DNA of 64,000 nt. It comes from Candidatus Marinacidobacterales bacterium (lineage in GTDB: Bacteria; Acidobacteriota; Vicinamibacteria; Marinacidobacterales; DATDRI01). Where the stretch lies: contig CBDCNP010000002.1 in NCBI GenBank assembly GCA_965219415.1, positions 5,248,001 through 5,312,000 on the forward strand. The letters are read 5' to 3'. Positions 1 to 64,000 of this stretch are shown piece by piece (within the stretch, counting starts at the first letter, position 1; each line of letters opens with the position of its first letter). The notes beneath the pieces are model-generated. The model did not search any database, was not told the origin of the DNA, and worked only from the letters and a program-made list of their open reading frames with translations. Both the position numbers and the translations under genes were made by a program.

Positions 1-193
1 CCCAGTCGCTGCCAAGAATGCTTAGATCCAAGATAACCAAGTCGTAGTCGTTTCTCGAAGCTCGCCCCGTAGCACCATCGATGCGCTCGGGCGCATCCAC
101 AGAAAAACCCCGGGGACTCAAGGCCTCGACGATGGCCTGTCGTTCCCGCTGCTCGGGCTCGATGACCAGAATCCGCTCTCGGCGCGACGGCAT
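1..193 (-). CDS. Response-regulator receiver-like protein, 5' part (runs off window)
   Basis: Manual translation from ATG at 193: MPSRRERILVIEPEQRERQAIVEAL...YDLVILDLSILG, a receiver-domain pattern. Confidence 0.7.
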   Translation of the reverse strand, partial: MPSRRERILVIEPEQRERQAIVEALSPRGFSVDAPERIDGATGRASRNDYDLVILDLSILGSDW

Positions 194-197
194 AGGC

Positions 198-686
198 TTA
201 CTGTTCCCAGCCCGGCTGGCGGCCAGGGGCGAATTCGGCCACCTGAAACCATCCCGCACGCTCGACGATCGCTGCTCCAACCGAAGCGGGAGCTGAATAC
301 CCTTGGTCTTGCGGTGGCCGGGGTTTCGGTGCAACAGATCTTGCACTTGCCGTTTGGTCTCCTCGTAACGCCCGGCTTTTTGTAGATGCGAGACAACGGA
401 AAATCGAGGTCTCGAATCCGCTGGTCGTTTTAGGAGACTCTGCTGTAAGTTGTGGATCAAGTTGCCGTAGTGATTCCGAGTCTTCGGCGGCCGGCGAGCT
501 CGCCGCCACTTCGCTGACGAAAGACTCTTCCGCATAACAACCGACCCTTAGCATCCTCAGCAATGGACGTGCCAGCAGTCGGGCGCGGCGCGGGCCTCTA
601 AGACCTTCTGAAAGAGGGGTTTCCAAACCGTCTCTTGGCGCATCGAAGACCCTTGTCTCTACCTGCATTGTTTGCACTCGATCCAA
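198..686 (-). CDS. Hypothetical protein (doubtful; may be frameshifted with the 118-396 ORF)
   Basis: 162-aa ORF ending just before the receiver gene start; no motif recognised. Confidence 0.25.
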   Translation of the reverse strand: MDRVQTMQVETRVFDAPRDGLETPLSEGLRGPRRARLLARPLLRMLRVGCYAEESFVSEVAASSPAAEDSESLRQLDPQLTAESPKTTSGFETSIFRCLASTKSRALRGDQTASARSVAPKPRPPQDQGYSAPASVGAAIVERAGWFQVAEFAPGRQPGWEQ

Positions 687-1006
687 AACTAGCCCATGGC
701 GAGTATGTGGTCAAATGACTCGGGGAGGGCTGTCATTTCGCCAAATTTGCGCGAGATCGGTCCGAGGATGTCTCTGCACTTCTTGCGTTGTGGATGTGAC
801 GCTTGCACAGTCTGCGTTGTTCAAGTGTCGCCTCGTCTCTCGTCCTGACTTTGGTTCCCGAGTCAGAAGAATGTTCAGGAAGCTGTCGAGCCCCCATGTA
901 CTTGGCCAAGACAGGACTTCGGCGGGGTCCACACGTAGTCAGGCGGTCGTCAAGCGGCTCTTCGTTGACAGCGACTCGTTGCCGACTCTACACTGGCTTC
1001 AGTAGC

Positions 1007-1100
1007 GGCGCCTGGCCAAGCCGATAGTGGCAACCGGACAGTTTGGCGCCCGGCGCCTTGCCAAGTCGATAGTGGCAACTGGATATTTTGGCGCCCGGCG
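1007..1100. repeat. Two tandem 44-bp units (45-bp period) upstream of ku
   Basis: GGCGCCTGGCCAAGCCGATAGTGGCAACCGGACAGTTTGGCGCC then GGCGCCTTGCCAAGTCGATAGTGGCAACTGGATATTTTGGCGCC. Confidence 0.85.
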
Positions 1101-1171
1101 GTTTTGCTTTGCGGTCCGGCGTTCCGGCCTTCTCGGCTTTATCGAGAGAGAATCACAAAAGGGGGTTGGTG

Positions 1172-2002
1172 GTGAGACCCACGTGGAAAGGTTTCCTCAA
1201 GTTATCGTTGGTCAACATACCGGTGCGAATGTATCCGGCCGCCCGATCACAGTCACTGCACTTCAATCAGATTCACAAGACCTGCAGTACGCGAATCAAG
1301 TACGACAAGAAATGCCCAACGTGTAACTGCAGTGTGAGTAGCGATGACATCCTCAAGGGCTATGAGCTCGCGAAGGACCAATACGTAATCCTCGACGCCG
1401 AGGACTTCGACAAGGTCCGACTGGAGTCGACCAAGTCCATCTCCATCGTCCAGTTCGTGAGCGACGGCGACATCGACCCTGTGTACTACCACGGATCTCA
1501 TTATTTGGTTCCGGACGGATCGGTAGCGATCGAGAGTTATGCGACGATCCGTCGGGTCATGGAGGAAAAGGGACGCGTGGCGCTCGCTAAAGTCGTCCTC
1601 AGCGGAAAGGAACAGGTCATGGCCATCCGCCCGAAAGATGATGGCTTTGTCATGTCCGGCCTTTACTACGGAGACGAGGTGCGTAGCATGAGCGCCCTAG
1701 AGGAGCTCCAGAACCAACCGGATGCCAACCAGCAAGAAGTTGACCTCGCAGGCCAGCTCATCGACAGCATCACCAAGCCTTTCCAACCCGAGTCGTTCGA
1801 AGACGAGTACCGCAAGCAGTTGCTCGACATCATCACTGCCAAGGCGGAGGGCAAGGAGATTGTTGAGCCACCGCAAATCGAAACGGGAAAGGTCATCAAT
1901 CTCATGGACGCTCTCAAGAACAGCCTCGAGCGGGCGCAGACCCCTGCCGTAGAAAGCGGCGACGAAGAGCTCCCGGCCACCGGCACGACGCCCAAACAGT
2001 AG
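1172..2002 (+). CDS. ku: Non-homologous end-joining protein Ku
   Basis: (M)RPTWKGFLKLSLVNIPV...RIKYDKKC...ILKGYE...YLVPD...KVINLMDALKNSL; GTG start after a purine-rich RBS-like stretch. Confidence 0.95.
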   Translation: MRPTWKGFLKLSLVNIPVRMYPAARSQSLHFNQIHKTCSTRIKYDKKCPTCNCSVSSDDILKGYELAKDQYVILDAEDFDKVRLESTKSISIVQFVSDGDIDPVYYHGSHYLVPDGSVAIESYATIRRVMEEKGRVALAKVVLSGKEQVMAIRPKDDGFVMSGLYYGDEVRSMSALEELQNQPDANQQEVDLAGQLIDSITKPFQPESFEDEYRKQLLDIITAKAEGKEIVEPPQIETGKVINLMDALKNSLERAQTPAVESGDEELPATGTTPKQ

Positions 2003-2047
2003 AATCCTTGAGCCTTTGAGGACTTTCAGTTTGGGTCAGCTCTTCGA

Positions 2048-3001
2048 ATGACAGACTGGCTCGATAAGAAGATCACACCCATGCTGGCCTCCGCGGGCCA
2101 GCCCTTCGACTCCAGCAAGCATCTCTACGAGATCAAGTGGGACGGTATCAGGGTCCTCGCCTTCTTCGGAAAGGACCGGATTCGACTCCAAACGCGGCGC
2201 CATTTAAACACGACGCACCGATATCCAGAGATCGTCCGCGCTCTCAGGGACCTCCCAGGAGAAGGAATTCTGGACGGGGAGGTTGTCGTCTTCGACGGAG
2301 ACAAACCGAGCTTCGAACGGGCGCTCGAGCGCGAGCTGGTGTCCGACCCAACCCGGATCGCACAGCGCGTCCGCGACATCCCTGCGTATTACGTCGCCTT
2401 CGACCTTCTCTACCTGGACGGGCGCGTGCTCATAGAAGAGCCTCTGTCCGAACGGAAGCAAATTCTGTCGGAGCTGCTCACGGAAAGTCCGCCCAGACCC
2501 ATCATCGAGTCCGCCTACATTTTGGAGCGCGGAACCGCGTACTACCAGGAGGCTGCCGAACAGGGGCTGGAAGGCATCGTAGCCAAGACTCTCGACGGCC
2601 GTTACCTTCCAGGCAAACGCACGCGAGATTGGATCAAAATCAAAACCCGTCGCACGATCGATTGTGTCGTTTTGGGAACCGTCCTCAAGAAAGGCACGGG
2701 GCGAGTGAAGTCCTTAGTGCTCGGTGCCTACCGCAACGATGCGCTCATCTGGATCGGCAATGTTGGAAGCGGCTTGGATGGAAAGACTCTCCACGCGCTC
2801 AAGCAGGAGCTCGGTCCGCTCGAGAATGACCCTCCGAAGGGGCTCAAGGTGGTCGCCCCGGGCAACGTCTGTTGGCTTAGGCCCGTCCTCGTCGCCCGCG
2901 TCGAATACGCCGAGACGACCAGGGAAGGAAGGCTAAGGGCCCCGGTCTTCGTGGGATTCGTAGACTCGCCTCCCGAAAAGTGCATGGCTCCCAGCCACTG
3001 A
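2048..3001 (+). CDS. ligD: ATP-dependent DNA ligase, LigD ligase+OB domain only
   Basis: PMLA, YEIKWDGIR (adenylation Lys), LDGEVV, AFDLLYLDG, GLEGIVAK, YLPGKRTRDWIKIK, GRLRAPVF; adjacent to ku. Confidence 0.92.
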   Translation: MTDWLDKKITPMLASAGQPFDSSKHLYEIKWDGIRVLAFFGKDRIRLQTRRHLNTTHRYPEIVRALRDLPGEGILDGEVVVFDGDKPSFERALERELVSDPTRIAQRVRDIPAYYVAFDLLYLDGRVLIEEPLSERKQILSELLTESPPRPIIESAYILERGTAYYQEAAEQGLEGIVAKTLDGRYLPGKRTRDWIKIKTRRTIDCVVLGTVLKKGTGRVKSLVLGAYRNDALIWIGNVGSGLDGKTLHALKQELGPLENDPPKGLKVVAPGNVCWLRPVLVARVEYAETTREGRLRAPVFVGFVDSPPEKCMAPSH

Positions 3002-3002
3002 C

Positions 3003-3572
3003 TCAACCCACCTCCGGCAGAAGCTCTACAAGTTCTTTCACCAAACGGCCGGTGATTCCCCAGATGTCGTGCTCCTCGTAACGATAGTGATAGATCGAAA
3101 TCTCTTGGCCTGGCGATATCTCTCGCCGCTCTATGGAAACCACGTTCGGTTCGCGAAGCGCCGCCAGAGGCACGAATAGCAGTTCTTCCACTTCGTGATT
3201 AGTTCGAAACGCATAGGGTCCTTTTACGAGGCCCACAAAAGGCGTGATGCGAAATCCAGTGATGGTCGGCATCTCGTCCAGCTGTCCAAGAATCTGAACG
3301 CCCGACGCCTTGAGTCCTACCTCTTCCTCGCTCTCTCTCAACGCCGCGGCTAGTGGAGAGGCATCACCCGGATCGATTGCGCCACCTGGAAAAGAGATAT
3401 CGCCCGGCTGCCGACGCAAGGAAGAGGCTCGGACGGTCAAGAGTAGTCGGTAATCGTCCGTCTCCAACACGAGAGGGAGAAGGACGGCGGCCGGTCGCAG
3501 AGTCTCGTTTTTGGCACGTTGCGCCTCGCGGGCCTCCAGGCGACGACGTACTTCCTCCTCTATCTCGGCCAT
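3003..3572 (-). CDS. Nudix hydrolase, CoA pyrophosphatase type
   Basis: AAVLLPL, LLTVRASSLRRQPGDISFPGG, Nudix box AALRESEEEVGL, IWGITG. Confidence 0.9.
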   Translation of the reverse strand: MAEIEEEVRRRLEAREAQRAKNETLRPAAVLLPLVLETDDYRLLLTVRASSLRRQPGDISFPGGAIDPGDASPLAAALRESEEEVGLKASGVQILGQLDEMPTITGFRITPFVGLVKGPYAFRTNHEVEELLFVPLAALREPNVVSIERREISPGQEISIYHYRYEEHDIWGITGRLVKELVELLPEVG

Positions 3573-3588
3573 GACCCGTATTATGCTT

Positions 3589-4633
3589 CGCGAATTCATA
3601 AAGTAAGTGCAACACAGCTCCCGGATGAGGTGACCTGGAATGTGCCACGATTCCTCAAACAACCAAGAATGGGGACTCGCTAATGACTTATTACCAGATC
3701 ACCTCGGAAGAACGATACACCATCGCGGCGCTGCGACGGGAGGGATTTTGCTCGGCCGAGATTGCGCGGCGCCTGGGGCACCACCGGAGCACAATCTCGA
3801 GAGAGGTCAGGAGGAACAGCTCACGTAATGATGGATGCTACCGGCCGAGCAAGGCCATCGAGAAAACGAACGGACGACGATCGCGGTCTCGCCGGAACCA
3901 GTACTTCACAAAGGCCGACTTTGCCCTGGTGGAGAAGAAGCTTAAGGCTGACTGGAGCCCAGAGCAGATCTCCGGCCACCTGCGCCTTCACGGCGAGCTC
4001 TCGATCAGCCACGAGACGATCTACACCCACGTCTGGCGGGACAAGGAGGCCGGAGGACATCTATACCGCCACCTTCGATGCTCGCCCAAACTTAGACGCA
4101 AGCGCCACAACAGCTATGACAGCCGAGGCCACCTGGCCGGGAAGCGTCATATCTCCGAGCGGCCGCCTTGTGTCGACAAGCGCAGTGCCGTTGGCCACTG
4201 GGAGATCGACACCGTGGTAGGAAAAGGCGCGCCGGACTGCGTAACCACGCTCGTGGAACGAAAGACGGGCTATGCGCTGATCGGCAAGCTGTCCGACCGC
4301 ACCATGTTCAGCACTAGTCAGCGAACGAAGATGTTGCTCCGGCGGGTGCCGGAGCAGGTCAAGACGATCACCGCGGACAATGGTACGGAGTTCCACGACT
4401 ACGAATCCGTCGAGGAAGCGACCGGCGTCAAGTTCTACTTCGCAACTCCCTATCACTCATGGGAGAGAGGCAGCAACGAGAACTTCAATGGCCTGCTACG
4501 ACAATACCTGCCGAAGCGCACCAGCCAAGCAGCGCTCACGCAACGCGACTGCGATCGTATCGCAAACAAGCTCAACTCACGGCCCCGCAAGAGACTCGGC
4601 TACCGCACACCGGAGGAACGTTTCCATTCAGTG
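3589..4633 (+). mobile_element. IS30-family element, right end deleted
   Basis: Left-end motif GAATTCA..AAGTGCAACAC; sequence switches to an rve-family fragment at TCAGTG. Confidence 0.75.
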
Positions 4634-4657
4634 AGCGACACCTGCGCACAGCGGTAA
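3683..4657 (+). CDS. IS30-family transposase
   Basis: [66 protein letters not shown]. Confidence 0.93.
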
Positions 4658-5044
4658 CCGAATACGTAGTGCACTATCACACAGAACGGAACCACCAAGG
4701 TCTCGGCAACGAGCTCATCACACCTCTGCCGGCAAGCGCGAATGACGCTGGCCCCATCGTGTCGCGAGAGCGACTTTGGGGCATTCTCAACTACTACTGC
4801 CGTGCCGCGTAGATGGTCGCTGGCGACGGTAGCCCCTCGGCGGGCTCAACCGGCGTAGCGTGGAAACCGCTTCAGGAACACGCTTCGATATTCGCTCTCG
4901 ACTAGGAGGTCATCTGCATGGTGACGACCCGCCCGCCCAAGACGATTGTAAAGCCCACGGCCCTTGGCCCGGTCGCAAACACAGACACTAAGTTGCTGAT
5001 TTATGGCCTATTTCAAAAGGGCCGAGTTTTGGCACAGGACGGGG
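4628..5044 (+). mobile_element. rve-family transposase C-terminal remnant plus terminus
   Basis: [26 protein letters not shown]...YYCRAA*; ends ...GAGTTTTGGCACAGGACGGGG; near-identical to 47771-48190. Confidence 0.8.
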
Positions 5045-5678
5045 GCGACATTTCCGATCGGCTCCAAGAGTCGTTGCGTGTTGTACCAATGGACCCACTC
5101 GAGGGTGGCGAACTCAACGTCTTCGAGACCACGCCAGGGCCCACGTCGACGGATCACCTCGGTCTTGTAGAGGCCGATGATGGATTCAGCCAAAGCGTTA
5201 TCGTAAGAGTCGCCTCGGCTGCCGACGGACGGCTCAATGCCCGCCTCGGCGAGCCGCTCGGTGTAACGGGTCGAGACGTACTGCACGCCGCGATCGCTGT
5301 GATGCACCAATGGATCTTCTGGGTTTAGTCGGCGCTCGTGCAGCGCCTGCTCCAACGCATCGAGAGCGATGCCGGCAGTCAACGATGTCGTCGCTCGCCA
5401 ACCGACGATGAGTCGAGCGAAGACGTCGATGACGAAGGCGACATACACGAAGCCGCGCCACGTGGCGATGTAGGTCAGGTCCGAAACCCAGAGCTCGTTC
5501 GGGCGTGTGGCGTTGAAGTCGCGCTCCACGAGGTCCATCGGGTGAGCGCCGCTCGAATCCGGCTTCGTCGTCTTGAATCGACGTCCACGGACCGCCCCCT
5601 GGAGACCCATTTCACGCATCAGACGGGCCACCGTGCATCGAGCCACGTCGCGGCCCTCACGGCACAGCTGACGCCAGA
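5042..5678 (-). pseudogene. IS3-family orfB, 3' part (copy of the 9720-10951 element, truncated)
   Basis: [26 protein letters not shown]; near-identical to 10216-10855. Confidence 0.9.
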
Positions 5679-5709
5679 TGGGCTTGATCCGGTTTCGTAG
5701 ACGGTTTAG

Positions 5710-6576
5710 TTAAGCTGGCGAAGTCCTCATCCGTCGTTCAAACTCGGCCGGACTGACCTGGCCGAGGGTCGAGTGTCGTCGTCTCTGGTTGTAGAATACC
5801 TCGATGAAGTCGAAGAGGGCCATCTTGGCCTCGCCGCAACTGAGGAAATGCTCCCCAAGCTCGTGCTTGACCGTGGAGAACCAGCTCTCGATGACGGCGT
5901 TGTCGTAGCAGTTGCCCCGTCGGCTCATGCTCCCGGTCATGCCATGCGTCTCAAGGAGACGTTGGTAGTCTTTGCTGGCATACGGACTGCCCTGATCGGA
6001 GTGATGCAAGAGCCCCGCGGCCGGTTGGCGACGTTTCAGTGCCATCCGCAACGCCTTGATAACCAGGTGACGGTCGTTAATAGCACTTACGGCCCACCCA
6101 ACGAGGAATCGCGAGTAGAGGTCGAGGAGCGCCGCGAGATAAAGCTTCCCGCCGCTGCCGATCACGAACTCGGTCGTGTCCCCGACCCACCGTTGGTTCG
6201 GCGCATCGGCGACGAAGTCTTGCCCGAGCACATTGGCCGCGACGGGCTGGCCATGACCGCTTACCGTCGTGCGCTTGAAGCGTTTGCGTACTCGAGCAAT
6301 GAGGCCTTCTGCCTGTTTCAACCGAATCACCCGCTTCCGACTCACTCGATACCCCTGCTCGTGCAGGTCGTGATAAATCCGCGGACTCCCATAGGTGCGG
6401 CGACTCGCCTCATGGGAGGCACGAATCAACACGCGCAACTGGCGGTCCCGGCGCGCGTGGGCCGACGGCGGCCGACGTACCCAGGCATAAAAGCCACTCC
6501 GAGAGACGTTGAGAATCTGACACAGGTGAACGACCGGTACGGTGGCCTTCTCCGCCTGGATGAACGCGAATCTTAC
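5710..6576 (-). CDS. IS3-family orfB (DDE), probable indel near 5' end
   Basis: YGSPRI, WVGDTT, HSDQGSPY, SRRGNCYDNAVIES, YNQRRRHSTLG; open frame 5710-6438. Confidence 0.85.
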   Translation of the reverse strand, partial: VRFAFIQAEKATVPVVHLCQILNVSRSGFYAWVRRPPSAHARRDRQLRVLIRASHEASRRTYGSPRIYHDLHEQGYRVSRKRVIRLKQAEGLIARVRKRFKRTTVSGHGQPVAANVLGQDFVADAPNQRWVGDTTEFVIGSGGKLYLAALLDLYSRFLVGWAVSAINDRHLVIKALRMALKRRQPAAGLLHHSDQGSPYASKDYQRLLETHGMTGSMSRRGNCYDNAVIESWFSTVKHELGEHFLSCGEAKMALFDFIEVFYNQRRRHSTLGQVSPAEFERRMRTSPA

Positions 6577-6890
6577 TCGCTCTCCTTCGCGAAGAAGGCC
6601 GCGGCTTTTTTTAAAACGTCGCGCTCCACCCGCAACCGCCGATTCTCTTTGCGGAGCCGCCGAAGCTCCTCGCGTTCCACGCCCGTCAAGCCCGTCCGGC
6701 CCTTCGTCCGATCGGCCCGGGCCTGACGGACCCAGTTGCGAAACGCCGATTCGGTGAGGTCAAGCTCCCGGGCCACCCGACCCACGCTCTGGCCCTCATC
6801 AAGCACCAGCCGGACCGCGCCTGCCTTAAACTCGTCATCAAACTCCCGGCGGGGTCGCCGGGGCTGCGTTGTCTTTGCCATTGTGGACAT
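6573..6890 (-). CDS. IS3-family orfA
   Basis: RREFDDEFKAGAVRLV...LKKAAAFFAKE; A7G slippery run at the orfA end. Confidence 0.9.
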   Translation of the reverse strand: MSTMAKTTQPRRPRREFDDEFKAGAVRLVLDEGQSVGRVARELDLTESAFRNWVRQARADRTKGRTGLTGVEREELRRLRKENRRLRVERDVLKKAAAFFAKESE

Positions 6891-6935
6891 CGTATCCGCC
6901 TTTCAGAAAGTGTCCACGAAACTGGATCAAGCCCA

Positions 6936-7289
6936 AGACCTTGCGCACGCCATACACGTCAAAGTTCTCTTGCCGTACACGACGAATCTCGCCGCGGAGT
7001 TGGACGTCGCGCTTCGCTCTCGCTGGCAGGCGGCTTGGGTCCTTCTCTCTCGCTTTCTGCTCGTAATAGGTCGACGGGGCAATCGGAAGCATCCGGCAGA
7101 TCGGCTCGACCCCGTAATTCTCACGGTTCGCGTCCACGAACAACATATTCACCTCGGTCGGCGGTCGAGCTCCGCCTGGGCGAAAAACGCCGACGCCTTG
7201 AGAAGGATCTCGTTCGCCCGCTTTAGCTCACGGTTCTCTCGCTCAAGCTCCTTCAGCCGCTGACCCTCGTCCGTCGTCAGTCCCGCTCG
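6936..7289 (-). pseudogene. IS3-family orfA end/orfB start (rest of the interrupted copy)
   Basis: Matches 9865-10218; continues the 5042-5678 segment across the insertion. Confidence 0.88.
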
Positions 7290-7418
7290 CGTCGTGTCCA
7301 AAAATACAAATGAACTCTAAGACCCGCGCGCCGAGCCGTTGCAGAGTTCATCTATCATTATCAGGGAGAGCGCAACCATCAAGGGCTTGGCAACGCGTTT
7401 GTGTTTTTGGACACGACG
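7290..7418. mobile_element. 129-bp MITE derived from an rve-family element (type A ends)
   Basis: 23-bp TIR CGTCGTGTCCAAAAAYACAAAYG; interior retains [11 protein letters not shown] codons. Confidence 0.85.
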
Positions 7419-7424
7419 GGCACA

Positions 7425-7620
7425 GCCACGCGCAATTCCTACTGCTCGTTGTGGCTGGCTGGGTCAACCGCCAGCAGCAGGATGTGATCGACTACCAGCA
7501 AAAGGAGAACCGTGTGCTCCGAGCCGGGCTTCGGGGCAAGCGTCTCAGGCTCTCGGACGACGACCGGCGCAGGCTCGCCGTCAAGGCCCAGGCTTTGGAC
7601 CGCGAGGCGCTCAAGAAAGA
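7425..7620 (+). pseudogene. rve-family transposase N-terminal fragment
   Basis: [48 protein letters not shown], as at 31780-31960. Confidence 0.8.
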
Positions 7621-7699
7621 ACGCGTTGTTTCGCCACAAGAAGCTAGGTCCGTCAGGCGATGCGTGACAGCCGGTAATCGTGATGGAGCCCACCGGTCG

Positions 7700-7884
7700 A
7701 CCGGCGCGAAGCAGCCGATCATGGCAGGTCTAAACCGTGCAATCAACGCTGGATCGACTTTTTGCGGAGCACAACTACGGTTTCCCCTTGAACGAGAATT
7801 TCAATTTGCGATCGGCGCGAAGCAGCTGATCGTGGTAGGTCTAGGCCGCGCAATCAACGCCGGATCGACTTTTTGCGGAGCACA
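7700..7884. repeat. Two tandem copies of the type B rve-element terminus
   Basis: GAAGCAGCCGATCATGGCAGGTCTAAACCG.GCAATCAACGC.GGATCGACTTTTTGCGGAGCACA twice; also at 14190-14262, 24865-24935, 37760-37834. Confidence 0.85.
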
Positions 7885-7991
7885 GCCCAATCCCCGCCAT
7901 CCTCATCGATCCTCTGCTGTCGATAACGTAGCGGCTCTCGATCTCTGGCTAGGATGCTCCGTCAGGAGTAGAAAAGTTGGGCAACACCAAG

Positions 7992-8729
7992 TCAATAGTT
8001 CACCCCGCCGGTCTTCTGTATCCTGAAAGCGTGGGATGATACATGTCCAACGAATAGCCCACTCTTGTTCTCGCCACGGGCTACTTGAACGGTTCGTTCA
8101 ACGTCGGCATCCCGGGTGTTCGCCCCGCCGTAGATTTCTTTTATTGCTTCCGGGGGAGGGTCTATTACTTTGATGGGCCAGCCGTTGCTGTCCTTCCTCC
8201 CGGTGTCGCGCGCCTGCTCCAGATCAACCAGTAGCCGGACTTCCTTCTCGTACGCCCACGATATCCCTTTCACCAGCAACAGCCGGGACAGTGACTTCCA
8301 ACCCGCTCCAAACTCCGCGAGGTCTGTACGTGCAAGGAGCGAGAAACCTTCTGTATTCCGGCCTGCTCTCAAATCACGTTCCATGCCCTCGCGGTTGACA
8401 AAATCCAACCGGATGGCGTCGCCTGCCGGTGGTTGGTACGTGGGGGCAATTTCCGAGTAAACCACCGGTCTTAACTCAAAGCCGAGAGCGCTCAATGCCT
8501 CCGTGTCGTAACCCACGACTATGCCAGCCCGTCGCCTTTTGCTTGGATGTTTATTATTCCCACCCGTTACGTTGGCTCTTTGGCGCTCATTCCAGAAGTG
8601 CCTCGCGACTGTGGCATATAGAGCGTCGATATCGTACGTATACATTCAGAACCTTGAAGGCCTCGAGTTTATGGAAGGGACAGGTTGTCCTTTAGCGACG
8701 TCTTCACCCACAAGGTCGCTCTCTATATG
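7992..8729 (-). pseudogene. DUF2971-like protein fragment
   Basis: GIVVGYD, V.YS, K..SWAYEKEVRLL motif; 5' end cut by an IS3 fragment. Confidence 0.55.
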
Positions 8730-8872
8730 TCATCGGCGGTCGAGCTCCGCCTGGGCGAAAAACGCCGACGCCTTGAGAAGGATCTCGTTCGCCCCCTTTA
8801 GCTCACGGTTCTCTCGCTCAAGCTCCTTCAGCCGCTGACCCTCGTCCGTCGTCAGTCCCGCTCGTTTCCCAG
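8730..8872 (-). pseudogene. IS3 orfA fragment
   Basis: [26 protein letters not shown], matching 9856-9995. Confidence 0.85.
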
Positions 8873-9283
8873 CCAACCTGACGTTGGCCATCGATCCTTC
8901 CCATGTGAAATCGCGCTGATGGAATAGAGGCAATATTCGAAAGTGATGCTCCGCCGGACCGCCGCAACAAGTTCGGATTGGGGGACATCTCTGAGGCTGT
9001 CTGGAGCACGAAGCGCTATTGCCTGTTCGATTATCTTCCCCGTCTCCCTGGTGGTCTTGTTAAGACGGCTTTGTGCTTCGAGTTCCATGGTGCGCGCGGG
9101 AACATATTCGGTTTCAGTGACGATGGGAGCTCTGTCGGGGTCGTCGACAAAGATATCGAGTCGTCCGCCTTCTCGGAAAACGTCGAGCAGTTCAGCACCA
9201 AGTGCCGATGTCTTGCCAATGCGAGTTTCGCGCAGAACCTCAGCTAGTGCTTGATTGAAAGTAGGTTCGTCGTTACGTGGCAT
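8873..9283 (-). pseudogene. N-terminal fragment of a probable restriction-modification (type IIG-like) protein
   Basis: EPTFNQALAEVLR...LDIFV..P...IVTETEY.PA..E.EA..RL, a nuclease-like pattern; truncated at IS3. Confidence 0.4.
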
Positions 9284-9354
9284 CTTGGATAATGGGTAAT
9301 GAGTCTATGACCACACGAACGATTGCAGGGCAGTCCCGTCCATTCTCTCACGCC

Positions 9355-9553
9355 CGTCCTGTCCAAAAACACAAACGAACTCAAGACTGGCGCGCCGGGC
9401 CGTTTCGATCGTCATCGCCCCGTGGCGAGCCCCAGATCTGGGGCGTGTCGGAGGCGATGTCGGCGATTCCGGGTTCTCCGCACGCGCAGGGAAAACACCG
9501 TCCAGCAACGGGATGCCACGCTTCCGGGCGGAGACCTGGATCCAGGCCCGGGC
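9355..9553 (+). mobile_element. Type A rve-element terminus
   Basis: CGTCCTGTCCAAAAACACAAACGAACTCAAGAC, similar to 7290, 37980(-), 38209. Confidence 0.7.
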
Positions 9554-9719
9554 GGTGCTTCCGCCATTAAGTGTTGGTGAGATGAAGCTAAGACTTTACG
9601 CTGCATTAAATTACAGCCAAAATAGCGCTCACGACCTTCGCCGCGCGCTAAATGGAGCGTAAGCGCTTTTTTTGCAAAGGGATACATACACATCACCAAC
9701 AGCAAACAGCGCAAGCACC
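9554..9719 (+). mobile_element. 166-bp IS1-type MITE, copy 1
   Basis: Ends GGTGCTTCCGCCATTAAGTGTTGGTG / CACCAACAGCAAACAGCGCAAGCACC; five copies in window. Confidence 0.9.
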
Positions 9720-10951
<1,232 letters not shown>

Positions 10952-11489
10952 GTCATCTAGGCAGAGCGAGGGATTGCTGCGGTCGTTGTTCGCTCTGATG
11001 AAGCTAGACAATGATGTGCCCGATCACACCACGATCTCGAGGCGCAAGCCGAAGCTGGGTAAGGTCCCCTTCTACCCAGTCAAGCAGAAGACGCCGTTGC
11101 ACATCTTGTTCGACAGCAGCGATCTCGCTGTCCACGCCGGCCAGCTGCGCAGAGCACAAAAGAGCAGGGACTATCGCAAGCTCCATCTGTGTGTCGACGA
11201 GCAGAGTGGCGAAGTCGTCGCCGGCGAGCTGACGAGCAAAAGAGCCCGCGATTCATCGCGGGTTGCATCGCTTGTCGGACAGATCGACAGTCCCATCTCA
11301 TCAGCCAGAGCTGACACCGCATACGACGCCGGCGGCGTCTATGAGGCAATCGAGAATCACAGCGCTCATCGCTCGCCGAGGGTGCTGATACCGCCGCGCA
11401 AGGGCGCCCTGCTCGCATCGGGGCCGGCGAGCAGCCGACAGCGCAATCGCAACATTGCAGCACAAGCTCGGCTCGGCAAACGAAAGTGG
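10952..11489 (+). pseudogene. IS5-family transposase internal fragment
   Basis: Near-identical to 45018-45555. Confidence 0.9.
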
Positions 11490-11595
11490 CTGTGCCTTCT
11501 ATTTATTCATCCGCGCGCACAGAACTTGATTAGTCTCTCTGCCTTCAAGGCTCGTCGCGAGCTGGCTCTCGAGAATGTCGCTCTTCGGCAGCAGG
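11490..11595 (+). mobile_element. rve subfamily terminus and N-terminal stub
   Basis: TGTGCCTTCTATTTATTCATCCGCGCGC (also at 36982); ELALENVALRQQ. Confidence 0.6.
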
Positions 11596-12440
11596 CGGCG
11601 GGCAACCGGCGAGACCGACTGCGGGCAATGCTGGCGGACCTGAAGACGCCGGCTGCAGACCGCCATGCGCGCCTCGCGCCTGCCGGCCGTGAAGACCCTG
11701 GCGCAGTTCGACTTCGCCTTCCAGCCCAGCATCAAGCGCGAGCAGATCGAGAGCCTACACGAGCTAGGGTTCCTGGATCGCGGCGAGAATGTGATCTTCC
11801 TCGGCCCGCCGGGAGTCGGGACGACCCATCTGGCGATCAGCCTAGCCATCGCGGCCGCGGAATCCGGCCGCCGCGTTTACTACAGTACGCTGGCAGGTCT
11901 GATCGAGTCGCTCATGGATGCCAAGGCCGCCGGGCAGCTGTCCCGGCGGCTGCGTGTGCTGACGCATCCCGCGTTGCTCGTGGTGGACGAGATCGGCTAC
12001 CTGCCGGTCAACCGGGACGGCACCGTGCTCTTCTTCCAACTGATCAACGCCCGGCACGAACTCGCGTCGACCGTGCTGACCTCCAACAAGGGCTTCGAGG
12101 AATGGGGAAGCGTGCTCGGCGACGAGGTCATGGCGGCGGCGCTGATCGACCGTCTGCTGCACCATTGTCATATCGTCAACATTCGCGGCAACAGCTACCG
12201 CATGCGGGAGCGCCAGAACCTGATGCGGTCCGCGTCCGATCAAGGTCGCGAGGGAGCCGCACCCTGACAGACATGTCCTGTGAATCTGCGACGCGTGGTG
12301 GGTTGCACTCCGCTCCCTCCGCCCAAACCAACACCGACGAGCGCAACCACCGCAAGAGCGTCACCTTCGCGTGGAAGTCATCCACAAAAGTGTGCAATTT
12401 TCGGTTGCCAAAAATGTGCAGTTTTCGATTGCCATTGACA
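11596..12440 (+). mobile_element. istB: IS21-family remnant: istB (partly deleted) and right end
   Basis: FDFAFQP, GPPGVGTTHLA (Walker K lost), LLVVDEIGY, LTSN, IDRLLHH; tandem end repeats ending ATTGACA. Confidence 0.88.
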
Positions 12441-13115
12441 GAGCTGAAGCGATCGCCGCTCGACCGGGACCGACACAAGCGTTACCGCGGAAGCCCGTGT
12501 GCCCACTCGCGCCGGGCGCGGAAGCACCAACGAGCTGTATGGCCGCTCTGCCAGCGGGTTTAGAGCCGCTTGCTCGTCACGTTCGAAGCGCTCGCTCGGC
12601 CTCTCGTTCGTGGTTCCATGCCGACGCACGTTGGCCACCTCGCGCAGCCAAACGGATAGTTGCGCGTCGAGATCGTCGTCGCTGATGAACTCGCGGCCGT
12701 ACACAAAGTTGTCGCGGACATAGCGAATTGCTCTCTCCACCTTGCCTTTCGTCTTCGCCCGATACGGACGACACGCCCGCACCCGGAACTGCCAGTGGTA
12801 GGCGAAGCGAAGAAACTCGGCATTCTCCACTAGTGCGCAAAGTCGACCTGCGCCTGGTGACCCGGTGCCGTTTCGAAGCGAACCACCGCCTCGCGCGTCG
12901 AAGGACGAACCTGGCGCACGTACTCTTTCACCTGCGTGTAGCCGCCTGCGTAACCCGCCGCTTGGAGTTCCTCGTACACTCGCACCGCGCTCAGCAACGG
13001 GAACTCCTCCAGTCGTGACTGAATGATCCCCTTGTACCGATCGATCTTACGAACTACCGCCTAGCGCTTCTTGTAACGGAACACCTCATCGTCCAGCTCA
13101 CGATCCAGCTGGCCT
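12441..13115 (-). pseudogene. istA: IS21-family istA fragments
   Basis: RACRPYRAKTKGKVERAIRYVRDNF, ANVRRHGTT.ERP; upstream RFETAPGHQAQVDF in another frame. Confidence 0.8.
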
Positions 13116-13129
13116 GACGCAATCCAGCG

Positions 13130-13545
13130 CCGAAATGGCGGTCGCGAACATCACGTGGGGCGAAGAGAGAATCGCCCACGAGCTCCTCGTCAAGCTTGGC
13201 ATCCGCGTCTCGCCGCGCACTGTTCGGAAGTACATACCAATTCGAGATGACAGCGGCCCAGACCGGCGCAATTCGTCGCATCGCTGGGCGACATTCGTGG
13301 GAATCACGCAAAAGCGATCGTCGCTGCGGATTTCTTCAACGTAGTCACCGCCAGCTTTCGCGTGCTTTACGTCTTCGTCATCATGGAAATCGGCACCCGC
13401 AAGATGCTTCACTTCAACGTGACGGCGCATCCGACCGCGGAGCGGACGCTGCAGCAGTTCCGGGAGCGATTGGGTGCGAGCACGACTATCGATTCGTCAT
13501 CGTAGACCGCGATGGCAAGTTCTCAGCAGACCTCCGCCCGCCCCG
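13130..13545 (+). pseudogene. rve-family transposase fragments
   Basis: WGEERIAHELLVKLGIRVSPRTVRKY, DFF.VVTASFRVLYVFV, HFNVTAHPT, VDRDGKF. Confidence 0.75.
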
Positions 13546-13547
13546 CG

Positions 13548-13800
13548 TGTTAGCGGCGGACGTAAATTGCACATTTGTGGCGGGCGAAAATGGCATACTC
13601 GGCGCCCCTCTGAACAGGGCTGTGTCCGAGTGGGAGTGAGCCTGACGGAGCCACGGCCCTTCGGTCAAAGTACCGCATCCGATTTGGAGGCGGTGATGCA
13701 CGGAAGGGAGAAACGCGTGTTGCTACGAGAGTATCTTTCGCGCGGCGTGTCGAAGAGCGCGCTGGCGAGCAAGTTGGGGATTGGTCGTCGCACGATCCAC
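13548..13800 (+). mobile_element. IS21-family left end and istA N-terminus
   Basis: TGTTAGCGGCGGACGTAAATTGCACA with repeated subterminal motif; MHGREKRVLLREYLSRGVSKSALA HTH. Confidence 0.7.
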
Positions 13801-14262
13801 CGATCAGTTGCTTCAGCTCCTCTGGCAGTGTTGGACGTCCTTTTGGCCGAGACTTCCAACGCCAGAACAGCCGAAACCCTTTCCGGTGCCACAGAACGAG
13901 CGTATCGGGCTTGACCACGATAAGGGCTTCCTTCCATCGAATAGCCTCGCGAGAGTCGCCATCGTGAGCCGTGTGGCGTTATCCGTGCGCAGAGGCGCCT
14001 GCTTACGCTCGACAAAGAACGTAAGCTGCTTCCGAAGGAAGAGATTCTCTGCGGCGAGGGCGCTGCGCGAGCGGCATAGGTTGCAAGCAAACGCGATGGC
14101 GTCCGGAACAATAGACCGGATATTCGAAAACAGTGGCACGAGCGAGCCTCTCCACGTTCCTAAGACGCCGGTGGCGTCGTCGGGTCGACCCGGCACGAAG
14201 CACCCGAGCATGGCAGGTCTAAACCGCGCAATCAACGCTGGAGCGACTTTTTGCGGAGCACA
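13801..14262 (-). mobile_element. rve-family N-terminal remnant with type B terminus
   Basis: LAAENLFLRKQL, VKPDTLVLWHRKGFRLFWRWKS..GRP; terminus TGTGCTCCGCAAAAAGTC. Confidence 0.8.
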
Positions 14263-14339
14263 CCCACGTCCGGACGCCCAAAGGGGGGTGGCGCCGTGCG
14301 GCGGCAGAAAAGTAGGCCGCCCGAGCGGTCCAGAATGGG

Positions 14340-15245
14340 TCAGCGGGTCGCAGTCCCTGTCGGGAACATGCTCGCGATGTTGTCCATGGGCTGGAGGACG
14401 GCCGGTCCAACATCTTCAATGTTCGTGTCCACCAGCGGCTTCAGCGTAAAGGGGGCAGGACGATTGTCTGGCTCCGGTTCGATCGACACAACCGCCTGGT
14501 AGCCGATCAGCGGAACCAACGGCGTGATGAACTCCTGCCCTGGGAATGGCGGCGTGCCATCCGGACCCCTCGCCGGTCCACCCGCGTCCGAGTCGTCACC
14601 CGTCACCTGAGTGAATCGGCCCGTCGACACCGGGCCTTCGGGGCCGACCACCCAGCCCTCGTAGACCCAGCCCGCCGGCAACACCGGCAGCACCAGCGAC
14701 GCACTCGGACCGGCAGGGTCGAGCCACCAGATGCCCGACGCGTAGTCACCCGCCACAGCGGCCGTCGAAGGGGTCTCCAGGATGAAGCTCCCGGACGCGG
14801 ATGCGAAGTCGCTCCCCAGCGCTGCAGCGTCCGCCACAGAAAGCGCAGCGCTGTTTCCAGCGAAGTCACCGGCGAGATACTTCGTCCCCGACGGCGCGGG
14901 GTCAGAATCCGGCGAAGGCTCAATGCTTAGGATGAACTTCGTCGCAGACGACAGCGCGGCCTCATCGACGGGAAAGTCGCGTTGACTCAAGCTGCCATCG
15001 GCACGGACCCTGAAAGTGCCCGTCGAGACGGGACTGCCGTCCACCAGGATCCAGCCCTCGTAGACGAAATCAGAACCCAGACGCTGGAGACCGTTGAACG
15101 ACAACCCGAGACCCATCGAGCTGGATCCGGTGGGGGTGTTCTGGCTGGGCCCCGTGGGACTGTCGTTGTCGTCGCCACACGCGGTGACCAGCAACGACAA
15201 TAGCAAAATCACACACACATCAATCTGGCTATTCTGTCGAACCAT
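14340..15245 (-). CDS. Lipoprotein with two repeated domains (anti-sigma factor RskA-like)
   Basis: Lipobox LVTAC; duplicated YEGW.......STG.F and SIEP.PD..PAP motifs. Confidence 0.7.
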   Translation of the reverse strand: MVRQNSQIDVCVILLLSLLVTACGDDNDSPTGPSQNTPTGSSSMGLGLSFNGLQRLGSDFVYEGWILVDGSPVSTGTFRVRADGSLSQRDFPVDEAALSSATKFILSIEPSPDSDPAPSGTKYLAGDFAGNSAALSVADAAALGSDFASASGSFILETPSTAAVAGDYASGIWWLDPAGPSASLVLPVLPAGWVYEGWVVGPEGPVSTGRFTQVTGDDSDAGGPARGPDGTPPFPGQEFITPLVPLIGYQAVVSIEPEPDNRPAPFTLKPLVDTNIEDVGPAVLQPMDNIASMFPTGTATR

Positions 15246-15441
15246 CGAAACCTCCTTTGTACCTCCTGCGGCCGAAGCAGATCACCGTCGCTGTCCTCCC
15301 AGGAGACGTTCCGGAGCCAGTTGAAGGTAGATGGCGGCTCCAGTCATCGCTATTCTAGTTGATCTCTCCTCACGAACAAAGTTTTTGTCCAGGGCGAGCT
15401 CCTTGAGCTTGGCTTCTAAGATGGGGAGTGATTCGAAGCCC

Positions 15442-15608
15442 GGTGCTTCCGCCATTAAAGTGTTGGTGAGATGACGCTAACACTTTACGCTGCATTAAAT
15501 TACAGCCAAAATAGCGCTCGCGACCTTCCCCGCGCGCTAAATGGAGCGTAAGCGCTTTTTTTGCAATGGGATACGTACACATCACCAACAGCAAACAGCG
15601 CAAGCACC
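15442..15608 (+). mobile_element. IS1-type MITE, copy 2
   Basis: Near-identical to 9554-9719. Confidence 0.9.
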
Positions 15609-15700
15609 TCAGTCCGAGCGCAAGGTGCGCTCCCGTGAACGGCTTGGCGGGTTGCTACGTTTCTACCATCGGGAAGCCGCATGAGTATTTTGACCTCACG
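15609..15700 (+). mobile_element. Type C rve-element right terminus
   Basis: GGTTGCTACGTTTCTACCATCGGGAAGCCGCATGAGTATTTTGACCTCACG, repeated several times. Confidence 0.8.
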
Positions 15701-15753
15701 GGGTCCCCGGAACCTATTCGCTCCTATAACGGCCCGGAGATTACGGCTGCGGC

Positions 15754-16953
15754 GGTGCTTCCGCCATGAAGTGTTGGTGGCTGCCGCGTAACCCGTTCGC
15801 GTGCTAGAGTTTGAACCAGAATTCTGAAGACACAGTTCTCTCATCGTCAGGGCCGAGCCGAAGTGAAGAATCGCAGATGTCTCAATCCCGTATGTCCGTC
15901 GTATGGAAAAGTCGGTTCCAGAAGCATTATTCACAACGGATTCTACAGAACGAGGTCCGGGAAACGCCGTCGATATCGGTGCGGCGAGTGCGGAAAGACG
16001 TTCTCTTCGACGAAAGGCACGCCCTACTACCGTCTCCAACATCGAAGAGCTACTTTCGATGGGGTCATCGCTCTCAGAGTCGAGGGTGTCAGCATTACTG
16101 CGATTTCCCGGATCAAAGGGATTGCCTGGAACACCGTCGCCCGCTGGCTCGAGAAGGCAGCCCAAGTGTGTCGTCGATTCAATCACAGAAGGATCGCCGG
16201 CTTCGCTGCCGAAGAGCTTCAAGCCGACGAGATTCGCACGTTCGCGGGCAACAAGAAGACGCCGAGTTGGGTCTTCGTTACGATCGAGGTCTGGTCTCGG
16301 CTCTGGCCATCGACGGTGACGGGAAGGCGAAGCTACCGGAACACTCACGCTCTGTTTCGCGACCTTTCGAGGCGGATGAATTTCGAGCGTCTTCCCTTGA
16401 TCGTCACGGATGGATTCGAATTCTACCAGAAGGTCATCCGTCGCTTCTTCGGTCCAGCGTGTCTCTACGGCCAGGTCCTCAAGACGCGCAGGAACGATCG
16501 TATCATCAAGGTCGAACGGAGAGCGCTGCACGGAGCCGCGTGGCGATTCGAAGACGCGCTCAATAACTCCGAGGACTCCTCAACATTGAACACGTCGTTC
16601 ATCGAGCGGTTGAATCTGACCATCCGGCAAAGCTCGGCATACCTTTCAAGACGAACACTTTCCCACGCTCGCTCGACGGAGAGGCTCGATGAGCACCTGG
16701 AGTTGCTCCGTTGCTATTACAACTTCGTCCGACCGCACGGAGCTCTGAAGTTCGGACGTGAGATCCGAACTCCGGCTATGCAAGCCGGTCTGACCACGCG
16801 ACGGCTCACCTTTCGAGACATCTTCTTGGCGACGACGATTCCTTTGTGGTTGCGGATCGAGGTTTTCCTGCTCACTAGGGCGCGCAACCCGGTCTCTTCC
16901 ACACCTGTACCACTGCCCGCAGCCGCGTAGCAACACTTGATGGCGGAAGCACC
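15754..16953 (+). mobile_element. Complete IS1-family element (1200 bp), no TSD
   Basis: TIRs GGTGCTTCCGCCATGAAGTGTTG / CAACACTTGATGGCGGAAGCACC. Confidence 0.92.
15863..16930 (+). CDS. IS1-family transposase (single ORF: Zn finger, HTH, DDE)
   Basis: C..P.C...RYRCGECGKTF, QADEIRTF, VTDG..FY, NTSFIERLNLTIRQ, YNFVRPH, TPAMQAGL. Confidence 0.9.
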   Translation: MKNRRCLNPVCPSYGKVGSRSIIHNGFYRTRSGKRRRYRCGECGKTFSSTKGTPYYRLQHRRATFDGVIALRVEGVSITAISRIKGIAWNTVARWLEKAAQVCRRFNHRRIAGFAAEELQADEIRTFAGNKKTPSWVFVTIEVWSRLWPSTVTGRRSYRNTHALFRDLSRRMNFERLPLIVTDGFEFYQKVIRRFFGPACLYGQVLKTRRNDRIIKVERRALHGAAWRFEDALNNSEDSSTLNTSFIERLNLTIRQSSAYLSRRTLSHARSTERLDEHLELLRCYYNFVRPHGALKFGREIRTPAMQAGLTTRRLTFRDIFLATTIPLWLRIEVFLLTRARNPVSSTPVPLPAAA

Positions 16954-17073
16954 TCTTTTGCCTCTTTAGCTCGTCGATCTAGTCAAGTGCGCCGTTGAGC
17001 CCAAAGATGGAATAGAAACAGGTCCAAGTCAAAACCTGCTGCGAGGAATGCCGATACGGCGGTGGCCAGATCC

Positions 17074-17231
17074 CGTGAGGTCAAAATACTTATGCGCTTC
17101 CAGATGGTAGAAACGTAGCAACCTGCCAAGCCGTTCACGGGAGCGCAGCTTGCGCTCGGACTGAGGTAACTGGTCGGTGGCTGGGAACAGCAGCAGATTC
17201 TCCTTGCCTTGATGATTCCCGTCGTGTCCAA
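17074..17231 (-). mobile_element. Type C terminus, rve C-terminal stub and clipped type A terminus
   Basis: CGTGAGGTCAAAATACT; NHQGKENLLLFP; CCCGTCGTGTCCAA abuts IS256. Confidence 0.7.
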
Positions 17232-18548
17232 GGATGTGCCCCGAGGTCCGTGGAAAAAGAACGGTGCCCTCCACTCCGTCATCAGAATATCATATCAGGC
17301 GGCAACCTCCGCGTGTTCGAGAACCTCGCTCAGACGTTGGTAGCCGTCGATGCGTCGTAGTTGAATCTGGCCAGAGGCGATAAGCCCAAACAGCAAAGCG
17401 ACCGCAGACTCCTCGCTGGAGAACGACGCTTGGGTTTTCGTCCGGCGTCGAAACTCGCGGTTGAGATTCTCCAGAGCTTTGGTCGTTCGAAACGGTTTCC
17501 ACATGGCACGAGGGAATTCGTAGAAGGTCAGCAGCTGATTACCGGCCTCCTCTAGGCTTCGGACGACGGCCGGCGCGAGAGGCGTCCACTTGGCGACGAG
17601 CTCGTCATAGGCTTTGCGAGCATCGAACCCGTTCTTGGCGTAGACGATCCGGTTGTAGTCACGCCGGAGCTCACGGCGTGCGTGCGCCGGGCAATGTTGG
17701 AGCAAGTTGGCGCGCTTGTGCTCGGTACATCGCTGCAACCGGCACCCCGGCCACTTCTCCAGCGCTTTCGTCAGCCCCTTGTGGCCGTCGCTGATCACTA
17801 GCTTGGGAGCCCGGAGTCCTCGAGCCTGGAGTCCCTCCAGCACGGAGCCCCAATGCGTCGAGGCTTCGCTCACCGCCAGACGCAATGACAACAGACGTTT
17901 GTGCCCGTCTGGCGCGACCCCGAGCGCGGCCAGTACGGGTACGCTGATCACACGTTTCGCCATCCGCACTTTACGGTTCTGCCATTCCTCGAAGCGCTCC
18001 TTCAGCCGGCTAACCACGCGAGACACCGCGCTCTTCGATAGGTGCTCCTCACCGAGCAGTGGTTTCAGCGCTTTGCGGACCCGGCGGCTATTCGCGCCCG
18101 ACAAGTACGTCCCCAAGAGCGCCTCGTCGATCTCACGAGTCCGGCGCGCGTACCGGGGGCAACAGCTCGCTCCTGAACTCTGTCGTTTCTCCCGTTTCCT
18201 CGTCTCGCACGCGGGCTCGTGGCACCCGGAGCTCGCGAGTTCCCACCGACGTCGTCACGCGACGGGTTTCGGCTCCGTTGCGATATCCACGGCGGTCTTC
18301 CGCACGCTCGTAGCTACAACACCCCAGCGCTTGGTCGACTTCTTCCTCGAGCACAACCTCGATCGCCTCCAGTACCCGCATACGCAGCCGAAGTTGGACG
18401 AACTCCCGGTACTCGCTTACAGACTCCTTCAATATGGTGGTAGGCTTCTTCATGGCGTAATCCTCCTCCTCGCCTTTCCAGGCGCGGTTTCGTTTTGCTT
18501 AACCGGAGGTTACGCCATTCTTATTTCCACGGGAAGCGGGACGGATCC
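17232..18548 (-). mobile_element. IS256-family element, inactive copy (frameshift and 51-nt deletion)
   Basis: TIRs GGATCCGTCCCGCTTCCCGTGGAAA / TTTCCACGGACCTCGGGGCACATCC; GYRNG, ISDGHKGL, LENLNREFRRRTK. Confidence 0.9.
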
Positions 18549-18593
18549 TGCTGAAGTGGACGGCGCAACAAATGGTCCATGCTTTTCCATGGG

Positions 18594-18704
18594 CGTCTGG
18601 TCAAAATACTCGAACGCCCAGTGGATCAGCAGCTTGCACCTTACGGCTTGGCGGGTTGCTACGTTTCTACCATCGGGAAGCCGCATGAGTATTTTGACCT
18701 CGCG
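18594..18704. mobile_element. 111-bp MITE (type C ends)
   Basis: 18-bp TIR CGTCTGGTCAAAATACTC / GAGTATTTTGACCTCGCG. Confidence 0.85.
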
Positions 18705-18798
18705 CCAATCAGAAAGTCTCCCGGAACACGGTTCGCAACGTGGTGCAAAGCGGAAAGATTTCGCCTCGCCATGAGCGCATGGTTTATCTTTTCGGCGT

Positions 18799-19707
18799 TC
18801 AGTCCAATGCGATGAAGGGATAGGTAAACAGCATCAAGTGCACCAAATTCAGTGTGAAATGCACCAGGATGCTTGCTTCGACACGCTGTGTGAGCTGGTA
18901 GGCTGCGCCGTATCCGATACCGGCAAGAGTTGCAAGGAAGGCATACGCAATACCGCCACCGATGTGTGCAATACCAAAAGCGGCCGCAGCGACGAGCAGC
19001 GCTACGAGACCTGCTGAAGGAACGCTCGCACGCAACGCCTTCGCCAAATGCCGCTGTAGGAGGCCCCGGAAGAACGTCTCCTCGGCGAGGCATGTCACCA
19101 ACAGATTCGCCGGAACCCACATGACGAGGATCGAAGGCCATTTTGGGTTCCAAACTACGAACCCCATCACCAAGGCAGGCACGACTACCAAAGCGGGTGT
19201 GAGGACGACGAGCACCGTAGTGGTGATGATCACGCTGCTCCACTCCGTCCTTTGCTGCGGCTGCACACACACCACGTAGAGCAAGACGCCCGCGAGTGCC
19301 TTGTCGTAATTCCAATACAGCGTGTACAGCTCCGCCGAGTGTGATACGGCCACAGCATCGAAGACGAGAACGTTGTTGATCCACGGTATTTGATGGGCAG
19401 CTAGCATGACGGCACAGATCACGAGCGTGCCCCACGCTAGGGTACGCACTGGCGTGGAAAACGTAGAACGCATGGCCGCAAAACATGCCACCGCAAACAG
19501 CGCGATGACCACTAGCCCCACCCATTCGACAATACCGCCGTTCACCGCGGCGACGATGGAGAGACTTGTAAAGATCGGCCATCCGGAACGGACACCCAGG
19601 AACATCGCCACTCCCAATGCGGACCAGAGGAACAAGTAAGGGAGTCCGTTCGCTAAATCGATCGTCACGGTTCGGTTCTGTTGACCTTCACCCGATCTTA
19701 GGCCCAA
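18799..19707 (-). CDS. CPBP/CAAX (Abi-family) intramembrane metalloprotease; start uncertain
   Basis: AEETFFRGLLQ, FGIAH, HFTLN motifs; multi-TM. Confidence 0.9.
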   Translation of the reverse strand: MGLRSGEGQQNRTVTIDLANGLPYLFLWSALGVAMFLGVRSGWPIFTSLSIVAAVNGGIVEWVGLVVIALFAVACFAAMRSTFSTPVRTLAWGTLVICAVMLAAHQIPWINNVLVFDAVAVSHSAELYTLYWNYDKALAGVLLYVVCVQPQQRTEWSSVIITTTVLVVLTPALVVVPALVMGFVVWNPKWPSILVMWVPANLLVTCLAEETFFRGLLQRHLAKALRASVPSAGLVALLVAAAAFGIAHIGGGIAYAFLATLAGIGYGAAYQLTQRVEASILVHFTLNLVHLMLFTYPFIALD

Positions 19708-19885
19708 CTCGAGAGAGAGGAATAGGCGAATGTGGAATGCTAGCTGGCCTCGTGTTCCTTGAGAAACTGTCCCGTCTGGTCAAAATACTCGAATGCCCAG
19801 CGGATCAGCAGTTTGCATCTTTCCAAAGGCTGCTTGAATCCGCCATCGCGGTCGGATACGTATTCCAGTTCAGCGGAAGGAGTCG

Positions 19886-21255
19886 GGATCCGTCCCGCTT
19901 CCCGTGGAAATAAGAATGGCGTAACCTCCGGTTAAGCAAAACGAAACCGCGCCTGGAAAGGCGAGGAGGAGGATTACGCCATGAAGAAGCCTACCACCAT
20001 ATTGAAGGAGTCTGTAAGCGAGTACCGGGAGTTCGTCCAACTTCGGCTGCGTATGCGGGTACTGGAGGCGATCGAGGTTGTGCTCGAGGAAGAAGTCGAC
20101 CAAGCGCTGGGGTGTTGTAGCTACGAGCGTGCGGAAGACCGCCGTGGATATCGCAACGGAGCCGAAACCCGTCGCGTGACGACGTCGGTGGGAACTCGCG
20201 AGCTCCGGGTGCCACGAGCCCGCGTGCGAGACGAGGAAACGGGAGAAACGACAGAGTTCAGGAGCGAGCTGTTGCCCCCGGTACGCGCGCCGGACTCGTG
20301 AGGTCGACGAGGCGCTCTTGGGGACGTACTTGTCGGGCGCGAATAGCCGCCGGGTCCGCAAAGCGCTGAAACCACTGCTCGGTGGGGAGCACCTATCGAA
20401 GAGCGCGGTGTCTCGCGTGGTTAGCCGGCTGAAGGAGCGCTTCGAGGAATGGCAGAACCGTGCTCTCAGCGAGGAGGTCTACGCGATCGTTTACCTGGAC
20501 GGCTTCCACCTGAAAGTGCGGATGGCGAAACGTGTGATCAGCGTACCCGTACTGGCCGCGCTCGGGGTCGCGCCAGACGGGCACAAACGTCTGTTGTCAT
20601 TGCGTCTGGCGGTGAGCGAAGCCTCGACGCATTGGGGCTCCGTGCTGGAGGGACTCCAGGCTCGAGGACTCCGGGCTCCCAAGCTAGTGATCAGCGACGG
20701 CCACAAGGGGCTGACGAAAGCGCTGGAGAAGTGGCCGGGGTGCCGGTTGCAGCGATGTACCGAGCACAAGCGCGCCAACTTGCTCCAACATTGCCCGGCG
20801 CACGCACGCCGTGAGCTCCGGCGTGACCACAACCGGATCGTCTACGCCAAGAACGGGTTCGATGCTCGCAAAGCCTATGACGAGCTCGTCGCCAAGTGGA
20901 CGCCTCTCGCGCCGGCCGTCGTCCGAAGCCTAGAGGAGGCCGGTAATCAGCTGGGCTGACCTTCTACGAATTCCCTCGTGCCATGTGGAAATCGATTCGA
21001 ACGACCAAAGCTCTGGAGAATCTCAACCGCGAGTTTCGACGCCGGACGAAAACCCAAGCGTCGTTCTCCAGCGAGGAGTCTGCGGTCGCTTTGCTGTTTG
21101 GGCTTATCGCCTCTGGCTAGATTCAACTACGACGCATCGACGGCTACCAACGTCTGAGCGAGGTTCTCGAACACGCGAAGGTTGCCGCCTGATATGATAC
21201 TCTGATGACGGAGTGGAGGGTGCCGTTCTTTTTCCACGAACCTCGGGACACATCC
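19886..21255 (+). mobile_element. IS256-family element, second copy (two frameshifts)
   Basis: Inverted near-identical copy of 17232-18548; ORF pieces 19981-20301, 20318-20959 and tail to about 21193. Confidence 0.9.
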
Positions 21256-21470
21256 ACTCAGCAGAAGGATGTTCGGTGACATCGAAATGAACGATCCGGC
21301 GACGGTCGTGGCGAAGGACGATGAAGACGAACAGAACTCTGAAGGTTGCGGTCGGCAAAGTGAAAAAGTCGAGCGACACCAAGTCTTTTTGGCCCGGTCG
21401 CAAACCCAAACACAAAGCTGCTGATTTATGGTCTATTTCAAAGGGGGCCGAGTTTTGGCACAGGACGGGG
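21256..21470 (-). mobile_element. rve fragment with type D terminus
   Basis: DFFTLPTATFRVLFVFIVLRHDRRRIVHFDVTEHP; CCCCGTCCTGTGCCAAAACTC. Confidence 0.75.
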
Positions 21471-21557
21471 GCGCATCATGGACGAGTGTGTCGATTGATT
21501 TCGAGCCATTGCAACTAAGCGTAAAACTCGGGCGTTGAGACCGGAAAGGAGAACTTC

Positions 21558-22712
21558 ATGAAACGAAGAGAGTTTCTTCACGCCTCCGCGGCCGTGGGTG
21601 CGGCCATGGCGGGTGCCGCGCGCAAGAGTCCAGCGCTGGAGCGAGGAGGGCAGGGCCTGTCCGGAGAGGAGCTGGCCGATCGCAGCACCCAACGGGATCC
21701 TTGGGAAGTCCAGCGCTCGACCATCGTGGTCAACGGATGCGACCCCTCGGAGCTCAGCGTCGAGTACTTGAGAATGCTGAAGGCGGGAGGGGTGAATTGC
21801 CAGGCAAAGAGCGTAGGCGCAGGCGGTTTGGGCGACGTCCAGTTGTTTGCCGATCTCTACAATTTCCTGGATCAGCACCCGAACGAGATTGTTCCCGTCA
21901 CCAAGGTGTCGGAAGTACGCCAAGCTCATCAGCAGGACAAGATCGGATTGGTCTTCGCCTGGCAGTCGGCCAATGAGCTGGCCGAGGCGCGGGGCGAGCC
22001 CCCTCCGACCGCCCTCCGGGCCTTCTATCATCTGGGCATCCGCATTATCGGCATCTCCTACCAAGTGTCTAATATTTTTGGAGGGGGCGTGCTCGATCCG
22101 GAAATCGGCCTGACCCAGGCCGGACGGCGCCTCGTCGAAGAGATCCACACGTTGGGTCTGGTCCTAGACATCGGAGGCCATGCCAGCGAGAAGACGAGCT
22201 TCGATGCGATAGAGATGTCGTCCGAGACTCCCGTCATCTCGAGTCACACCAACGTCGCAGCTATCGTCAACAACATTCGCTGTATCAGCGACCGGCTCAT
22301 GGAGGCTATTGCCAAGACCGGAGGCGTCATCGGCATCTCCGCCATCAGTGACTATCATGTGCGCGACCGCAAGGATGCACACATTCCGCGAAGCCCTCAC
22401 GCCACCTTGGAACAGCACCTCGACCAGTTCGAATATGTCCGCAAGTTGGTCGGAGTAGACCACGTTGGCTTGGGGCCCGACTTCGTCGTCGGCCGGGTGG
22501 AGCCACAGGTGGAGGCGGAGGTCGACCGCTTCACGATTCCGAAAACCATGGTCGGAGAGCCCCCTTGGCTTTTCGTCAAAGGCTTCGAAGATATCACCGA
22601 GCTCCCGAACGTAACGCGAGGCTTTATCCAGCGAGGCTGGTCAACGGAAGACATTCACAAGGTTCTGGGAGGGAACTGGCTTCGGGTGTACGAAAAGATC
22701 TGGGGCGGCTAG
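21558..22712 (+). CDS. Tat-exported membrane dipeptidase (M19)-like amidohydrolase
   Basis: KRREFL Tat motif; GLTQAGRRLVEEI, PVISSH, GGVIGI, GVDHVGLGPDF, KVLGGNWLRV. Confidence 0.88.
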   Translation: MKRREFLHASAAVGAAMAGAARKSPALERGGQGLSGEELADRSTQRDPWEVQRSTIVVNGCDPSELSVEYLRMLKAGGVNCQAKSVGAGGLGDVQLFADLYNFLDQHPNEIVPVTKVSEVRQAHQQDKIGLVFAWQSANELAEARGEPPPTALRAFYHLGIRIIGISYQVSNIFGGGVLDPEIGLTQAGRRLVEEIHTLGLVLDIGGHASEKTSFDAIEMSSETPVISSHTNVAAIVNNIRCISDRLMEAIAKTGGVIGISAISDYHVRDRKDAHIPRSPHATLEQHLDQFEYVRKLVGVDHVGLGPDFVVGRVEPQVEAEVDRFTIPKTMVGEPPWLFVKGFEDITELPNVTRGFIQRGWSTEDIHKVLGGNWLRVYEKIWGG

Positions 22713-22787
22713 TACCGCAAAAGGAGGAGGGCTTTATGCCAAGCATCCTAGCTCAAGTGGCGAGAGGTCCGCGTTGGCGTCCTGTGC

Positions 22788-22953
22788 GGTGCTTCCGCCA
22801 TTAAGTGTTGGTGAGATGACGCTAAGACCCTACGGTGCATTAAATTACAGCCAAAATAACGCTCACGACCTTCGCTGCGCGCTAAATGAAGGGTAAGCGC
22901 CTTTTTTGCATAGGGATGCGTACACATCACCAACAGTAAACAGCGCAAGCACC
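22788..22953 (+). mobile_element. IS1-type MITE, copy 3
   Basis: Near-identical to 9554-9719; left flank CGTCCTGTGC is the start of a type D terminus. Confidence 0.9.
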
Positions 22954-24207
22954 GTGGCGCGAGCAAGGACGGTGGCCAGCGAGCTACGATGTCACGGCAA
23001 GCAGGAAGGCACGCGTCAGATGATCGAACTCGTGCAGCTTGGACGCCGACACGGTTACGACCAGCTAAGAGATACGTTGCGTGTGGCGCTTGAGATCGGC
23101 TGTATCGATGCAGACGCGATTCGGCACCTTGTCGAGTCTCCATCGCTTTCGCGCGCGGCATCGTCAGAGCTAGTCCAATCTCAACTCGGTGAGCTGGCGC
23201 GCTACGAACGTCCTCTACCTCACGTGGGTCACTACGACCGACTCGTGGATGAGCAGGCACACGAGGTGAGTCGATGAGACAACCCCGTCGAGATTCAGAC
23301 GATCCAGCAGCATTGCAAGACGCTTCGGATGCCAACGGTGTCAGCTCAGTTCCACAAGCTCGCAGAACAAGCTAGCCGCGAAAAACAAACCCACGTGGGT
23401 TATCTGGAGGTTCTGCTCAGCTCTGAAGTCGAAGAGCGAGAACACCGAACGGTTCAGAGACGGCTGAAGGAAGCACAGCTGCCGAGAGCGAAGACGCTCG
23501 ACGAGTTCGACTTCTCGCTGTCACCGAAGCTGTCCGCTCAGCGAATCCGCCAACTCACTGAGGGTAGATACCTCGAGCGGGCAGAGCCGGTGATTTTTTC
23601 TCGGCGATGCCGGCACTGGCAAAACCCATCTCGCCACCGCGCTGTGTGTAGAGGCCTGCCAGCAGCGTCGTCGAGTACGGTTCACGACCGCGTCGAGGCT
23701 CGTCAACGAACTCGTCGAGGCCAAGGAGGAGCTCCAGCTTTCTAAGGCTATTCGCAAGCACGCCCGCTTCGAACTGCTGTGCATCGACGAACTCGGCTAC
23801 GTACCGCTCGCCGAGGTCGGTGCCGAACTGTTGTTTCAGGTCGTCTCCGAACGATGTGAGCGCGCCGCGACCGTCATCACCACTAACTTGCCGTTCTCGG
23901 AATGGACGCAAGTGTTCACAAACGCCCGGCTGTGCAAAGCGCTACTGGACCGGCTCACCGACCAGGCTCACATCCTCGAAACCGGTACCGAGTCCTATCG
24001 CTTCCGTCGCTCGCTCAAAACCCGGAAAAAGACGGCAACATCATGACAGAACACGCTTTGCTCCGGTTTCACTCGAGGCGGCCTTCAACTTAGCTCCGGC
24101 CGCAACAGAGGAAAGGGGCACTTATTACTTCTCTTCGTGTGTAATCAATAACTTAGGGTGGACCAAATGAAATGATCAAAGTGGGCCAGACCGGGTGGAC
24201 AAAAACA
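22954..24207 (+). mobile_element. istB: IS21-family remnant: istA C-terminus, frameshifted istB, right end
   Basis: [39 protein letters not shown]; end repeats GTGGACCAAA/GTGGGCCAGA...ACA. Confidence 0.85.
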
Positions 24208-24461
24208 AAAAGGACCGCAGGGCAGAACAACCGCTGAAGGCATGGTATGCGATCGCAGCGAAAGCCGAGTGGTCCTCTCCGGCGGACGTAAAGGCTGTTT
24301 ATGGAAATGCCAGCATCGTTGGAAACGACCGGGTTGTATTTAATATCGGTGGGAACAGGTATCGGCTTGTCGTCCGTTTCGACTATGCGAGCCGGATCGG
24401 ATTCGTGCGTTTCGTGGGAACGCACGCCGAATACGATGCGGTCGATGCATCCAATGCCTAG
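24195..24461 (+). pseudogene. higB: HigB-type toxin, N-terminus replaced by the IS21 end
   Basis: W.SPADVK..YGNASIVGNDRVVFNIGGNRYRLVV...FVGTHAEYD. Confidence 0.85.
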
Positions 24462-24470
24462 GAGTGCAAC

Positions 24471-24845
24471 ATGAACATCAAACCGATCAAGAGCGAAGCC
24501 GACTACGACGCCGCGTTAACCGCGATCGACGGCCTGATGGGCGCCGCGCCGGACACGCCCGAAAGCGACAAACTTGAGGTTCTCGTTACCCTTGTAGAAG
24601 CTTACGAAGCCGAGCGCTGGCCGATAGAGGCACCGGCTCCGATCTCGGCGATTGAGCACGTCATGGAGGCCCGTGGCCTGCGCCAGAAAGACTTCGGAGC
24701 GCTGATTGGCTCCCAGCCACGTGCTTCAGAAGTGCTCAACCGACAGCGCCCGCTCACTCTGCCGATGATCCGAGCCCTGTCGATCGGATGGAACCTTCCT
24801 GCCGACGTGCTTGTACGCGAGTACGACCTCGCGAACACGACATAA
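24471..24845 (+). CDS. higA: HigA-type HTH antitoxin
   Basis: IKPIKSEADYDAAL, LEVLVTLVEAYE, GLRQKD..IGS..RASEVLN..RPLTL.MIR.L. Confidence 0.9.
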   Translation: MNIKPIKSEADYDAALTAIDGLMGAAPDTPESDKLEVLVTLVEAYEAERWPIEAPAPISAIEHVMEARGLRQKDFGALIGSQPRASEVLNRQRPLTLPMIRALSIGWNLPADVLVREYDLANTT

Positions 24846-24864
24846 CATATAGGAACCAACTACC

Positions 24865-25025
24865 TGTGTTCCGCAAAAACTCGATCCGTCGTTGATTCCG
24901 CAGTTTAGAGCTGCAAGGATTGGCCGTTTCGCGACGAACGGATGAGGTGATCCGACGTCATTGTAAACGTCGAAAGGTTCGCTCTTGCGGTCTATTTCAA
25001 AAGGGCCGAATTTTGGCACAGGACG
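24865..25025. mobile_element. 161-bp hybrid MITE (type B end plus type D end)
   Basis: TGTGTTCCGCAAAAACTC ... GAATTTTGGCACAGGACG. Confidence 0.7.
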
Positions 25026-25105
25026 GGTGTCTGACGTTCCTCTGCACGTCGACATCATCATCAATAAGGGCCGATGGCGTTCGCCGACACAGCGCAGGCC
25101 AAGAG

Positions 25106-26477
25106 GAGCTACCCTCAGAAGGTGTGGAAATAAAGTAAAGGCGGAGTAACCTTCCGCGTCACGAAACACGGCGTGAAGGGGCCAACGGAAGGAGACACCG
25201 CCATGAAGGAAAAGACCACAAGACGACGGAGCTCGTCAAGGGTGGCTTGGGAGTCGCTGGAGAAGTGGGCGAGGCTCGAGATCCAGGATTGGGTGCAGGA
25301 GCTGATGGTAGCCGAAGTCACGGAGCTTCTCGGGCGTGAGAAATCGGAGAGACGGAAGCCCGTGGACACAACGGCGGGCTATCGAAATGGATACGGTAAG
25401 CCTCGGAAGCTGACGATGAGCGTGGGCACGGTGACGGTTCGCCGGCCGAGAGTAGGGGACGTGGAGGAGAGGTTCGAAAGTCGAGTGCTTCCGCTGTTCA
25501 AGCGTCGGAGCGAAACGGTGAGCGAGTTGATTCCGGAGCTGTACCTGCATGGACTAGCTCACGGAGATTTCGATTTGGCGCTCCGCGGGCTTCTAGGGGA
25601 GGACGCTCCACTTTCTCCCAGCACGGTGTCGCGGCTGAAACAGAAATGGCAGGGAGAGTACGAGCAGTGGCTAGCTCGCCCACTGGACGAACTCGAGCTC
25701 GTGTCCCTGTGGGTAGATGGCGTGTACGTGAAGGCCGGCCTTGAGAAGGACAAGGCGGCGGTGCTAGTTGCGGTTGGTGGCCTGTCCGACGGGACGAAAA
25801 TCGTCCTGACGCTGGAGGCCGGGCATCGAGAATCCGAAGCGTCATGGTCGTCGCTGCTACGGAGACTGAAGAAGCGCGGTCTGAGATGTCCCCGTTTGGT
25901 GATCGGTGACGGTCATCTCGGCATCTGGGCCGCGACCCGAAACGTATTTCCAGAAGCTGAGGAGCAGCGGTGCTGGAACCACCGAATCCTCAACGTACTG
26001 GACCGGATTCCGAAAAGGGACCAGGCGCAGGCCAAGCCGCTGTTGACGGCGACCCCCTACCCCACCAGCCTGCAGGAGTGCGAGACGAAGAAGGCCAAGT
26101 TCCAGGATTGGTGCTTGCGCAAGGGTCTTCCGGGGGCCGCGCACGTGCTCGACGAGGACTGGGAGCGGATGGTCAGCTTCTATTCCTTTCCCAAGCCTCA
26201 CTGGCAACACCTTCGCACGAGCAACGTCGTGGAATCACCGTTCGCTGCACTGAGATTGAGAACGGATGCGGCCAAAAGGTTCAAGAAAATCGAGTCCGCC
26301 ACTGCGACAATCTTCAAACTGCTTCTGGTTGCGGAGAAGAATTTTCGCCGGCTCAACGCACCGGAGCTGATGCGAGAGGTTCACCTGGGCGTTCGATTTG
26401 AAGATGGAGACAGGGTAACGGAGTCGTCGAAGGTTGCTGCTGCCTGAATTTTTTTACACACCTATTGACAAGAGCTC
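25106..26477 (+). mobile_element. Complete IS256-family element with 8-bp TSD
   Basis: Imperfect TIRs starting GAGCT; GCCAAGAG on both sides (25098-25105, 26478-26485). Confidence 0.93.
25203..26447 (+). CDS. IS256-family transposase (intact)
   Basis: GYRNGYG, LWVDGVY, IGDGHLGIW, EQRCWNH, LRTSNVVESPFA. Confidence 0.93.
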   Translation: MKEKTTRRRSSSRVAWESLEKWARLEIQDWVQELMVAEVTELLGREKSERRKPVDTTAGYRNGYGKPRKLTMSVGTVTVRRPRVGDVEERFESRVLPLFKRRSETVSELIPELYLHGLAHGDFDLALRGLLGEDAPLSPSTVSRLKQKWQGEYEQWLARPLDELELVSLWVDGVYVKAGLEKDKAAVLVAVGGLSDGTKIVLTLEAGHRESEASWSSLLRRLKKRGLRCPRLVIGDGHLGIWAATRNVFPEAEEQRCWNHRILNVLDRIPKRDQAQAKPLLTATPYPTSLQECETKKAKFQDWCLRKGLPGAAHVLDEDWERMVSFYSFPKPHWQHLRTSNVVESPFAALRLRTDAAKRFKKIESATATIFKLLLVAEKNFRRLNAPELMREVHLGVRFEDGDRVTESSKVAAA

Positions 26478-26910
26478 GCCAAGAGCGAGCGTGGCCGACG
26501 CCGCGGGTTGGTTTACAGCGTGGTCTGCCTTAAAACGTTGCGATGAGGGCGCGCTGCTTTTCCCAATCGTCGGGAAACGGATGATGCAAGAGGTAGCTCG
26601 AGGTCAGCCCAACGGGCTGGAGACCGTCGACAATTTCTACCATCGGGAAGCCGCATGAGTATTTTGACCAGACGGCATTGACCTCGGCTCGCGGCCCATC
26701 GAATCCTCGCTTCGCGCAGATCCGGTCATCGACCCTCCACAGGCCGACGTCGAGCTCGACGTACTATTTGCACCATACGGGTGATGTGCTCGATATCCTC
26801 GTCCAGCCTCGCCGTGCTCGGAAAGCCCCAAAGACACTAGGCTCGAGCCCGTCGTGAACCCGCCATGTCGGGCATCAAGAACGGCTGCAGCCTCAACTTG
26901 ACAGTACCTC

Positions 26911-27187
26911 TCACGACGCTTCGGCCGCCGATTCCGTCTGCATGACGGGAATGACGATCCCGGATGTCATCACCACGACCAGTCCTCGCTTGGTTTTGGT
27001 CATGTCAAGGTAGGCGCGAACCTGGGAACAATAATGGTCGAGGGTCTCGGGTGCAGGGTCGACATCGCTCTTCCAGTCGATCACTACCTGCGGCGCACCG
27101 TGAGAATCGAATGCGATCGCATCGGCGATGCCTGCCATCACCCTCTCATGCGTGTCTGTCAAGGTGGAGGCATAGACCGGAAACTCC
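26911..27187 (-). pseudogene. C-terminal PD-(D/E)XK nuclease domain of a UvrD/AddA-like protein
   Basis: EFPVY...GIADA...VVIDWKSD...Y..Q..AY; cut by MITE. Confidence 0.7.
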
Positions 27188-27353
27188 GGTGCTTGCGCTG
27201 TTTGCTGTTGGTGATGTGTACGTATCCCTTTGCAAAAGAAGCGCTTACGCTCCATTTAGCGCGCGGCGATGGTCGCGAGCGCTATTTTGGCTGTAATTTA
27301 ATGCAGCGTAAAGTCTTAGCGTCATCTCACCAACACTTAATGGCGGAAGCACC
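27188..27353 (-). mobile_element. IS1-type MITE, copy 4
   Basis: Reverse-complement copy of 9554-9719. Confidence 0.9.
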
Positions 27354-27360
27354 TGTTGTT

Positions 27361-28707
27361 TTAGAAATCGTACCGCATCGAGAGGCTCACGCTAACGAAC
27401 GAAAGAGGATCGCCGGTTCGAATGCGGAACGTTGCCGGCTCGCTGCCGTCGCGACGCAGTTCCGATGCGTGGCTCCGCAGACGCTCCCACTCAATGTCGG
27501 CGGCGGCGAACCGTCCAAAGCCGACCCAGCGGGCCTTGATACCGAGTGACACCCTTTTCGACATGGCGTGGTCGACGCCGACCAGCACCTGGTACCCAGC
27601 TAGCTTATCACGCAGCTCCGCCTGCTTGCTGGTGGTGGTGCCGGCAAGGTTTCGGCGAATTTCCTCCTCGTTCGGCAGACCAGCGGCCGTACCGATGGCG
27701 TCAGGGTCGGGGTTCCGCGCCCACAGGTCGCCGTAATCCAGCTCGGTCAGCCCGATGCCGATTCCCACTCCAACGTACGGTGTCAGACGAGTCCGGCCTG
27801 GGAAGTCGACGTACACGTTGGCGAAGACGTTCTGCGACGAGATGCTACCGATTCGGTCCTCGGCGCGCTGGATCTCTCCGCCCAGCTTCGCGAAAGTGTC
27901 GCCGGTCGCGCTCGTCACCGGCGAGGTCTGGTCGTACTCGGACTCCCGATAGAACCACTCCACCTCGACCCGCAGCTGCGGACCGAACCGGTAGCCGGCC
28001 GCCAGCCCCGCGAACATCCCCTCGGCGCGGTCGTATGTGGTCTTCCAACCGGCGCCCGATCCGCGGTTGGGATCGGTGCAGCCGGGGACCTCCGCGAAAC
28101 GGGGGTTGATGAACTCATCACAGCGGCTGGCCCGGTCGTTGCTGTTACCGAGCAACGCTATCAACGGGGCCCAGTTGAGCCCGACCTGCTGGCTCATGTA
28201 GAAGCCCTTCTGGTCGCGCGCGAGATTGCGTAGACTAGCCGGCCGCACGAGCGTCGCCGCGTCACTGATCGGGTGCGTGGCAACGTTGAATGATGTGACC
28301 AGAGTCCGCATCTGAGCGCGGCTCCCGATAGCCACGACCTGCTCCTCGATCCCGACCTTCATTTCGACATCGAGGGTGGTCGTGCCACCGGGCCTGATTT
28401 CCACACCCGCGCGCACGACCTCATTGAACCCAGGTAGCGTGAAGGTCACATCGTAAGGGCCGGGCTCAAGCGCGCTCAGCGTGAACATGCCGGTACGGTC
28501 GGTCAAGGCCGTCTGGACCGGCGCAACAGCCCCCGCGGGCCGCGCCTCCACGACGACGCCGGTCAGCGCGAGACCCGTCGCATCGGTCACCGTTCCAGAC
28601 AGCTCCGCGGCCTGTATACTTGCCACGCCGGATGCTGGCGCCAGGGCGACCAGCACTACAGCCGCGGCTACAAGAACATCTGCCGAGCGCCGTGCCTTGC
28701 TGTACAT
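27361..28707 (-). CDS. Chimeric outer-membrane protein: carboxypeptidase-regulatory domain, TonB-plug stub and small beta-barrel
   Basis: Signal peptide, SGTVTDATG..L.GV.V, PISDAATLVRPASLRNL, LRVEVE, LTPYVGVGIG, C-terminal YDF. Confidence 0.7.
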   Translation of the reverse strand: MYSKARRSADVLVAAAVVLVALAPASGVASIQAAELSGTVTDATGLALTGVVVEARPAGAVAPVQTALTDRTGMFTLSALEPGPYDVTFTLPGFNEVVRAGVEIRPGGTTTLDVEMKVGIEEQVVAIGSRAQMRTLVTSFNVATHPISDAATLVRPASLRNLARDQKGFYMSQQVGLNWAPLIALLGNSNDRASRCDEFINPRFAEVPGCTDPNRGSGAGWKTTYDRAEGMFAGLAAGYRFGPQLRVEVEWFYRESEYDQTSPVTSATGDTFAKLGGEIQRAEDRIGSISSQNVFANVYVDFPGRTRLTPYVGVGIGIGLTELDYGDLWARNPDPDAIGTAAGLPNEEEIRRNLAGTTTSKQAELRDKLAGYQVLVGVDHAMSKRVSLGIKARWVGFGRFAAADIEWERLRSHASELRRDGSEPATFRIRTGDPLSFVSVSLSMRYDF

Positions 28708-28778
28708 TTGCGAGTGTCTCTGTACTCAGTATCCTATATCAACAGTGTCCGAACTTGGACAAGGGGTGCTTCCGCCCG

Positions 28779-29260
28779 GTAGGGTCGAGGGCTGGCGCGG
28801 TGCTCCGTAGGCGCGGCCTATCTGTTTCCCCCCGTTTCCTGTGGGAGTGCCTCACTAGCCACACCGTAAGTCCGTTTCCAGCCCCCGCCACATTGCACGC
28901 AGCGTGCGGCTTTCCCGCACTACGCGCTCCTGCACACTTCCCGAGAAGGGTTATGTGACCTATCGAGCCGGGGCGTCTTTCGGCGAAGCTACGAGATATC
29001 GAACTCGGGGTAATCTGTGAACACTCCGAGAGTCGCGTACATCCATCGCCTACTCCTTCGCTTCCAGCCGAAATCTTGGCGCAAGAAGCGCCAAAACTTC
29101 TCGGCCTTCGCCTTGACGTATATCCTTCATCTCAGCTTCTGCAGAGTGATGGGTGATTTTGTCATCTCACCCCTGCCTCGCTTGTTGACGAAGGAGTTGT
29201 GTGCAGCAGGGACCCTTTGCTCCACGGGCGTTGCCCCGTTTCAACGCTACTACGGACCCA
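28779..29260 (-). ncRNA. Group II intron remnant (partial 5' domains, deleted RT ORF, DV-DVI, 3' end)
   Basis: DV-like GAGCGCGTAGTGCGGGAAAGCCGCACGCTGCGTGC; 3' end CCAGCCCTCGACCCTAC; ORF remnant 28989-29165. Confidence 0.88.
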
Positions 29261-29579
29261 GAGGTGATCCGACGTCATTGTAAACGTCGAAAGGTTCGCT
29301 CTCGCGGTCTATTTCAAAAGGGCCGAGTTTTGGCACAGGACGGGGTTGGATTGCCGCCGCCTTCGGGGTCATCTCCGTTCGGTGATCCTTTGGTCGACAT
29401 CTATGCCTGTTTTGGTGTGATTTCCCCAATTAAACTGTCGGTTTCCAGTTTGCTCAACACGGTCAGCCTCTACGACGAGCTACCAGCGCACGGTGGCCCA
29501 ACCCAGCACCCTTTGCCCGACCTCGCCGCTAGAGCCTCCGCCCACGAATATCATGTTCTCGCGGCGCTCGGCATCGACC

Positions 29580-29868
29580 CGTCTGGTCAAAATACTCGAA
29601 CGCCCAGCTGACCTCACATCTCAGGATCCGTGGATGAGGAGTTGCTCCTGCGCAACGAGTATCTTGTGGCCGAGAATCGAGTTCTTCAAAATCAGATCCA
29701 GGGTCGTTTGCACCTGACCGATGGCGAACGGCGGTCTTTGGCCGAGCTCGGCAAGCGTCTGTAGCGAGCAGTTACATCAGTCCGAGCGCAAGGTGCGCTC
29801 CCGTGAACGGCTTGGCGGGTTGCTCCATTTCTACCATCAGGAAGCCACATGAGTATTTTGACCTCATG
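29580..29868 (+). mobile_element. 289-bp internally deleted rve element (type C ends)
   Basis: Both TIRs; interior GSVDEELLLRNEYLVAENRVL..RL.LTDGERRSLAELGKRL. Confidence 0.8.
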
Positions 29869-29951
29869 GGTCGCCATCGCTGGTTGGGTCCAGCGTGACC
29901 AACAGGAATGCCTCTAGCAGTGTAGAGGCACCTGATGGCAGAAGCACCCTC

Positions 29952-30878
29952 TTATCCGGTGAGCCGGGCGAGGTTGCCGCCGAGGATTTGCCCGGCTTGC
30001 TCGCTCGAGATATCGAGCTTCCTGAGTGCGTCGACTTGCCTCTCAAGCTGCTCCTTTTGAAAGCCTCGCGGAAAAAAACTCGAGTCCGAGCCGTAGAGAA
30101 TGCGATCGGAACCCATCACATCGAGAGAGCGCCCGAAAACCTCCTCAAGCGTTAACGGCTGGGGCAGTTTCGAGATCCACGAGTTGGAGCTGGAGCTATC
30201 CGTATAGACGTTCTCACACTCGCTCGCCACGAGAAGAAGCTCGCGGAAGAATCCGCTACCGAAGTGTGGTACGACGAAAGGAACATCTTTGAGCCGGCGC
30301 GCCACACCGGAGATGTCGAGGGGGTTTGCGAAGCGGACATCGAAGGAGCTCCGGAGACCAAGCTTGTCGCGGACACCGACTTTGAGCAGGCCGCAGTGAA
30401 CGAAGACCAGGCCCCCGCTGTCCGCAACGACGTTAAGGATCGGCTTGAGCTCCTGCTCCCAGAGGTGAAAGTGGTGCATCGAGGGAAATAAACAGAGACC
30501 CTTCATGCCAAGCTCACGGAATGCTCGCTCGGTTCTATCGAGCGCGTCCGGCGCTTTGGGATTCAGCATGAAGTAGGGAATGAAACGGTCGGGGTGTGCG
30601 CTCACCGCCGCCGCAACCGAGTCCTCGTCCCCCGGCACGCTCGCGATTAGCACCGTTCTGGCGATGCTGTGCCGATCGAGCTCTTCGACCCAGCGCCCCG
30701 CAAGCTCGGCATGTTCGCGTGGGGGAAAGTCGAAGGCGAGTTTTTCCCCAAGAACAGCGTAGAGCTGGTCTTCGGCAGGGGGCTCAGCCAAACCTTTCGC
30801 TAGAGTGACAAAGAAAGTGTGTGAAAAGAAATGCGCGTGAGCGTCGATGACTTCGATGTCGCCCCAGGCTGTTTTCAT
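29952..30878 (-). CDS. Amidohydrolase_2 family protein
   Basis: IDAHAH, VFVHCG, VVPHFG, NVYTDSS, ILYGSDS, ILGGNLARL. Confidence 0.9.
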   Translation of the reverse strand: MKTAWGDIEVIDAHAHFFSHTFFVTLAKGLAEPPAEDQLYAVLGEKLAFDFPPREHAELAGRWVEELDRHSIARTVLIASVPGDEDSVAAAVSAHPDRFIPYFMLNPKAPDALDRTERAFRELGMKGLCLFPSMHHFHLWEQELKPILNVVADSGGLVFVHCGLLKVGVRDKLGLRSSFDVRFANPLDISGVARRLKDVPFVVPHFGSGFFRELLLVASECENVYTDSSSSNSWISKLPQPLTLEEVFGRSLDVMGSDRILYGSDSSFFPRGFQKEQLERQVDALRKLDISSEQAGQILGGNLARLTG

Positions 30879-30934
30879 CGTCGTGAATTCCTCGGATACA
30901 AGCCGCGAATTGGAAGTGATTCTACAACGATATA

Positions 30935-32102
30935 CCCCGTCCTGTGCCAAAATTTGATCCACTTGCAACGTTACAAGCGAACAGTTGACGCGGCGTGGGC
31001 GGTGAGGTCCGCGACAACCATTGAGCAGAGCTACTCTTTGGGCGAGTCGTCACCATGCAGATGACCACCTAGTCGAGAGCGAATATCCAAGCGTGTTCCT
31101 GAAGCGGTTTCCACGCTACGCCGGTCGAGCCCGCCGAGGGGCTACCGTCGCCGGCGACCATCTACGCGGCACGGCAGTAGTAGTTGAGAATGCCCAAAAG
31201 TCGCTCTCGCGACACGATGGGGCTAGTGTCATTCGCGCTTGCCGGCAGAGGTGTGATGAGCTCGTTGCCGAGACCTTGGTGGTTCCGTTCTGTGTGATAG
31301 TGCACTACGTATTCGGTTACCGCTGTGCGCAGGTGTCGCTCACTGAGAGGTACGAAGCGGTCGAGACACTCTCGACGTATGGAGAGAACGAATCTTTCCG
31401 CATATGCGTTCAGATTCGGACTATTAGCGGGAAGGCGAAGGGGCTTCACGCCTGAATCTCTCAACAGCCCACGTACCGCCTCGGTGAATAGCGGGTCCCG
31501 GTCGTGGATGAGGTATCGCTTGCCAAGGAGGAAACCATCCCACAGGTCAGTGAGGTTTCTTGCCACCTGCTTCATCCACTCCCCGTTGGGGTCCGACGTT
31601 ATCCCACCGATGCACACGCAGCGAGTGGCGATATCGATGACAAACAGGACATGGTAGCGGACGAGCCCGAACGGGTTCACCACCTCGACGGGGAACAGGT
31701 CTGTCGCAGCGATGACGCCCCAATGGGTACCAGCGCACAAGCGTAGCGGGTGTGGCAACGGACGCAATCTGGGCCAGCGCCTCGCGGCCCAAAGCCTGGG
31801 CCTTGACCGCGAGCCTGCGCCGGTCGTCGTCCGAGAGACTGAGACGCTTGCCCCGAAGCCCGGCTCGGAGCACACGGTTCTCCTCTTGCAGGTAGTCGAT
31901 CACATCCTGCTGCTGGCGGTTGACCCAGCCAGCCAGAACGAGCAGTAGGAATTGCACGTGGTACGTCATCATGGATCTGAAGATAACACCCTCGGGCCAG
32001 ACGATTGTAAAGCCTACGGCCCTGGCCCCGGCGCAAACACAGACACTAAGCTGCTGATTTATGGCCTATTTCAAAAGGGCTGAGTTTTGACACAGGACGG
32101 GG
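30935..32102 (-). mobile_element. rve-family element with both type D TIRs, internally deleted transposase (31162-31972)
   Basis: TIR CCCCGTCCTGTGYCAAAAYT at both ends; [26 protein letters not shown]. Confidence 0.88.
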
Positions 32103-32214
32103 TGGCGGCTTCGCCTTCTAGGCTACCCTGTTCCAATGCGGCATCGCAGGGACTGCCGGTCAAGTCGGTGCAGATCAGCCGTTCGAGGCCGCGTTCGCTG
32201 GTGTCGGTCGTCAC
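32103..32214 (-). pseudogene. hsdR: Type I RM HsdR N-terminal stub
   Basis: (M)TTDTSERGLERLIC..L start overlapping the hsdS stop; cut at element end. Confidence 0.6.
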
Positions 32215-33652
32215 ACCGTGGCCTCCTCCGTGGCGGCGTCGAGGTCGTCGCTGGGTTCTTCCTCGCCGTCCAATCAAGGCATCAGTCTCGTCGCGCGGCT
32301 CGGGCTCCTCGGCCTTGTCTGGTAGCCGCGCTGCAGCCTCCCGCACGTCGAGCTTACCCGTGACCACGTCGGCGATCAGGCGGGTGCGATATTCGCGAAG
32401 AAGGGCTATCTCAACCTCCGCGCGTTCCACCGCACGATCACTATTCGCCGTGGACTCATCCAAGAAGCGCAGTAGAAGCTCTTGTTCAGAAAGCGGAGGA
32501 AGGGGCACTGGCAGGTCAGCGTATCTGTTAGCTCCGATGTTTTGGATCGTGGCAATGATGAATGTGGCATCCTTCCACATGGTGAACCCCGCGCTTTGAG
32601 TGAACGCGAAGAAGAAGGCCGGGTGAAGGATCGAACGATTGGGCTGTGCTCGGATCAGGTAGCCAGCATGACACGCAACCCCGGCCTCCTTTTCTACCAA
32701 AAACGCCTTGCCCACAGTCGCCCCGCTTCGTGCGAGTAGAACGTCGCCTGGTTCCACAAGATAGTCCTTCGCTGTTTGCGGCGGGAGGGAACGGAACGTA
32801 TCTTTCCGCAGCGTCCCGTTCTTCGAGAAGTCAGTTATCCGCAGGTAACGGGGCCACGCCGGGTTGGTATGTTCTGCAGCAGTGTTGGCACCATAAGTCA
32901 GCTTCCCCTTGATCAGATAACGAAGCCGTCTCACCTGCCAGTGCTCCGGCACCTCTCCCAGCCACTCCACGCCGGAGGGCTTGTAGGCCGGGTAGGGCAG
33001 GCTGGTGCGGAACGTCGATCTGGCCGGTGACGGCTTGGTGGATGATGGCCTGCTTCTGCTCCTCCAGCAGCGTGATCAGCTTCTGCTTGGCGCGGATGTA
33101 GCGCCGGATGCGGCGATCCGCATGGTCGAGGTAGCGGGCGATGGCGGATTGTTCGGTGCGGGAGGGGTAGGGCAAGAGCGATCGAGAGAGCTTCTCGTAG
33201 TCGATGTTCTGCCCCTGACGGATACCGGTCACGGAGAGGGATAGGTTCTCGATGTAGGGCTTCGACTTGAATACATGGGTTAGATATGCGTGGTTGTCCT
33301 GTTCAACTGGATAGAGGATTGTGTAGGCGGGGCTGATAATCCCCTGCTCTCGCGCATATTCGATACCACCCTGGAAAGACCGAAGGCTGATGACGAAGTC
33401 ACTGACGCGCACCAGCTTGAGCAGGTGTAGATCCTTCAGAGCAAGCACCGTGCGGTTCTCGTATTGCTCCTTGCGAACGACACCTTTCGTTTGAGTCGCC
33501 GCGAGCAAGGGTTCATCGGGGAATCCCTTCTCACTTCGTTCGCGCAGAAGCGTCTTCGTCCGCCGGAACTCCCAGTGCTCCGGCACCTCCCCCAGCCACG
33601 GTACCCCAGAGTCCTTCATCGCGGGATAAGGCTTGAGGTAGGCGATCATCAC
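32211..33652 (-). pseudogene. hsdS: Type I RM specificity subunit HsdS (frameshifted)
   Basis: KDSGVPWLGEVPEHW twice, EQ.AIARYLD, PLPPLSEQ, LLREYRTRLIADVVTGKLDVR. Confidence 0.9.
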
Positions 33653-34376
33653 AGTGCCTGGAACCCAGTCTTGATCTTCTGCGCCATGAGCTTGCGGCGC
33701 TCTTCCAGGAAGTCATCGTAGGCGGGTATCTCGCCGTCGAGCAGCGACTCCGGCAGACAATGGACGCGCAAGTTCGCACGTAGGTCGTCCGCACTGGTAA
33801 TTCCGCCGTACTTCTTCTTGCCGCCGTTGCACTGGTCGGCGACCTCGCGGAAGTACTGCTCGGGCTGCTTGTCCTTGATGGCGATATTGATCTCGCTTTG
33901 GGCGAGCACGAAGTTGGCAATCTGGTTGTAGCGTCTACGCGGGAGGCCCTGCTCCTTCAGATACTGCTTCGGATAGACGTGATGCCGGTCGCTCCGGTTC
34001 ATCAGCAGATCGCGAACAGTGATGTCGCGCGAGAGGAACCCCTTGTCGCCCAGCTTCACCTGGGCGGCCTGATACGCCAGGAAGTACGGACTGTTAGACG
34101 ATGACGTATCCATGAGCTGGGGGAGCATCCCGGTCCAGAAACTTGCGGGTAGCTCATTCCCGATTATCGAGTCGGCGTAGGGAGCTAGGCCTCGTGCCTC
34201 GATCTGGCGGATGTCAGTGTCGAAGGCGGTTTCGGGGCTTCCGGCGTAGCGGCCCCGCAGGATTGCCATCGCATACCAACGTCGTACGAGCCGCTCCAGG
34301 TCCGCCGCCGGCATCTTTTCGGCTCGGCCGCGCAAGTAGATGATGTAGGAGAAGTTGACCGCATTACGCCCCCCGA
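33649..34376 (-). pseudogene. C-terminal part of a DUF262/GmrSD-like protein
   Basis: [25 protein letters not shown]....[17 protein letters not shown]; cut by IS1. Confidence 0.65.
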
Positions 34377-35577
34377 GGTGCTTCCGCCATCAAGTGTTGC
34401 TACGCGGCTGCGGGCAGTGGTACAGGTGTGGAAGAGACCGGGTTGCGCGCCCTAGTGAGCAGGAAAACCTCGATCCGCAACCACAAAGGAATCGTCGTCG
34501 CCAAGAAGATGTCTCGAAAGGTGAGCCGTCGCGTGGTCAGACCGGCTTGCATAGCCGGAGTTCGGATCTCACGTCCGAACTTCAGAGCTCCGTGCGGTCG
34601 GACGAAGTTGTAATAGCAACGGAGCAACTCCAGGTGCTCATCGAGCCTCTCCGTCGAGCGAGCGTGGGAAAGCGTTCGTCTCGAAAGGTATGCCGAGCTT
34701 TGCCGGATGGTCAGATTCAACCGCTCGATGAACGACGTGTTCAATGTCGAGGAGTCCTCGGAGTTATTGAGCGCGTCTTCGAATCGCCACGCGGCTCCGT
34801 GCAGCACTCTGCGTTCGACCTTGATGATACGATCGTTCCTGCGCGTCTTGAGGACCTGGCCGTAGAGACACGCTGGCCCGAAGAAGCGACGGATGACCTT
34901 CTGGTAGAATTCGAATCCATCCGTGACGATCAAGGGAAGACGCTCGAAATTCATCCGCCTCGAAAGGTCGCGAAACAGAGCGTGAGTGTTCCGGTAGCTT
35001 CGCCTTCCCGTCACCGTCGATGGCCAGAGCCGAGACCAGACCTCGATCGTAACGAAGACCCAACTCGGCGTCTTCTTGTTGCCCGCGAACGTGCGAATCT
35101 CGTCGGCTTGAAGCTCTTCGGCAGCGAAGCCGGCGATCCTTCTGTGATTGAATCGACGACACACTTGGGCTGCCTTCTCGAGCCAGCGGGCGACGGTGTT
35201 CCAGGCAATCCCTTTGATCCGGGAAATCGCAGCAATGCTGACAACCTCGACTCTGAGGAGCGATGACCCCATCGAAAGTAGCTCTTCGATGTTGGAGACG
35301 GTAGTAGGGCGTGCCTTTCGTCGAAGAGAACGTCTTTCCGCACTCGCCGCACCGGTATCGACGGCGTTTCCCGGACCTCGTTCTGTAGAATCCGTTGTGA
35401 ATAATGCTTCTGGAACCGACTTTTCCATACGACGGACATACGGGATTGAGACATCTGCGATTCTTCACTTTGGCTCGGCCCTGACGATGAGAGAACTGTG
35501 TCTTCAGAATTCTGGTTCAAACTCTAGCACGCGAACGGGTTACGCGGCAGCCACCAACACTTCATGGCGGAAGCACC
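34377..35577 (-). mobile_element. IS1-family element, copy 2 (1-nt frameshift), no TSD
   Basis: Both TIRs; near-identical to 15754-16953. Confidence 0.92.
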
Positions 35578-36162
35578 GTGCGCTTGCTCCACCGCCTGCG
35601 GCACCGCGCGTGCCCACTTCACGTAGGCGCGCATCCGATCGGTAAGGGACGCGTAGGGCCGGGTGAGATAGACGTCGGGTGACAGACCCGGACCAAGCAA
35701 CCCGAAGCCGATGTAAAAATCCGGATTTTTCCATGGAGATTCGGCGCGTTCGATCCAGAAGAGGCTGAGATCGATGGCGGCGAGAAGATTCTCGCGCTCG
35801 AAACGCTGTTCTTCATTCAACGATTTCATGTCGAAACGTTCGCACTCATCACGCGCAGCGTGAAGCCGTTCGATCTCCGAACGCAGGCCCGCTTCGCTCC
35901 AGTCGGGCAGCCTCCCATCGAAATCATGGCGACCCGCCTGAACGGCAAAAGGTGGATTTGCCTCGAAGTACTCTTCCAGCGTGCGGTCGGTGAATGCATC
36001 CCACTTGGCGCCAGAATCAGGCAAACCCGGATTGCCGCAAGCGGCAAGGCCGAGAATCAAGAAAGACATTGTGATACGTTGCTGGCGCACGGGACTCTTT
36101 CCTTTTTCGACAAGCGCGAAGCTTGGCACATCAAGGCTGACGAAAGGACGCGCGCCACTCAA
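35578..36162 (-). pseudogene. DUF885-like lipoprotein, N-terminal part
   Basis: Lipobox LAAC, P..A..AGRHDFDGRLPDWS; cut by IS1. Confidence 0.7.
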
Positions 36163-36180
36163 CCAAGCTTCGGTTCCACG

Positions 36181-36666
36181 CTATTCGAGCCGTTCGGCAA
36201 CAAACCAGTTGCCCGTGACGAAGGTAAGCGTCAACTTGTCCCCGTCAAGCGCGTACGTTCCGGTCTCCGGCTCGCCTGTCGGGGGTTGCTGAATTGGGGA
36301 AGCCTTGTCACCGGGACGGATGGCGCTGGCGAGCATCACCTTGTACGTCACTTTGTTCCCTGGCCCCATGGTGTACGTTCCCACGTCGACAGTCAGATCC
36401 GCCAACTCACGTTCTTCGAGCTGGAAGCTCACGTTGATAGAAAAGTACTTCTCCGTAAATATAAGAAGCCCCTTGGCCGGGTAGTCTTCGCCCTGGAAAT
36501 GGTATGTCTTCATGCTCCAGACGCCGAGGAGGTCGTTCCCAGATCCCTGAGCTCCGCTCTCGGGCATTCCGAAACATGGCAAGGTAAAGCTGGCCCACAG
36601 AGTGATGACCAGTGTCGTCTTGACAAGTCGCCTCATCGTGCATTCACTGCCGCGATCCATGTCCAC
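36181..36666 (-). CDS. Secreted hypothetical protein (lipocalin-like beta fold)
   Basis: Signal peptide, LLGVW, GTY, Y.LDGDKLTL. Confidence 0.6.
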   Translation of the reverse strand: MDMDRGSECTMRRLVKTTLVITLWASFTLPCFGMPESGAQGSGNDLLGVWSMKTYHFQGEDYPAKGLLIFTEKYFSINVSFQLEERELADLTVDVGTYTMGPGNKVTYKVMLASAIRPGDKASPIQQPPTGEPETGTYALDGDKLTLTFVTGNWFVAERLE

Positions 36667-36737
36667 TCCTTTCGATTAAGCTAGATAACACCCTCCCTGA
36701 ACAAGAGTCAAAATCGTCTCGTGTGCCCGAGGAGATT

Positions 36738-36890
36738 GTAAGTATTGGTGAAATGACGCTAAGACTTTACGGTGCATTAAATTACAGCCAAAATAGCGCT
36801 CACGACCTTCGCTGCGCGCTAAATGGAGCGTAAGCGCCTTTTTTGCAAAGGGATGCGTACACATCACCAACAGCAAACAGCGCAAGCACC
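36738..36890 (+). mobile_element. IS1-type MITE, copy 5 (left tip missing)
   Basis: Matches the MITE from TAAGT.TTGGTG to GCAAGCACC. Confidence 0.85.
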
Positions 36891-36981
36891 CACGGCGCAG
36901 AGCAACCTCGGGGGGATGTACGACCAGGGCCTCGGCGTGCCACCGGATGCTGCCGAAGCGGTCGCGTGGTACCGCCGCGCC
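36891..36981 (+). pseudogene. Isolated Sel1 repeat fragment
   Basis: AQSNLGGMYDQGLGVPPDAAEAVAWYRRA. Confidence 0.8.
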
Positions 36982-37159
36982 TGTGCCTTCTATTTATTCA
37001 TCCGCGCGCCCCGAACTTGATCGGTCTCCGGTCTCCCGGGAGCATGTCTGCATGATCTCGCCGTTTGTTCGCGCTCGGCCCTTGGCACGGCCGCAAACAC
37101 AGACACTAAGTTGCTGATTTATGGGCTATTTCAAAAGGGCCGAGTTTTGGCACAGGACG
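36982..37159. mobile_element. Hybrid MITE (11490-type end plus type D end)
   Basis: TGTGCCTTCTATTTATTC ... GAGTTTTGGCACAGGACG. Confidence 0.65.
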
Positions 37160-37184
37160 GGGACCACCCGCGTGCCCCGTCCGG

Positions 37185-37733
37185 CTATTGGCTGACAGGG
37201 CTCATGAAGCCGCCGCTCACGGCGATCAGCACGAGCATGACACCCCACCCGGCCACGCACACCACCACCGCACGCCATGTCGTCGTGAAATCAAGCGCCT
37301 GCCGCACCGCCAGCACCATCGCGACGAGCATCCAGATCGGCACCGCCAGCAGAAACAGGTCGCCGAGCAGCCCTGGCAAGATGCCAAGCACGCGCAGCAC
37401 GCCTGGGGCCGCCGCGAACCCGGTGGTCCGGAGCAACTCCCCCACATCGGCGCGCGTCTGGGGCTGCGCGAAGACCTTGGTGCCGAGGACGTAGATCAGG
37501 ACGGCCCAGATGAGCCAGCCGAGCAGCGCCCCCAGGGTGCCGACGATGAGGTCCGCGCCCTGGCCCCCCGCCAGGCCGATACCGCCGGCCACGCTCGAGA
37601 GGACAACCACACCCATCGCCTGCGCGGTGGCTCTCGGATCCGCCTCGACCTCCTCGTAGATGTTTGGTTTCAGACGGGCAGCGCCAACGACGCGTTCAGC
37701 GAAGGTATGCATACGCCTGCAAGAGTGTGCCAT
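37185..37733 (-). CDS. YIP1-family membrane protein
   Basis: YEEVEAD..AT.QA..VV, ELLRTTGFAAAPG.L, AVRQALD...RAV. Confidence 0.85.
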   Translation of the reverse strand: MAHSCRRMHTFAERVVGAARLKPNIYEEVEADPRATAQAMGVVVLSSVAGGIGLAGGQGADLIVGTLGALLGWLIWAVLIYVLGTKVFAQPQTRADVGELLRTTGFAAAPGVLRVLGILPGLLGDLFLLAVPIWMLVAMVLAVRQALDFTTTWRAVVVCVAGWGVMLVLIAVSGGFMSPVSQ

Positions 37734-37740
37734 GCCTCGT

Positions 37741-37834
37741 TGTAATCCGCAAAAAAGAAGATCGGCCAGAAGCAGCCGACCATAGCAAGTCTAAAGCGCG
37801 CAATCAACGCTGGATGGACTTTTTGCGGAGCACA
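37741..37834. mobile_element. 94-bp MITE (type B ends)
   Basis: TGTAATCCGCAAAAAAG ... CTTTTTGCGGAGCACA. Confidence 0.75.
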
Positions 37835-37919
37835 ACCGGCACTGGTGACCTGACTCCCATTGCCGAAGTGAAGCAAGGTCAATCCAGAGTGGAGGGGAGC
37901 CGTGAACTCCAGGCCTAGC

Positions 37920-38124
37920 TATGATTCCGAAACGCCCTGGCGCGTGGGTCTTGAGTGCGTTTGTATTTTTGGACACGACGCGCGTAGCAACACTTGATGG
38001 CGGAAGGCACCAAACGGGGAGAAACAGATAGGCCGCGCCTACGGAGCACCGCGCCAGCCCTCGACCCTACCGGGGTTGCTACGTTTCTACCATCGGGAAG
38101 CCGCATGAGTATTTTGACCTCACG
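37920..38124. mobile_element. Concatenated termini: type A end, IS1 right TIR, group II intron 3' stub, type C end
   Basis: 37920-37980, 37981-38011, 38012-38070 and 38071-38124 each match longer copies elsewhere in the window. Confidence 0.8.
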
Positions 38125-38439
38125 GCCGTACGTTCGCCACCTCGACTGGAGACGTGACGCTGACTGAGCGGGGTTCTGAATGGCCCCACAAGCGCGGCGC
38201 TACCACCCCGTCGTGTCCAAGAACACGAACGAGCTCAAGACCCGCGCTCACGATGACGCCACAGACCCGGGAGTAGAAAACGGCGCGTCTGTGAATCGGT
38301 GCGTCACCTGCTGACTCGGCTGCCCATCGGCACCGCGAGGTGCTTCCGCCATCAAGTGATGGAATGGACTCCTCCACTGACATAGACGGCATCGATGTGC
38401 CAAAGTCAGTCGAATACGCATCGAAAAGGAGGAGTCCGA

Positions 38440-39471
38440 ATGAAAGATACGACAATCGCTGTGGATCTTGCAAAGAACGTCTTCGAGATTGCCATCTCGG
38501 GAGAAGCGGGGAAGGTGTCCAAGCAACTCCGTGTGAGTCGACCCAAATTGGTGTCGTTCTTTGCCAAACAGAGCGCTGCCACCGTGCTTCTCGAAGCCTG
38601 CGGCTCGGCTCACTTCTGGGCAAGGACGTTCCGAAGGTTGGGACACGACGTCGTCCTGCTCCCACCTCACCTCGTGAGGCCGTATCGACGCGGGAGCAAG
38701 AACGACCGCGCCGACACGAAGGCGTTGCTCGAGGCCTACAGGAACGAGGAGCTTCTTCCCGTACCCATCAAGTCCGTGCACCAGCACACCCTCGCTGCGC
38801 TCCATCGCCTGCGCTCAGGATGGCTCTCCACACGGACCGCACGCATCAATGCCGTACGCGGGCTCCTGCGCGAACTCGGATTCATCATCCCAAAGGGCGC
38901 TCACTTCGTCGTGCCCGCCCTCTTCGAACTCGTCGAAGACGCTGATTCTGATTTGCCCGACGTGCTCCGTTCGCATCTCCGTGATGCCTGCTCCGAGATT
39001 CGAGAACTCAAGGACAAGTGCGCTAGCATCGAGCACGAGCTCAAGGCGCTCACCAAGCAGCTTCCTGAAGTCCAACGACTTCTCGCCATTCCCGGCATCG
39101 GACTTCTGGCCGCGACCGCCATCGTGGGCTTCGTCGGCGATCTTCGCCGCTTCCCATCGGGGCGCCGCTTCTCGAGCTACCTCGGCCTAGTTCCCAAGGA
39201 AAACTCCAGTGGCGACATTCGCCGCCTCGGACGCATCACCAAGCGTGGCGACTCCTACCTCCGTATGCTCCTCACCCAGGGCGGGCGCGCCGTGCTCCGC
39301 GCGGCGAACGTCAGCAAGAGCCCGCCCGACAAGCTCCGCGCCTGGGCTCGGAAGGTCCACCGCTCGCGGGGACACAACAAGGCCGTGATTGCTGTCGCCA
39401 ACAAACTCGCCCGGATCGTCTGGGCCGTCTCCACCCGCGAGAGTGAATTCCAGTCGCCGGTGGCCGCTTAG
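38440..39471 (+). CDS. IS110/IS1111 DEDD recombinase
   Basis: AVDLAKNVF, LEACGSAHFW, KNDRADT, IPGIG, YLGLVPKENSSG (catalytic Ser region), GRITKRGDSYLR, AVANKLARI; RBS AGGAGG. Confidence 0.96.
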   Translation: MKDTTIAVDLAKNVFEIAISGEAGKVSKQLRVSRPKLVSFFAKQSAATVLLEACGSAHFWARTFRRLGHDVVLLPPHLVRPYRRGSKNDRADTKALLEAYRNEELLPVPIKSVHQHTLAALHRLRSGWLSTRTARINAVRGLLRELGFIIPKGAHFVVPALFELVEDADSDLPDVLRSHLRDACSEIRELKDKCASIEHELKALTKQLPEVQRLLAIPGIGLLAATAIVGFVGDLRRFPSGRRFSSYLGLVPKENSSGDIRRLGRITKRGDSYLRMLLTQGGRAVLRAANVSKSPPDKLRAWARKVHRSRGHNKAVIAVANKLARIVWAVSTRESEFQSPVAA

Positions 39472-39519
39472 ATTTAGAGGCTCCACTTTCGTGTTTTCCT
39501 TTTTCCCTTCCAAAAGAGG

Positions 39520-39700
39520 CTGCGACGATACCCATCCAACTGATGGCGTACCGGTCGGACCGGCGCGGGGTCAAGCCAATAGCAACACTGGCCCTAAGAG
39601 GTCGTTCAAAGTGATTGGCTCCTCGCGCGCGGATTTTCCATCATGGCCCGGAGCACCCAAGACGCTCCTCACTGAGGCCGAAGATACGTTTGCAGTCTGA
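39520..39700 (+). ncRNA. Predicted bridge/seek RNA (boundaries approximate)
   Basis: Internal-loop guides match target (39580-39589, 39609-39613) and donor junction (39636-39644, 39682-39688). Confidence 0.85.
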
Positions 39701-39803
39701 CCCACTCGTCACGACGCGATGGATGCGCAGCTTCGATGGAAGATTTATTAAGAAAGGGGCGTGACTAGAAAGAAAGGGGCTTGACTAGAGGAGTCCAGAT
39801 ATG

Positions 39804-40462
39804 TTGCTACACGGCTGCGGGCAGTGGTACAGGTGCGGAAGAGACCGGGTTGCGCGCCCCAGTGAGCAGGAAAACCTCGATCCGCGACCACAAAGGAATC
39901 GTCGTCGCCAAGAAGATGTCTCGAAAGGTGAGCCGTCGCGTGGTCAGACCGGCCTGCATAGCCGGAGTTCGGATCTCACGTCCGAACTTCAGAGCTCCGT
40001 GCGGTCGGACGAAGTTGTAATAGCAACGGAGCAACTCCAGGTGCTCATCGAGCCTCTCCGTCGAGCGAGCGTGGGAAAGCGTTCGTCTCGAAAGGTATGC
40101 CGAGCTTTGCCGGATGGTCAGATTCAACCGCTCGATGAACGACGTGTTCAATGTCGAGGAGTCCTCGGAGTTATTGAGCGCGTCTTCGAATCGCCACGCG
40201 GCTCCGTGCAGCGCTCTCCGTTCGACCTTGATGATACGATTGTTCCTGCGCGTCTTGAGGACCTGGCCGTAGAGACACGCTGGCCCGAAGAAGCGACGGA
40301 TGACCTTCTGGTAGAATTCGAATCCATCCGTGACGATCAAGGGAAGATGCCCGAAATTCATCCGCCTCGAAAGGTCGCGAAACAAAGCGTGAGTGTTCCG
40401 GTAGCTTCGCCTTCCCGTCACCGTTGATGGCCAGAGCCGAGACCAGACCTCGATCGTAACGA
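39804..40462 (-). pseudogene. IS1-family copy 3, 3' half
   Basis: Matches about 16275-16933; complements 49091-49613. Confidence 0.9.
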
Positions 40463-41548
40463 GCAGCCTTTAACCAAGACATGGTGGGAGCGAAGCTCAG
40501 CCTAGGTCCACGCTCGGCGATACTGGGCCAGACCCCCTTCTCCCTACGGAGTTTTGTGAACGACGTCGCGGTGAGTGTTTTCGAGACGGTGCGCAAGGGC
40601 AATACGGCTTTCCCGTTCACGCGCGGCGATACGGACGAAGGGGCCTTCCTGCGGCCGATGGTTGCGACGCTTGGCACTCGCGAGCCTTTTTGGGCGATGG
40701 TGGTCCCGGCTTTCGGCAATACCGATCACTTGGTCTTTAACGATGGACGGGTTGGAGTCCCAGCGGTGTCCCTAGACAACTGGCCGGATCCGTATATCCA
40801 TTCCAGTGACGACGATCTTTGGCAAGTCGACCCGACTCAACTCGAGAGAAACGCCTTCGTCGTGGCCGCGACGGCTTACACCGTCGCTTCGTTGGGAGAG
40901 CCCCACGTCGACCGCCTCGCGGTCTTGCTGCAGGGAGGGGCGCAGACAAGGCTAGGACGAGACGGGGCGTCGGCGCTGGCGCGTCTCGTAGACGACTCGG
41001 CCGGATCCATTTCCTCTCGGTACAAGGATGCCGAGATGCTCCTCTCGGTGTCCACCGCTCGAGAGATCGCTACCATCGATTCCGCGCTGGTCCTGGTTTC
41101 CCCCGGCGGTGCCGGTGAGAGGCTGTTGAAGCAAGTCCGGGCACGGGTGAGCAACCTCGGTCGGACGCTTCAAGAAGACGTGGGTGCGTTCTACGAGGAG
41201 CGAACCGGCCAAGCTCCCAGGAGCGAGCGTTCCCCCCATGAAAAGGCGGCGGCCGAGAGAGTGCCGGAAAGGACGATGTCCCTAGCGGAGAGTTTGGAAA
41301 AAATGATGCGGAGAGGAGGCCCGGGTGCTGACATCGAAGGGTTGCATCGTCTTTATCAAACCGAGGTGCGCAACCTGGTTGATGGAAAACGGACCGTGCT
41401 CGATATCTACCGAACGGTGAGGGCGGCCTCACTCTCGGCCGGCGAGTGGTACTACAGTCCGGTCGAGCTCGACGATGTGGTCGCGGTGCTCGAAGCTTCC
41501 GAGAAGGCGGGCGCTATCCGCTTTAGAGGCGGTGATAGTAATCAGTAA
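40463..41548 (+). pseudogene. M28-family peptidase, C-terminal half
   Basis: AAFNQDMVGA, TDH.VF.D..VGVP.V, YIHSSDD...VDPTQL.R. Confidence 0.8.
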
Positions 41549-41602
41549 GCAGTAGTCAGTGATCAGTACTGATAACTGATTACGGTTCAATGAACACTGA
41601 TT
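41540..41602. repeat. Heptamer tandem repeat with central inversion
   Basis: aatcagt aagcagt agtcagt gatcagt | actgata actgatt acggttc aatgaac actgatt. Confidence 0.75.
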
Positions 41603-41675
41603 TCCTCGTATAGACGGAGGGGTCCACCTGAAGGTCTCTCTCAGGGGACTTGCAGAGACTCGGTTGGATTAGTCT

Positions 41676-41981
41676 CTATTCTTCGGACGTGCTCGAAGCA
41701 CTCGCCGCAGGGCCGCTCTTTGAGCGGTTCTTTTCAGATTTGGCTGTTTTAGAAGTGCTGTCGGAGTCAGAGTTTTCGTTCTTACTCGATGAAGGCTGGC
41801 CTTTGCGGGCGTAATCGGTGACGTACCACCCGGTCCCTTTGAATTGAATTGCAGGGGAGGATAAGAGCCGTTCGACCTTACCTTCGCACTTCACGCACGA
41901 CGTGAGCGGCGAGTCGGCCACCTTCTGTAGCATTTCGAAACGGTGGCTACAACTTTGGCACTCGTATTCATAAAGAGGCAC
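41676..41981 (-). CDS. FmdB-family zinc-ribbon protein
   Basis: (M)PLYEYECQSC.HRFE.LQ...C..C.G.VERLLS...IQFKGTGWYVTDY. Confidence 0.92.
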   Translation of the reverse strand: MPLYEYECQSCSHRFEMLQKVADSPLTSCVKCEGKVERLLSSPAIQFKGTGWYVTDYARKGQPSSSKNENSDSDSTSKTAKSEKNRSKSGPAASASSTSEE

Positions 41982-42122
41982 AAAAATAACTATACCACTT
42001 GGGGGCGGATCGGTCAACCTCTTGAACCGTAAGGTGTTATGAAGAGGTGCCTTAGCCTGGCGCCCGCGCGGCGTCAACCGATCGTGGAAAACACGCTAAA
42101 CTCTAGCCGTGAGGGACCTTAC

Positions 42123-42614
42123 CTACCAGGTGCCGAGCAGTCGTCGCACCACGACCAGCTCACCCAGGTGGTAAGCATTGTGATCGGCCAACACCAATAT
42201 CTCCCGCAAGACAGTTTGCCCGTCTCCATGCGGGATGGGATCGTAGAGGTCGGTCGCTGGGTTCTGGATGAATTCTCGAAACGCTTCGAGATCCGCCTGA
42301 AAGAGGCCGACGCTTTTCTCCCAAGACCCCGGCTCCGGTGGCGACGCGTCTTCCGGCCAGTAGCCGGCAGGGAAATTGGGGGACGCGTGTTTGGGATTCC
42401 GACTGAACTCCGAAATGTCCCACTGCGCGATCCGCAGATGCTCCAAGATCTCCCAGGGAGTGTGCGATGCTCCTTGCGGTTTTTCTCCCTGACGCTCCAA
42501 AGGAAGGTCGGAGACGGCAGTGTCGAAATCCACATGCGCCTGTTTCCCGGCGAGGAGCTTGACGAGGTGTTCTCGAAGCATCCGGTCTTCACTTGAAGGG
42601 CTCATCCGTTCCAC
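42123..42614 (-). CDS. DinB-family protein
   Basis: AHVDF, TPWEILEHLRIAQWDI, LREILVLADHNAYHLG. Confidence 0.88.
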   Translation of the reverse strand: MERMSPSSEDRMLREHLVKLLAGKQAHVDFDTAVSDLPLERQGEKPQGASHTPWEILEHLRIAQWDISEFSRNPKHASPNFPAGYWPEDASPPEPGSWEKSVGLFQADLEAFREFIQNPATDLYDPIPHGDGQTVLREILVLADHNAYHLGELVVVRRLLGTW

Positions 42615-42635
42615 CTCCCTGACATTTCACCAATC

Positions 42636-43247
42636 TTACGAGAGTTCGACTCGCCCTTTGACTGTGTCGAGAGTCGCATGGAGCCCTTCGGTGTCACCCT
42701 CTCGGACATCGACGCCCAATCGAAATGTGGCGAGAAACGCCCTTACGTTTTCGGGACGACGAGCTTCGATCTCCAGCCGAACCAAATTACACCCTTTGGG
42801 CGCATCTTGGCCAGGATGAACCATACCTTCCCATTCGATGAATCCTGGAACATGAGGAAGCAAACCCCGACCCTCGATAGTTGCGAAACTCCAGCGGAGC
42901 ACCGTTCCGTTCGGCTTGCGGCGGGACTCGGTAACCTTGGTGATCGGATAACCGTGTTCCTTGCCTCGCACGACGAGCTCTTCCATGTCATCGACACGGG
43001 CGACCCAGCTAATGAGGCAGGCCTCGTGAAGCTCCGTTAGTCGGGCCGCCAGATCGGAAACGTTTTCTTGTTCGGGATCGGGTGCAATGATTTCCAAATA
43101 ACGACTCTCCCCGAGGGAGAGAAGAGCGTTCCGGGTTCCGAGGCCGGGATGGCTTCCTCCGGGGGCCGCCCGAACTCCGGTCCGCTCCGCGATCTCTTCG
43201 ATCCCGCGCTCGAGGTCATGGGTTCCCCAAATAAGATGGTCTAGCAC
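42636..43247 (-). CDS. VOC/glyoxalase-like protein
   Basis: LDHL......L..G, GGSHPGLGTRNALLSLG..YLEIIAPDP, P.FIEW. Confidence 0.9.
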   Translation of the reverse strand: MLDHLIWGTHDLERGIEEIAERTGVRAAPGGSHPGLGTRNALLSLGESRYLEIIAPDPEQENVSDLAARLTELHEACLISWVARVDDMEELVVRGKEHGYPITKVTESRRKPNGTVLRWSFATIEGRGLLPHVPGFIEWEGMVHPGQDAPKGCNLVRLEIEARRPENVRAFLATFRLGVDVREGDTEGLHATLDTVKGRVELS

Positions 43248-43306
43248 AAGGTTATGTTAGCCGGATCGGCCTCGGTCTTCAGATTAGTGCGCGCGGGGCC
43301 CCACCG

Positions 43307-43410
43307 CCGCCTGGCTAGCTATAGATTGGCACCAACCTATTTTGGCGGCAAGCGGGAACTGAGTGCCCGCCTGGCTAGCTTGTGTCAAAGCAACCACCTA
43401 CTTTGGCGGC
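43307..43410. repeat. Two about 44-bp REP-like units, 60-bp period
   Basis: CCGCCTGGCTAGCT-N20/21-TTTGGCGGC twice. Confidence 0.7.
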
Positions 43411-43468
43411 CGACACGGCTGGCATGGGTTCATGCCTGCGCTCGGGCCTCACGGGCCACTATTACATT

Positions 43469-44535
43469 CTAACTTCGCGTCGCCGCGTTGTCTCGGGCTC
43501 GCCTTGCAAGCGTCGTACCCACCAGCGCGCCCACCGCGCCCGCCAGGAAGCCGGCCGGAACATCGATCCCGTGATGGTAGCGAGTGTACACGCAGGCGAG
43601 ACTCATACCTGCGGCAAAAAAGCCAAGCACGAAAGAGGCGCGCCGATGAAACGGCGCCAAGCCGAAGACCATTCCCCAACTGGCCGCAACGTGCGAACTG
43701 GGGAAGCAACCGCCCGAAACCGCGCCTCGTTCGATGATCCATTCGATAATCGGCGTAAAAGCGATGCCCTCGAACGGCTTGAGCCCCGCCATCAATTCTG
43801 GGTTCTCCCAGGGCCCCCCGGGCGGGAAGCCAGGGATACCAGATGAAACAAAGAAAAAAGGCAAGCATCATGGAAGTGATGGCGCCTTCGAACCCAGGAC
43901 CGGGCTCACCTTTTGTGCCTTTGGGCCCGAACCACGCGACCGTCACGCCGCCGATGAGAATCAAGTAATACGAAAAGTAAAAGCCGTACAGGATCTCATC
44001 CTGGGGTAGCCCGACCCAGCCCGACATCAGGAGCGCGGGCAGGTCGCCGAACAGCCACTGGTCCGCCGCATAGAGCTTCGGCTCGAACCAGTAAGGCGAC
44101 CCGGGGGCGATCGCGTTGACCGTCTGCTGGACTTCCTCGAAGTAGAGCACGACCAGGAGCAACGGATAGCTGTATCGGAGGAACCGGGCGCCTCCGCGAA
44201 CCATCTTCCGCCATATCGGCTCACTCGGTGGTGCCAGCTCCCAACGCGCCCCGCGCGGGGGAAGAATGAAGACCACGAACACCACCAGAGCGTGCAGTGC
44301 GAGAATGGGTAAGGGGTCGGCGATGTTGTTATAGCAAGCAAGGACGAGCAAGGCGGTCACCACCGTGTAGAGAATGACCGCGCCGTTCAACGCCGTCCAT
44401 GGTTGAATTCCTTTCCATCGAGTCTGCACGGATTCGTCGATCCTCGAAACTTCGGAGTCTACTATAGCGAAACCGCTCTGGGCTCTTTCACGCGCCAGGC
44501 GGTTCGTTTGTTGCGGCAAAGGCAGATCCTTCATC
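43469..44535 (-). pseudogene. PAP2/AUR1-like phosphatase (one frameshift near 43815; start uncertain)
   Basis: YFSYY, PARGP, CFPSSHVA, RYHHGID split over two frames. Confidence 0.8.
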
Positions 44536-44707
44536 ACAACCTCCCCGACCCCGGGTCTTGAACCTACCGGGGCGCGAATGTCTTCGAATATCCGGGCGGA
44601 TAGAGTCCTATCCGTTCGGATAGCGTCGTTAGTCAATCCGGTGAAACTTGAGCCGCGCTAAACGCTGGCCTGTTCGTCCGGCGACGAACTACGTTGCAAG
44701 CGCTATG

Positions 44708-45796
44708 CTGCCTTGGTGCACAATTCGCGATCTCGGTTCACAATTGTCCTGTACTCGCGGATACGAGGTTCCCCATGAGCATTTTCAAACGCACTCAGCG
44801 GAAGTATGTGAAGAAGGCCTATCGCGTGAGGAATTGGCGTGAATATGAGGCGGGTCTACGCAACCGCGGGAGCCTGACCGTCTGGATCTCGCTCACCGCC
44901 GGCAAGCTTGTGAACTGGGACGCGCCCCGGCCAAGGAGGAGGAAACCGGGCCGTCAACGCAAATACTCGAACCACGCCATCGAGACGGCTGTCACCCTGG
45001 GCATGGTGTTTCATCTGTCATCTAGGCAGAGCGAGGGATTGCTGCGGTCGTTGTTCGCTCTGATGAAGCTAGACAATGATGTGCCCGATCACACCACGAT
45101 CTCGAGGCGCAAGCCGAAGCTGGGTAAGGTCCCCTTCTACCCAGTCAAGCAGAAGACGCCGTTGCACATCTTGTTCGACAGCAGCGGTCTCGCTGTCCAC
45201 GCCGGCCAGCTGCGCAGAGCACAAAAGAGCAGGGACTATCGCAAGCTCCATCTGTGTGTCGACGAGCAGAGTGGCGAAGTCGTCGCCGGCGAGCTGACGA
45301 GCAAAAGAGCCCGCGATTCATCGCGGGTTGCATCGCTTGTCGGACAGATCGACAGTCCCATCTCATCGGCCAGAGCTGACACCGCATACGACGCCGGCGG
45401 CGTCTATGAGGCAATCGAGAATCACAGCGCTCATCGCTCGCCGAGGGTGCTGATACCGCCGCGCAAGGGCGCCCTGCTCGCATCGGGGCCGGCGAGCAGC
45501 CGACAGCGCAATCGCAACATTGCAGCACAAGCTCGGCTCGGCAAACGAAAGTGGCACACAGAATCGGGCTACAGCAAACGGAACAAAGTCGAGACAACGT
45601 TCCATCGCTACAAGGCTATCGTGGGCTCAGCGATGCGAGCGAGAGGGTTGGCGGCACAGAGAGGTGAGGCAAGGATCGGGTGCAAGATTCTCAACACCAT
45701 GACGGCGCTCGGGATGCCTGATAGCGAGATGATCGGATGATGGGAGTCGGAGCCAAGCGAGCTCTCGGCCTCTATCGGAGTTGTGCACCAAGGCAG
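44708..45796 (+). mobile_element. IS5-family (IS903-like) element, no TSD
   Basis: TIR CTGCCTTGGTGCACAAYTC at both ends. Confidence 0.9.
44775..45740 (+). CDS. IS5-family transposase
   Basis: YRVRNWREYEAGLRNRGSLTVW, PDHTTISRR, DSSGL, RKLHL, ADTAYD, GYSKRNKVET. Confidence 0.92.
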   Translation: MSIFKRTQRKYVKKAYRVRNWREYEAGLRNRGSLTVWISLTAGKLVNWDAPRPRRRKPGRQRKYSNHAIETAVTLGMVFHLSSRQSEGLLRSLFALMKLDNDVPDHTTISRRKPKLGKVPFYPVKQKTPLHILFDSSGLAVHAGQLRRAQKSRDYRKLHLCVDEQSGEVVAGELTSKRARDSSRVASLVGQIDSPISSARADTAYDAGGVYEAIENHSAHRSPRVLIPPRKGALLASGPASSRQRNRNIAAQARLGKRKWHTESGYSKRNKVETTFHRYKAIVGSAMRARGLAAQRGEARIGCKILNTMTALGMPDSEMIG

Positions 45797-45968
45797 GTCG
45801 AGGCCACCAATTAGGTTGAGCAAAGTGCTCTTTCCCGAGCCCGAAGCCCCATCAACGCCAGGAACTCGCCATCCGGGATATTCAGGTCGAGCCCCTCCAG
45901 CACGTGGATCTCCTCCGAGCCACGGCGGAAGTATTTCGTGACTCCTTTGACTTCAACTAGATTCCCAT
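45797..45968 (-). pseudogene. ABC transporter ATPase N-terminal stub
   Basis: MGNLVEVKGVTKYFRRG..EIHVL.GLDL.I..GEFLALMG, GKSTLLNLIGGLD; cut at IS5 end. Confidence 0.8.
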
Positions 45969-45977
45969 TGCTTGCAC

Positions 45978-47192
45978 TCATCGACTGCGCTCCTCTACCC
46001 GTTCTCCATCTGCCAGTTCGTCTGGTCCTTCTACCACCACGCTCTCTCCGGGCGAGATCCCGGAAAGAACCAGCGCTTCCCCGTCTTCAATCGTTCCCAG
46101 CCTCACCGCGCGTCGCTCGACCTGTCCATCACGAACGACGAAGACCACGTCTCGACCTTCGTCGCGGCTAACGGCTCCCTTCGGAATCCTGACCGCGCTG
46201 CCACCGGCTTGCTCCGCTTCGTCGCCCTGGAATGCCACCTTGACTCCCATGTCCGGAAGAACGCGCGGATCGAGCTCGTCAAACCCAATGCGCACTCGCA
46301 CGGTCGCGCGATCGCGATCGGCGGTCGGGACGATGGCGATGACGTGACTCGGAATGCGCCAGGTTGGGTAAGCGTCGAGCGTAGCTTCGACCGTTTGCCC
46401 CGCTTGAACACGATTGATGTAGCTCTCGTTGACGTCGACCTCGATCTCGAGTGAACTCATGTCGACAACGGTCCCGATCCCGGTCCGGGTGAACCCTCCG
46501 CCGGCCGAGACCGGAGAGATCATCTCGCCCGGCTGTGCATTTTTGGTGGTGACGACGCCGTCGAAGGGCGCGCGGATGATCGTATCTTCCAGCTGTTGAT
46601 TCCACACCGCAATGCGTCTCTCCGCGACCGTTTCTTCTTCGCCCTGTCTCGCCATGCGCGCCTCGATGACGTCGACGCTGGCCTGCACCCGATCGAGCTC
46701 CGCTTGACTGACCACCGAATCCGCGACGAGCGCCTTGGTCCGATCGAGATTCAGATTCGCTTCGGCGAGCCGGACTTTCGTTTCCTCGAGTGCGGTTTTG
46801 ACCGCTACCAGCTCCGCGCGAGCCAGCCGAAAGCTGGCATCGACGTTGGTGGTGTCGAGACGCGCCAGGACTTGGCCTTCCTCGACGACCATGCCTTCTT
46901 CGATCAGCACCTCGAGAACCTTGGCCGTCACTTTGGAGGAAACGGTTGCCCGCCGACGCGCCGTCACATAACCGGATGCGTTCAGCACCGTCTGGCCCTC
47001 GCCGAGCTGAACTTCCTGTGCCAGCGCGGTAATCACTTCCGCTCCCATCGCCCGCGTCATCCACCATACGAGGGCCGCGACGACGAGGAACGCGCCGAAG
47101 AGCGCGAACCAAAGCCAGGATCGCGATAGATCTTCTACAATCGAAGAACGATCGATTCGCAAATCGTCAAGCGAGGATTTTCTCTCGGTCAT
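45978..47192 (-). CDS. Efflux periplasmic adaptor (MFP/MacA-like)
   Basis: LNASGYVTARR.ATVSSK, IRAPFDGVV, EIEVDVNE, LPDMGVKV. Confidence 0.92.
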   Translation of the reverse strand: MTERKSSLDDLRIDRSSIVEDLSRSWLWFALFGAFLVVAALVWWMTRAMGAEVITALAQEVQLGEGQTVLNASGYVTARRRATVSSKVTAKVLEVLIEEGMVVEEGQVLARLDTTNVDASFRLARAELVAVKTALEETKVRLAEANLNLDRTKALVADSVVSQAELDRVQASVDVIEARMARQGEEETVAERRIAVWNQQLEDTIIRAPFDGVVTTKNAQPGEMISPVSAGGGFTRTGIGTVVDMSSLEIEVDVNESYINRVQAGQTVEATLDAYPTWRIPSHVIAIVPTADRDRATVRVRIGFDELDPRVLPDMGVKVAFQGDEAEQAGGSAVRIPKGAVSRDEGRDVVFVVRDGQVERRAVRLGTIEDGEALVLSGISPGESVVVEGPDELADGERVEERSR

Positions 47193-47299
47193 GGCGGGCA
47201 CCGTCCAATCTTTCATCATAGCGATTCGCCAGAATGGGCGCCAGGAACGAATACCGGCGACTTCTGCCAAGAGTTTCCGGCCAAGCGCCTTACCCTTTA

Positions 47300-48790
47300 C
47301 CGCGAGACGACGTCGCTCGTCGTAGGCTGCTATCGCCTACTTGCTCGAAGAGAACAGAGTCCTCAAGGCTCGGCTTTGCGGGAGGAAGCTTCGTCTCACA
47401 GAAGTTCTGCGAGTTCGTGGTGGAATGGCGAAGTCGAATCCGAGGTGGGGGTATACACGCATTCGCGGCGCCTCTCGAATCTCGGCGATACCGTAGCCAG
47501 GAGCACCATCGCCAATATTCTGCGGGAACATGGCATCGAGCCCGCGCCGGATAGAGGTGAGCGGACGCCGTGGCGCACGTTTCTCGCCGCCCATTGGGGA
47601 ACCGTTGCTGCGACTGACTTCTTCACCATTGAGATCGCCACGGTCCGCAGGCTTGTGACCTACCATGTGCTCGTCGTCATCGAGCTGTCTTCGCGAAAAG
47701 TACACATTGCTGGAATCACTCCCCGGCCGGACGGCGCGTTCATGATGCAGGTCGGTCGGAATCTCACCAACCCCGTCCTGTGCCAAAACTCGGCCCTTTT
47801 GAAATAGGCCATAAATCAGCAACTTAGTGTCTGTGTTTGCGACCGGGCCAAGGGCCGTGGGCTTTACAATCGTCTTGGGCGGGCGGGTCGTCACCATGCA
47901 GATGATCACCTAGTCGAGAGCGAATATCGAAGCGTGTGCCTGAAGCTGTTTCCACGCTACGCTGGTCGAGCGCACCGAGGGGCTACCGTCGCCGGCGACC
48001 ATCTACGCGGCACGGCAGTAGTAGTTGAGAATGCCCCCAAGTCGCTCTCGCGACACGATGGGGCCAGCGTGTCATTCGCGCTTGCCGGCAGAGGTGTGAG
48101 GAGCTCGTTGCCGAGACCTTGGTGGTTCCGTTCTGTGTGATAGTGCACTACGTATTCGGTTACCGCTGTGCGCAGGTGTCGCTCACTGAGAGGTACGAAG
48201 CGGTCGAGACACTCTCGACGTATGGAGAGAACGAATCTTTCCGCATATGCGTTCAGATTCGAACTATTCGCGGGAAGGCGAAGGGGCTTCACGCCTGATT
48301 GTTCGGCGCGATCTTGTGGCCCAGGTTGGCCATAGCTCCTTGGATTCGAGCGTAGCCCCAAGACGGGCTCGACTTGGCCATGCGCACGACCAACTCCTCG
48401 ATTTCCGACGAGATGGGCGGACGCCCCGTTTGACGACGAGGGTACGTCCATTTCCTCGCGATGAGCTCACGGTGCCATCGGAGAAGCGTATCCGGGGTGA
48501 CCAGAGTTGCCACTTCCCCGAGGAGTTTCCGTCCAAGCTCTTTCCCCTTGGCCGCAAGCCGTCGACGCTGCTCGTCGCTCAAGCGCAACCGCTGACCGAG
48601 CTGCGCCTTCAAAACACGGTTCTCCTCCTGCAGATACTCAAGGATCTTCTGCTGCTCCTGGTTCAGCCAACCGGCCAGGAGCGAGACCAGGAAGATTTGT
48701 GGCGAGACAAATGGGCTCATCGCAAGCATCGTAGCCGAAGTCACTTACGGCTGCGAAAGATGACCGGCTGAGTTTTTGCACCATAAGAGG
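47300..48790. mobile_element. Cluster of rve-family fragments in both orientations with type D and other termini
   Basis: 47300-47770 (+) core, 47771-48296 (-) C-terminus and end, 48297-48790 (-) N-terminus. Confidence 0.8.
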
Positions 48791-48829
48791 TCAGCCATTT
48801 GCTCCGGGCCGTGCAACAACGCCTTCCGT

Positions 48830-48908
48830 AGGCCCTTTCAGGCCGTGTTTAGCGACGCGGAAGGTTACTCCGCCTTTACTTCATTTCCACACCTTTTGAG
48901 GGTAGCTC
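48830..48908 (-). mobile_element. Solo left end of the IS256 found at 25106
   Basis: GAGCTACCCTCAAAAGGTGTGGAAAT...GGCGGAGTAACCTTCCGCGTC. Confidence 0.8.
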
Positions 48909-49090
48909 TTGCAACAACATCTGCGGGTACCCTACGCCATACAATTAGATTTTCTGGAGGCGCAGGAGCTGTTAGTAGTGTTACCTGCAAGCGTGCTCCC
49001 TCGTCACTAAATGCAATGCCTTTTCGCCATAATGCCTTTGGCTCGCGAGCGGCTCGACTCGGACCCTTCATGTTGGCCCGTACAGCGACC

Positions 49091-49613
49091 GGTGCTTCCG
49101 CAATTAAGTGCTGGCGGCCAACCCCTAACCCGTCTGCGTGCTAGAGTTAGAGCCAGAATTCTGAAGACACAGTTCTCTCATCGTCAGGGCCGAGCCGAAG
49201 TGAAGAATCGCAGATGTCTCAATCCCGCATGTCCGTCGTATGGAAAAGTCGGTTCCAGAAGTATTATTCACAACGGATTCTACAGAACAAGGTCCGGGAA
49301 ACGCCGTCGATACCGGTGCGGCGAGTGCGGAAAGACGTTCTCTTCGACGAAAGGCACGCCCTACTACCGTCTCCAACATCGAAGAGCTACTTTCGATGGG
49401 GTCATCGCTCTCAGAGTCGAGGGTGTCAGCATTTCCTCGATTTTCCGGATCAAAGGGATTGCCTGGAACACCGTCGCCCGCTGGCTCGAGAAGGCAGCCC
49501 AAGTGTGTCGTCGATTCAATCACAGAAGGATCGCTGGCTTCGCTGCCAAAGAGCTTCAAGCCGACGAGATTAGCACGTCCGCGGGCAACAAGAAGACGCC
49601 GAGTTGGGTCTTC
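49091..49613 (+). pseudogene. IS1-family copy 3, 5' half
   Basis: Left TIR and transposase up to TPSWVF. Confidence 0.9.
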
Positions 49614-50552
49614 CAACATGCGCTCGGCGGCATCCGGGTTTTCGGCAAAATACTGGTAGGGCGCGCGGATCTCGTCCACCCACCAGAAACGAATGTCTCT
49701 TCGCGGACGAGGGAGCTTCCCTTCCTCGATCAAACGAGCGAGGCTACGGCCGATCTCGAGAAGACTGGCTCAACCCGAACGATTGTCGTTGGCCGAAGGT
49801 TTTTCTTCCTGGAGGTGCGCGACCAAGACAACTGCTGGTTGGCTCGGGTCGGTCCCTCGAATCCAACCTTCGACGATTCCTTTGGTCGACTCGCCGAATT
49901 CGGCATCGATGTTGACCTTCACCTCGATCGGTTCATCGGCCCGATCGAGCTTTTCGCGTAGTCTCTCGCCCTCACGCTCCGTGAGAATCCAGGCGAATGT
50001 GCTTGGGCTCTTGGTTTCTGGTGCTTGCTCAGAGATCCCGCGCCAGGGCATTTGGTCGGGATAGGCTCGACGTCGACTGCCGTAGCTGATGACGCCCGCC
50101 GCTCCCCGCTCCCAAACCGCCATACGGTGCACCGTACCCGGTTCTCCGGAAGCGAAAACAACCTTGTCCTTCACCTCTTGGCCTTCGTAGTCGGAATCCT
50201 TCATCCCCTCGCCGACATCCACCAGCGCAGCGGTCACTTCGGTCGAATGAGAATTGACCGCGACACGCAACGGCGTCTCGCGCACGTCACCGAGATTCAG
50301 CTCGAAGGGAGACAAGATACGAGCTTCACCGCTGCGGATGGTCCATCCTCTCGTAGGTTTGTTCAACGAGAGTGTTTCGACATCTTGGAGCCCAACCTCT
50401 TCCGCCGTGGCCGCTACCCACTTCGCGGAAAGACGAAACCAGACACGGAAGCCATAAAGCAGTTTAGCGGCATGATTCGACCGGATTACATAGATGTACA
50501 TCGTCTCCCGCTGTACCGCACCCAGAGAGGGGTTCAACACCGCTGTCCGCAT
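49614..50552 (-). pseudogene. M28-family peptidase with PA domain, N-terminal half (in-frame TGA at 49770)
   Basis: LVDVG.G....DY, GAAGVI, AHLQE..PSANDNRSG*ASLLE, IRFWWVDE. Confidence 0.8.
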
Positions 50553-50700
50553 GGCGCGCCGCCCGATTCGTCGGGGGGGGAGCGGACGGCAGCGGGTGCA
50601 ACCATGGTGAGCTCGACTGAGCGTCTCGACGCGTCGTACCAGTTTAGTTGGGGGAGTCGCTCATTGGAGGTCGCCAAACTCCGTTAACGGAGGCTTCCGG

Positions 50701-51633
50701 ATGGCAAGAACCAGGAAGGATTTGATGAGTGTAGTTGGCATTGCGAAGGACGTGTCCCTCGAGCAGGTGCCGACGAGTGAGCGTCCAAAGAAAAGCTCGG
50801 GGGGTAGATCCGCTTCCTTCCGTCGAGCTCCTGCGTGGCAGGTGGTGGCGCTGATCAGCATGTCGTTTCTCCTCCTCATAACCATCGGGGTGGCGTTCTA
50901 CGCGTTTCATCGGGTCGGCGAGCTGAATCAAGAACTTGGGCTGAGCGTGCATCGAGTAGAGCAAAAGCTTCAGAGTCTCGATGCCGGCATCAGCTTCGAT
51001 TCCAAAAGACAGCAACTCTTGATCGGGATCCGTGATGAAATCATGAAGGCCAACCCGAGAGTCAGTCTCAATCAGGCCTACGAGTACTCGCGGCTCATAC
51101 TGCAGGCATCCGACAAATATCCCGCCGTGGACCCGCTCATTTTTCTCGCGGTGGAGATAGTCGAAAGCGGTTACAACCCATCGGCCACCAGCCACGCGAA
51201 CGCCAAGGGTCTCTATCAGATATGGCCTTCCACCGGACGGATGCTGGCCCGAACGCTCAACTGGGAGTACTCCGACAAAATGCTGTACGACCCGGAGAAG
51301 AACACGGAGATGGCCGCTCTCTATTTGGACATACTTTTCACCGCTTACAACGATGAACGGATGGTGCTCGCCGAGTACAACGGTGGACCACTCAACGCCG
51401 GGTATCTTCGCGCCGGCAGCAGTCGAGCGGCGGCGGAGACACGGGACTATGTCATGAAAGTCGGGGATGTCTACGATCGCCTCCAAAACAAGTTCGAACG
51501 AGGCATCGACGTCCGCCTCGAGCCCATGCACCGTGACGGAGAGCGGGATGGGAAACTACTCGGTCGGCAGAGCCAAACGGCCAAGAAGAGCTATCGCGAA
51601 GTCGCGGACGCTGCGGCGTCGGGAATGCGATAG
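50701..51633 (+). CDS. Membrane-anchored lytic transglycosylase (SLT domain)
   Basis: VDP..LA...VESGYNP.A.S...AKGLYQI, LYDPEKN, LAEYNGG, ETRDYV. Confidence 0.92.
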   Translation: MARTRKDLMSVVGIAKDVSLEQVPTSERPKKSSGGRSASFRRAPAWQVVALISMSFLLLITIGVAFYAFHRVGELNQELGLSVHRVEQKLQSLDAGISFDSKRQQLLIGIRDEIMKANPRVSLNQAYEYSRLILQASDKYPAVDPLIFLAVEIVESGYNPSATSHANAKGLYQIWPSTGRMLARTLNWEYSDKMLYDPEKNTEMAALYLDILFTAYNDERMVLAEYNGGPLNAGYLRAGSSRAAAETRDYVMKVGDVYDRLQNKFERGIDVRLEPMHRDGERDGKLLGRQSQTAKKSYREVADAAASGMR

Positions 51634-51665
51634 CTGGTTCGTACTGGAGCCCGACGACTGGATGA

Positions 51666-51691
51666 GGGGGGCCGCAAGGCCCCCTTTTTTT
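51666..51691 (+). terminator. Rho-independent terminator
   Basis: GGGGGCC-GCAA-GGCCCCC followed by T7. Confidence 0.85.
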
Positions 51692-51717
51692 GTCTTGTTG
51701 CTGCCGGGTCTAGGCAC

Positions 51718-52782
51718 TTAGCACACCCCGTCGGTTCGCAAGCCTTCGACTTCGCTCGGAATGACGCCGATCTCCTCGAGCAGGATCAGGGTATGCTCTC
51801 CCAGCTCCGGAGCGGGTTCCCCGGAGTCGGCGGGCCGGGCAAAGGGTACCGCTAACTCGGGATCGAACATCCGCCGGTGCGAAACCTGCGGGTGAGATAG
51901 GGCTTCCCCCGGGTTTCGAACCAGCTCCACACAGGCATCCCTGCCCTCGAAGACCGCTTGCCATTCCGCCGCGTCCTTTCCGGCCACAACCTCCGCGACT
52001 TCTTGCCGTGCCGTCGGGTCACCGATGCGGTTCGACCAAGTCCGGCCTCTGGATGCCTTCACAGAAAACCCCCCCAAACTTCGGCTCGAACGCACCCACG
52101 GACAACCACCGCCCATCGCGGGTTTCATAAAGGCCATAGTTCGGAAAGCGATCGGAAAGTACCTCGCCGATCGGAGACATCGCGAGAGCCAGCAGGGAGA
52201 CGACGCCGTCCACCATGGCGAGGTCGATATAGCTGCCCTTGCCGCTGGTAGCCGACTTGTGAAGACCGGCGACCAAGGCGAGCGCCCCATAGAGACCGCC
52301 CCCAGCGAGGTCGGCGAACTGAATCCGCGGAACCTCTTCCCGCAGTGCTCCCGCCACCGCCATGTAGTTGATGTCGTGCCCAGCCCTGCTCCGGTAAGGA
52401 CCGTGCTGACCGTAGCCAGTAATCGAGAGGTAAACGAGTCGAGGGTTTTTTTTCGTCAGAGTCTCAAAGCCCAGCCCCAAACGCTCCATGACTCCTGGGC
52501 GGAAGCCCTCTATCAAGGCGTCCGAACGCTCCGCGAGGCGAAGCAGGAGGCTTCGCCCTCGATCCGACTTGAGGTTTGGCGTCAGACTCTTCTTGCCGCG
52601 ATTAAGTCGTCGGAACGCAATTTCATCCAGACCGCGCAGAGGATCCCCCGCCTCCGGGTTCTTCGACCTTGATGACCTCTGCGCCGAACTCCGACGCCAA
52701 CAGGCTGCAAAACGGACCGGGCGCGTAACGACTCAAGTCGAGGACGCGGGTGCCGCGAAGAAGTGACCGCATCTGTCGTCAC
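51718..52782 (-). pseudogene. CaiB/BaiF CoA-transferase (frameshifted)
   Basis: RVLDLSR, EGFRPGVMERLGLG, SITGYGQ.GPY..RAGHDINY, APELGEHT in different frames. Confidence 0.85.
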
Positions 52783-54092
52783 TCCGTCTCCACGACCATA
52801 CTGAAACCCAAGCCACCCGCCGCACATACTTCAATGAGTCCGAACCGTTTGCGCCGTCGCCTGAGCTCGTTTAGAAGACTCAGCGTGATACGTGCTCCGG
52901 TCGCCGCGAAGGGATGACCAATCGCAATCGAGCCCCCTGTCACATTGAGCCGATCCAAGTCCACCTGTCCCAATGGTTCCGATCGCCCCAACCTATCTCG
53001 AGCGAACGTTGCCGACTCGAAGGCTTGGAGCACGGAAAGAACTTGCGCGGCGAATGCCTCGTGAAGATCGATGAGGTCCATGTCGCCAAGGGTGAGTCCG
53101 GCCCTTCGGAGCGCGGTCGGAGTGCTCAAGGCAGGACCGATGAGTAGCTGATCGAAGGGATCGACTCCACAGAATGCGTAGGACCGAATGTAACCGAGGG
53201 GGCGGTAGCCTAGGGCCTTGGCCTTCTCTTCGGACATGAGCAGCATAGCCGCCGCACCGTCGGTCAGTGGGCTGGAGTTGCCAGCGGTGAGGCTTCCATA
53301 GCGGCGATCGAACACGGGGCGGAGAGAACCGAGCGCTTCCAAAGAAGTATCTCGGCGGATACCGTCGTCTTCTCCCAACGACTTCGTGTATCGCGGAGGG
53401 ACATAGGCGCGGACGATCTCCTCGGGAAGTCTTCCGTCATCGGTCGCGGCGGCGGCGAGCCGGTGACTCCGCAAAGCAAACTCGTCCTGCGCTTCGCGAG
53501 AGATCCCATTCTCCTTCGCCATTTTCTCGGCCGACTGTCCCATGGTCAATCCAGTGGAGAGCTCGGCGATGGCTGGGGCGACCGGTGCGAGATCCTTCAG
53601 TCGCAGTCGCGAGAATCCCTTCAGCCGTCCGGCGAGCGTTTTCGCTTTGCGCGCCGCGAGGAGGGCGCGGGTCAAGGGTTTGGATACCAGGATCGGCACG
53701 TTCGAGAGCGATTCGGCTCCTCCCACGATCACGGTATCCGCCTGTCCCGATGCGATCGCCTCCGCCGCACCTACGATCGCTTGGTTCGAGGAAGCACACG
53801 CGCGCGACACGCTGTAGGCTTCGATAGTCGGTGGAAGCCCGACCCCAAGGACCACTTCGCGCGCCAAGTTGGTAGCCTTGACATCGGGCACCACCGTGCC
53901 AAGAACCACCTGATCGATCTCCCGGGGGTCGATTGCGCTTCTTTGAACGAGCTCCGCAGTGACCAATCGGCCAAGCTCCAGCGCCGATAGGTCGGCCAGC
54001 ATTCCCCCCGCTCTTGCGAAGGGCGTTCGACAGCCCGCAACGAAAGCCACCCTTCGCCGCTTGTTCAGACTGGCTCCGGTGTTCGCGCTCAC
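52779..54092 (-). CDS. fadI: Acetyl-CoA C-acyltransferase (FadI-type thiolase)
   Basis: GCRTPF, VSRACASS, TAGNSSPLTDGA, HEAFAAQ, GGSIAIGHPFAATG, CAAGGLG. Confidence 0.92.
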   Translation of the reverse strand: MSANTGASLNKRRRVAFVAGCRTPFARAGGMLADLSALELGRLVTAELVQRSAIDPREIDQVVLGTVVPDVKATNLAREVVLGVGLPPTIEAYSVSRACASSNQAIVGAAEAIASGQADTVIVGGAESLSNVPILVSKPLTRALLAARKAKTLAGRLKGFSRLRLKDLAPVAPAIAELSTGLTMGQSAEKMAKENGISREAQDEFALRSHRLAAAATDDGRLPEEIVRAYVPPRYTKSLGEDDGIRRDTSLEALGSLRPVFDRRYGSLTAGNSSPLTDGAAAMLLMSEEKAKALGYRPLGYIRSYAFCGVDPFDQLLIGPALSTPTALRRAGLTLGDMDLIDLHEAFAAQVLSVLQAFESATFARDRLGRSEPLGQVDLDRLNVTGGSIAIGHPFAATGARITLSLLNELRRRRKRFGLIEVCAAGGLGFSMVVETE

Positions 54093-54359
54093 GTGTAGAA
54101 GTCTCTCACAACCAACCTGCCTTCGCTCGTCAATTTGGGGACGACAAGACGAGCTTCGGCGAGGCGGGGCCTCGGTTCGCGCGCTATTATGGGATCGGCA
54201 GGCTGGGCGGGACGCTGGCTGACCGATCGGTAGGTGGCCTCGGCAGGGGTCAGGACGATTTGCCGTGGCTGGGCCCCTTGTGGTACGCTCTCACCTCAGG
54301 GTCTTTTGTCGCCCCGGCGACTCACCCAAAGCTCCCAAAGTACAGGTTAAAGGAGAGAT

Positions 54360-55277
54360 TTGATGATCAAGTGGTTAGCAGTGGCGATCATGGTCCTGCT
54401 GGCCGGCGGAGCGGTGGCACAGCAGCTCCCACCCGGTCACAAGGAGTTTAAGGAAGGCCAAGCGGCCATCAAAAAGAACGACATGGCTGGCGCGATCGTC
54501 GCCTTCGAGAAAGCACTGGCGGCGGATCCAGATATTTTCGCCAGTCACTACTTCTTGGGCTTCGCCTACCAGAGCAAGAAGAATTACCCCAAGACCGCCG
54601 AGCACTTTACGGCGTATCTCGACAAGGTGGGGGACAATTCCGAGGCCGCCGAGCAGATCGGTCATGCCACCCGCCAGGGCGGGCTTGCTTGGGCACGCAC
54701 CAAGAACTCCGCGAAGAGCATCCCTTATTTGGAGAAGGCTGCGGCCGCCAAGCCCAACGACAGAGAGGTTCACTACTACCTCGGCATGACGTTGATCAGA
54801 AACGGCCAGGAGGGCAAAGCCGAGCAGCACTTTTCGAAAGTGATCCAGCTCGATCCCAGCCTGCCGCGCCCGTACTATTTCGTCGGCCGAGTTGCCTTCA
54901 ATGCGGAGAAGTGGAGTGAGGCGCGACGGCTCCTCAGCAAGTATTTGGAGTTGAAGCCGGACGATAACTTTGCGGCCGACGCTCACTTCATGCTTGGCCA
55001 GATGGCGGTCAGGCAGGCCGAGGGCGCAGCAGATGCGGCCGCCCAAAACAACGCAGCGAAGATGCACCTCACCAAGTTCCTAGAGTTGAAACCCAACGCA
55101 CCACAAGCACCACAGGCTCACTACATCCTTGGGAGCCTCGCCGCCCAGAGCGAAGACACCGCGACGGCCACCGCCCACTTCCAGAAGTATCTCCAGTTGC
55201 AGCCGTCAGGCGCGCAGGCCGACGAGGTCAAGCAGTTCTTAGCGGATCTGAGCGAGGGTGAAGAAGAGGGTAGCTAG
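54360..55277 (+). CDS. Secreted TPR-repeat protein
   Basis: Signal peptide, repeated A...F.KA...DP / HY.LG helices. Confidence 0.85.
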   Translation: MMIKWLAVAIMVLLAGGAVAQQLPPGHKEFKEGQAAIKKNDMAGAIVAFEKALAADPDIFASHYFLGFAYQSKKNYPKTAEHFTAYLDKVGDNSEAAEQIGHATRQGGLAWARTKNSAKSIPYLEKAAAAKPNDREVHYYLGMTLIRNGQEGKAEQHFSKVIQLDPSLPRPYYFVGRVAFNAEKWSEARRLLSKYLELKPDDNFAADAHFMLGQMAVRQAEGAADAAAQNNAAKMHLTKFLELKPNAPQAPQAHYILGSLAAQSEDTATATAHFQKYLQLQPSGAQADEVKQFLADLSEGEEEGS

Positions 55278-55308
55278 CGACAGTTCTGCAAGGGTTTTTT
55301 TCTTCGCG

Positions 55309-55363
55309 AGGCCCGGTGATCTCCCTAAAAGCCTCTTCCTAAGAGAAGACCGCCGGGCCTTTT
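55309..55363. terminator. Hairpin between convergent genes
   Basis: AGGCCCGGTG ... CGCCGGGCCT followed by TTT. Confidence 0.5.
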
Positions 55364-55378
55364 GCTATTGGGATCGGT

Positions 55379-55888
55379 TCAGGAAATCGAACGGGTGACC
55401 GGAAACTCGCTGCGCTCCGCTTCGGCCTTGAGCCGCTCCCGCTCCCGGAGCACAAGGGGGGTCAGAGGCGGCTCCTCCAGCTCGAGCCTCTGGCGCTCGA
55501 CGTTCCAGAGCTCCCCTAGCTGAGCGTGCAGCCAGCTGAGCTCTTCGAGGGAGTACCGAGTGTCCGTGGATTCATAGCGCTGGATCCAATGGCTCTCATC
55601 CTCGCACACGACGGTAAACCACAACCAGTCTACGCGTTCGTTGGAGCGGCGCGATTCTTCAAAGCCCTGGAGGACGGCATCCACGAGGCCACCGTTACCC
55701 AAGAGCCCGTTTCGCGAGGCGATGTAACCAACGCCCCTAATCAAGTAGAGAAGACACCAGCGGATTTCAGGAGTCAACGACTCCGGGTCGGCAAGCATGC
55801 GAGGAACGAGGTTGTACGCCACTCCCTCCTCTTCATTGAGGAGAAGGCGATACAGCTCCTCTCGAATTTGAAACTTCTGACCCGACAT
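55379..55888 (-). CDS. Hypothetical protein
   Basis: 169-aa ATG ORF filling the gap, natural composition. Confidence 0.65.
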   Translation of the reverse strand: MSGQKFQIREELYRLLLNEEEGVAYNLVPRMLADPESLTPEIRWCLLYLIRGVGYIASRNGLLGNGGLVDAVLQGFEESRRSNERVDWLWFTVVCEDESHWIQRYESTDTRYSLEELSWLHAQLGELWNVERQRLELEEPPLTPLVLRERERLKAEAERSEFPVTRSIS

Positions 55889-55999
55889 CGTCTTATCAAT
55901 TGAGAACCTACGGGCGCCGACGAGAAACGGCAGCTACCGTCCTCGCGAAGCCCGTCACCTCTAGGATACCAGGAAGAAAGCTCTTACGCAGTTTTTTTC

Positions 56000-57862
56000 T
56001 CAACGCGCGTAGCCGAGAGCACGTAGTTTGTCAAGCTGGTCGGGGGTAAGCTCTACCGCAGGTGGGGGGGCGCCGCTTTCGCGCCGCTCGCTCGCCCGAG
56101 CAAGGAAGGATTCAACTTGCTGTAGGGCCCGCTCTACCCAGCTCGGCTCGCCGGACACCAGATCGTCTCGTTCTCGAGGGTCCTTCGCCAGATCGTAGAG
56201 CTCGACCGACGCTTCCAAGCCATCGTCGCCGCGGGTGACGATGAGCTTCTTGCCGTTGGCCCCTTGCCTCCAGGCCAATTTGTGGGAATCGTCTACGGTG
56301 TGCTGGGTTTCGGCCCATACACCTCCACCAGGGGCAACAGAGCCAGGGGGGCCGGCGGGCGACTTCTCAGAGCCCCGAATGAGGCCCAAGAGGCTTCGTC
56401 CTTGGAATCCGGCTGCCGCCGGGGACCCCAGATCGTCCAGAATCGTCGGCGCCACGTCGACCAGGCTGACTTGCTGAGAGACGCGACGACCCGCTCCTTC
56501 GCTCCCGGGCAGCTTCATCAGTAACGGAATACGCAAGACTTCTTCGTACAACGTCTTCTGGTGCTCCCAACCTCCATGTTCGAGGAACTCCTCCCCGTGG
56601 TCCGAAGTAACCACCACCAAAGACTTGTCGTATATCCCCACTTCTTTCATCACTCGGAACAACCGCCCCAATTGCCGGTCCGCGTACAGGATCTCGCCGT
56701 CATAAAGCGCCAAGATGTGCCGGAGATCCCGTGGATCGATCGAGTCCGCCGTCTCCTCCTTGAACTCCCACCAAACGCCGCTGGCCACGCCCGCATAGTC
56801 TGGGTCGAACGTCCTATCGAAGGGGGGCGGTGGGTCGTAGTGCCAATGGGGATCGTAGTAGTGGAGAAAGAGAAAGAAGTCACGGTCGCCCCTCTCTCTC
56901 AAGAAAGAGATGGCGCGCTCGGTAACCGGCTCCGCTCGCGCGTCGTAGCGATACCAGTGACCGTCGAAGCCGTGGCCGAAACCGTATTGCTTCGATAGAT
57001 AGAGGTGTGTCACCACCGCCTGCGTGAAAAACCCGTTTTGTTGCAGAAGACGCGGGAGACTCGACACATCATCGGGCACCCCTCGATGGAGGTCCACTGC
57101 ACCGTGGGAGGAGGGATATAGGGAGGTCAAGAGGGAGGCGTGCGCGGGAAGCGTCCAGGGAGCCGTGGTCACGGCGTCTTCGAAAACGACTCCCTCGTTG
57201 GCAAGCGCCTCGAGAGTCGGGGTGGTCCTCCGCCCATAACCGTAGACGCTGACATGATCCCGGCGCAAAGTATCTATTGATACGACGATGACTCCCCTGC
57301 CCTCCCGATAGCGTGCCCGATCGTGAAGGATCGGGTCCGCGAAGAGCGCCGCAAAACCAAGTGCTCCTATCGCATCTCCAGTTGCGTCCGCGCCGGCCTT
57401 TCCACCCTCGAAGCTCAACCAGATCTCTTTCCCCGCAAAAGGTCGGAGGTCGACCGATTGGTCGATCCACTGATCGCTTCGCGCGGTATGGATCTCCCGC
57501 TGGAAAACAACGCTAGACGGGCTCTCGACGCCGGCCTTCACCACGAAGCGAGCCTTGCCGCCGGCAACTCCCTCGTCTATTTTCTTCCGCTTGATGCCAA
57601 TGGCGAAGGTAAGCAAGGGGCGGGGCGGAAGCTTGACGCGAAACCGAACCTCGGAAGGAGTCGGTGCCGTGAGGCAAGGCCTCGAGTCTTCACCCAGACT
57701 CACCGGAGAAGAAATCGCCGGCTCAGAAGAATTGGAAAAAACCACGTACGTTTGTTCGAGAAGAGAAACCGGTGGCTCGGATGGCACCTTCCGACTGCAG
57801 GCCGGGAGCGCCGTCACGGTTAGGACGATGGAGAGGAAGCGAAGCATTCCGGCGCCAGACAT
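56000..57862 (-). CDS. Sulfatase-like lipoprotein
   Basis: SIDTLRRDH, WTLPAHASLLT (Thr type), HYYDPH, YDGEI, TSDHGEEF.EHG, LYEE..IPL, ELYDL..DP.E, L.ALGY. Confidence 0.92.
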   Translation of the reverse strand: MSGAGMLRFLSIVLTVTALPACSRKVPSEPPVSLLEQTYVVFSNSSEPAISSPVSLGEDSRPCLTAPTPSEVRFRVKLPPRPLLTFAIGIKRKKIDEGVAGGKARFVVKAGVESPSSVVFQREIHTARSDQWIDQSVDLRPFAGKEIWLSFEGGKAGADATGDAIGALGFAALFADPILHDRARYREGRGVIVVSIDTLRRDHVSVYGYGRRTTPTLEALANEGVVFEDAVTTAPWTLPAHASLLTSLYPSSHGAVDLHRGVPDDVSSLPRLLQQNGFFTQAVVTHLYLSKQYGFGHGFDGHWYRYDARAEPVTERAISFLRERGDRDFFLFLHYYDPHWHYDPPPPFDRTFDPDYAGVASGVWWEFKEETADSIDPRDLRHILALYDGEILYADRQLGRLFRVMKEVGIYDKSLVVVTSDHGEEFLEHGGWEHQKTLYEEVLRIPLLMKLPGSEGAGRRVSQQVSLVDVAPTILDDLGSPAAAGFQGRSLLGLIRGSEKSPAGPPGSVAPGGGVWAETQHTVDDSHKLAWRQGANGKKLIVTRGDDGLEASVELYDLAKDPRERDDLVSGEPSWVERALQQVESFLARASERRESGAPPPAVELTPDQLDKLRALGYAR

Positions 57863-57872
57863 CGAGCTCCGC

Positions 57873-58268
57873 CTACGATGAACGCCGATTCTCTGGTGTC
57901 TCTTCGCGAAAACTGAACCCGCAAGCCTCCCACGGATTCACGATGTTTCGGTCCCGTATGTCTCTCTCATCGATTGGAAACGTCGTGCAGTTCTTCGGGC
58001 GACCCTTGTAGATCCCACATAAAGGAATGCGGCTTGCCCAATTCAATAGGGGGCACGGAAACATTACGTTGCAGCACGCGCCGGTACGATGGCAATTACC
58101 GACCCGTCGCGCGAGACTCTCTTCAACGTAGCGGGGTCTGAAATTTACCAGATACAAACGCCGCATCTTGCCCCAAAGGAGAATGCCGCGTTCTCTCCAC
58201 CTCAGCGACCGAAGCCTCTGTCGACCTCGCTGTTGGTAGACGCCCGCACCTTCGAAGAGTACCTGCAT
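57873..58268 (-). CDS. Small Cys-cluster protein (CxxxxxCC type)
   Basis: GNCHRTGACC...CPLL...C.IY..RP..C..FP. Confidence 0.7.
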   Translation of the reverse strand: MQVLFEGAGVYQQRGRQRLRSLRWRERGILLWGKMRRLYLVNFRPRYVEESLARRVGNCHRTGACCNVMFPCPLLNWASRIPLCGIYKGRPKNCTTFPIDERDIRDRNIVNPWEACGFSFREETPENRRSS

Positions 58269-58335
58269 GGAGGGGGAATCTTAGGCTAGCCCGCCCGCGG
58301 CCGTCAACCACGGAGCGTGCTCTATCAGGAAAACC

Positions 58336-58929
58336 TTATCGCTGTCGCTTCAGCAAGGCTTCGGTCCCGGAGCCCCAGTTGAAGAGGCACCCCAGCGTGT
58401 CCATGATCGGGGCATCGATCTTTTCGACATTTTGAGCGGCGACGACCTGAATCTTCCCGATCCCCGGAGCCGCAGCAAATGGCACGAACATGGTCAAGTT
58501 ACCGTCCGCGTGCTCCTCCACGATGTAGGCTAACGTCCGCGCCCCCGGGCCCACGGAAAGAAGCGCGGGCTGGAGCTGTCCCGGAACATCCCCACCCGAC
58601 AACCTTCGAGAAAAGCTCCGCAGCAACGCGTACGGGGCGAAGCGCATGAGAATCTTGTTCTCGAACGACCGCCCGAAACGGCTGCCGACTGGGGACTGGT
58701 CGATCACCCCCACAAGCAAGGAGACCACGATCAGCACACCGGCTGCTGTGAAGCGATGGACCCATACGTCGGGGAAGGCGCTCGCGGGCAAGAGGTCCGC
58801 GATCGGTGTGGTCAGACCCATCAAGATGTCAAACAGCCCGCCGATCAGGAGGTAGGACAGAATCAGCGGCAGCAGGAGCAGGAAGCCGTCCATGAAACGC
58901 CTGCCCAAGAAACTCAACACGTCTTTCAC
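58336..58929 (-). CDS. DUF502-like membrane protein
   Basis: G...LLPL, E..IL...P.Y, FVP.A..P..G. Confidence 0.75.
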   Translation of the reverse strand: MKDVLSFLGRRFMDGFLLLLPLILSYLLIGGLFDILMGLTTPIADLLPASAFPDVWVHRFTAAGVLIVVSLLVGVIDQSPVGSRFGRSFENKILMRFAPYALLRSFSRRLSGGDVPGQLQPALLSVGPGARTLAYIVEEHADGNLTMFVPFAAAPGIGKIQVVAAQNVEKIDAPIMDTLGCLFNWGSGTEALLKRQR

Positions 58930-58951
58930 GTCGGTCTAGTCCTTTCTGGAT

Positions 58952-59503
58952 TTAGGACGCGGACGCCCTCGGGAAGACGGCCGTAGCGCCATGATGGAAC
59001 AGGGTCCGCACTTTGTCCCAGAACTCCCCGCCGAGGACGAAAAAGCTGACCAAGTACATTGCATCGCCCACCACGCCGAGCACCACGCGGTTCGCCTCGT
59101 AGCCGGGGATGAAGTGGGCAACGTAGGGAATCAACCAGCCGAATAGGAGCGGAAGTAGGAACATGAGGAGGCCGATGCGATAGCGCGTGCGGCTCACCCT
59201 CTCCGGCGGGGCGTATCGCCGGAGGATCCCAAAGAGGAGCCGCTTGAGGTGCTCGAAGCCAGACTTGCCGAGGATCGCAACCGCCGCGAGGGAGAAGAGC
59301 TCCGGGATGCCGACGGCAAGAATGACCGACAAAGTGGTCTTCCAGGCGCTCGGGAGGCTCGACGTCGCGACGAGGGGGATGAGGGCCGGACAGCCCAGCC
59401 CGATGAGGAAGAGAGCAGCGCCCAATCGGAAACGCCGAGCGGCGCGTCCGTGGGGCTCGGTGTTGGCGTCGCTCGCCGCATCCCTAGACCTTTGGCCGGT
59501 CAT
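58952..59503 (-). CDS. Small membrane protein (transporter-suffix-domain type)
   Basis: PELFSLAAVAILGKSGF..LK, S.FVLGGEFWDKVR.LF. Confidence 0.75.
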   Translation of the reverse strand: MTGQRSRDAASDANTEPHGRAARRFRLGAALFLIGLGCPALIPLVATSSLPSAWKTTLSVILAVGIPELFSLAAVAILGKSGFEHLKRLLFGILRRYAPPERVSRTRYRIGLLMFLLPLLFGWLIPYVAHFIPGYEANRVVLGVVGDAMYLVSFFVLGGEFWDKVRTLFHHGATAVFPRASAS

Positions 59504-59510
59504 GGTGTCA

Positions 59511-59680
59511 TCACTGTTCGAAGCTATGGTAGGCGACGATGCGCCATTGGCCGTTCTCTCGATTCCAAAGCAGCTCCAGAATGGCCCCCCTCTTCTTTGA
59601 AGCGGAAGAGAGCGCCGTAGTACTCTGCGGCCTGCGGTCTCTCTTGTGATCCCCTGTCGTGTCCCGGCCTCTTTCGTTGG
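59511..59680 (-). pseudogene. C-terminal remnant paralogous to 61237-62571
   Basis: YYGALFRFKEEG..ILELLWNRENGQWRIVAYHSFEQ*. Confidence 0.75.
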
Positions 59681-59682
59681 CG

Positions 59683-61198
59683 TCAAAAGCGAACGCTCGC
59701 GATCAAGTGTGGTAGCCGCACACCGATTCCGGCCCCTACCAACCAATCAGGGACGTTCTCGACCAAACCCAGTCCAGCGCGCACGTCCAGTTGAAAACTC
59801 GGTCCTACGAGGTACGTGATGCCCGCCTGCGCAGAGTGACGGTCCGTTCGCGCGTCGCTGAGCGCGAAGGCCCCGAAGAGCTCGGCGAACCAGCCGGCCC
59901 CGTCCGCTACGGGCCCACTGAGCATCAACGTGTAGGGCAGGTCGACGACGGTTCTCTCCCGGCCTTCTTTCTCGAGCCGGATGAAACTCGGCCCGACGTT
60001 GTAGGTCAGGCTCAGAAGGGCCAACGTCCTCGAGAAGAGCAGCAGGAGCTTTGGATTCACGAAATCGTCGGTGAACTCCGCATCCCCGACAGGAAAGCTC
60101 AGGTCACCGAGGAGCGACACCGCGGGCCGACGGCCTTGCTCGTCCACCAGAGCCCACTTCGCGCCGATGCTCACATCGTTAAAACCGTCTTCCCTGCGGC
60201 GCACCTCTGGCGAGCCCTCGTTCTTGAAGCTGAATCCGGTCATCGGAAAGACCCACCTTGCCGCGCGGTCGATGCGAAGAGCGAGTTTGTCGCGATCCGC
60301 CTTCGTCAGGACCGCCGTGGCGACCGCCTCTGCGAAGGCGAAGAAAACCATCGCAAGCGATGCAAACAGAAAGACATCCATCCGGGTCAGGTAGGGCAGC
60401 CTCGGCAGGATCGCGTTCAGACTGAACAAAAAGGCGATGAGAGTCAGGATCGAGGTTGCAGCCAGACCCATTTGGACCCCGGCCATGTCAGGGTCGATCC
60501 AGAAGACGGCCCAGGACATCAAGACGATAAAGGTGAGCGGGACGATCACTCGAAAGACGTAGTATCCGAGCTTCCGTCTCACGTGAAAGCGATAGTCAAA
60601 CTGTGCGAATTGCTCCGCCCCCCCGGTGGCGCTCGTCCCCTCGGTCCGGAAGACACCGAATTCCCGAGTCTCCTCGACGATCGACCAGCCGGAGACTGCC
60701 ATGGTCTCCGCGTGAACGGGCGTCGTCTGGTCAACGACAAGGTTCAACTGTTCCGGCCCGTATTCGGTGGAGACGAAGGTCAAGGGCAGATGTTGTATGT
60801 CGCGGGGAACTCACGGAGGTCGAACGGGGAGCGGAGTGTTCCCTGTACGCGATGGATGAACTCCACGTTACCGTCGTCGTCCGTGACGAGACGCGGCGGG
60901 GCCTGGTAAGCGGTGTCCCTTCGATTGAACAGGACGATCTGCGGAGTCCAGATGGCCTCCGGTGAGAAGCGGCAGTTCTCTCTTCCGGATGCCCGCACAC
61001 TGGCCGCCAGGCGCGGATCGGTCGAGGAGGTGAGTGCTGTGAAAAAAGCGAAGGCTGGCCCCGTGCCGCGGGATCGCTATGCAGCCCCGGGATTGTGAAC
61101 CACCGCTTCGGATCCTTCTCCTCCTCGGGTGCCGCCGACAGGTCCGCGGCTACATAAAACGACAGCATCAACATGAGCAACGTTCTCAACGTCAGCAT
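59683..61198 (-). pseudogene. Decayed pentameric ligand-gated ion channel fused to a beta-barrel 'transporter' C-terminus
   Basis: IWTPQI...N, FDLREFP, RRKLGYYVFRVIVPL, M2 TSILTLIAF, LPRLPYLT.MD, ID...RWVFP, then D.SIGAKW...QLD...G.GL...D...G.G. Confidence 0.75.
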
Positions 61199-61236
61199 GT
61201 CTTGTTCACTTCCTGAAGGTGAGGGGTAAATCGTAA

Positions 61237-62571
61237 CTACTGCTCGAAGGCACGGTAGGCGACGATGCGCCACTGACCGTTCTCGCGATTCCACAGCAAG
61301 CCCAGAATGGCCGCACCCTCTTCTTTGAAGCGGAAGAGAACACCGTAATAGTCGGCGAGTTCGGGTCTCTCTTGACCGCAGAGGTACGGCTCGGCATCCT
61401 CCCGCGCCATTCTGTCGAGAGCGAAATCGCCAGAGTAGGGGTGCTCTTCGAGGATTATTGTGGGATCCCAGGGCTCCACGGCATCCACGGCCTCGGTCAA
61501 ATTGTCCCGATCGCCCATCTCCTTGGCCGAGTGCTCCATGATCTCGCGGAGGTGCTCGCGAGCGCCGCGCGCGTCCAGAGCTTCCTTGTCGACATCATCA
61601 TCCACATTGAGACAAGCCAACGCTTGGTCGGAGAGAAAATCGACCGCTTCGCCGTATTGCCCGCGCACCAGCCAGTCGCTCAGAAACTTCTGAACCGCAT
61701 CGTGGATCTCGGGGATTTGGGCGTTGCCCGGACGATTCGGTGGGGTAGGCGTTGGAGGCTCGGGTCTTTCGGTTGCGTAGAGATCCCGGGCGCTCCTTTC
61801 TCCCTCGGGCAACCTGCCGAAGCGCTCTGCCCACCACGCGTGGAGGCCACTCCAGCGCACCGAGTGCCGTTTGTGGTTGTCTCCTTGTCGTACGTCGGAA
61901 TTGGCTGACGTGAGGTGCCCGTTGAACAGGGCCTGTGGCGACTTGCTGGAACGGTAGTCCACGTCGATGTCCGCTTTCTTCTTGTCTTCGGAGATCGAGA
62001 ACTGGATGGTGGGCTCCTTGCCGGCCTGACGGAATGAATATGGGTATCCGACATGGTAGACGGTGTTCAAGTGGCCGAGGCCGAACTCCTGAGAATTCTC
62101 GAGCGTCTCTCTCGTCCCTGGCTCCAAATAGACATAGAGGCGGAACTGTTGGTCCCCTTCTCGACCGTAGTATTGACCCGCGACGCGCTCGAGGCTCTTG
62201 ACGAGATCGAGCGCCGTTCCGAGCGAGTCCCCTTGTTCGTCCGTTAGCTGGGAGTTCATCAGCGCATGAGTCACCGCGTCATAAGTCGTGCGTTCCGATA
62301 TGGTGAGGGAATCGAAATATTGCTGGGGAGTATAGTTCTTGCCAGTACTCTCGTTGTAGAGATCGGTGTAGGGCCCGAAGAGTGACTTCTGTTTCTCTTG
62401 TAGGTCAGTGTAGCGGCTCCTTCCGGTGTCGACGTCTCTGGCGGGATCGGCGATCACCTTACCGGGCCAGCTGTAGTCAATCCCGACGACGCGGAGCGTT
62501 TGTCGCTCCCGGCGCAAGAAGACCGCGACTTTCATGTTGTTCGCGGTCCTCCGCACCGATCCGGGCCGCAA
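61237..62571 (-). CDS. Conserved hypothetical protein (5' end probably frameshifted)
   Basis: 444-aa ORF with natural composition; partial paralog at 59511. Confidence 0.65.
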   Translation of the reverse strand: MRPGSVRRTANNMKVAVFLRRERQTLRVVGIDYSWPGKVIADPARDVDTGRSRYTDLQEKQKSLFGPYTDLYNESTGKNYTPQQYFDSLTISERTTYDAVTHALMNSQLTDEQGDSLGTALDLVKSLERVAGQYYGREGDQQFRLYVYLEPGTRETLENSQEFGLGHLNTVYHVGYPYSFRQAGKEPTIQFSISEDKKKADIDVDYRSSKSPQALFNGHLTSANSDVRQGDNHKRHSVRWSGLHAWWAERFGRLPEGERSARDLYATERPEPPTPTPPNRPGNAQIPEIHDAVQKFLSDWLVRGQYGEAVDFLSDQALACLNVDDDVDKEALDARGAREHLREIMEHSAKEMGDRDNLTEAVDAVEPWDPTIILEEHPYSGDFALDRMAREDAEPYLCGQERPELADYYGVLFRFKEEGAAILGLLWNRENGQWRIVAYRAFEQ

Positions 62572-62579
62572 AGTAGGAA

Positions 62580-64000
62580 CCCGGTTCGCCGTTCATCACC
62601 TTCGACGGTATCTTGAAGCCCGTCAGTCCACTCAACCTGTCGAGCACACCGGTTTCATTATTCAACTCCAGCCATCGGACGTTGTAGGCGCGATCTAATA
62701 CGAAACTCTCTTGGAGCTCCCGATCGTCGTATCTGAGCTCGCCGTTCTCTATCCGGAAGTTGTCCAGCGGAAGGACCTTCCCGAAATAGGTCCTCAGAAT
62801 GCGGTTGCGACGGGCGATGAGGCTCTTGGCAATCCACGCTTCCGCCCGCGGGTCGCTATACTGCCCCGGTACTCACCAGAGCCTCGATGTCTTCGTTCGT
62901 TAGAGCCGCGACTTTTCTGGCTGCCCAAAACGTGTCGTCGGGCAGCCGGTTGGCAAAAGGAGCCATCTCGTAGTTGGGCTCCCACTTTTCTGGGTCGAAG
63001 GTCTCGTAGTCGAAGCGCCCCACCGACCTCAAACCTGGGTAATTGGCTCGCATCCACCGGGGTGTGTAAATACCCATGCCGACGATATTCTTGGCCGTGC
63101 GGCCGCCGTCGTAGAAAGGGTCGTTGCCTTCGCGGGCAATCTTGCGCCGCGAGCCTGCGCTTCCCAGCGTTGCCGTGAAGTCGATGAGGTAATGACGGAT
63201 ATGCGGTGTCCCCCCCTCCTCGACGAGCACATCCAGCGTGTTCATCGCCCGCATTTGGACGTGATTGAGCCATGCGCAGAAGACGTAGAGCCCCCGGAGA
63301 TCCCGGCGATGCTCATGGGGGACGATGTCATTGGGGTCGTCGCTGCGGGCTCCGAAGATCTGGTAAGGCCCCAATAGACCCTTCCAACGAGAGGGAGCCC
63401 TAGTCGCCACCGCGCGGTAGCCTCTCTTTGGATCTCGGGCGGCCGCCTCGAGGAAGTTATCGAATATTCTCTTCGGTTAGATCCCGGACGTCACCCATGC
63501 TGGTGATGTCTTCGCCGGCCTCCGAGGCTACGAGTTGTGCTCGATCGAAGTATACAATGTAGTTTTCGGGCACGTAGTACCCGAGGGCATAGAAAGCCCG
63601 CGAACTCACCATGTTCGCCCCGGGGGCCATTTCTAGAAAGCCCACGGGATCGAACCGCAAGAGATATAGCTCGTTCTCCGCGTCACGGATGAGAATCCCC
63701 GGTCGGAGGCCGTGAGATTTGACGACCGACGCTTGCCACTTTCCATCCCTAGAAGGAGGGTCGTTGTCGCCCGGACCACGAAGTAGTTTTTCTTTCGTCA
63801 AGCGTGTCGGCGTGACGATTCACGTACCAGGGGCTGTCGGGAACCTCCCCCAACGTATTGACGCCACCCGCGGGTATCACCCCGACCTCGGGATGCCGCT
63901 CTCCGGGATTGCCGAAGATGTTGTTGACGAACTCCATGATCTCGCTGAGGTCTCGGAATCCGGGATCGTAAGTGGCAACGGGAGCCGGCTCTTTCTCCAG
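62580..64000 (-). pseudogene. Large hypothetical protein with kinase-like motifs, several frameshifts, runs off window
   Basis: Pieces 63749-63937, 63457-63801, 62856-63410; RRDLRGL.VF.AWLNH....N...YLIDF..TLGS. Confidence 0.55.

Follow-up and report, generated by a model that had tools for sequence, protein, structure and literature searches.

The dependence of IS110/IS1111 elements on a noncoding guide RNA, called bridge RNA or seekRNA, has been demonstrated experimentally for members of the family, and both the RNA-guided mechanism and the landing in terminal repeats of other transposons have been published (PMC11187229, PMC11208160). The bridge RNA of IS621 is described as bispecific, with a target and a donor internal loop whose strands read both DNA partners and overlap at a 2-nt core (PMC11208160). 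Within the IS1111 group, IS4321 and IS5075 have as their targets the terminal repeats, 38 bp in length, of Tn21-family transposons (Partridge and Hall 2003, cited in PMC11208160; PMC11187229), and other members are reported to use repeats, attC sites, and transposon ends as neutral sites (PMC11187229). The group is characterized by a long 3′ noncoding region and by subterminal inverted repeats, usually 11 to 13 bp in length, with terminal extensions of 7 bp on the left and 3 bp on the right; its transposases carry a defined C-terminal motif, GL-P----S(T)G (PMC11187229). In the guide order published for IS1111 seekRNAs, those of ISKpn4 and ISPa25, the complement of the top strand comes first.

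We analyzed a 64,000-nucleotide stretch of the genome of a Candidatus Marinacidobacterales bacterium (hereafter the window; coordinates refer to it and to its + strand unless otherwise indicated). Very probably, the window contains an autonomous IS1111-group element with a predicted 3′ RNA whose guides match both the terminal repeat of an IS1-like element and the joined ends of the element itself. Its anatomy, its site specificity, an occupancy that depends on the guide, and covariation across relatives are documented here by sequence analysis alone.

Uninterrupted copies of the target define the extent of the insertion as 38359–39803, or 1,445 bp with one TG counted. The element interrupts a terminal repeat of 27 bp. 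On its left are the first, outer 20 bp of the terminal inverted repeat of the host (GGTGCTTCCGCCATCAAGTG, 38339–38358), of which the final TG is the predicted crossover dinucleotide; on its right, TTGCTAC (39804–39810) adjoins the terminus ...CCAGATATG, which runs up to 39803. TG is found at both junctions (38357–38358 and 39802–39803). A preliminary description of this DNA had claimed that removal of the segment restores the repeat, and the restored 27-mer is indeed present without interruption at 34377–34403 and in 59 exact copies genome-wide. The boundary can be shifted by 2 nt, the convention of the seekRNA authors placing the element at 38357–39801; with TG given to the left end in this manner and the subterminal repeats counted as 11 bp, the terminal extensions are 7 (left) and 3 (right) nucleotides in length. 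The element starts with ATGGAAT (38359–38365, as read on the sequence), the left terminal extension, which precedes the left subterminal inverted repeat GGACTCCTC (38366–38374), while the right subterminal repeat GAGGAGTCC (39788–39796) is followed by AGATA and TG (39797–39803). The repeats are perfect over 9 bp; the adjoining T/A pair brings them to 10 bp, and one mismatched outer pair, if counted, to 11 bp. The element has the subterminal repeats and extensions of the IS1111 group, the repeat being somewhat under the typical length, and it agrees with the anatomy of the group in having 332 nt of noncoding DNA downstream of its gene (39472–39803) versus 81 nt upstream (38359–38439). Two tandem 20-bp units occupy 39750–39789, the second containing TTGACT (39781–39786), and the copies of the element differ in length (1,425, 1,445, and 1,465 bp). 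After joining of the ends, TTGACT would stand 17–18 nt from ATGGAAT/TGGAAT and possibly form a junction promoter; a promoter scan of the integrated copy predicted no sigma-70-like site.

The transposase gene (38440–39471, with AAGGAGGAG ahead of it at 38426–38434) encodes 343 amino acids. Its product belongs to the IS1111 group of the IS110 family, with a DEDD N-terminal and a PF02371 C-terminal domain: the Pfam matches to PF01548 (DEDD_Tnp_IS110; 6.9e-12) and PF02371 (Transposase_20; 3.2e-24) both exceed the gathering scores, and the NCBIfam model for the "IS110 family RNA-guided transposase" (NF033542, cut-off 140 bits) gives a score of 302.9 bits. Together with the IS1111 anatomy, the latter supports the earlier identification of the protein as an RNA-guided IS1111 recombinase. 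The translation contains GLVPKENSSG (YLGLVPKENSSG), an instance of the IS1111 motif whose counterpart in the aligned ISCro4 transposase is GLTPRRYESG, and the C-terminal domain aligns to the transposases of ISCro4 and IS621 in the Protein Data Bank (PDB) with the SG of this motif in register. The match to the PDB chain (E = 9e-8) is confined to that domain. The best plasmid-borne IS1111-type proteins, taken as a set, are ∼41 to 46% identical to the transposase.

The minimum-free-energy fold of the 3′ noncoding region suggests a bridge/seek RNA scaffold at 39553–39702, which can be aligned across 18 to 20 relatives. In it, a long-range stem pairs GGUCGGAC (39553–39560) with GUCUGACC (39695–39702) and encloses two hairpins. 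The first of these, predicted to bind the target (39563–39628), is built of a basal stem, a GCCAAU/AUUGGC stem (GCCAAT at 39575–39580 pairing with ATTGGC at 39614–39619 in the minimum-free-energy fold), an internal loop, and an inner stem-loop, and has 16 consensus pairs, many of them with compensatory changes. Its putative 5′ guide, UAGCAACACU (DNA TAGCAACACT, 39580–39589), is the complement of the top strand AG-TG-TTGCTA, so that it spans the core and continues into the target's right half, and its putative 3′ guide, AAGUG (DNA AAGTG, 39609–39613), is the same as the top strand AAG-TG and would pair with the bottom strand. The second hairpin, predicted to bind the donor (39629–39694), appears in both the minimum-free-energy and the consensus folds. 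There, the 5′ donor guide UUCCAUCAU (DNA TTCCATCAT, 39636–39644) complements A-TG-ATGGAA, the predicted joined ends, at nine of nine positions, and the 3′ donor guide AGAUACG (DNA AGATACG, 39682–39688) agrees with AGATA-TG, the right end followed by the core, at six of seven. AGAUACG has a one-base mismatch to the element's own TG, and the 3′ target guide is just 5 nt in length. All four guide strings had been reported in the preliminary description, and they and their coordinates proved correct. The target guides overlap in the target, with the complement of the top strand placed 5′ of that of the bottom strand, and the predicted RNA shows both the guide order and the donor loop of the IS1111 noncoding RNAs.

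We evaluated chance matching with 2,000 dinucleotide-preserving shuffles of the noncoding region minus its last 25 nt. An exact match of at least 10 nt to the restored target appeared in 19 of the shuffles and a match of at least 9 nt to the circle junction in 53, while both guide matches occurred at once in two. In the single-sequence fold, two to three guide bases per side pair with each other, as expected because both guides of a loop span the same core from opposite strands. The RNAalifold consensus of 18 relatives has 27 pairs, of which 12 show compensatory changes, and leaves the target guides unpaired, within an internal loop; guides placed in paired stems had been named beforehand as refuting evidence. 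In an Rfam scan of 37800–41000 with E up to 1, no curated model of the Rfam copy used matched the 3′ noncoding region. The sole Rfam match in the scanned interval was a chance microRNA match within the coding region.

The genome contains ∼30 full copies of the element at 99 to 100% identity. Every one of the 33 left junctions in the genome falls at a single base of this repeat, always in one orientation, with the 20-mer GGTGCTTCCGCCATCAAGTG or a one-base variant upstream (pattern GGTGCTTC(C/T)GC(C/T)ATCAAGTG), and the paired right junctions read TTGCTA in 29 of 30 cases. The outer flanks are unique for 32 of the 33 insertions. By host context, 15 are in a 1.2-kb IS, 10 in MITE-A, and 2 in MITE-B, 3 are unclassed, and 3 have no right junction. 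The two junctions have only the 2-nt TG in common, and the element shows the single target, single orientation, and lack of true target duplication of the IS1111 group. Copies from related genomes within this order (92 to 98% DNA identity) gave a similar picture, with 38 of 45 distinct left junctions in the same repeat. The remaining seven, all of them outside any such repeat, belong to a 94% variant in a related genome and are at different sites in which AGTG is still present. This tetranucleotide, which both target guides would read, is preserved at 78 of 78 left junctions examined. Insertions at unrelated sites had been named beforehand as evidence against a guided target; this genome has none among its 33 left junctions, but the related genomes have 7 among 45.

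Such constant flanks could also be produced by common descent, if the segment were immobile alone and were carried by the IS1-like element or MITE. The near identity of the copies, each with the same 20 bp and 7 bp alongside, and the high repetition of the host elements, with 603 repeat-like ends in the genome, agree with this explanation, but it does not accommodate an insert found in at least three unrelated host bodies and in one end of the opposite type, nor the perfect sites that stand empty. The seven insertions of the 94% variant and the more distant relatives, which have the same scaffold and occupy quite different sequences, also speak against it. The explanation is already largely refuted, and we give it next to no credence.

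Which sites are filled tracks their match to the guide. Among 106 perfect AAGTGTTGCTA sites, 29 are filled (27%) and 77 empty, while repeat ends with one to three mismatches are filled in 1 of 337 cases (0.3%; 336 empty), giving an odds ratio of 127 (p = 9e-19). Occupancy is thus ∼100-fold lower with one to three mismatches that sit only under the 5′ guide. The AGTGTTGCTA 10-mers outside the repeat are filled in none of 33 cases. Insertions with a poor match in the right half nevertheless exist (one in this genome, with the right flank TTGGCGG, and seven in the relative), and a guide match is therefore no absolute requirement.

The homologous elements provide a second line of evidence. We scored covariation by finding, for either target-loop segment, the longest exact match to the flanks and adding up the two, using the 16 of 20 aligned elements that have both junctions (L122, L132, L134, and L137 were omitted due to contig ends or decay). 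For 14 of the 16, the own flanks beat those of every nonsimilar member, and the mean score was 12.3 for cognate versus 6.4 for 212 noncognate pairs, counts that overstate the evidence because the relatives are not independent; the 16 members form ∼12 distinct guide–target groups, of which 10 support the guide reading. The own flanks were not the best match for L131 and L136. In the relatives, the homologous loop positions match the relatives' own right flanks, with the register of the 5′ guide against the crossover shifting by 1 to 3 nt. The donor guides behave similarly, the 5′ guide covarying with the left end (UCCCAU/ATGGGA in L026 and a CC/GG core in L131) and the 3′ guide with the right end (AGATA/CCAGATA, ATATA/CCATATA, and ATACA/CCATACA). 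The right junction of L130 was shifted by 2 nt after two extra bases were seen to separate its regex-defined end from the site matched by the guide. One further relative, L039 (54% identity), yielded neither a left end nor a match of its loops to the right flank; it was excluded from the junction table and retained in alignment A1. The TG core of the preliminary description is right for this element, while the relatives use CG in the target and retain TG at their own left end.

These data bear on the possibility that the site is chosen by the protein alone or by the DNA structure of the repeat, the noncoding matches being incidental or otherwise used, for example at the ends only. The bottom-strand guide of just 5 nt, the off-target copies retaining AGTG only, and the Logan contigs of four public sequencing runs, in which no RNA of the element was seen, would fit that possibility. 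It is hard to reconcile with loops that, in 14 of 16 relatives, vary in step with the flanks around preserved stems, with the drop in occupancy being confined to mismatches under the 5′ guide, and with the RNA dependence shown experimentally in the family (PMC11187229, PMC11208160), and we consider it very unlikely. The natural guide–target pair claimed in the preliminary description is instead borne out in silico by the uniform left junctions, the occupancy that tracks the guide match, the position of the guides in the loop, and the covariation. The same Logan contigs contain neither the joint of the right end to the left end nor the restored target at this locus. Contigs of RNA libraries (two from marine sediment and one from a sponge) cover parts of the gene at 90 to 99% likeness, which is not proof of transcription or of habitat. 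In one RNA-library contig, the flanks of the scaffold are kept with 99 different letters in between.

By analogy to the published mechanism of the family, from which we extrapolate the RNA itself, the circle, and the catalysis, the element would encode a DEDD/serine RNA-guided recombinase and, downstream of the gene, a ∼150-nt bridge RNA (seekRNA) containing a pair of internal loops. Loop 1 would present UAGCAACACU on its 5′ side, and loop 2, with UUCCAUCAU and AGAUACG, would read both strands of the joined ends. The element would be excised as a circle with abutted ends, ...CCAGATA-TG-ATGGAAT..., the RNA would bring the circle junction and the target together, and the recombinase would exchange the strands at TG. 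The proposed target, ...CATCAAG-TG-TTGCTA..., is situated 20 bp in from the tip of one type of end, which an abundant IS1-like family has in common with its miniature derivatives; the element would therefore always land there and in one orientation.

The intact host element is 1,201 bp in length, with ends matching over 23 nt at 95.7%, and has two overlapping frames on the same strand, the upstream one with CxxC...CxxC. A short element bounded by terminal inverted repeats and containing two overlapping frames, a zinc-finger frame upstream and a DDE frame downstream, is the typical IS1 layout. In the window, the remainder of the host (39804–40462, − strand) consists of the inner repeat TTGCTAC and the 3′ part of the transposase gene and breaks off at 40462; positions 19–679 of the intact copy map onto 39802–40462 at 98.2%. 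The target had earlier been named as a resident IS1 element. As to identity, homologues of the host transposase at 65 to 96% identity carry PF03400, and several are labeled "IS1 family transposase" by JGI, but direct scans stay below threshold (NF033558, 57.6 bits with a cut-off of 100; PF03400, 20.4 bits with a cut-off of 24.1); the host is best called IS1-like, judged by these subthreshold matches and the annotation of close homologues. As to the target, the 1.2-kb IS is hit, but the same end-type is common to at least two short repeats bounded by inverted repeats, here termed MITEs. A host variant, TTGCTACACGG, considered as a mark of composite transposition, was rejected: its three copies are differently truncated fragments, one of them empty.

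What the insertion does to its host can be read in two ways. The repeat may simply be an abundant and harmless landing pad, with the host element not disabled and no antagonism between the two, and we put the chances of this at about even. The outer 20 bp of the repeat remain at the tip, and the 1.2-kb IS is full length, with the opposite end at the expected distance, in 5 of its 16 occupied copies and in 32 of the 58 that are empty, a difference that is not significant (Fisher p = 0.16) and does not establish the immobilization put forward in the preliminary description; neutral sites are also in keeping with other IS1111 members (PMC11187229). Set against this, 1.4 kb now separates the outer 20 bp from the inner rest of the ∼27-bp repeat, which could plausibly disturb transposase binding. 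A more speculative reading, which we find rather unlikely, is that of a hyper-parasite confined to the ends of the IS1-like/MITE family (∼600 ends), which, through its cut 20 bp from the tip of the repeat, would disable the copies that it enters and brake their expansion and would have arisen from an attC-targeting IS1111 lineage by approximately four substitutions in one guide, changes that would also have given the target the same TG core as the donor. If true, the elements would form a natural series in which to ask at which core position the exchange really occurs and how small a change of the guide is enough to redirect a bridge recombinase.

Irrespective of the effect on the host, the locus adds a well-documented natural guide–target pair to the IS110/IS1111 recombinases, and it does so for a phylum in which few experiments have been done. 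The single genome amounts to a natural specificity experiment, with 106 perfect sites set against 337 near-cognate ones, and the relatives at 46 to 98% identity, sharing one scaffold and differing in their guides, are a resource for the mining of compact bridge recombinases and for studies of core tolerance. The understanding of how IS110/IS1111 elements work stays unchanged. A text search of a literature library found no IS1111 element targeting the ends of the IS1 family; the supplementary tables to PMC11208160 and PMC11187229 list hundreds of elements and their targets, and a near relative may already be catalogued in them or in ISfinder.

Compared with IS621, the element has a homologous recombinase and the same plan of a bispecific RNA with two loops, but its RNA is encoded 3′ rather than 5′ of the gene, the order of the guide strands is reversed, the subterminal repeats are longer, and the core is TG instead of CT. 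The closest named relative found is ISPa25 of the IS1111-attC group (also including ISKpn4 and ISPst6), with 45.9% amino-acid identity, an identical 17-nt left end (ATGGAATGGACTCCTCC), and the same RNA scaffold, GAU(U/A)GGC, UGGCC...GGCCG, and A(G/U)AUACG. Several relatives from the search of the phylum have right flanks such as GTTGTTAGG, which resemble the ISKpn4 target reported as ...GAATTGTTAG (PMC13604230), and the 5′ guide of the element differs from the commonest guide of the relatives (GAUAACAACCGU) at 4 of 12 loop positions. In contrast to the attC group, the target here is a transposon end; the cores are TG/TG, the target core being CG in those relatives. With IS4321 and IS5075, the element shares the subterminal repeats, the long 3′ noncoding region, and the insertion at a fixed position and orientation in a terminal inverted repeat that belongs to a different transposable element. 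It differs from them in its target, which is the end of an IS1-like element and of its MITEs and lies in the genome of an uncultured environmental bacterium, whereas theirs is a Tn3-family transposon on plasmids, and in guide and target sequences that are unrelated to theirs. IS4321/IS5075 and the attC-targeting IS1111 elements are the closest known systems, and the locus is a clean new example of their known mechanism rather than a new one.

Deleting the 1445-bp segment at window positions 38359–39803, which starts ATGGAATGGACTCCTCC and ends GAGGAGTCCAGATATG, restored a 27-mer found uninterrupted at 34377–34403 and in 59 exact copies in the genome. The outer part of this host repeat, GGTGCTTCCGCCATCAAGTG (38339–38358), directly precedes the element and the inner part, TTGCTAC (39804–39810), directly follows it; TG is the sole sequence common to both junctions, fixing the element boundaries to within 2 nt. 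The preliminary description had given the element, the repeat halves and the TG junctions with coordinates and strings that proved exact. The sole protein gene of the segment (38440–39471; 343 aa) has a strong AAGGAGGAG upstream, and its product matched the Pfam families DEDD_Tnp_IS110 and Transposase_20 and the NCBIfam model "IS110 family RNA-guided transposase" (302.9 bits; cut-off 140). Its C-terminal domain aligns with the solved ISCro4 and IS621 transposases, with the SG of GLVPKENSSG matched to theirs. Non-coding DNA extends for 332 nt 3' of the gene and 81 nt 5' of it, and the element ends carry subterminal repeats (GGACTCCTC/GAGGAGTCC); Siddiquee et al. (PMC11187229) define the IS1111 group by this layout. 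The left junction (38349–38364) is also a palindrome, CCATCA-AG-TGATGG, possibly by coincidence.

Near the right end, a 20-bp unit, AAGAAAGGGGC(G/T)TGACTAGA, is repeated in tandem (39750–39789), and one to three of these units would account for the copy lengths of 1425, 1445 and 1465 bp in this genome. A −35-like TTGACT (39781–39786) lies within the unit. A promoter scan of the integrated window copy predicted no promoter-like site; TTGACT would face ATGGAAT or TGGAAT only once the element ends were joined, which would fit the junction promoters that PMC11187229 describes for the family.

The genome assembly (8.05 Mb, three contigs) contains about 30 full copies of the element at 99–100% identity and a few fragments. 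Queried with the two element ends, it yielded 33 left junctions and 32 matches to the right end; the 32nd of these matches is an internal joint in a copy whose 3' region is duplicated. The same 20-mer precedes all 33 left junctions (30 exact, three with one change), and a second pass paired 30 of them with a right junction, reading TTGCTA in 29 cases and TTGGCGG in one. The outer flanks are unique in 32 of the 33, indicating separate loci. By host context, 15 junctions lie in the 1.2-kb insertion sequence, 10 in MITE-A (about 240 bp) and two in MITE-B, both short repeats sharing the same end-type, while three were unclassed and three truncated, without a right junction; by eye, the unclassed ones were a 1.2-kb copy with an indel, a MITE-A with an indel and the TTGGCGG end. 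As different host bodies lie inward of the repeat, the segment must have reached this site in separate insertions into different elements, and the alternative that it is simply carried along by one host element is largely refuted. Only the ...TTGCTAC-type end, towards which the host transposase gene reads, was entered; the opposite end (...TTGGTGG) was spared, bar the one TTGGCGG case.

One 1729-bp copy (G000:C3:3315125-3316853, in the window's genome) has a second 3' non-coding region, its right end ...CCAGATA being joined via GG to CTGCGACG..., the sequence from window position 39520 onward. A likely origin is that the element inserted at a weak pseudo-target (AAGAGG-CTGCGAC) within another copy and that a deletion came later.

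In an intact copy of the 1.2-kb host (34377–35577; 1201 bp), two frames overlap on a single strand, and a CxxC...CxxC pattern lies in the upstream one. The host had been described as an IS1. Direct scans with IS1 models scored below threshold (NF033558, 57.6 bits against a cut-off of 100; PF03400, 20.4 against 24.1). PF03400 is present in homologues at 65–96% identity, several of which bear the name "IS1 family transposase". "IS1-like" is a fair name, short of strict family membership. The occupied copy in the window is broken, with positions 19–679 of the intact copy at 39802–40462 and positions 678–1201 inverted at 49613–49091, about 9 kb away; an inversion, or a rearrangement between copies, may be the cause. 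As to the proposed immobilisation of the host by the insertion, 5 of 16 occupied 1.2-kb copies and 32 of 58 empty ones had the opposite end where its spacing predicts, a difference that was not significant (p = 0.16).

The expansion of IS1-like elements and MITEs in this genome is unusually large: the GGTGCTTCCGCC... repeat family has 603 ends, of which 570 are empty, and occurs with end-types GGTGA, GGTGG, GGTAA, GGCGG and GCTAC. We compared the ends with AAGTGTTGCTA, the eleven bases that the two target guides together span. Empty sites with zero, one, two, three and at least four mismatches numbered 77, 42, 195, 99 and 157, respectively. Perfect sites were occupied in 29 of 106 cases and those with one to three mismatches in 1 of 337 (odds ratio 127, p = 9e-19), and most near-cognate ends differ solely by TTG-GTGA or TTG-GTGG for TTG-CTAC, bases lying under the 5' guide only. 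Outside the repeat, the 10-mer AGTGTTGCTA was filled at none of 33 sites (p = 1.6e-4 against perfect repeat sites), so bases further left matter too. A solitary, opposite-facing repeat copy at 37981–38011, 327 bp upstream of the occupied repeat, is empty; its outer part is longer by one base, and its guide-matched CATCAAGTGTTGCTAC is intact.

The predicted fold of 39553–39702 has a long-range stem around two hairpins. In the first, a GCCAAU/AUUGGC stem closes an internal loop whose 5' side carries UAGCAACACU (39580–39589) and whose 3' side carries ...CAAAGUG. As the reverse complement of AG-TG-TTGCTA, UAGCAACACU would pair with the top strand, while AAGUG (39609–39613), identical to the top strand AAG-TG, would pair with the bottom strand. 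The two target guides overlap on AGTG. In the second hairpin, a loop around UGGCC...GGCCG carries UUCCAUCAU (39636–39644) and AGAUACG (39682–39688) on its two sides, the former complementary at 9/9 to A-TG-ATGGAA of the predicted joined ends and the latter identical at 6/7 to AGATA-TG. These matches, already claimed in the preliminary description, were verified, and a 10-nt target match plus a 9-nt junction match arose by chance in 2 of 2000 shuffles. A scan of window 37800–41000 against Rfam (E up to 1) found no curated model for the predicted RNA, and among contigs from four public sequencing runs none joined the right element end to the left, as the predicted circle would.

Other genomes of the same order carry relatives at 93–98% amino-acid identity; of the 45 distinct left junctions of their copies, 38 lie in the repeat that is used in the window's genome. 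The remaining seven, belonging to a 94% variant in one related genome, are off the repeat yet keep AGTG, which is thus present at 78 of 78 left junctions (33 in the window's genome and 45 in relatives) and comprises the bases read by both target guides. The right halves at these loci (L065, L066, L067, L069, L070, L073 and L083) match TTGCTAC at one to five of seven positions, and the insertions form a small natural off-target set. One DNA contig from a public run (X1) keeps the scaffold up to the stem (window 39577) and continues with a different 5' guide, suggesting that the sample also holds a variant with a different target.

Among 401 genomes searched across the phylum, 18 further ones had relatives at 46–62% identity, and one extra relative, L089, came from a Steroidobacteraceae record. 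Their 3' regions align along the entire scaffold. For 18 relatives, RNAalifold predicted 27 pairs, 12 of them with compensatory changes, and placed the target guides in an unpaired internal loop; it placed three pairs between the two donor guides, as expected when both read the same junction from opposite strands. Alignment columns defined the four loop segments of each element, and the conserved ends defined its junctions. Sixteen elements had both junctions; each of their target-loop segments was compared with the flanks of all the elements, the longest exact match giving the score. The mean cognate score was 12.3, compared with 6.4 over 212 non-cognate pairings in which the targets were dissimilar, and own flanks scored highest in 14 of 16 elements (exceptions L131 and L136); since the 16 form about 12 distinct guide–target groups, this amounts to about 10 of 12 independent cases. 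Examples are L026 (5' guide GCAACUGCGU, 3' guide GUCCGGACG; flanks ...GTCCAGA-TG and CG-CAGTTG), L089 ((G)GAAGGAUCGU and GUCUUUG; ...GGTCTT-TG and CG-ATCCTT) and L130 (CUAGGAGCGUU and CUCGGACG; ...CTCGGA-TG and CG-CTCCTAG). The donor guides likewise track the left end (ATGGAA with UUCCAU; ATGGGA with UCCCAU in L026), the core (GG with CC in L131) and the right end (CCAGATA with AGAUA, CCATATA with AUAUA, CCATACA with AUACA).

The TG core proposed earlier holds for the window's element, where TG stands in the target, in the pair of guides that read it and in the 5' donor guide, and only the 3' donor guide has CG. Most relatives have TG at the left and CG at the right junction (loci L121–L147, L026 and L089; genomes G349, G425 and G433), and uninterrupted targets of one multi-copy relative in the same genomes read ACTTYCACCA-CG-GRCTGCTAG. 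The T therefore arrives with the element and the C remains with the target, such that "core" position 1 always stays with its own partner. The insertion point AA*CG listed for ISKpn4 (PMC13604230, Table 1) agrees with the C remaining in the target, and the view of the authors of PMC11187229 that there is no true target duplication agrees with this assignment. Among relatives, the register of the 5' target guide shifts by 1–3 nt against the crossover.

The finding is real and well supported in silico; its use lies in a natural record of site specificity and in a family of compact orthologues. The closest named element is ISPa25 (45.9% identity), which has the same scaffold and an identical 17-nt left end and is discussed in the seekRNA paper (PMC11187229). 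Among the loci compared here (L121, L124, L129, L136, L142 and L144; L160), several relatives have right flanks of the type (G)TTGTTAGG or CTGTTAGCC, a putative attC core site. They resemble the flank that ISPa25 has in an integron, ACTTGTTAGCC, as well as the published ISKpn4 target ...AATTGTTAG (PMC13604230). The window's element may thus descend from attC-targeting elements by a few substitutions in the guide.

To a specialist, the finding is unsurprising. PMC11208160 and PMC11187229 (2024) report RNA-guided targeting by IS110/IS1111 elements, and likewise the position of the IS1111 RNA in the right end and its reversed guide order. As in the seekRNAs of PMC11187229, the segment matching the top strand comes first in the 5'-to-3' direction, that matching the bottom strand second, and they overlap in the target, whereas the IS110 order in PMC11208160 is the reverse. 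Literature searches, with ISfinder and supplementary element tables outside their scope, turned up no IS1111 element directed at the ends of IS1-family elements. IS4321 and IS5075 are known for landing in the terminal repeats of other transposons. The window's element shares this habit but differs in target class, and so joins the IS4321/IS5075-like elements with a new class of target.

Follow-up and report, generated by a model that had tools for sequence, protein, structure and literature searches.

A 9.15-kb inversion without breakpoint repeats divides an IS1-like element and an M28 peptidase gene in an IS-rich acidobacterial chromosome

The window analysed here is a 64,000-nt stretch of the Candidatus Marinacidobacterales bacterium assembly GCA_965219415.1 (contig CBDCNP010000002.1, positions 5,248,001 to 5,312,000), and all coordinates refer to it unless given with the prefix C3. 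At both ends of the segment 40463-49613, half of an insertion sequence (IS) abuts half of a peptidase gene. The N-terminal half of the IS lies at 49091..49613 (+), corresponds to reference coordinates 4-528, opens with the left inverted repeat and scores 50.4 bits against NF033558. The C-terminal half occupies 39803..40462 (-), covers reference coordinates 527-1187 and is 98.2% identical to a full copy. Both halves had been recognized in a preliminary description of this DNA, which placed the outer boundary of the second at 39804 rather than 39803 and assigned the element to IS1. NF033558 is indeed the best hit of the intact 355-aa transposase, but its score of 84.5 bits stays below the curated cut-off of 100, and Pfam DDE_Tnp_IS1 reaches 22.1, under its threshold of 24.1; the element is thus referred to as IS1-like. 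Its terminal inverted repeats are about 20 nt long. IS1 produces target duplications of 8-9 bp; no consistent target duplication was found in the flanks of the 26 full IS1-like copies, out of 33 listed, for which both ends could be located. What is left of the right inverted repeat on the outer side of the split copy is found at 38339..38358 (-; exact pattern match at 38339-38356), and nested in this repeat is an IS110-family element (38359..39802, +; NF033542, 302.6 bits, cut-off 140) with its transposase ORF at 38395-39471. The same IS110/IS1-like junction occurs in four further full-length IS1-like copies.

The other divided gene encodes an M28 peptidase. Its C-terminal half (40463..41548, +) matches PF04389 with 26.5 bits (cut-off 21.3) and is 91% identical to the ortholog of a genome of the same genus, G001, while the N-terminal half (49614..50438, -), corresponding to codons 65-343 of that ortholog, has no family match on its own. 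Both halves match this one intact 701-aa ortholog: residues 65-343 align to 50438-49614 (-) and residues 345-661 to 40466-41419 (+). The N-terminal half had been described as extending to 50552; homology, however, stops at 50438, and the ATG at 50552 is not the true start. A deletion scar follows at 50439..50493, where about 3.3 kb has been lost relative to G001, including the first 64 peptidase codons and an adjacent 690-aa ORF. No repeat was detected at the ends of this deletion, and the G001 690-aa ORF has no tblastn hit in the genome studied here. In addition, an in-frame TGA is present at 49770-49772 where G001 reads TGC. With this stop codon and the 5′ deletion, the peptidase gene is decaying regardless of the inversion.

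Four genes on the minus strand (41676..44636) travelled with the inversion and are colinear with G001. They comprise an FmdB zinc-ribbon gene (41676-42077; TIGR02605, 65.2 bits), two ORFs without NCBIfam match (42123-42614 and 42636-43247) and a membrane-protein gene (43449-44636) with a frameshift in comparison with G001, as seen from two tblastn pieces in different frames. Next to them lies an IS5-family element (44709..45796, +; NF033579, 230.4 bits, cut-off 140), which has 19-nt terminal inverted repeats and is represented by 29 full copies in the genome. It is followed by a gene for an efflux periplasmic adaptor, or membrane fusion protein (45978..47270, -; TIGR01730, 186.2 bits, cut-off 94.9), for which only repeat-sized matches were found in G001. 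The remainder up to the IS1-like half, 47300..49090, is a mosaic of repeats and IS fragments whose copy-number profile ranges from 3 to about 170 copies and which shows many alternative joints in other sequencing runs.

Flipping 40463-49613 in silico makes both the IS1-like element and the M28 peptidase gene whole again, as the preliminary description had predicted, and alignments of the flipped arrangement show that the two junctions are exact to the base and reciprocal. The left junction (40461..40464, with the break at 40462/40463) connects the interior of the IS to peptidase codon 344, and the right junction (49612..49615, break at 49613/49614) connects it to codon 343; both placements rest on the alignments and, at each junction, on a contig of sequencing run X15. 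The restored IS aligns end to end with all ten of ten full-length copies, the sole gap being 2 nt (TC) exactly at the join, which agrees with the duplication of about 2 nt and the break inside the element, here at reference coordinate 527/528, claimed earlier. Genome-wide, there are 46 occurrences of the 15-mer across the uninterrupted site and none of the version with the extra TC. The restored peptidase is joined in frame, and its DNA alignment to the G001 ortholog contains no gap. The net gain over both junctions is thus +2 nt without any loss, and the TC dinucleotide is present in inverted orientation at the two junctions. Base 49613 can be assigned to the IS or to the peptidase, so the duplication consists either of 2 nt of the IS combined with a blunt cut in the peptidase or of 1 nt from each partner.

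Gene order in G001 represents the un-inverted state on the peptidase side. There, the N-terminal half, the C-terminal half and the four downstream genes are colinear with the right flank of the window, and the synteny blocks span 40465-43246 and 43479-44708. The left flank and the 44.7-49.1 kb portion have no colinear counterpart in G001, with the left flank and the adaptor gene mapping to scattered places or nowhere; the support of synteny for the un-inverted order concerns the peptidase side. For the IS side, we infer the ancestral state from the other IS copies. A scan of metagenomes returned two short contigs with 87-90% identity, neither of which extends over the break.

Among 16 pairs of inverted repeats found in 38000-51500, none touches either breakpoint, and inverted matches lying at near-equal offset from the two breaks do not exceed 3 nt. 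Microhomology is absent from the left junction and amounts to at most 1 nt at the right junction. In genome-wide counts of 8-14 nt words taken from the four break ends, those of the peptidase stay at the level expected by chance, so that they show no likeness to the terminus of any multi-copy element. The 7-mer CTCGGCG is common to both breaks, on the same strand and the same side and about 10 nt off. It was noticed post hoc and is not counted as evidence; a direct match of 7 nt at near-equal offset is found in 2.65% of 20,000 random pairs (4.9% in either orientation).

The lack of homology at the breaks rules out homologous recombination. IS-mediated inversions, whether arising by homologous recombination between inverted IS copies or by intramolecular replicative transposition, resemble the present case in the IS-rich genome, the kilobase-scale segment and the IS at one breakpoint. 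However, each junction of such an inversion retains an IS terminus or an entire IS, whereas here the interior of an IS meets a unique gene, and the search for an IS terminus or homology at both junctions found neither.

An error of assembly, with the inversion absent from the cells, was considered since no other part of the assembly is as dense in repeats (20-27% of 24-mers in at least 5 copies), genome contamination is estimated at 8.45% and sequencing support for the junctions is at the level of assembled contigs. In run X15, one contig covers 40433-43312 and another 49584-50106; each passes through a junction without mismatch and extends 30 nt into the IS, 1 nt short of the bridging threshold of 31 nt; their depths are unequal (11.5 and 2), and X15 may be the source of the assembly itself. 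In run X16, contigs start exactly at 40463 and 49613, and run X1 has one contig edge at 40463, so that another arrangement may coexist there. Among the contigs listed for runs X16, X1 and X2, none crosses a junction, and the parts they leave uncovered prove nothing. Joints at 40460/49613 and 40462/49611 on opposite strands, with depths of 16-919, represent other intact IS copies and are uninformative on this locus. Read support for the junctions is thus partial, with X15 contigs crossing both and X16 and X1 contigs stopping at the breakpoints. Each break has single-copy sequence (genome copy number = 1) as one of its flanks and the two junctions are reciprocal down to the single base, which together with the X15 contigs makes an assembly artefact very unlikely.

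The window encodes an intact Ku gene (1088..2002, +; PF02735, 166.2 bits, above cut-off and free of stops; TIGR02772, 290.5 bits, cut-off 150) and, at 2048..3001 (+), an intact NHEJ-type ATP-dependent DNA ligase gene (TIGR02779, 243 bits, cut-off 227.75). Ku is candidate repair machinery located outside the inversion. A LigD polymerase domain is encoded outside the window at C3:2727002-2727739. These genes show only that an end-joining route is available to the cell and do not tie it to this event.

Four features of an inversion of the non-homologous end joining (NHEJ) type are present here: reciprocal junctions, no breakpoint homology, a small templated addition, and intact genes for Ku and LigD functions. 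We hypothesize, with a probability of roughly 60%, that two double-strand breaks were followed by fill-in of 1-2 nt overhangs and that the flipped fragment was rejoined by Ku/LigD end joining. In the ancestor, the M28 peptidase gene would have stood about 9.15 kb from an IS1-like copy that was still intact, with one break falling in the IS transposase gene and the other between peptidase codons 343 and 344. The fragment thus set free would have been reversed and religated by Ku/LigD. Before joining, a short 5′ overhang would have been filled in: the IS break may have contributed both nucleotides (2 nt, TC) while the peptidase was cut blunt, or each break may have contributed 1 nt. Such filling in would explain why the same dinucleotide now stands inverted at both junctions. 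The preliminary description had already proposed two breaks joined end to end, which the exact reciprocal junctions, the lack of homology, the +2 nt, the un-inverted order in G001 on the peptidase side and the Ku and ligase genes support; we infer the simultaneity of the breaks, the 5′ overhangs at the ends and the role of Ku/LigD as joiner.

Templated fill-in of 5′ overhangs in bacterial NHEJ has been described for mycobacteria (PMC4176160). The Ku/LigD pathway in the passages describing it resembles the proposed route in its homology-free joining and overhang fill-in, and Ku and an NHEJ ligase are likewise encoded in the window. However, a single induced break was scored there, and natural reciprocal inversion of a freed 9-kb fragment is not among the passages describing that work. 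A model in which staggered breaks, fill-in and NHEJ leave an inversion bordered on either side by inverted duplications has been put forward for the Drosophila melanogaster group and, as outlined there, likewise involves repeat-free double breaks, 5′ overhangs and a duplication that marks the derived arrangement (PMC1885836). In the portions of that work bearing on the model, the organism is a eukaryote and duplications range from tens of bp to whole genes, whereas here 2 nt are duplicated in a bacterium with putative use of the two proteins Ku and LigD.

The net gain of 2 nt also bears on conservative forms of recombination. The IS110-family element 660 nt from the left break and the inverted dinucleotide shared by the junctions would speak for a site-specific inversion, in which a serine or tyrosine invertase, or else the RNA-guided recombinase of the neighboring IS110-family element, worked on a 2-nt core. 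Such an exchange is conservative and adds no nucleotides, and the observed gain of 2 nt rules it out; it would need two extra, frame-breaking nucleotides in the ancestral peptidase, which G001 does not have and without which the halves are in frame. Moreover, no inverted recognition sites were found and the dinucleotide beside the nested IS110 element is TG, not TC, leaving this explanation with hardly any probability. Subunit exchange between two topoisomerase (gyrase) cleavage complexes is a classical route to homology-free illegitimate reciprocal recombination. It involves a 4-nt stagger and conserves length, against the +2 nt seen here, and is highly improbable.

Replication-based template switching, by fork stalling or microhomology-mediated break-induced replication, can create inversions without long repeats, and at the right junction the nascent end agrees with 4 of the final 6 nucleotides of the peptidase template. 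Microhomology at the junctions is, however, lacking or minimal as given above, and template switching does not normally end in junctions that are cleanly reciprocal, free of loss and marked by a templated 2-nt duplication, which makes it improbable as the source of both junctions.

The claim that transposition plays no part, made earlier together with that for homologous recombination, is upheld in that no IS terminus lies at the junctions, but one form of transposition retains some weight. In this transposase-type intramolecular strand transfer, a flush cut at the peptidase, as in a junction of abutted ends, would provide two 3′ ends that are joined to a target with a 2-nt stagger in the IS1-like copy, resulting in inversion and dinucleotide duplication. 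One blunt site and one with a 2-nt duplication suit this geometry of donor and target, a 2-nt staggered target cut is also expected of a transposase, and active-looking IS families abound in the genome; further, one full IS1-like copy adjoins a partial copy at reference coordinate 532, near this break. Against it, the peptidase break-end words of 10-14 nt match no terminus of a repeated element, neither the IS1-like copies surveyed above nor the IS5-like flanks show a consistent target duplication of 2 nt, and the IS5-like and IS110-like census contains no complementary split pair. Strand transfer is thus considered unlikely.

Under the end-joining reading, the 9.15-kb inversion is a clean but ordinary repair scar in a transposon-crowded chromosome, a fresh instance of an already known kind of event. 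Both broken genes are dispensable or already decaying, and there is thus no evident functional consequence. A fitness effect is probably not to be expected, as one of about 33 IS copies was lost together with a peptidase already bearing a stop and a 5′ deletion. To our knowledge, bacterial inversions have nearly always been traced to inverted-repeat recombination or dedicated invertases. A base-exact, repeat-free natural inversion that bears a templated 2-nt fill-in offers modest but useful evidence and suggests that end joining shapes chromosome structure outside the laboratory in a bacterium bearing Ku and LigD. It also calls for caution in annotation, as half an IS beside half a gene in IS-dense genomes need not mean insertion or deletion.

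There is a slim chance that the cuts were directed by a sequence-specific nuclease, for example one of the restriction type that cleaves some 10 nt away from an asymmetric site, before flipped end joining; the lead for this is the 7-mer CTCGGCG near both breaks. If this were true and recurrent, self-restriction with Ku/LigD repair would be a source of repeat-independent shuffling beside the IS load. Internal breaks were examined in 68 IS1-like, 29 IS5-like and 6 IS110-like cases, with low-copy flanks at 12, 4 and 1 of them, respectively. Only one further complementary pair, IS1-like, was detected. Its halves lie at C3:4279259 and C3:4528949 and overlap by 3 nt; its flanks share no joint open frame and have no counterpart in G001. 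Should the nuclease reading hold, this second split pair, 250 kb apart, would be another product of the same process.

The segment at 40463-49613 of the window is a real two-break inversion of 9.15 kb, exact to the base and with an end-joining signature at its junctions (40462|40463 on the left and 49613|49614 on the right). As the preliminary description had proposed from the sequence alone, the inversion splits one copy of an insertion sequence (IS) and one M28 peptidase gene. The IS halves are located at 49091-49613 (+) and 39803-40462 (-), corresponding to coordinates 4-528 and 527-1187 of a full reference copy based on BLAST. After in silico reverse-complementation of 40463-49613, all 10 full copies compared align with the element, and the rejoined site differs from them solely by two extra nucleotides, a TC shared by both halves. 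A genome-wide count gave 46 occurrences of the 15-mer spanning the uninterrupted site and 0 of the form with the extra TC. The same flip yields a gapless peptidase. Its C-terminal half (40463-41548, +) reaches the Pfam M28 threshold, and both halves belong to one intact 701-aa ortholog in the single-contig genome of a same-genus relative (G001), residues 65-343 matching 50438-49614 (-) and residues 345-661 matching 40466-41419 (+), with no gap at the join in the DNA alignment. The proposed in-frame rejoining and the duplication of only about 2 nt are thus both borne out. Base 49613 is compatible with either partner, so the 2-nt gain represents either two nucleotides of the IS combined with a flush peptidase cut or one nucleotide of each.

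Both breakpoints are free of repeats, as had also been claimed. The 80-nt flanks of the two breaks are single copy, and none of the 16 inverted-repeat pairs within 38000-51500 touches either breakpoint; the closest pair is 14 nt long and lies about 560 nt and 260 nt from the two junctions. The longest inverted match between the two sites at near-equal offset is 3 nt. Both ancestral breaks have the 7-mer CTCGGCG at a distance of about 10 nt, with strand and side the same in each case (40473-40479 region in flipped order and 49623-49629), a degree of sharing matched by random pairs in 2.65% (direct orientation) to 4.9% (either orientation) of trials.

The split element measures about 1.2 kb and ends in inverted repeats of about 20 nt. 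The best NCBIfam match of its intact 355-aa transposase is the IS1 model, and since the score (84.5 bits) falls below the curated cut-off of 100, the element is referred to as IS1-like. By BLAST comparison with a full copy, 110 pieces of at least 88% identity were counted, of which 33 are full-length copies and 77 partial ones; contigs C3 and C2 carry all of them, and the 2.07-Mb contig C1 has none. No consistent target-site duplication was found in the flanks of the 26 copies with both ends located, of the 33 full-length copies listed, a check that considered the window copies at 15754-16953 and 34377-35577. Nested in the right inverted repeat of the split copy, 660 nt from the break, is an IS110-family element (38359-39802) belonging to an RNA-guided recombinase family; the flanking dinucleotide at the nested site (38339-39802) is TG. 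Four further full-length copies of the IS1-like element (near C3:4605405, 4686061, 4719843 and 4885699) have the same junction, so the IS110-family element seems to target this repeat.

In G001, the N- and C-terminal peptidase halves and four downstream genes form one colinear run that continues into the right flank of the window, confirming un-inverted order on the peptidase side in a relative. Judged from this sequence comparison, the present order in the window is the derived one. No G001 counterpart colinear with the left flank or the 44.7-49.1 kb part was found, and a metagenome scan returned two short contigs alone, both missing the break. The peptidase is a pseudogene by other lesions too, acquired before or after the inversion. 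An in-frame TGA at 49770-49772 replaces the TGC (Cys) codon of the G001 ortholog and is more simply read as a plain nonsense mutation than as selenocysteine, the gene being split and 5'-truncated besides. Compared with G001, about 3.3 kb has been deleted at 50439-50493, with loss of peptidase codons 1-64 and of a 690-aa ORF; the ATG at 50552, previously taken as the peptidase start, is for this reason not the true start. This deletion, with no repeat at its ends, adds a second illegitimate junction to the region, about 830 nt away from the breakpoint of the inversion. Relative to its intact 353-aa ortholog in G001, the gene for a membrane protein at 43449-44636 carries a frameshift.

Half or more of the sampled words of the stretch were found in 6 of the 22 public sequencing runs listed, and four runs were compared as assembled contigs, not reads. 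One contig of run X15 covers 40433-43312 and another 49584-50106 (depths 11.5 and 2), both with 0 differences. That the inversion is an assembly artefact is highly improbable given that these contigs carry both junctions, even if they are not independent proof, since the assembly itself may derive from X15. Both contain exactly 30 nt of the adjoining IS half, one short of the 31-nt bridging rule, which we infer to be the outcome of a 31-mer graph where the junction words are present and the next word is common to other IS copies. Contigs of run X16 start exactly at 40463 and 49613, the latter being the last base inverted and ancestral forms would have in common, and one contig edge of run X1 lies at 40463. 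Inverted and ancestral arrangements could thus coexist in these samples as an inversion polymorphism; none of the contigs listed has the ancestral join. High-depth joints linking 40460/40462 to 49613/49611 on opposite strands stem from the other intact IS copies.

After homologous recombination between inverted IS copies, or after intramolecular replicative transposition, both junctions would contain a complete IS or an IS terminus; neither does, in agreement with the preliminary exclusion of both processes. Conservative recombinases, including invertases and the nested IS110-family enzyme, conserve length and do not account for a 2-nt gain, because the ancestral peptidase would need two extra frame-breaking nucleotides, which G001 lacks and without which the halves are in frame. 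Gyrase subunit exchange likewise conserves length, with a stagger of 4 nt as opposed to the observed 2-nt gain. The main rival, strand transfer of the transposase type from a flush donor cut to a 2-nt staggered target, is unlikely: a transposon-end mimic sought at the peptidase break gave word counts at chance level only, and no consistent 2-nt target duplication was found for the IS1-like and IS5-like copies whose flanks were compared. We favor, at a probability of roughly 60%, a mechanism of two double-strand breaks, after which a short 5' overhang would be filled in and the fragment, now flipped, ligated back at blunt ends. The two breaks joined end to end of the preliminary description fit junctions with two added nucleotides and no repeat; we infer the joining enzyme and end structure. 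Genes for Ku (1088-2002) and for an NHEJ ligase (2048-3001) are neighbours in the window, about 38 kb away from the inversion; neither contains a stop, and each scores above its curated cut-off. A LigD polymerase domain is encoded at a separate locus (C3:2727002-2727739). Mycobacterial end joining by Ku/LigD is documented to include templated fill-in where breaks have 5' overhangs (PMC4176160). In the staggered-break model proposed for Drosophila inversions (PMC1885836), filling in produces a duplication that is found, inverted, at the two ends, and the scheme here appears to be the same at the smallest scale.

The inversion is a tidy natural example of an already known kind of event. Of the 68 internal breaks examined in IS1-like pieces, 56 adjoin multi-copy DNA (nested insertions) and 12 low-copy DNA, two of the latter belonging to this inversion. 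One further complementary IS1-like pair (C3:4279259 and C3:4528949) lies 250 kb apart on the same strand, its halves ending at reference coordinate 988 and starting at 986 with a 3-nt overlap (CGC) and both joined to low-copy DNA; its exchange partner site was sought and no reconstruction was obtained. With no complementary split pair in the IS5-like (29 internal breaks) or IS110-like (6) families, two-break splitting is rare rather than systematic in this genome.

The window falls within the most repeat-dense part of the assembly (8.05 Mb, three contigs). 24-mers with at least 5 copies increase along C3 from 2-6% at its start to 20-27% in the last 1.5 Mb. In G001 (6.3 Mb), most matches to these repeats fall within a stretch of about 140 kb that surrounds the coordinate origin. 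Within the inverted segment, 47300-49090 is a patchwork of repeats and IS fragments with 3 to about 170 copies, among them integrase-core transposase pieces on both strands, for which the public runs contain numerous alternative joints.
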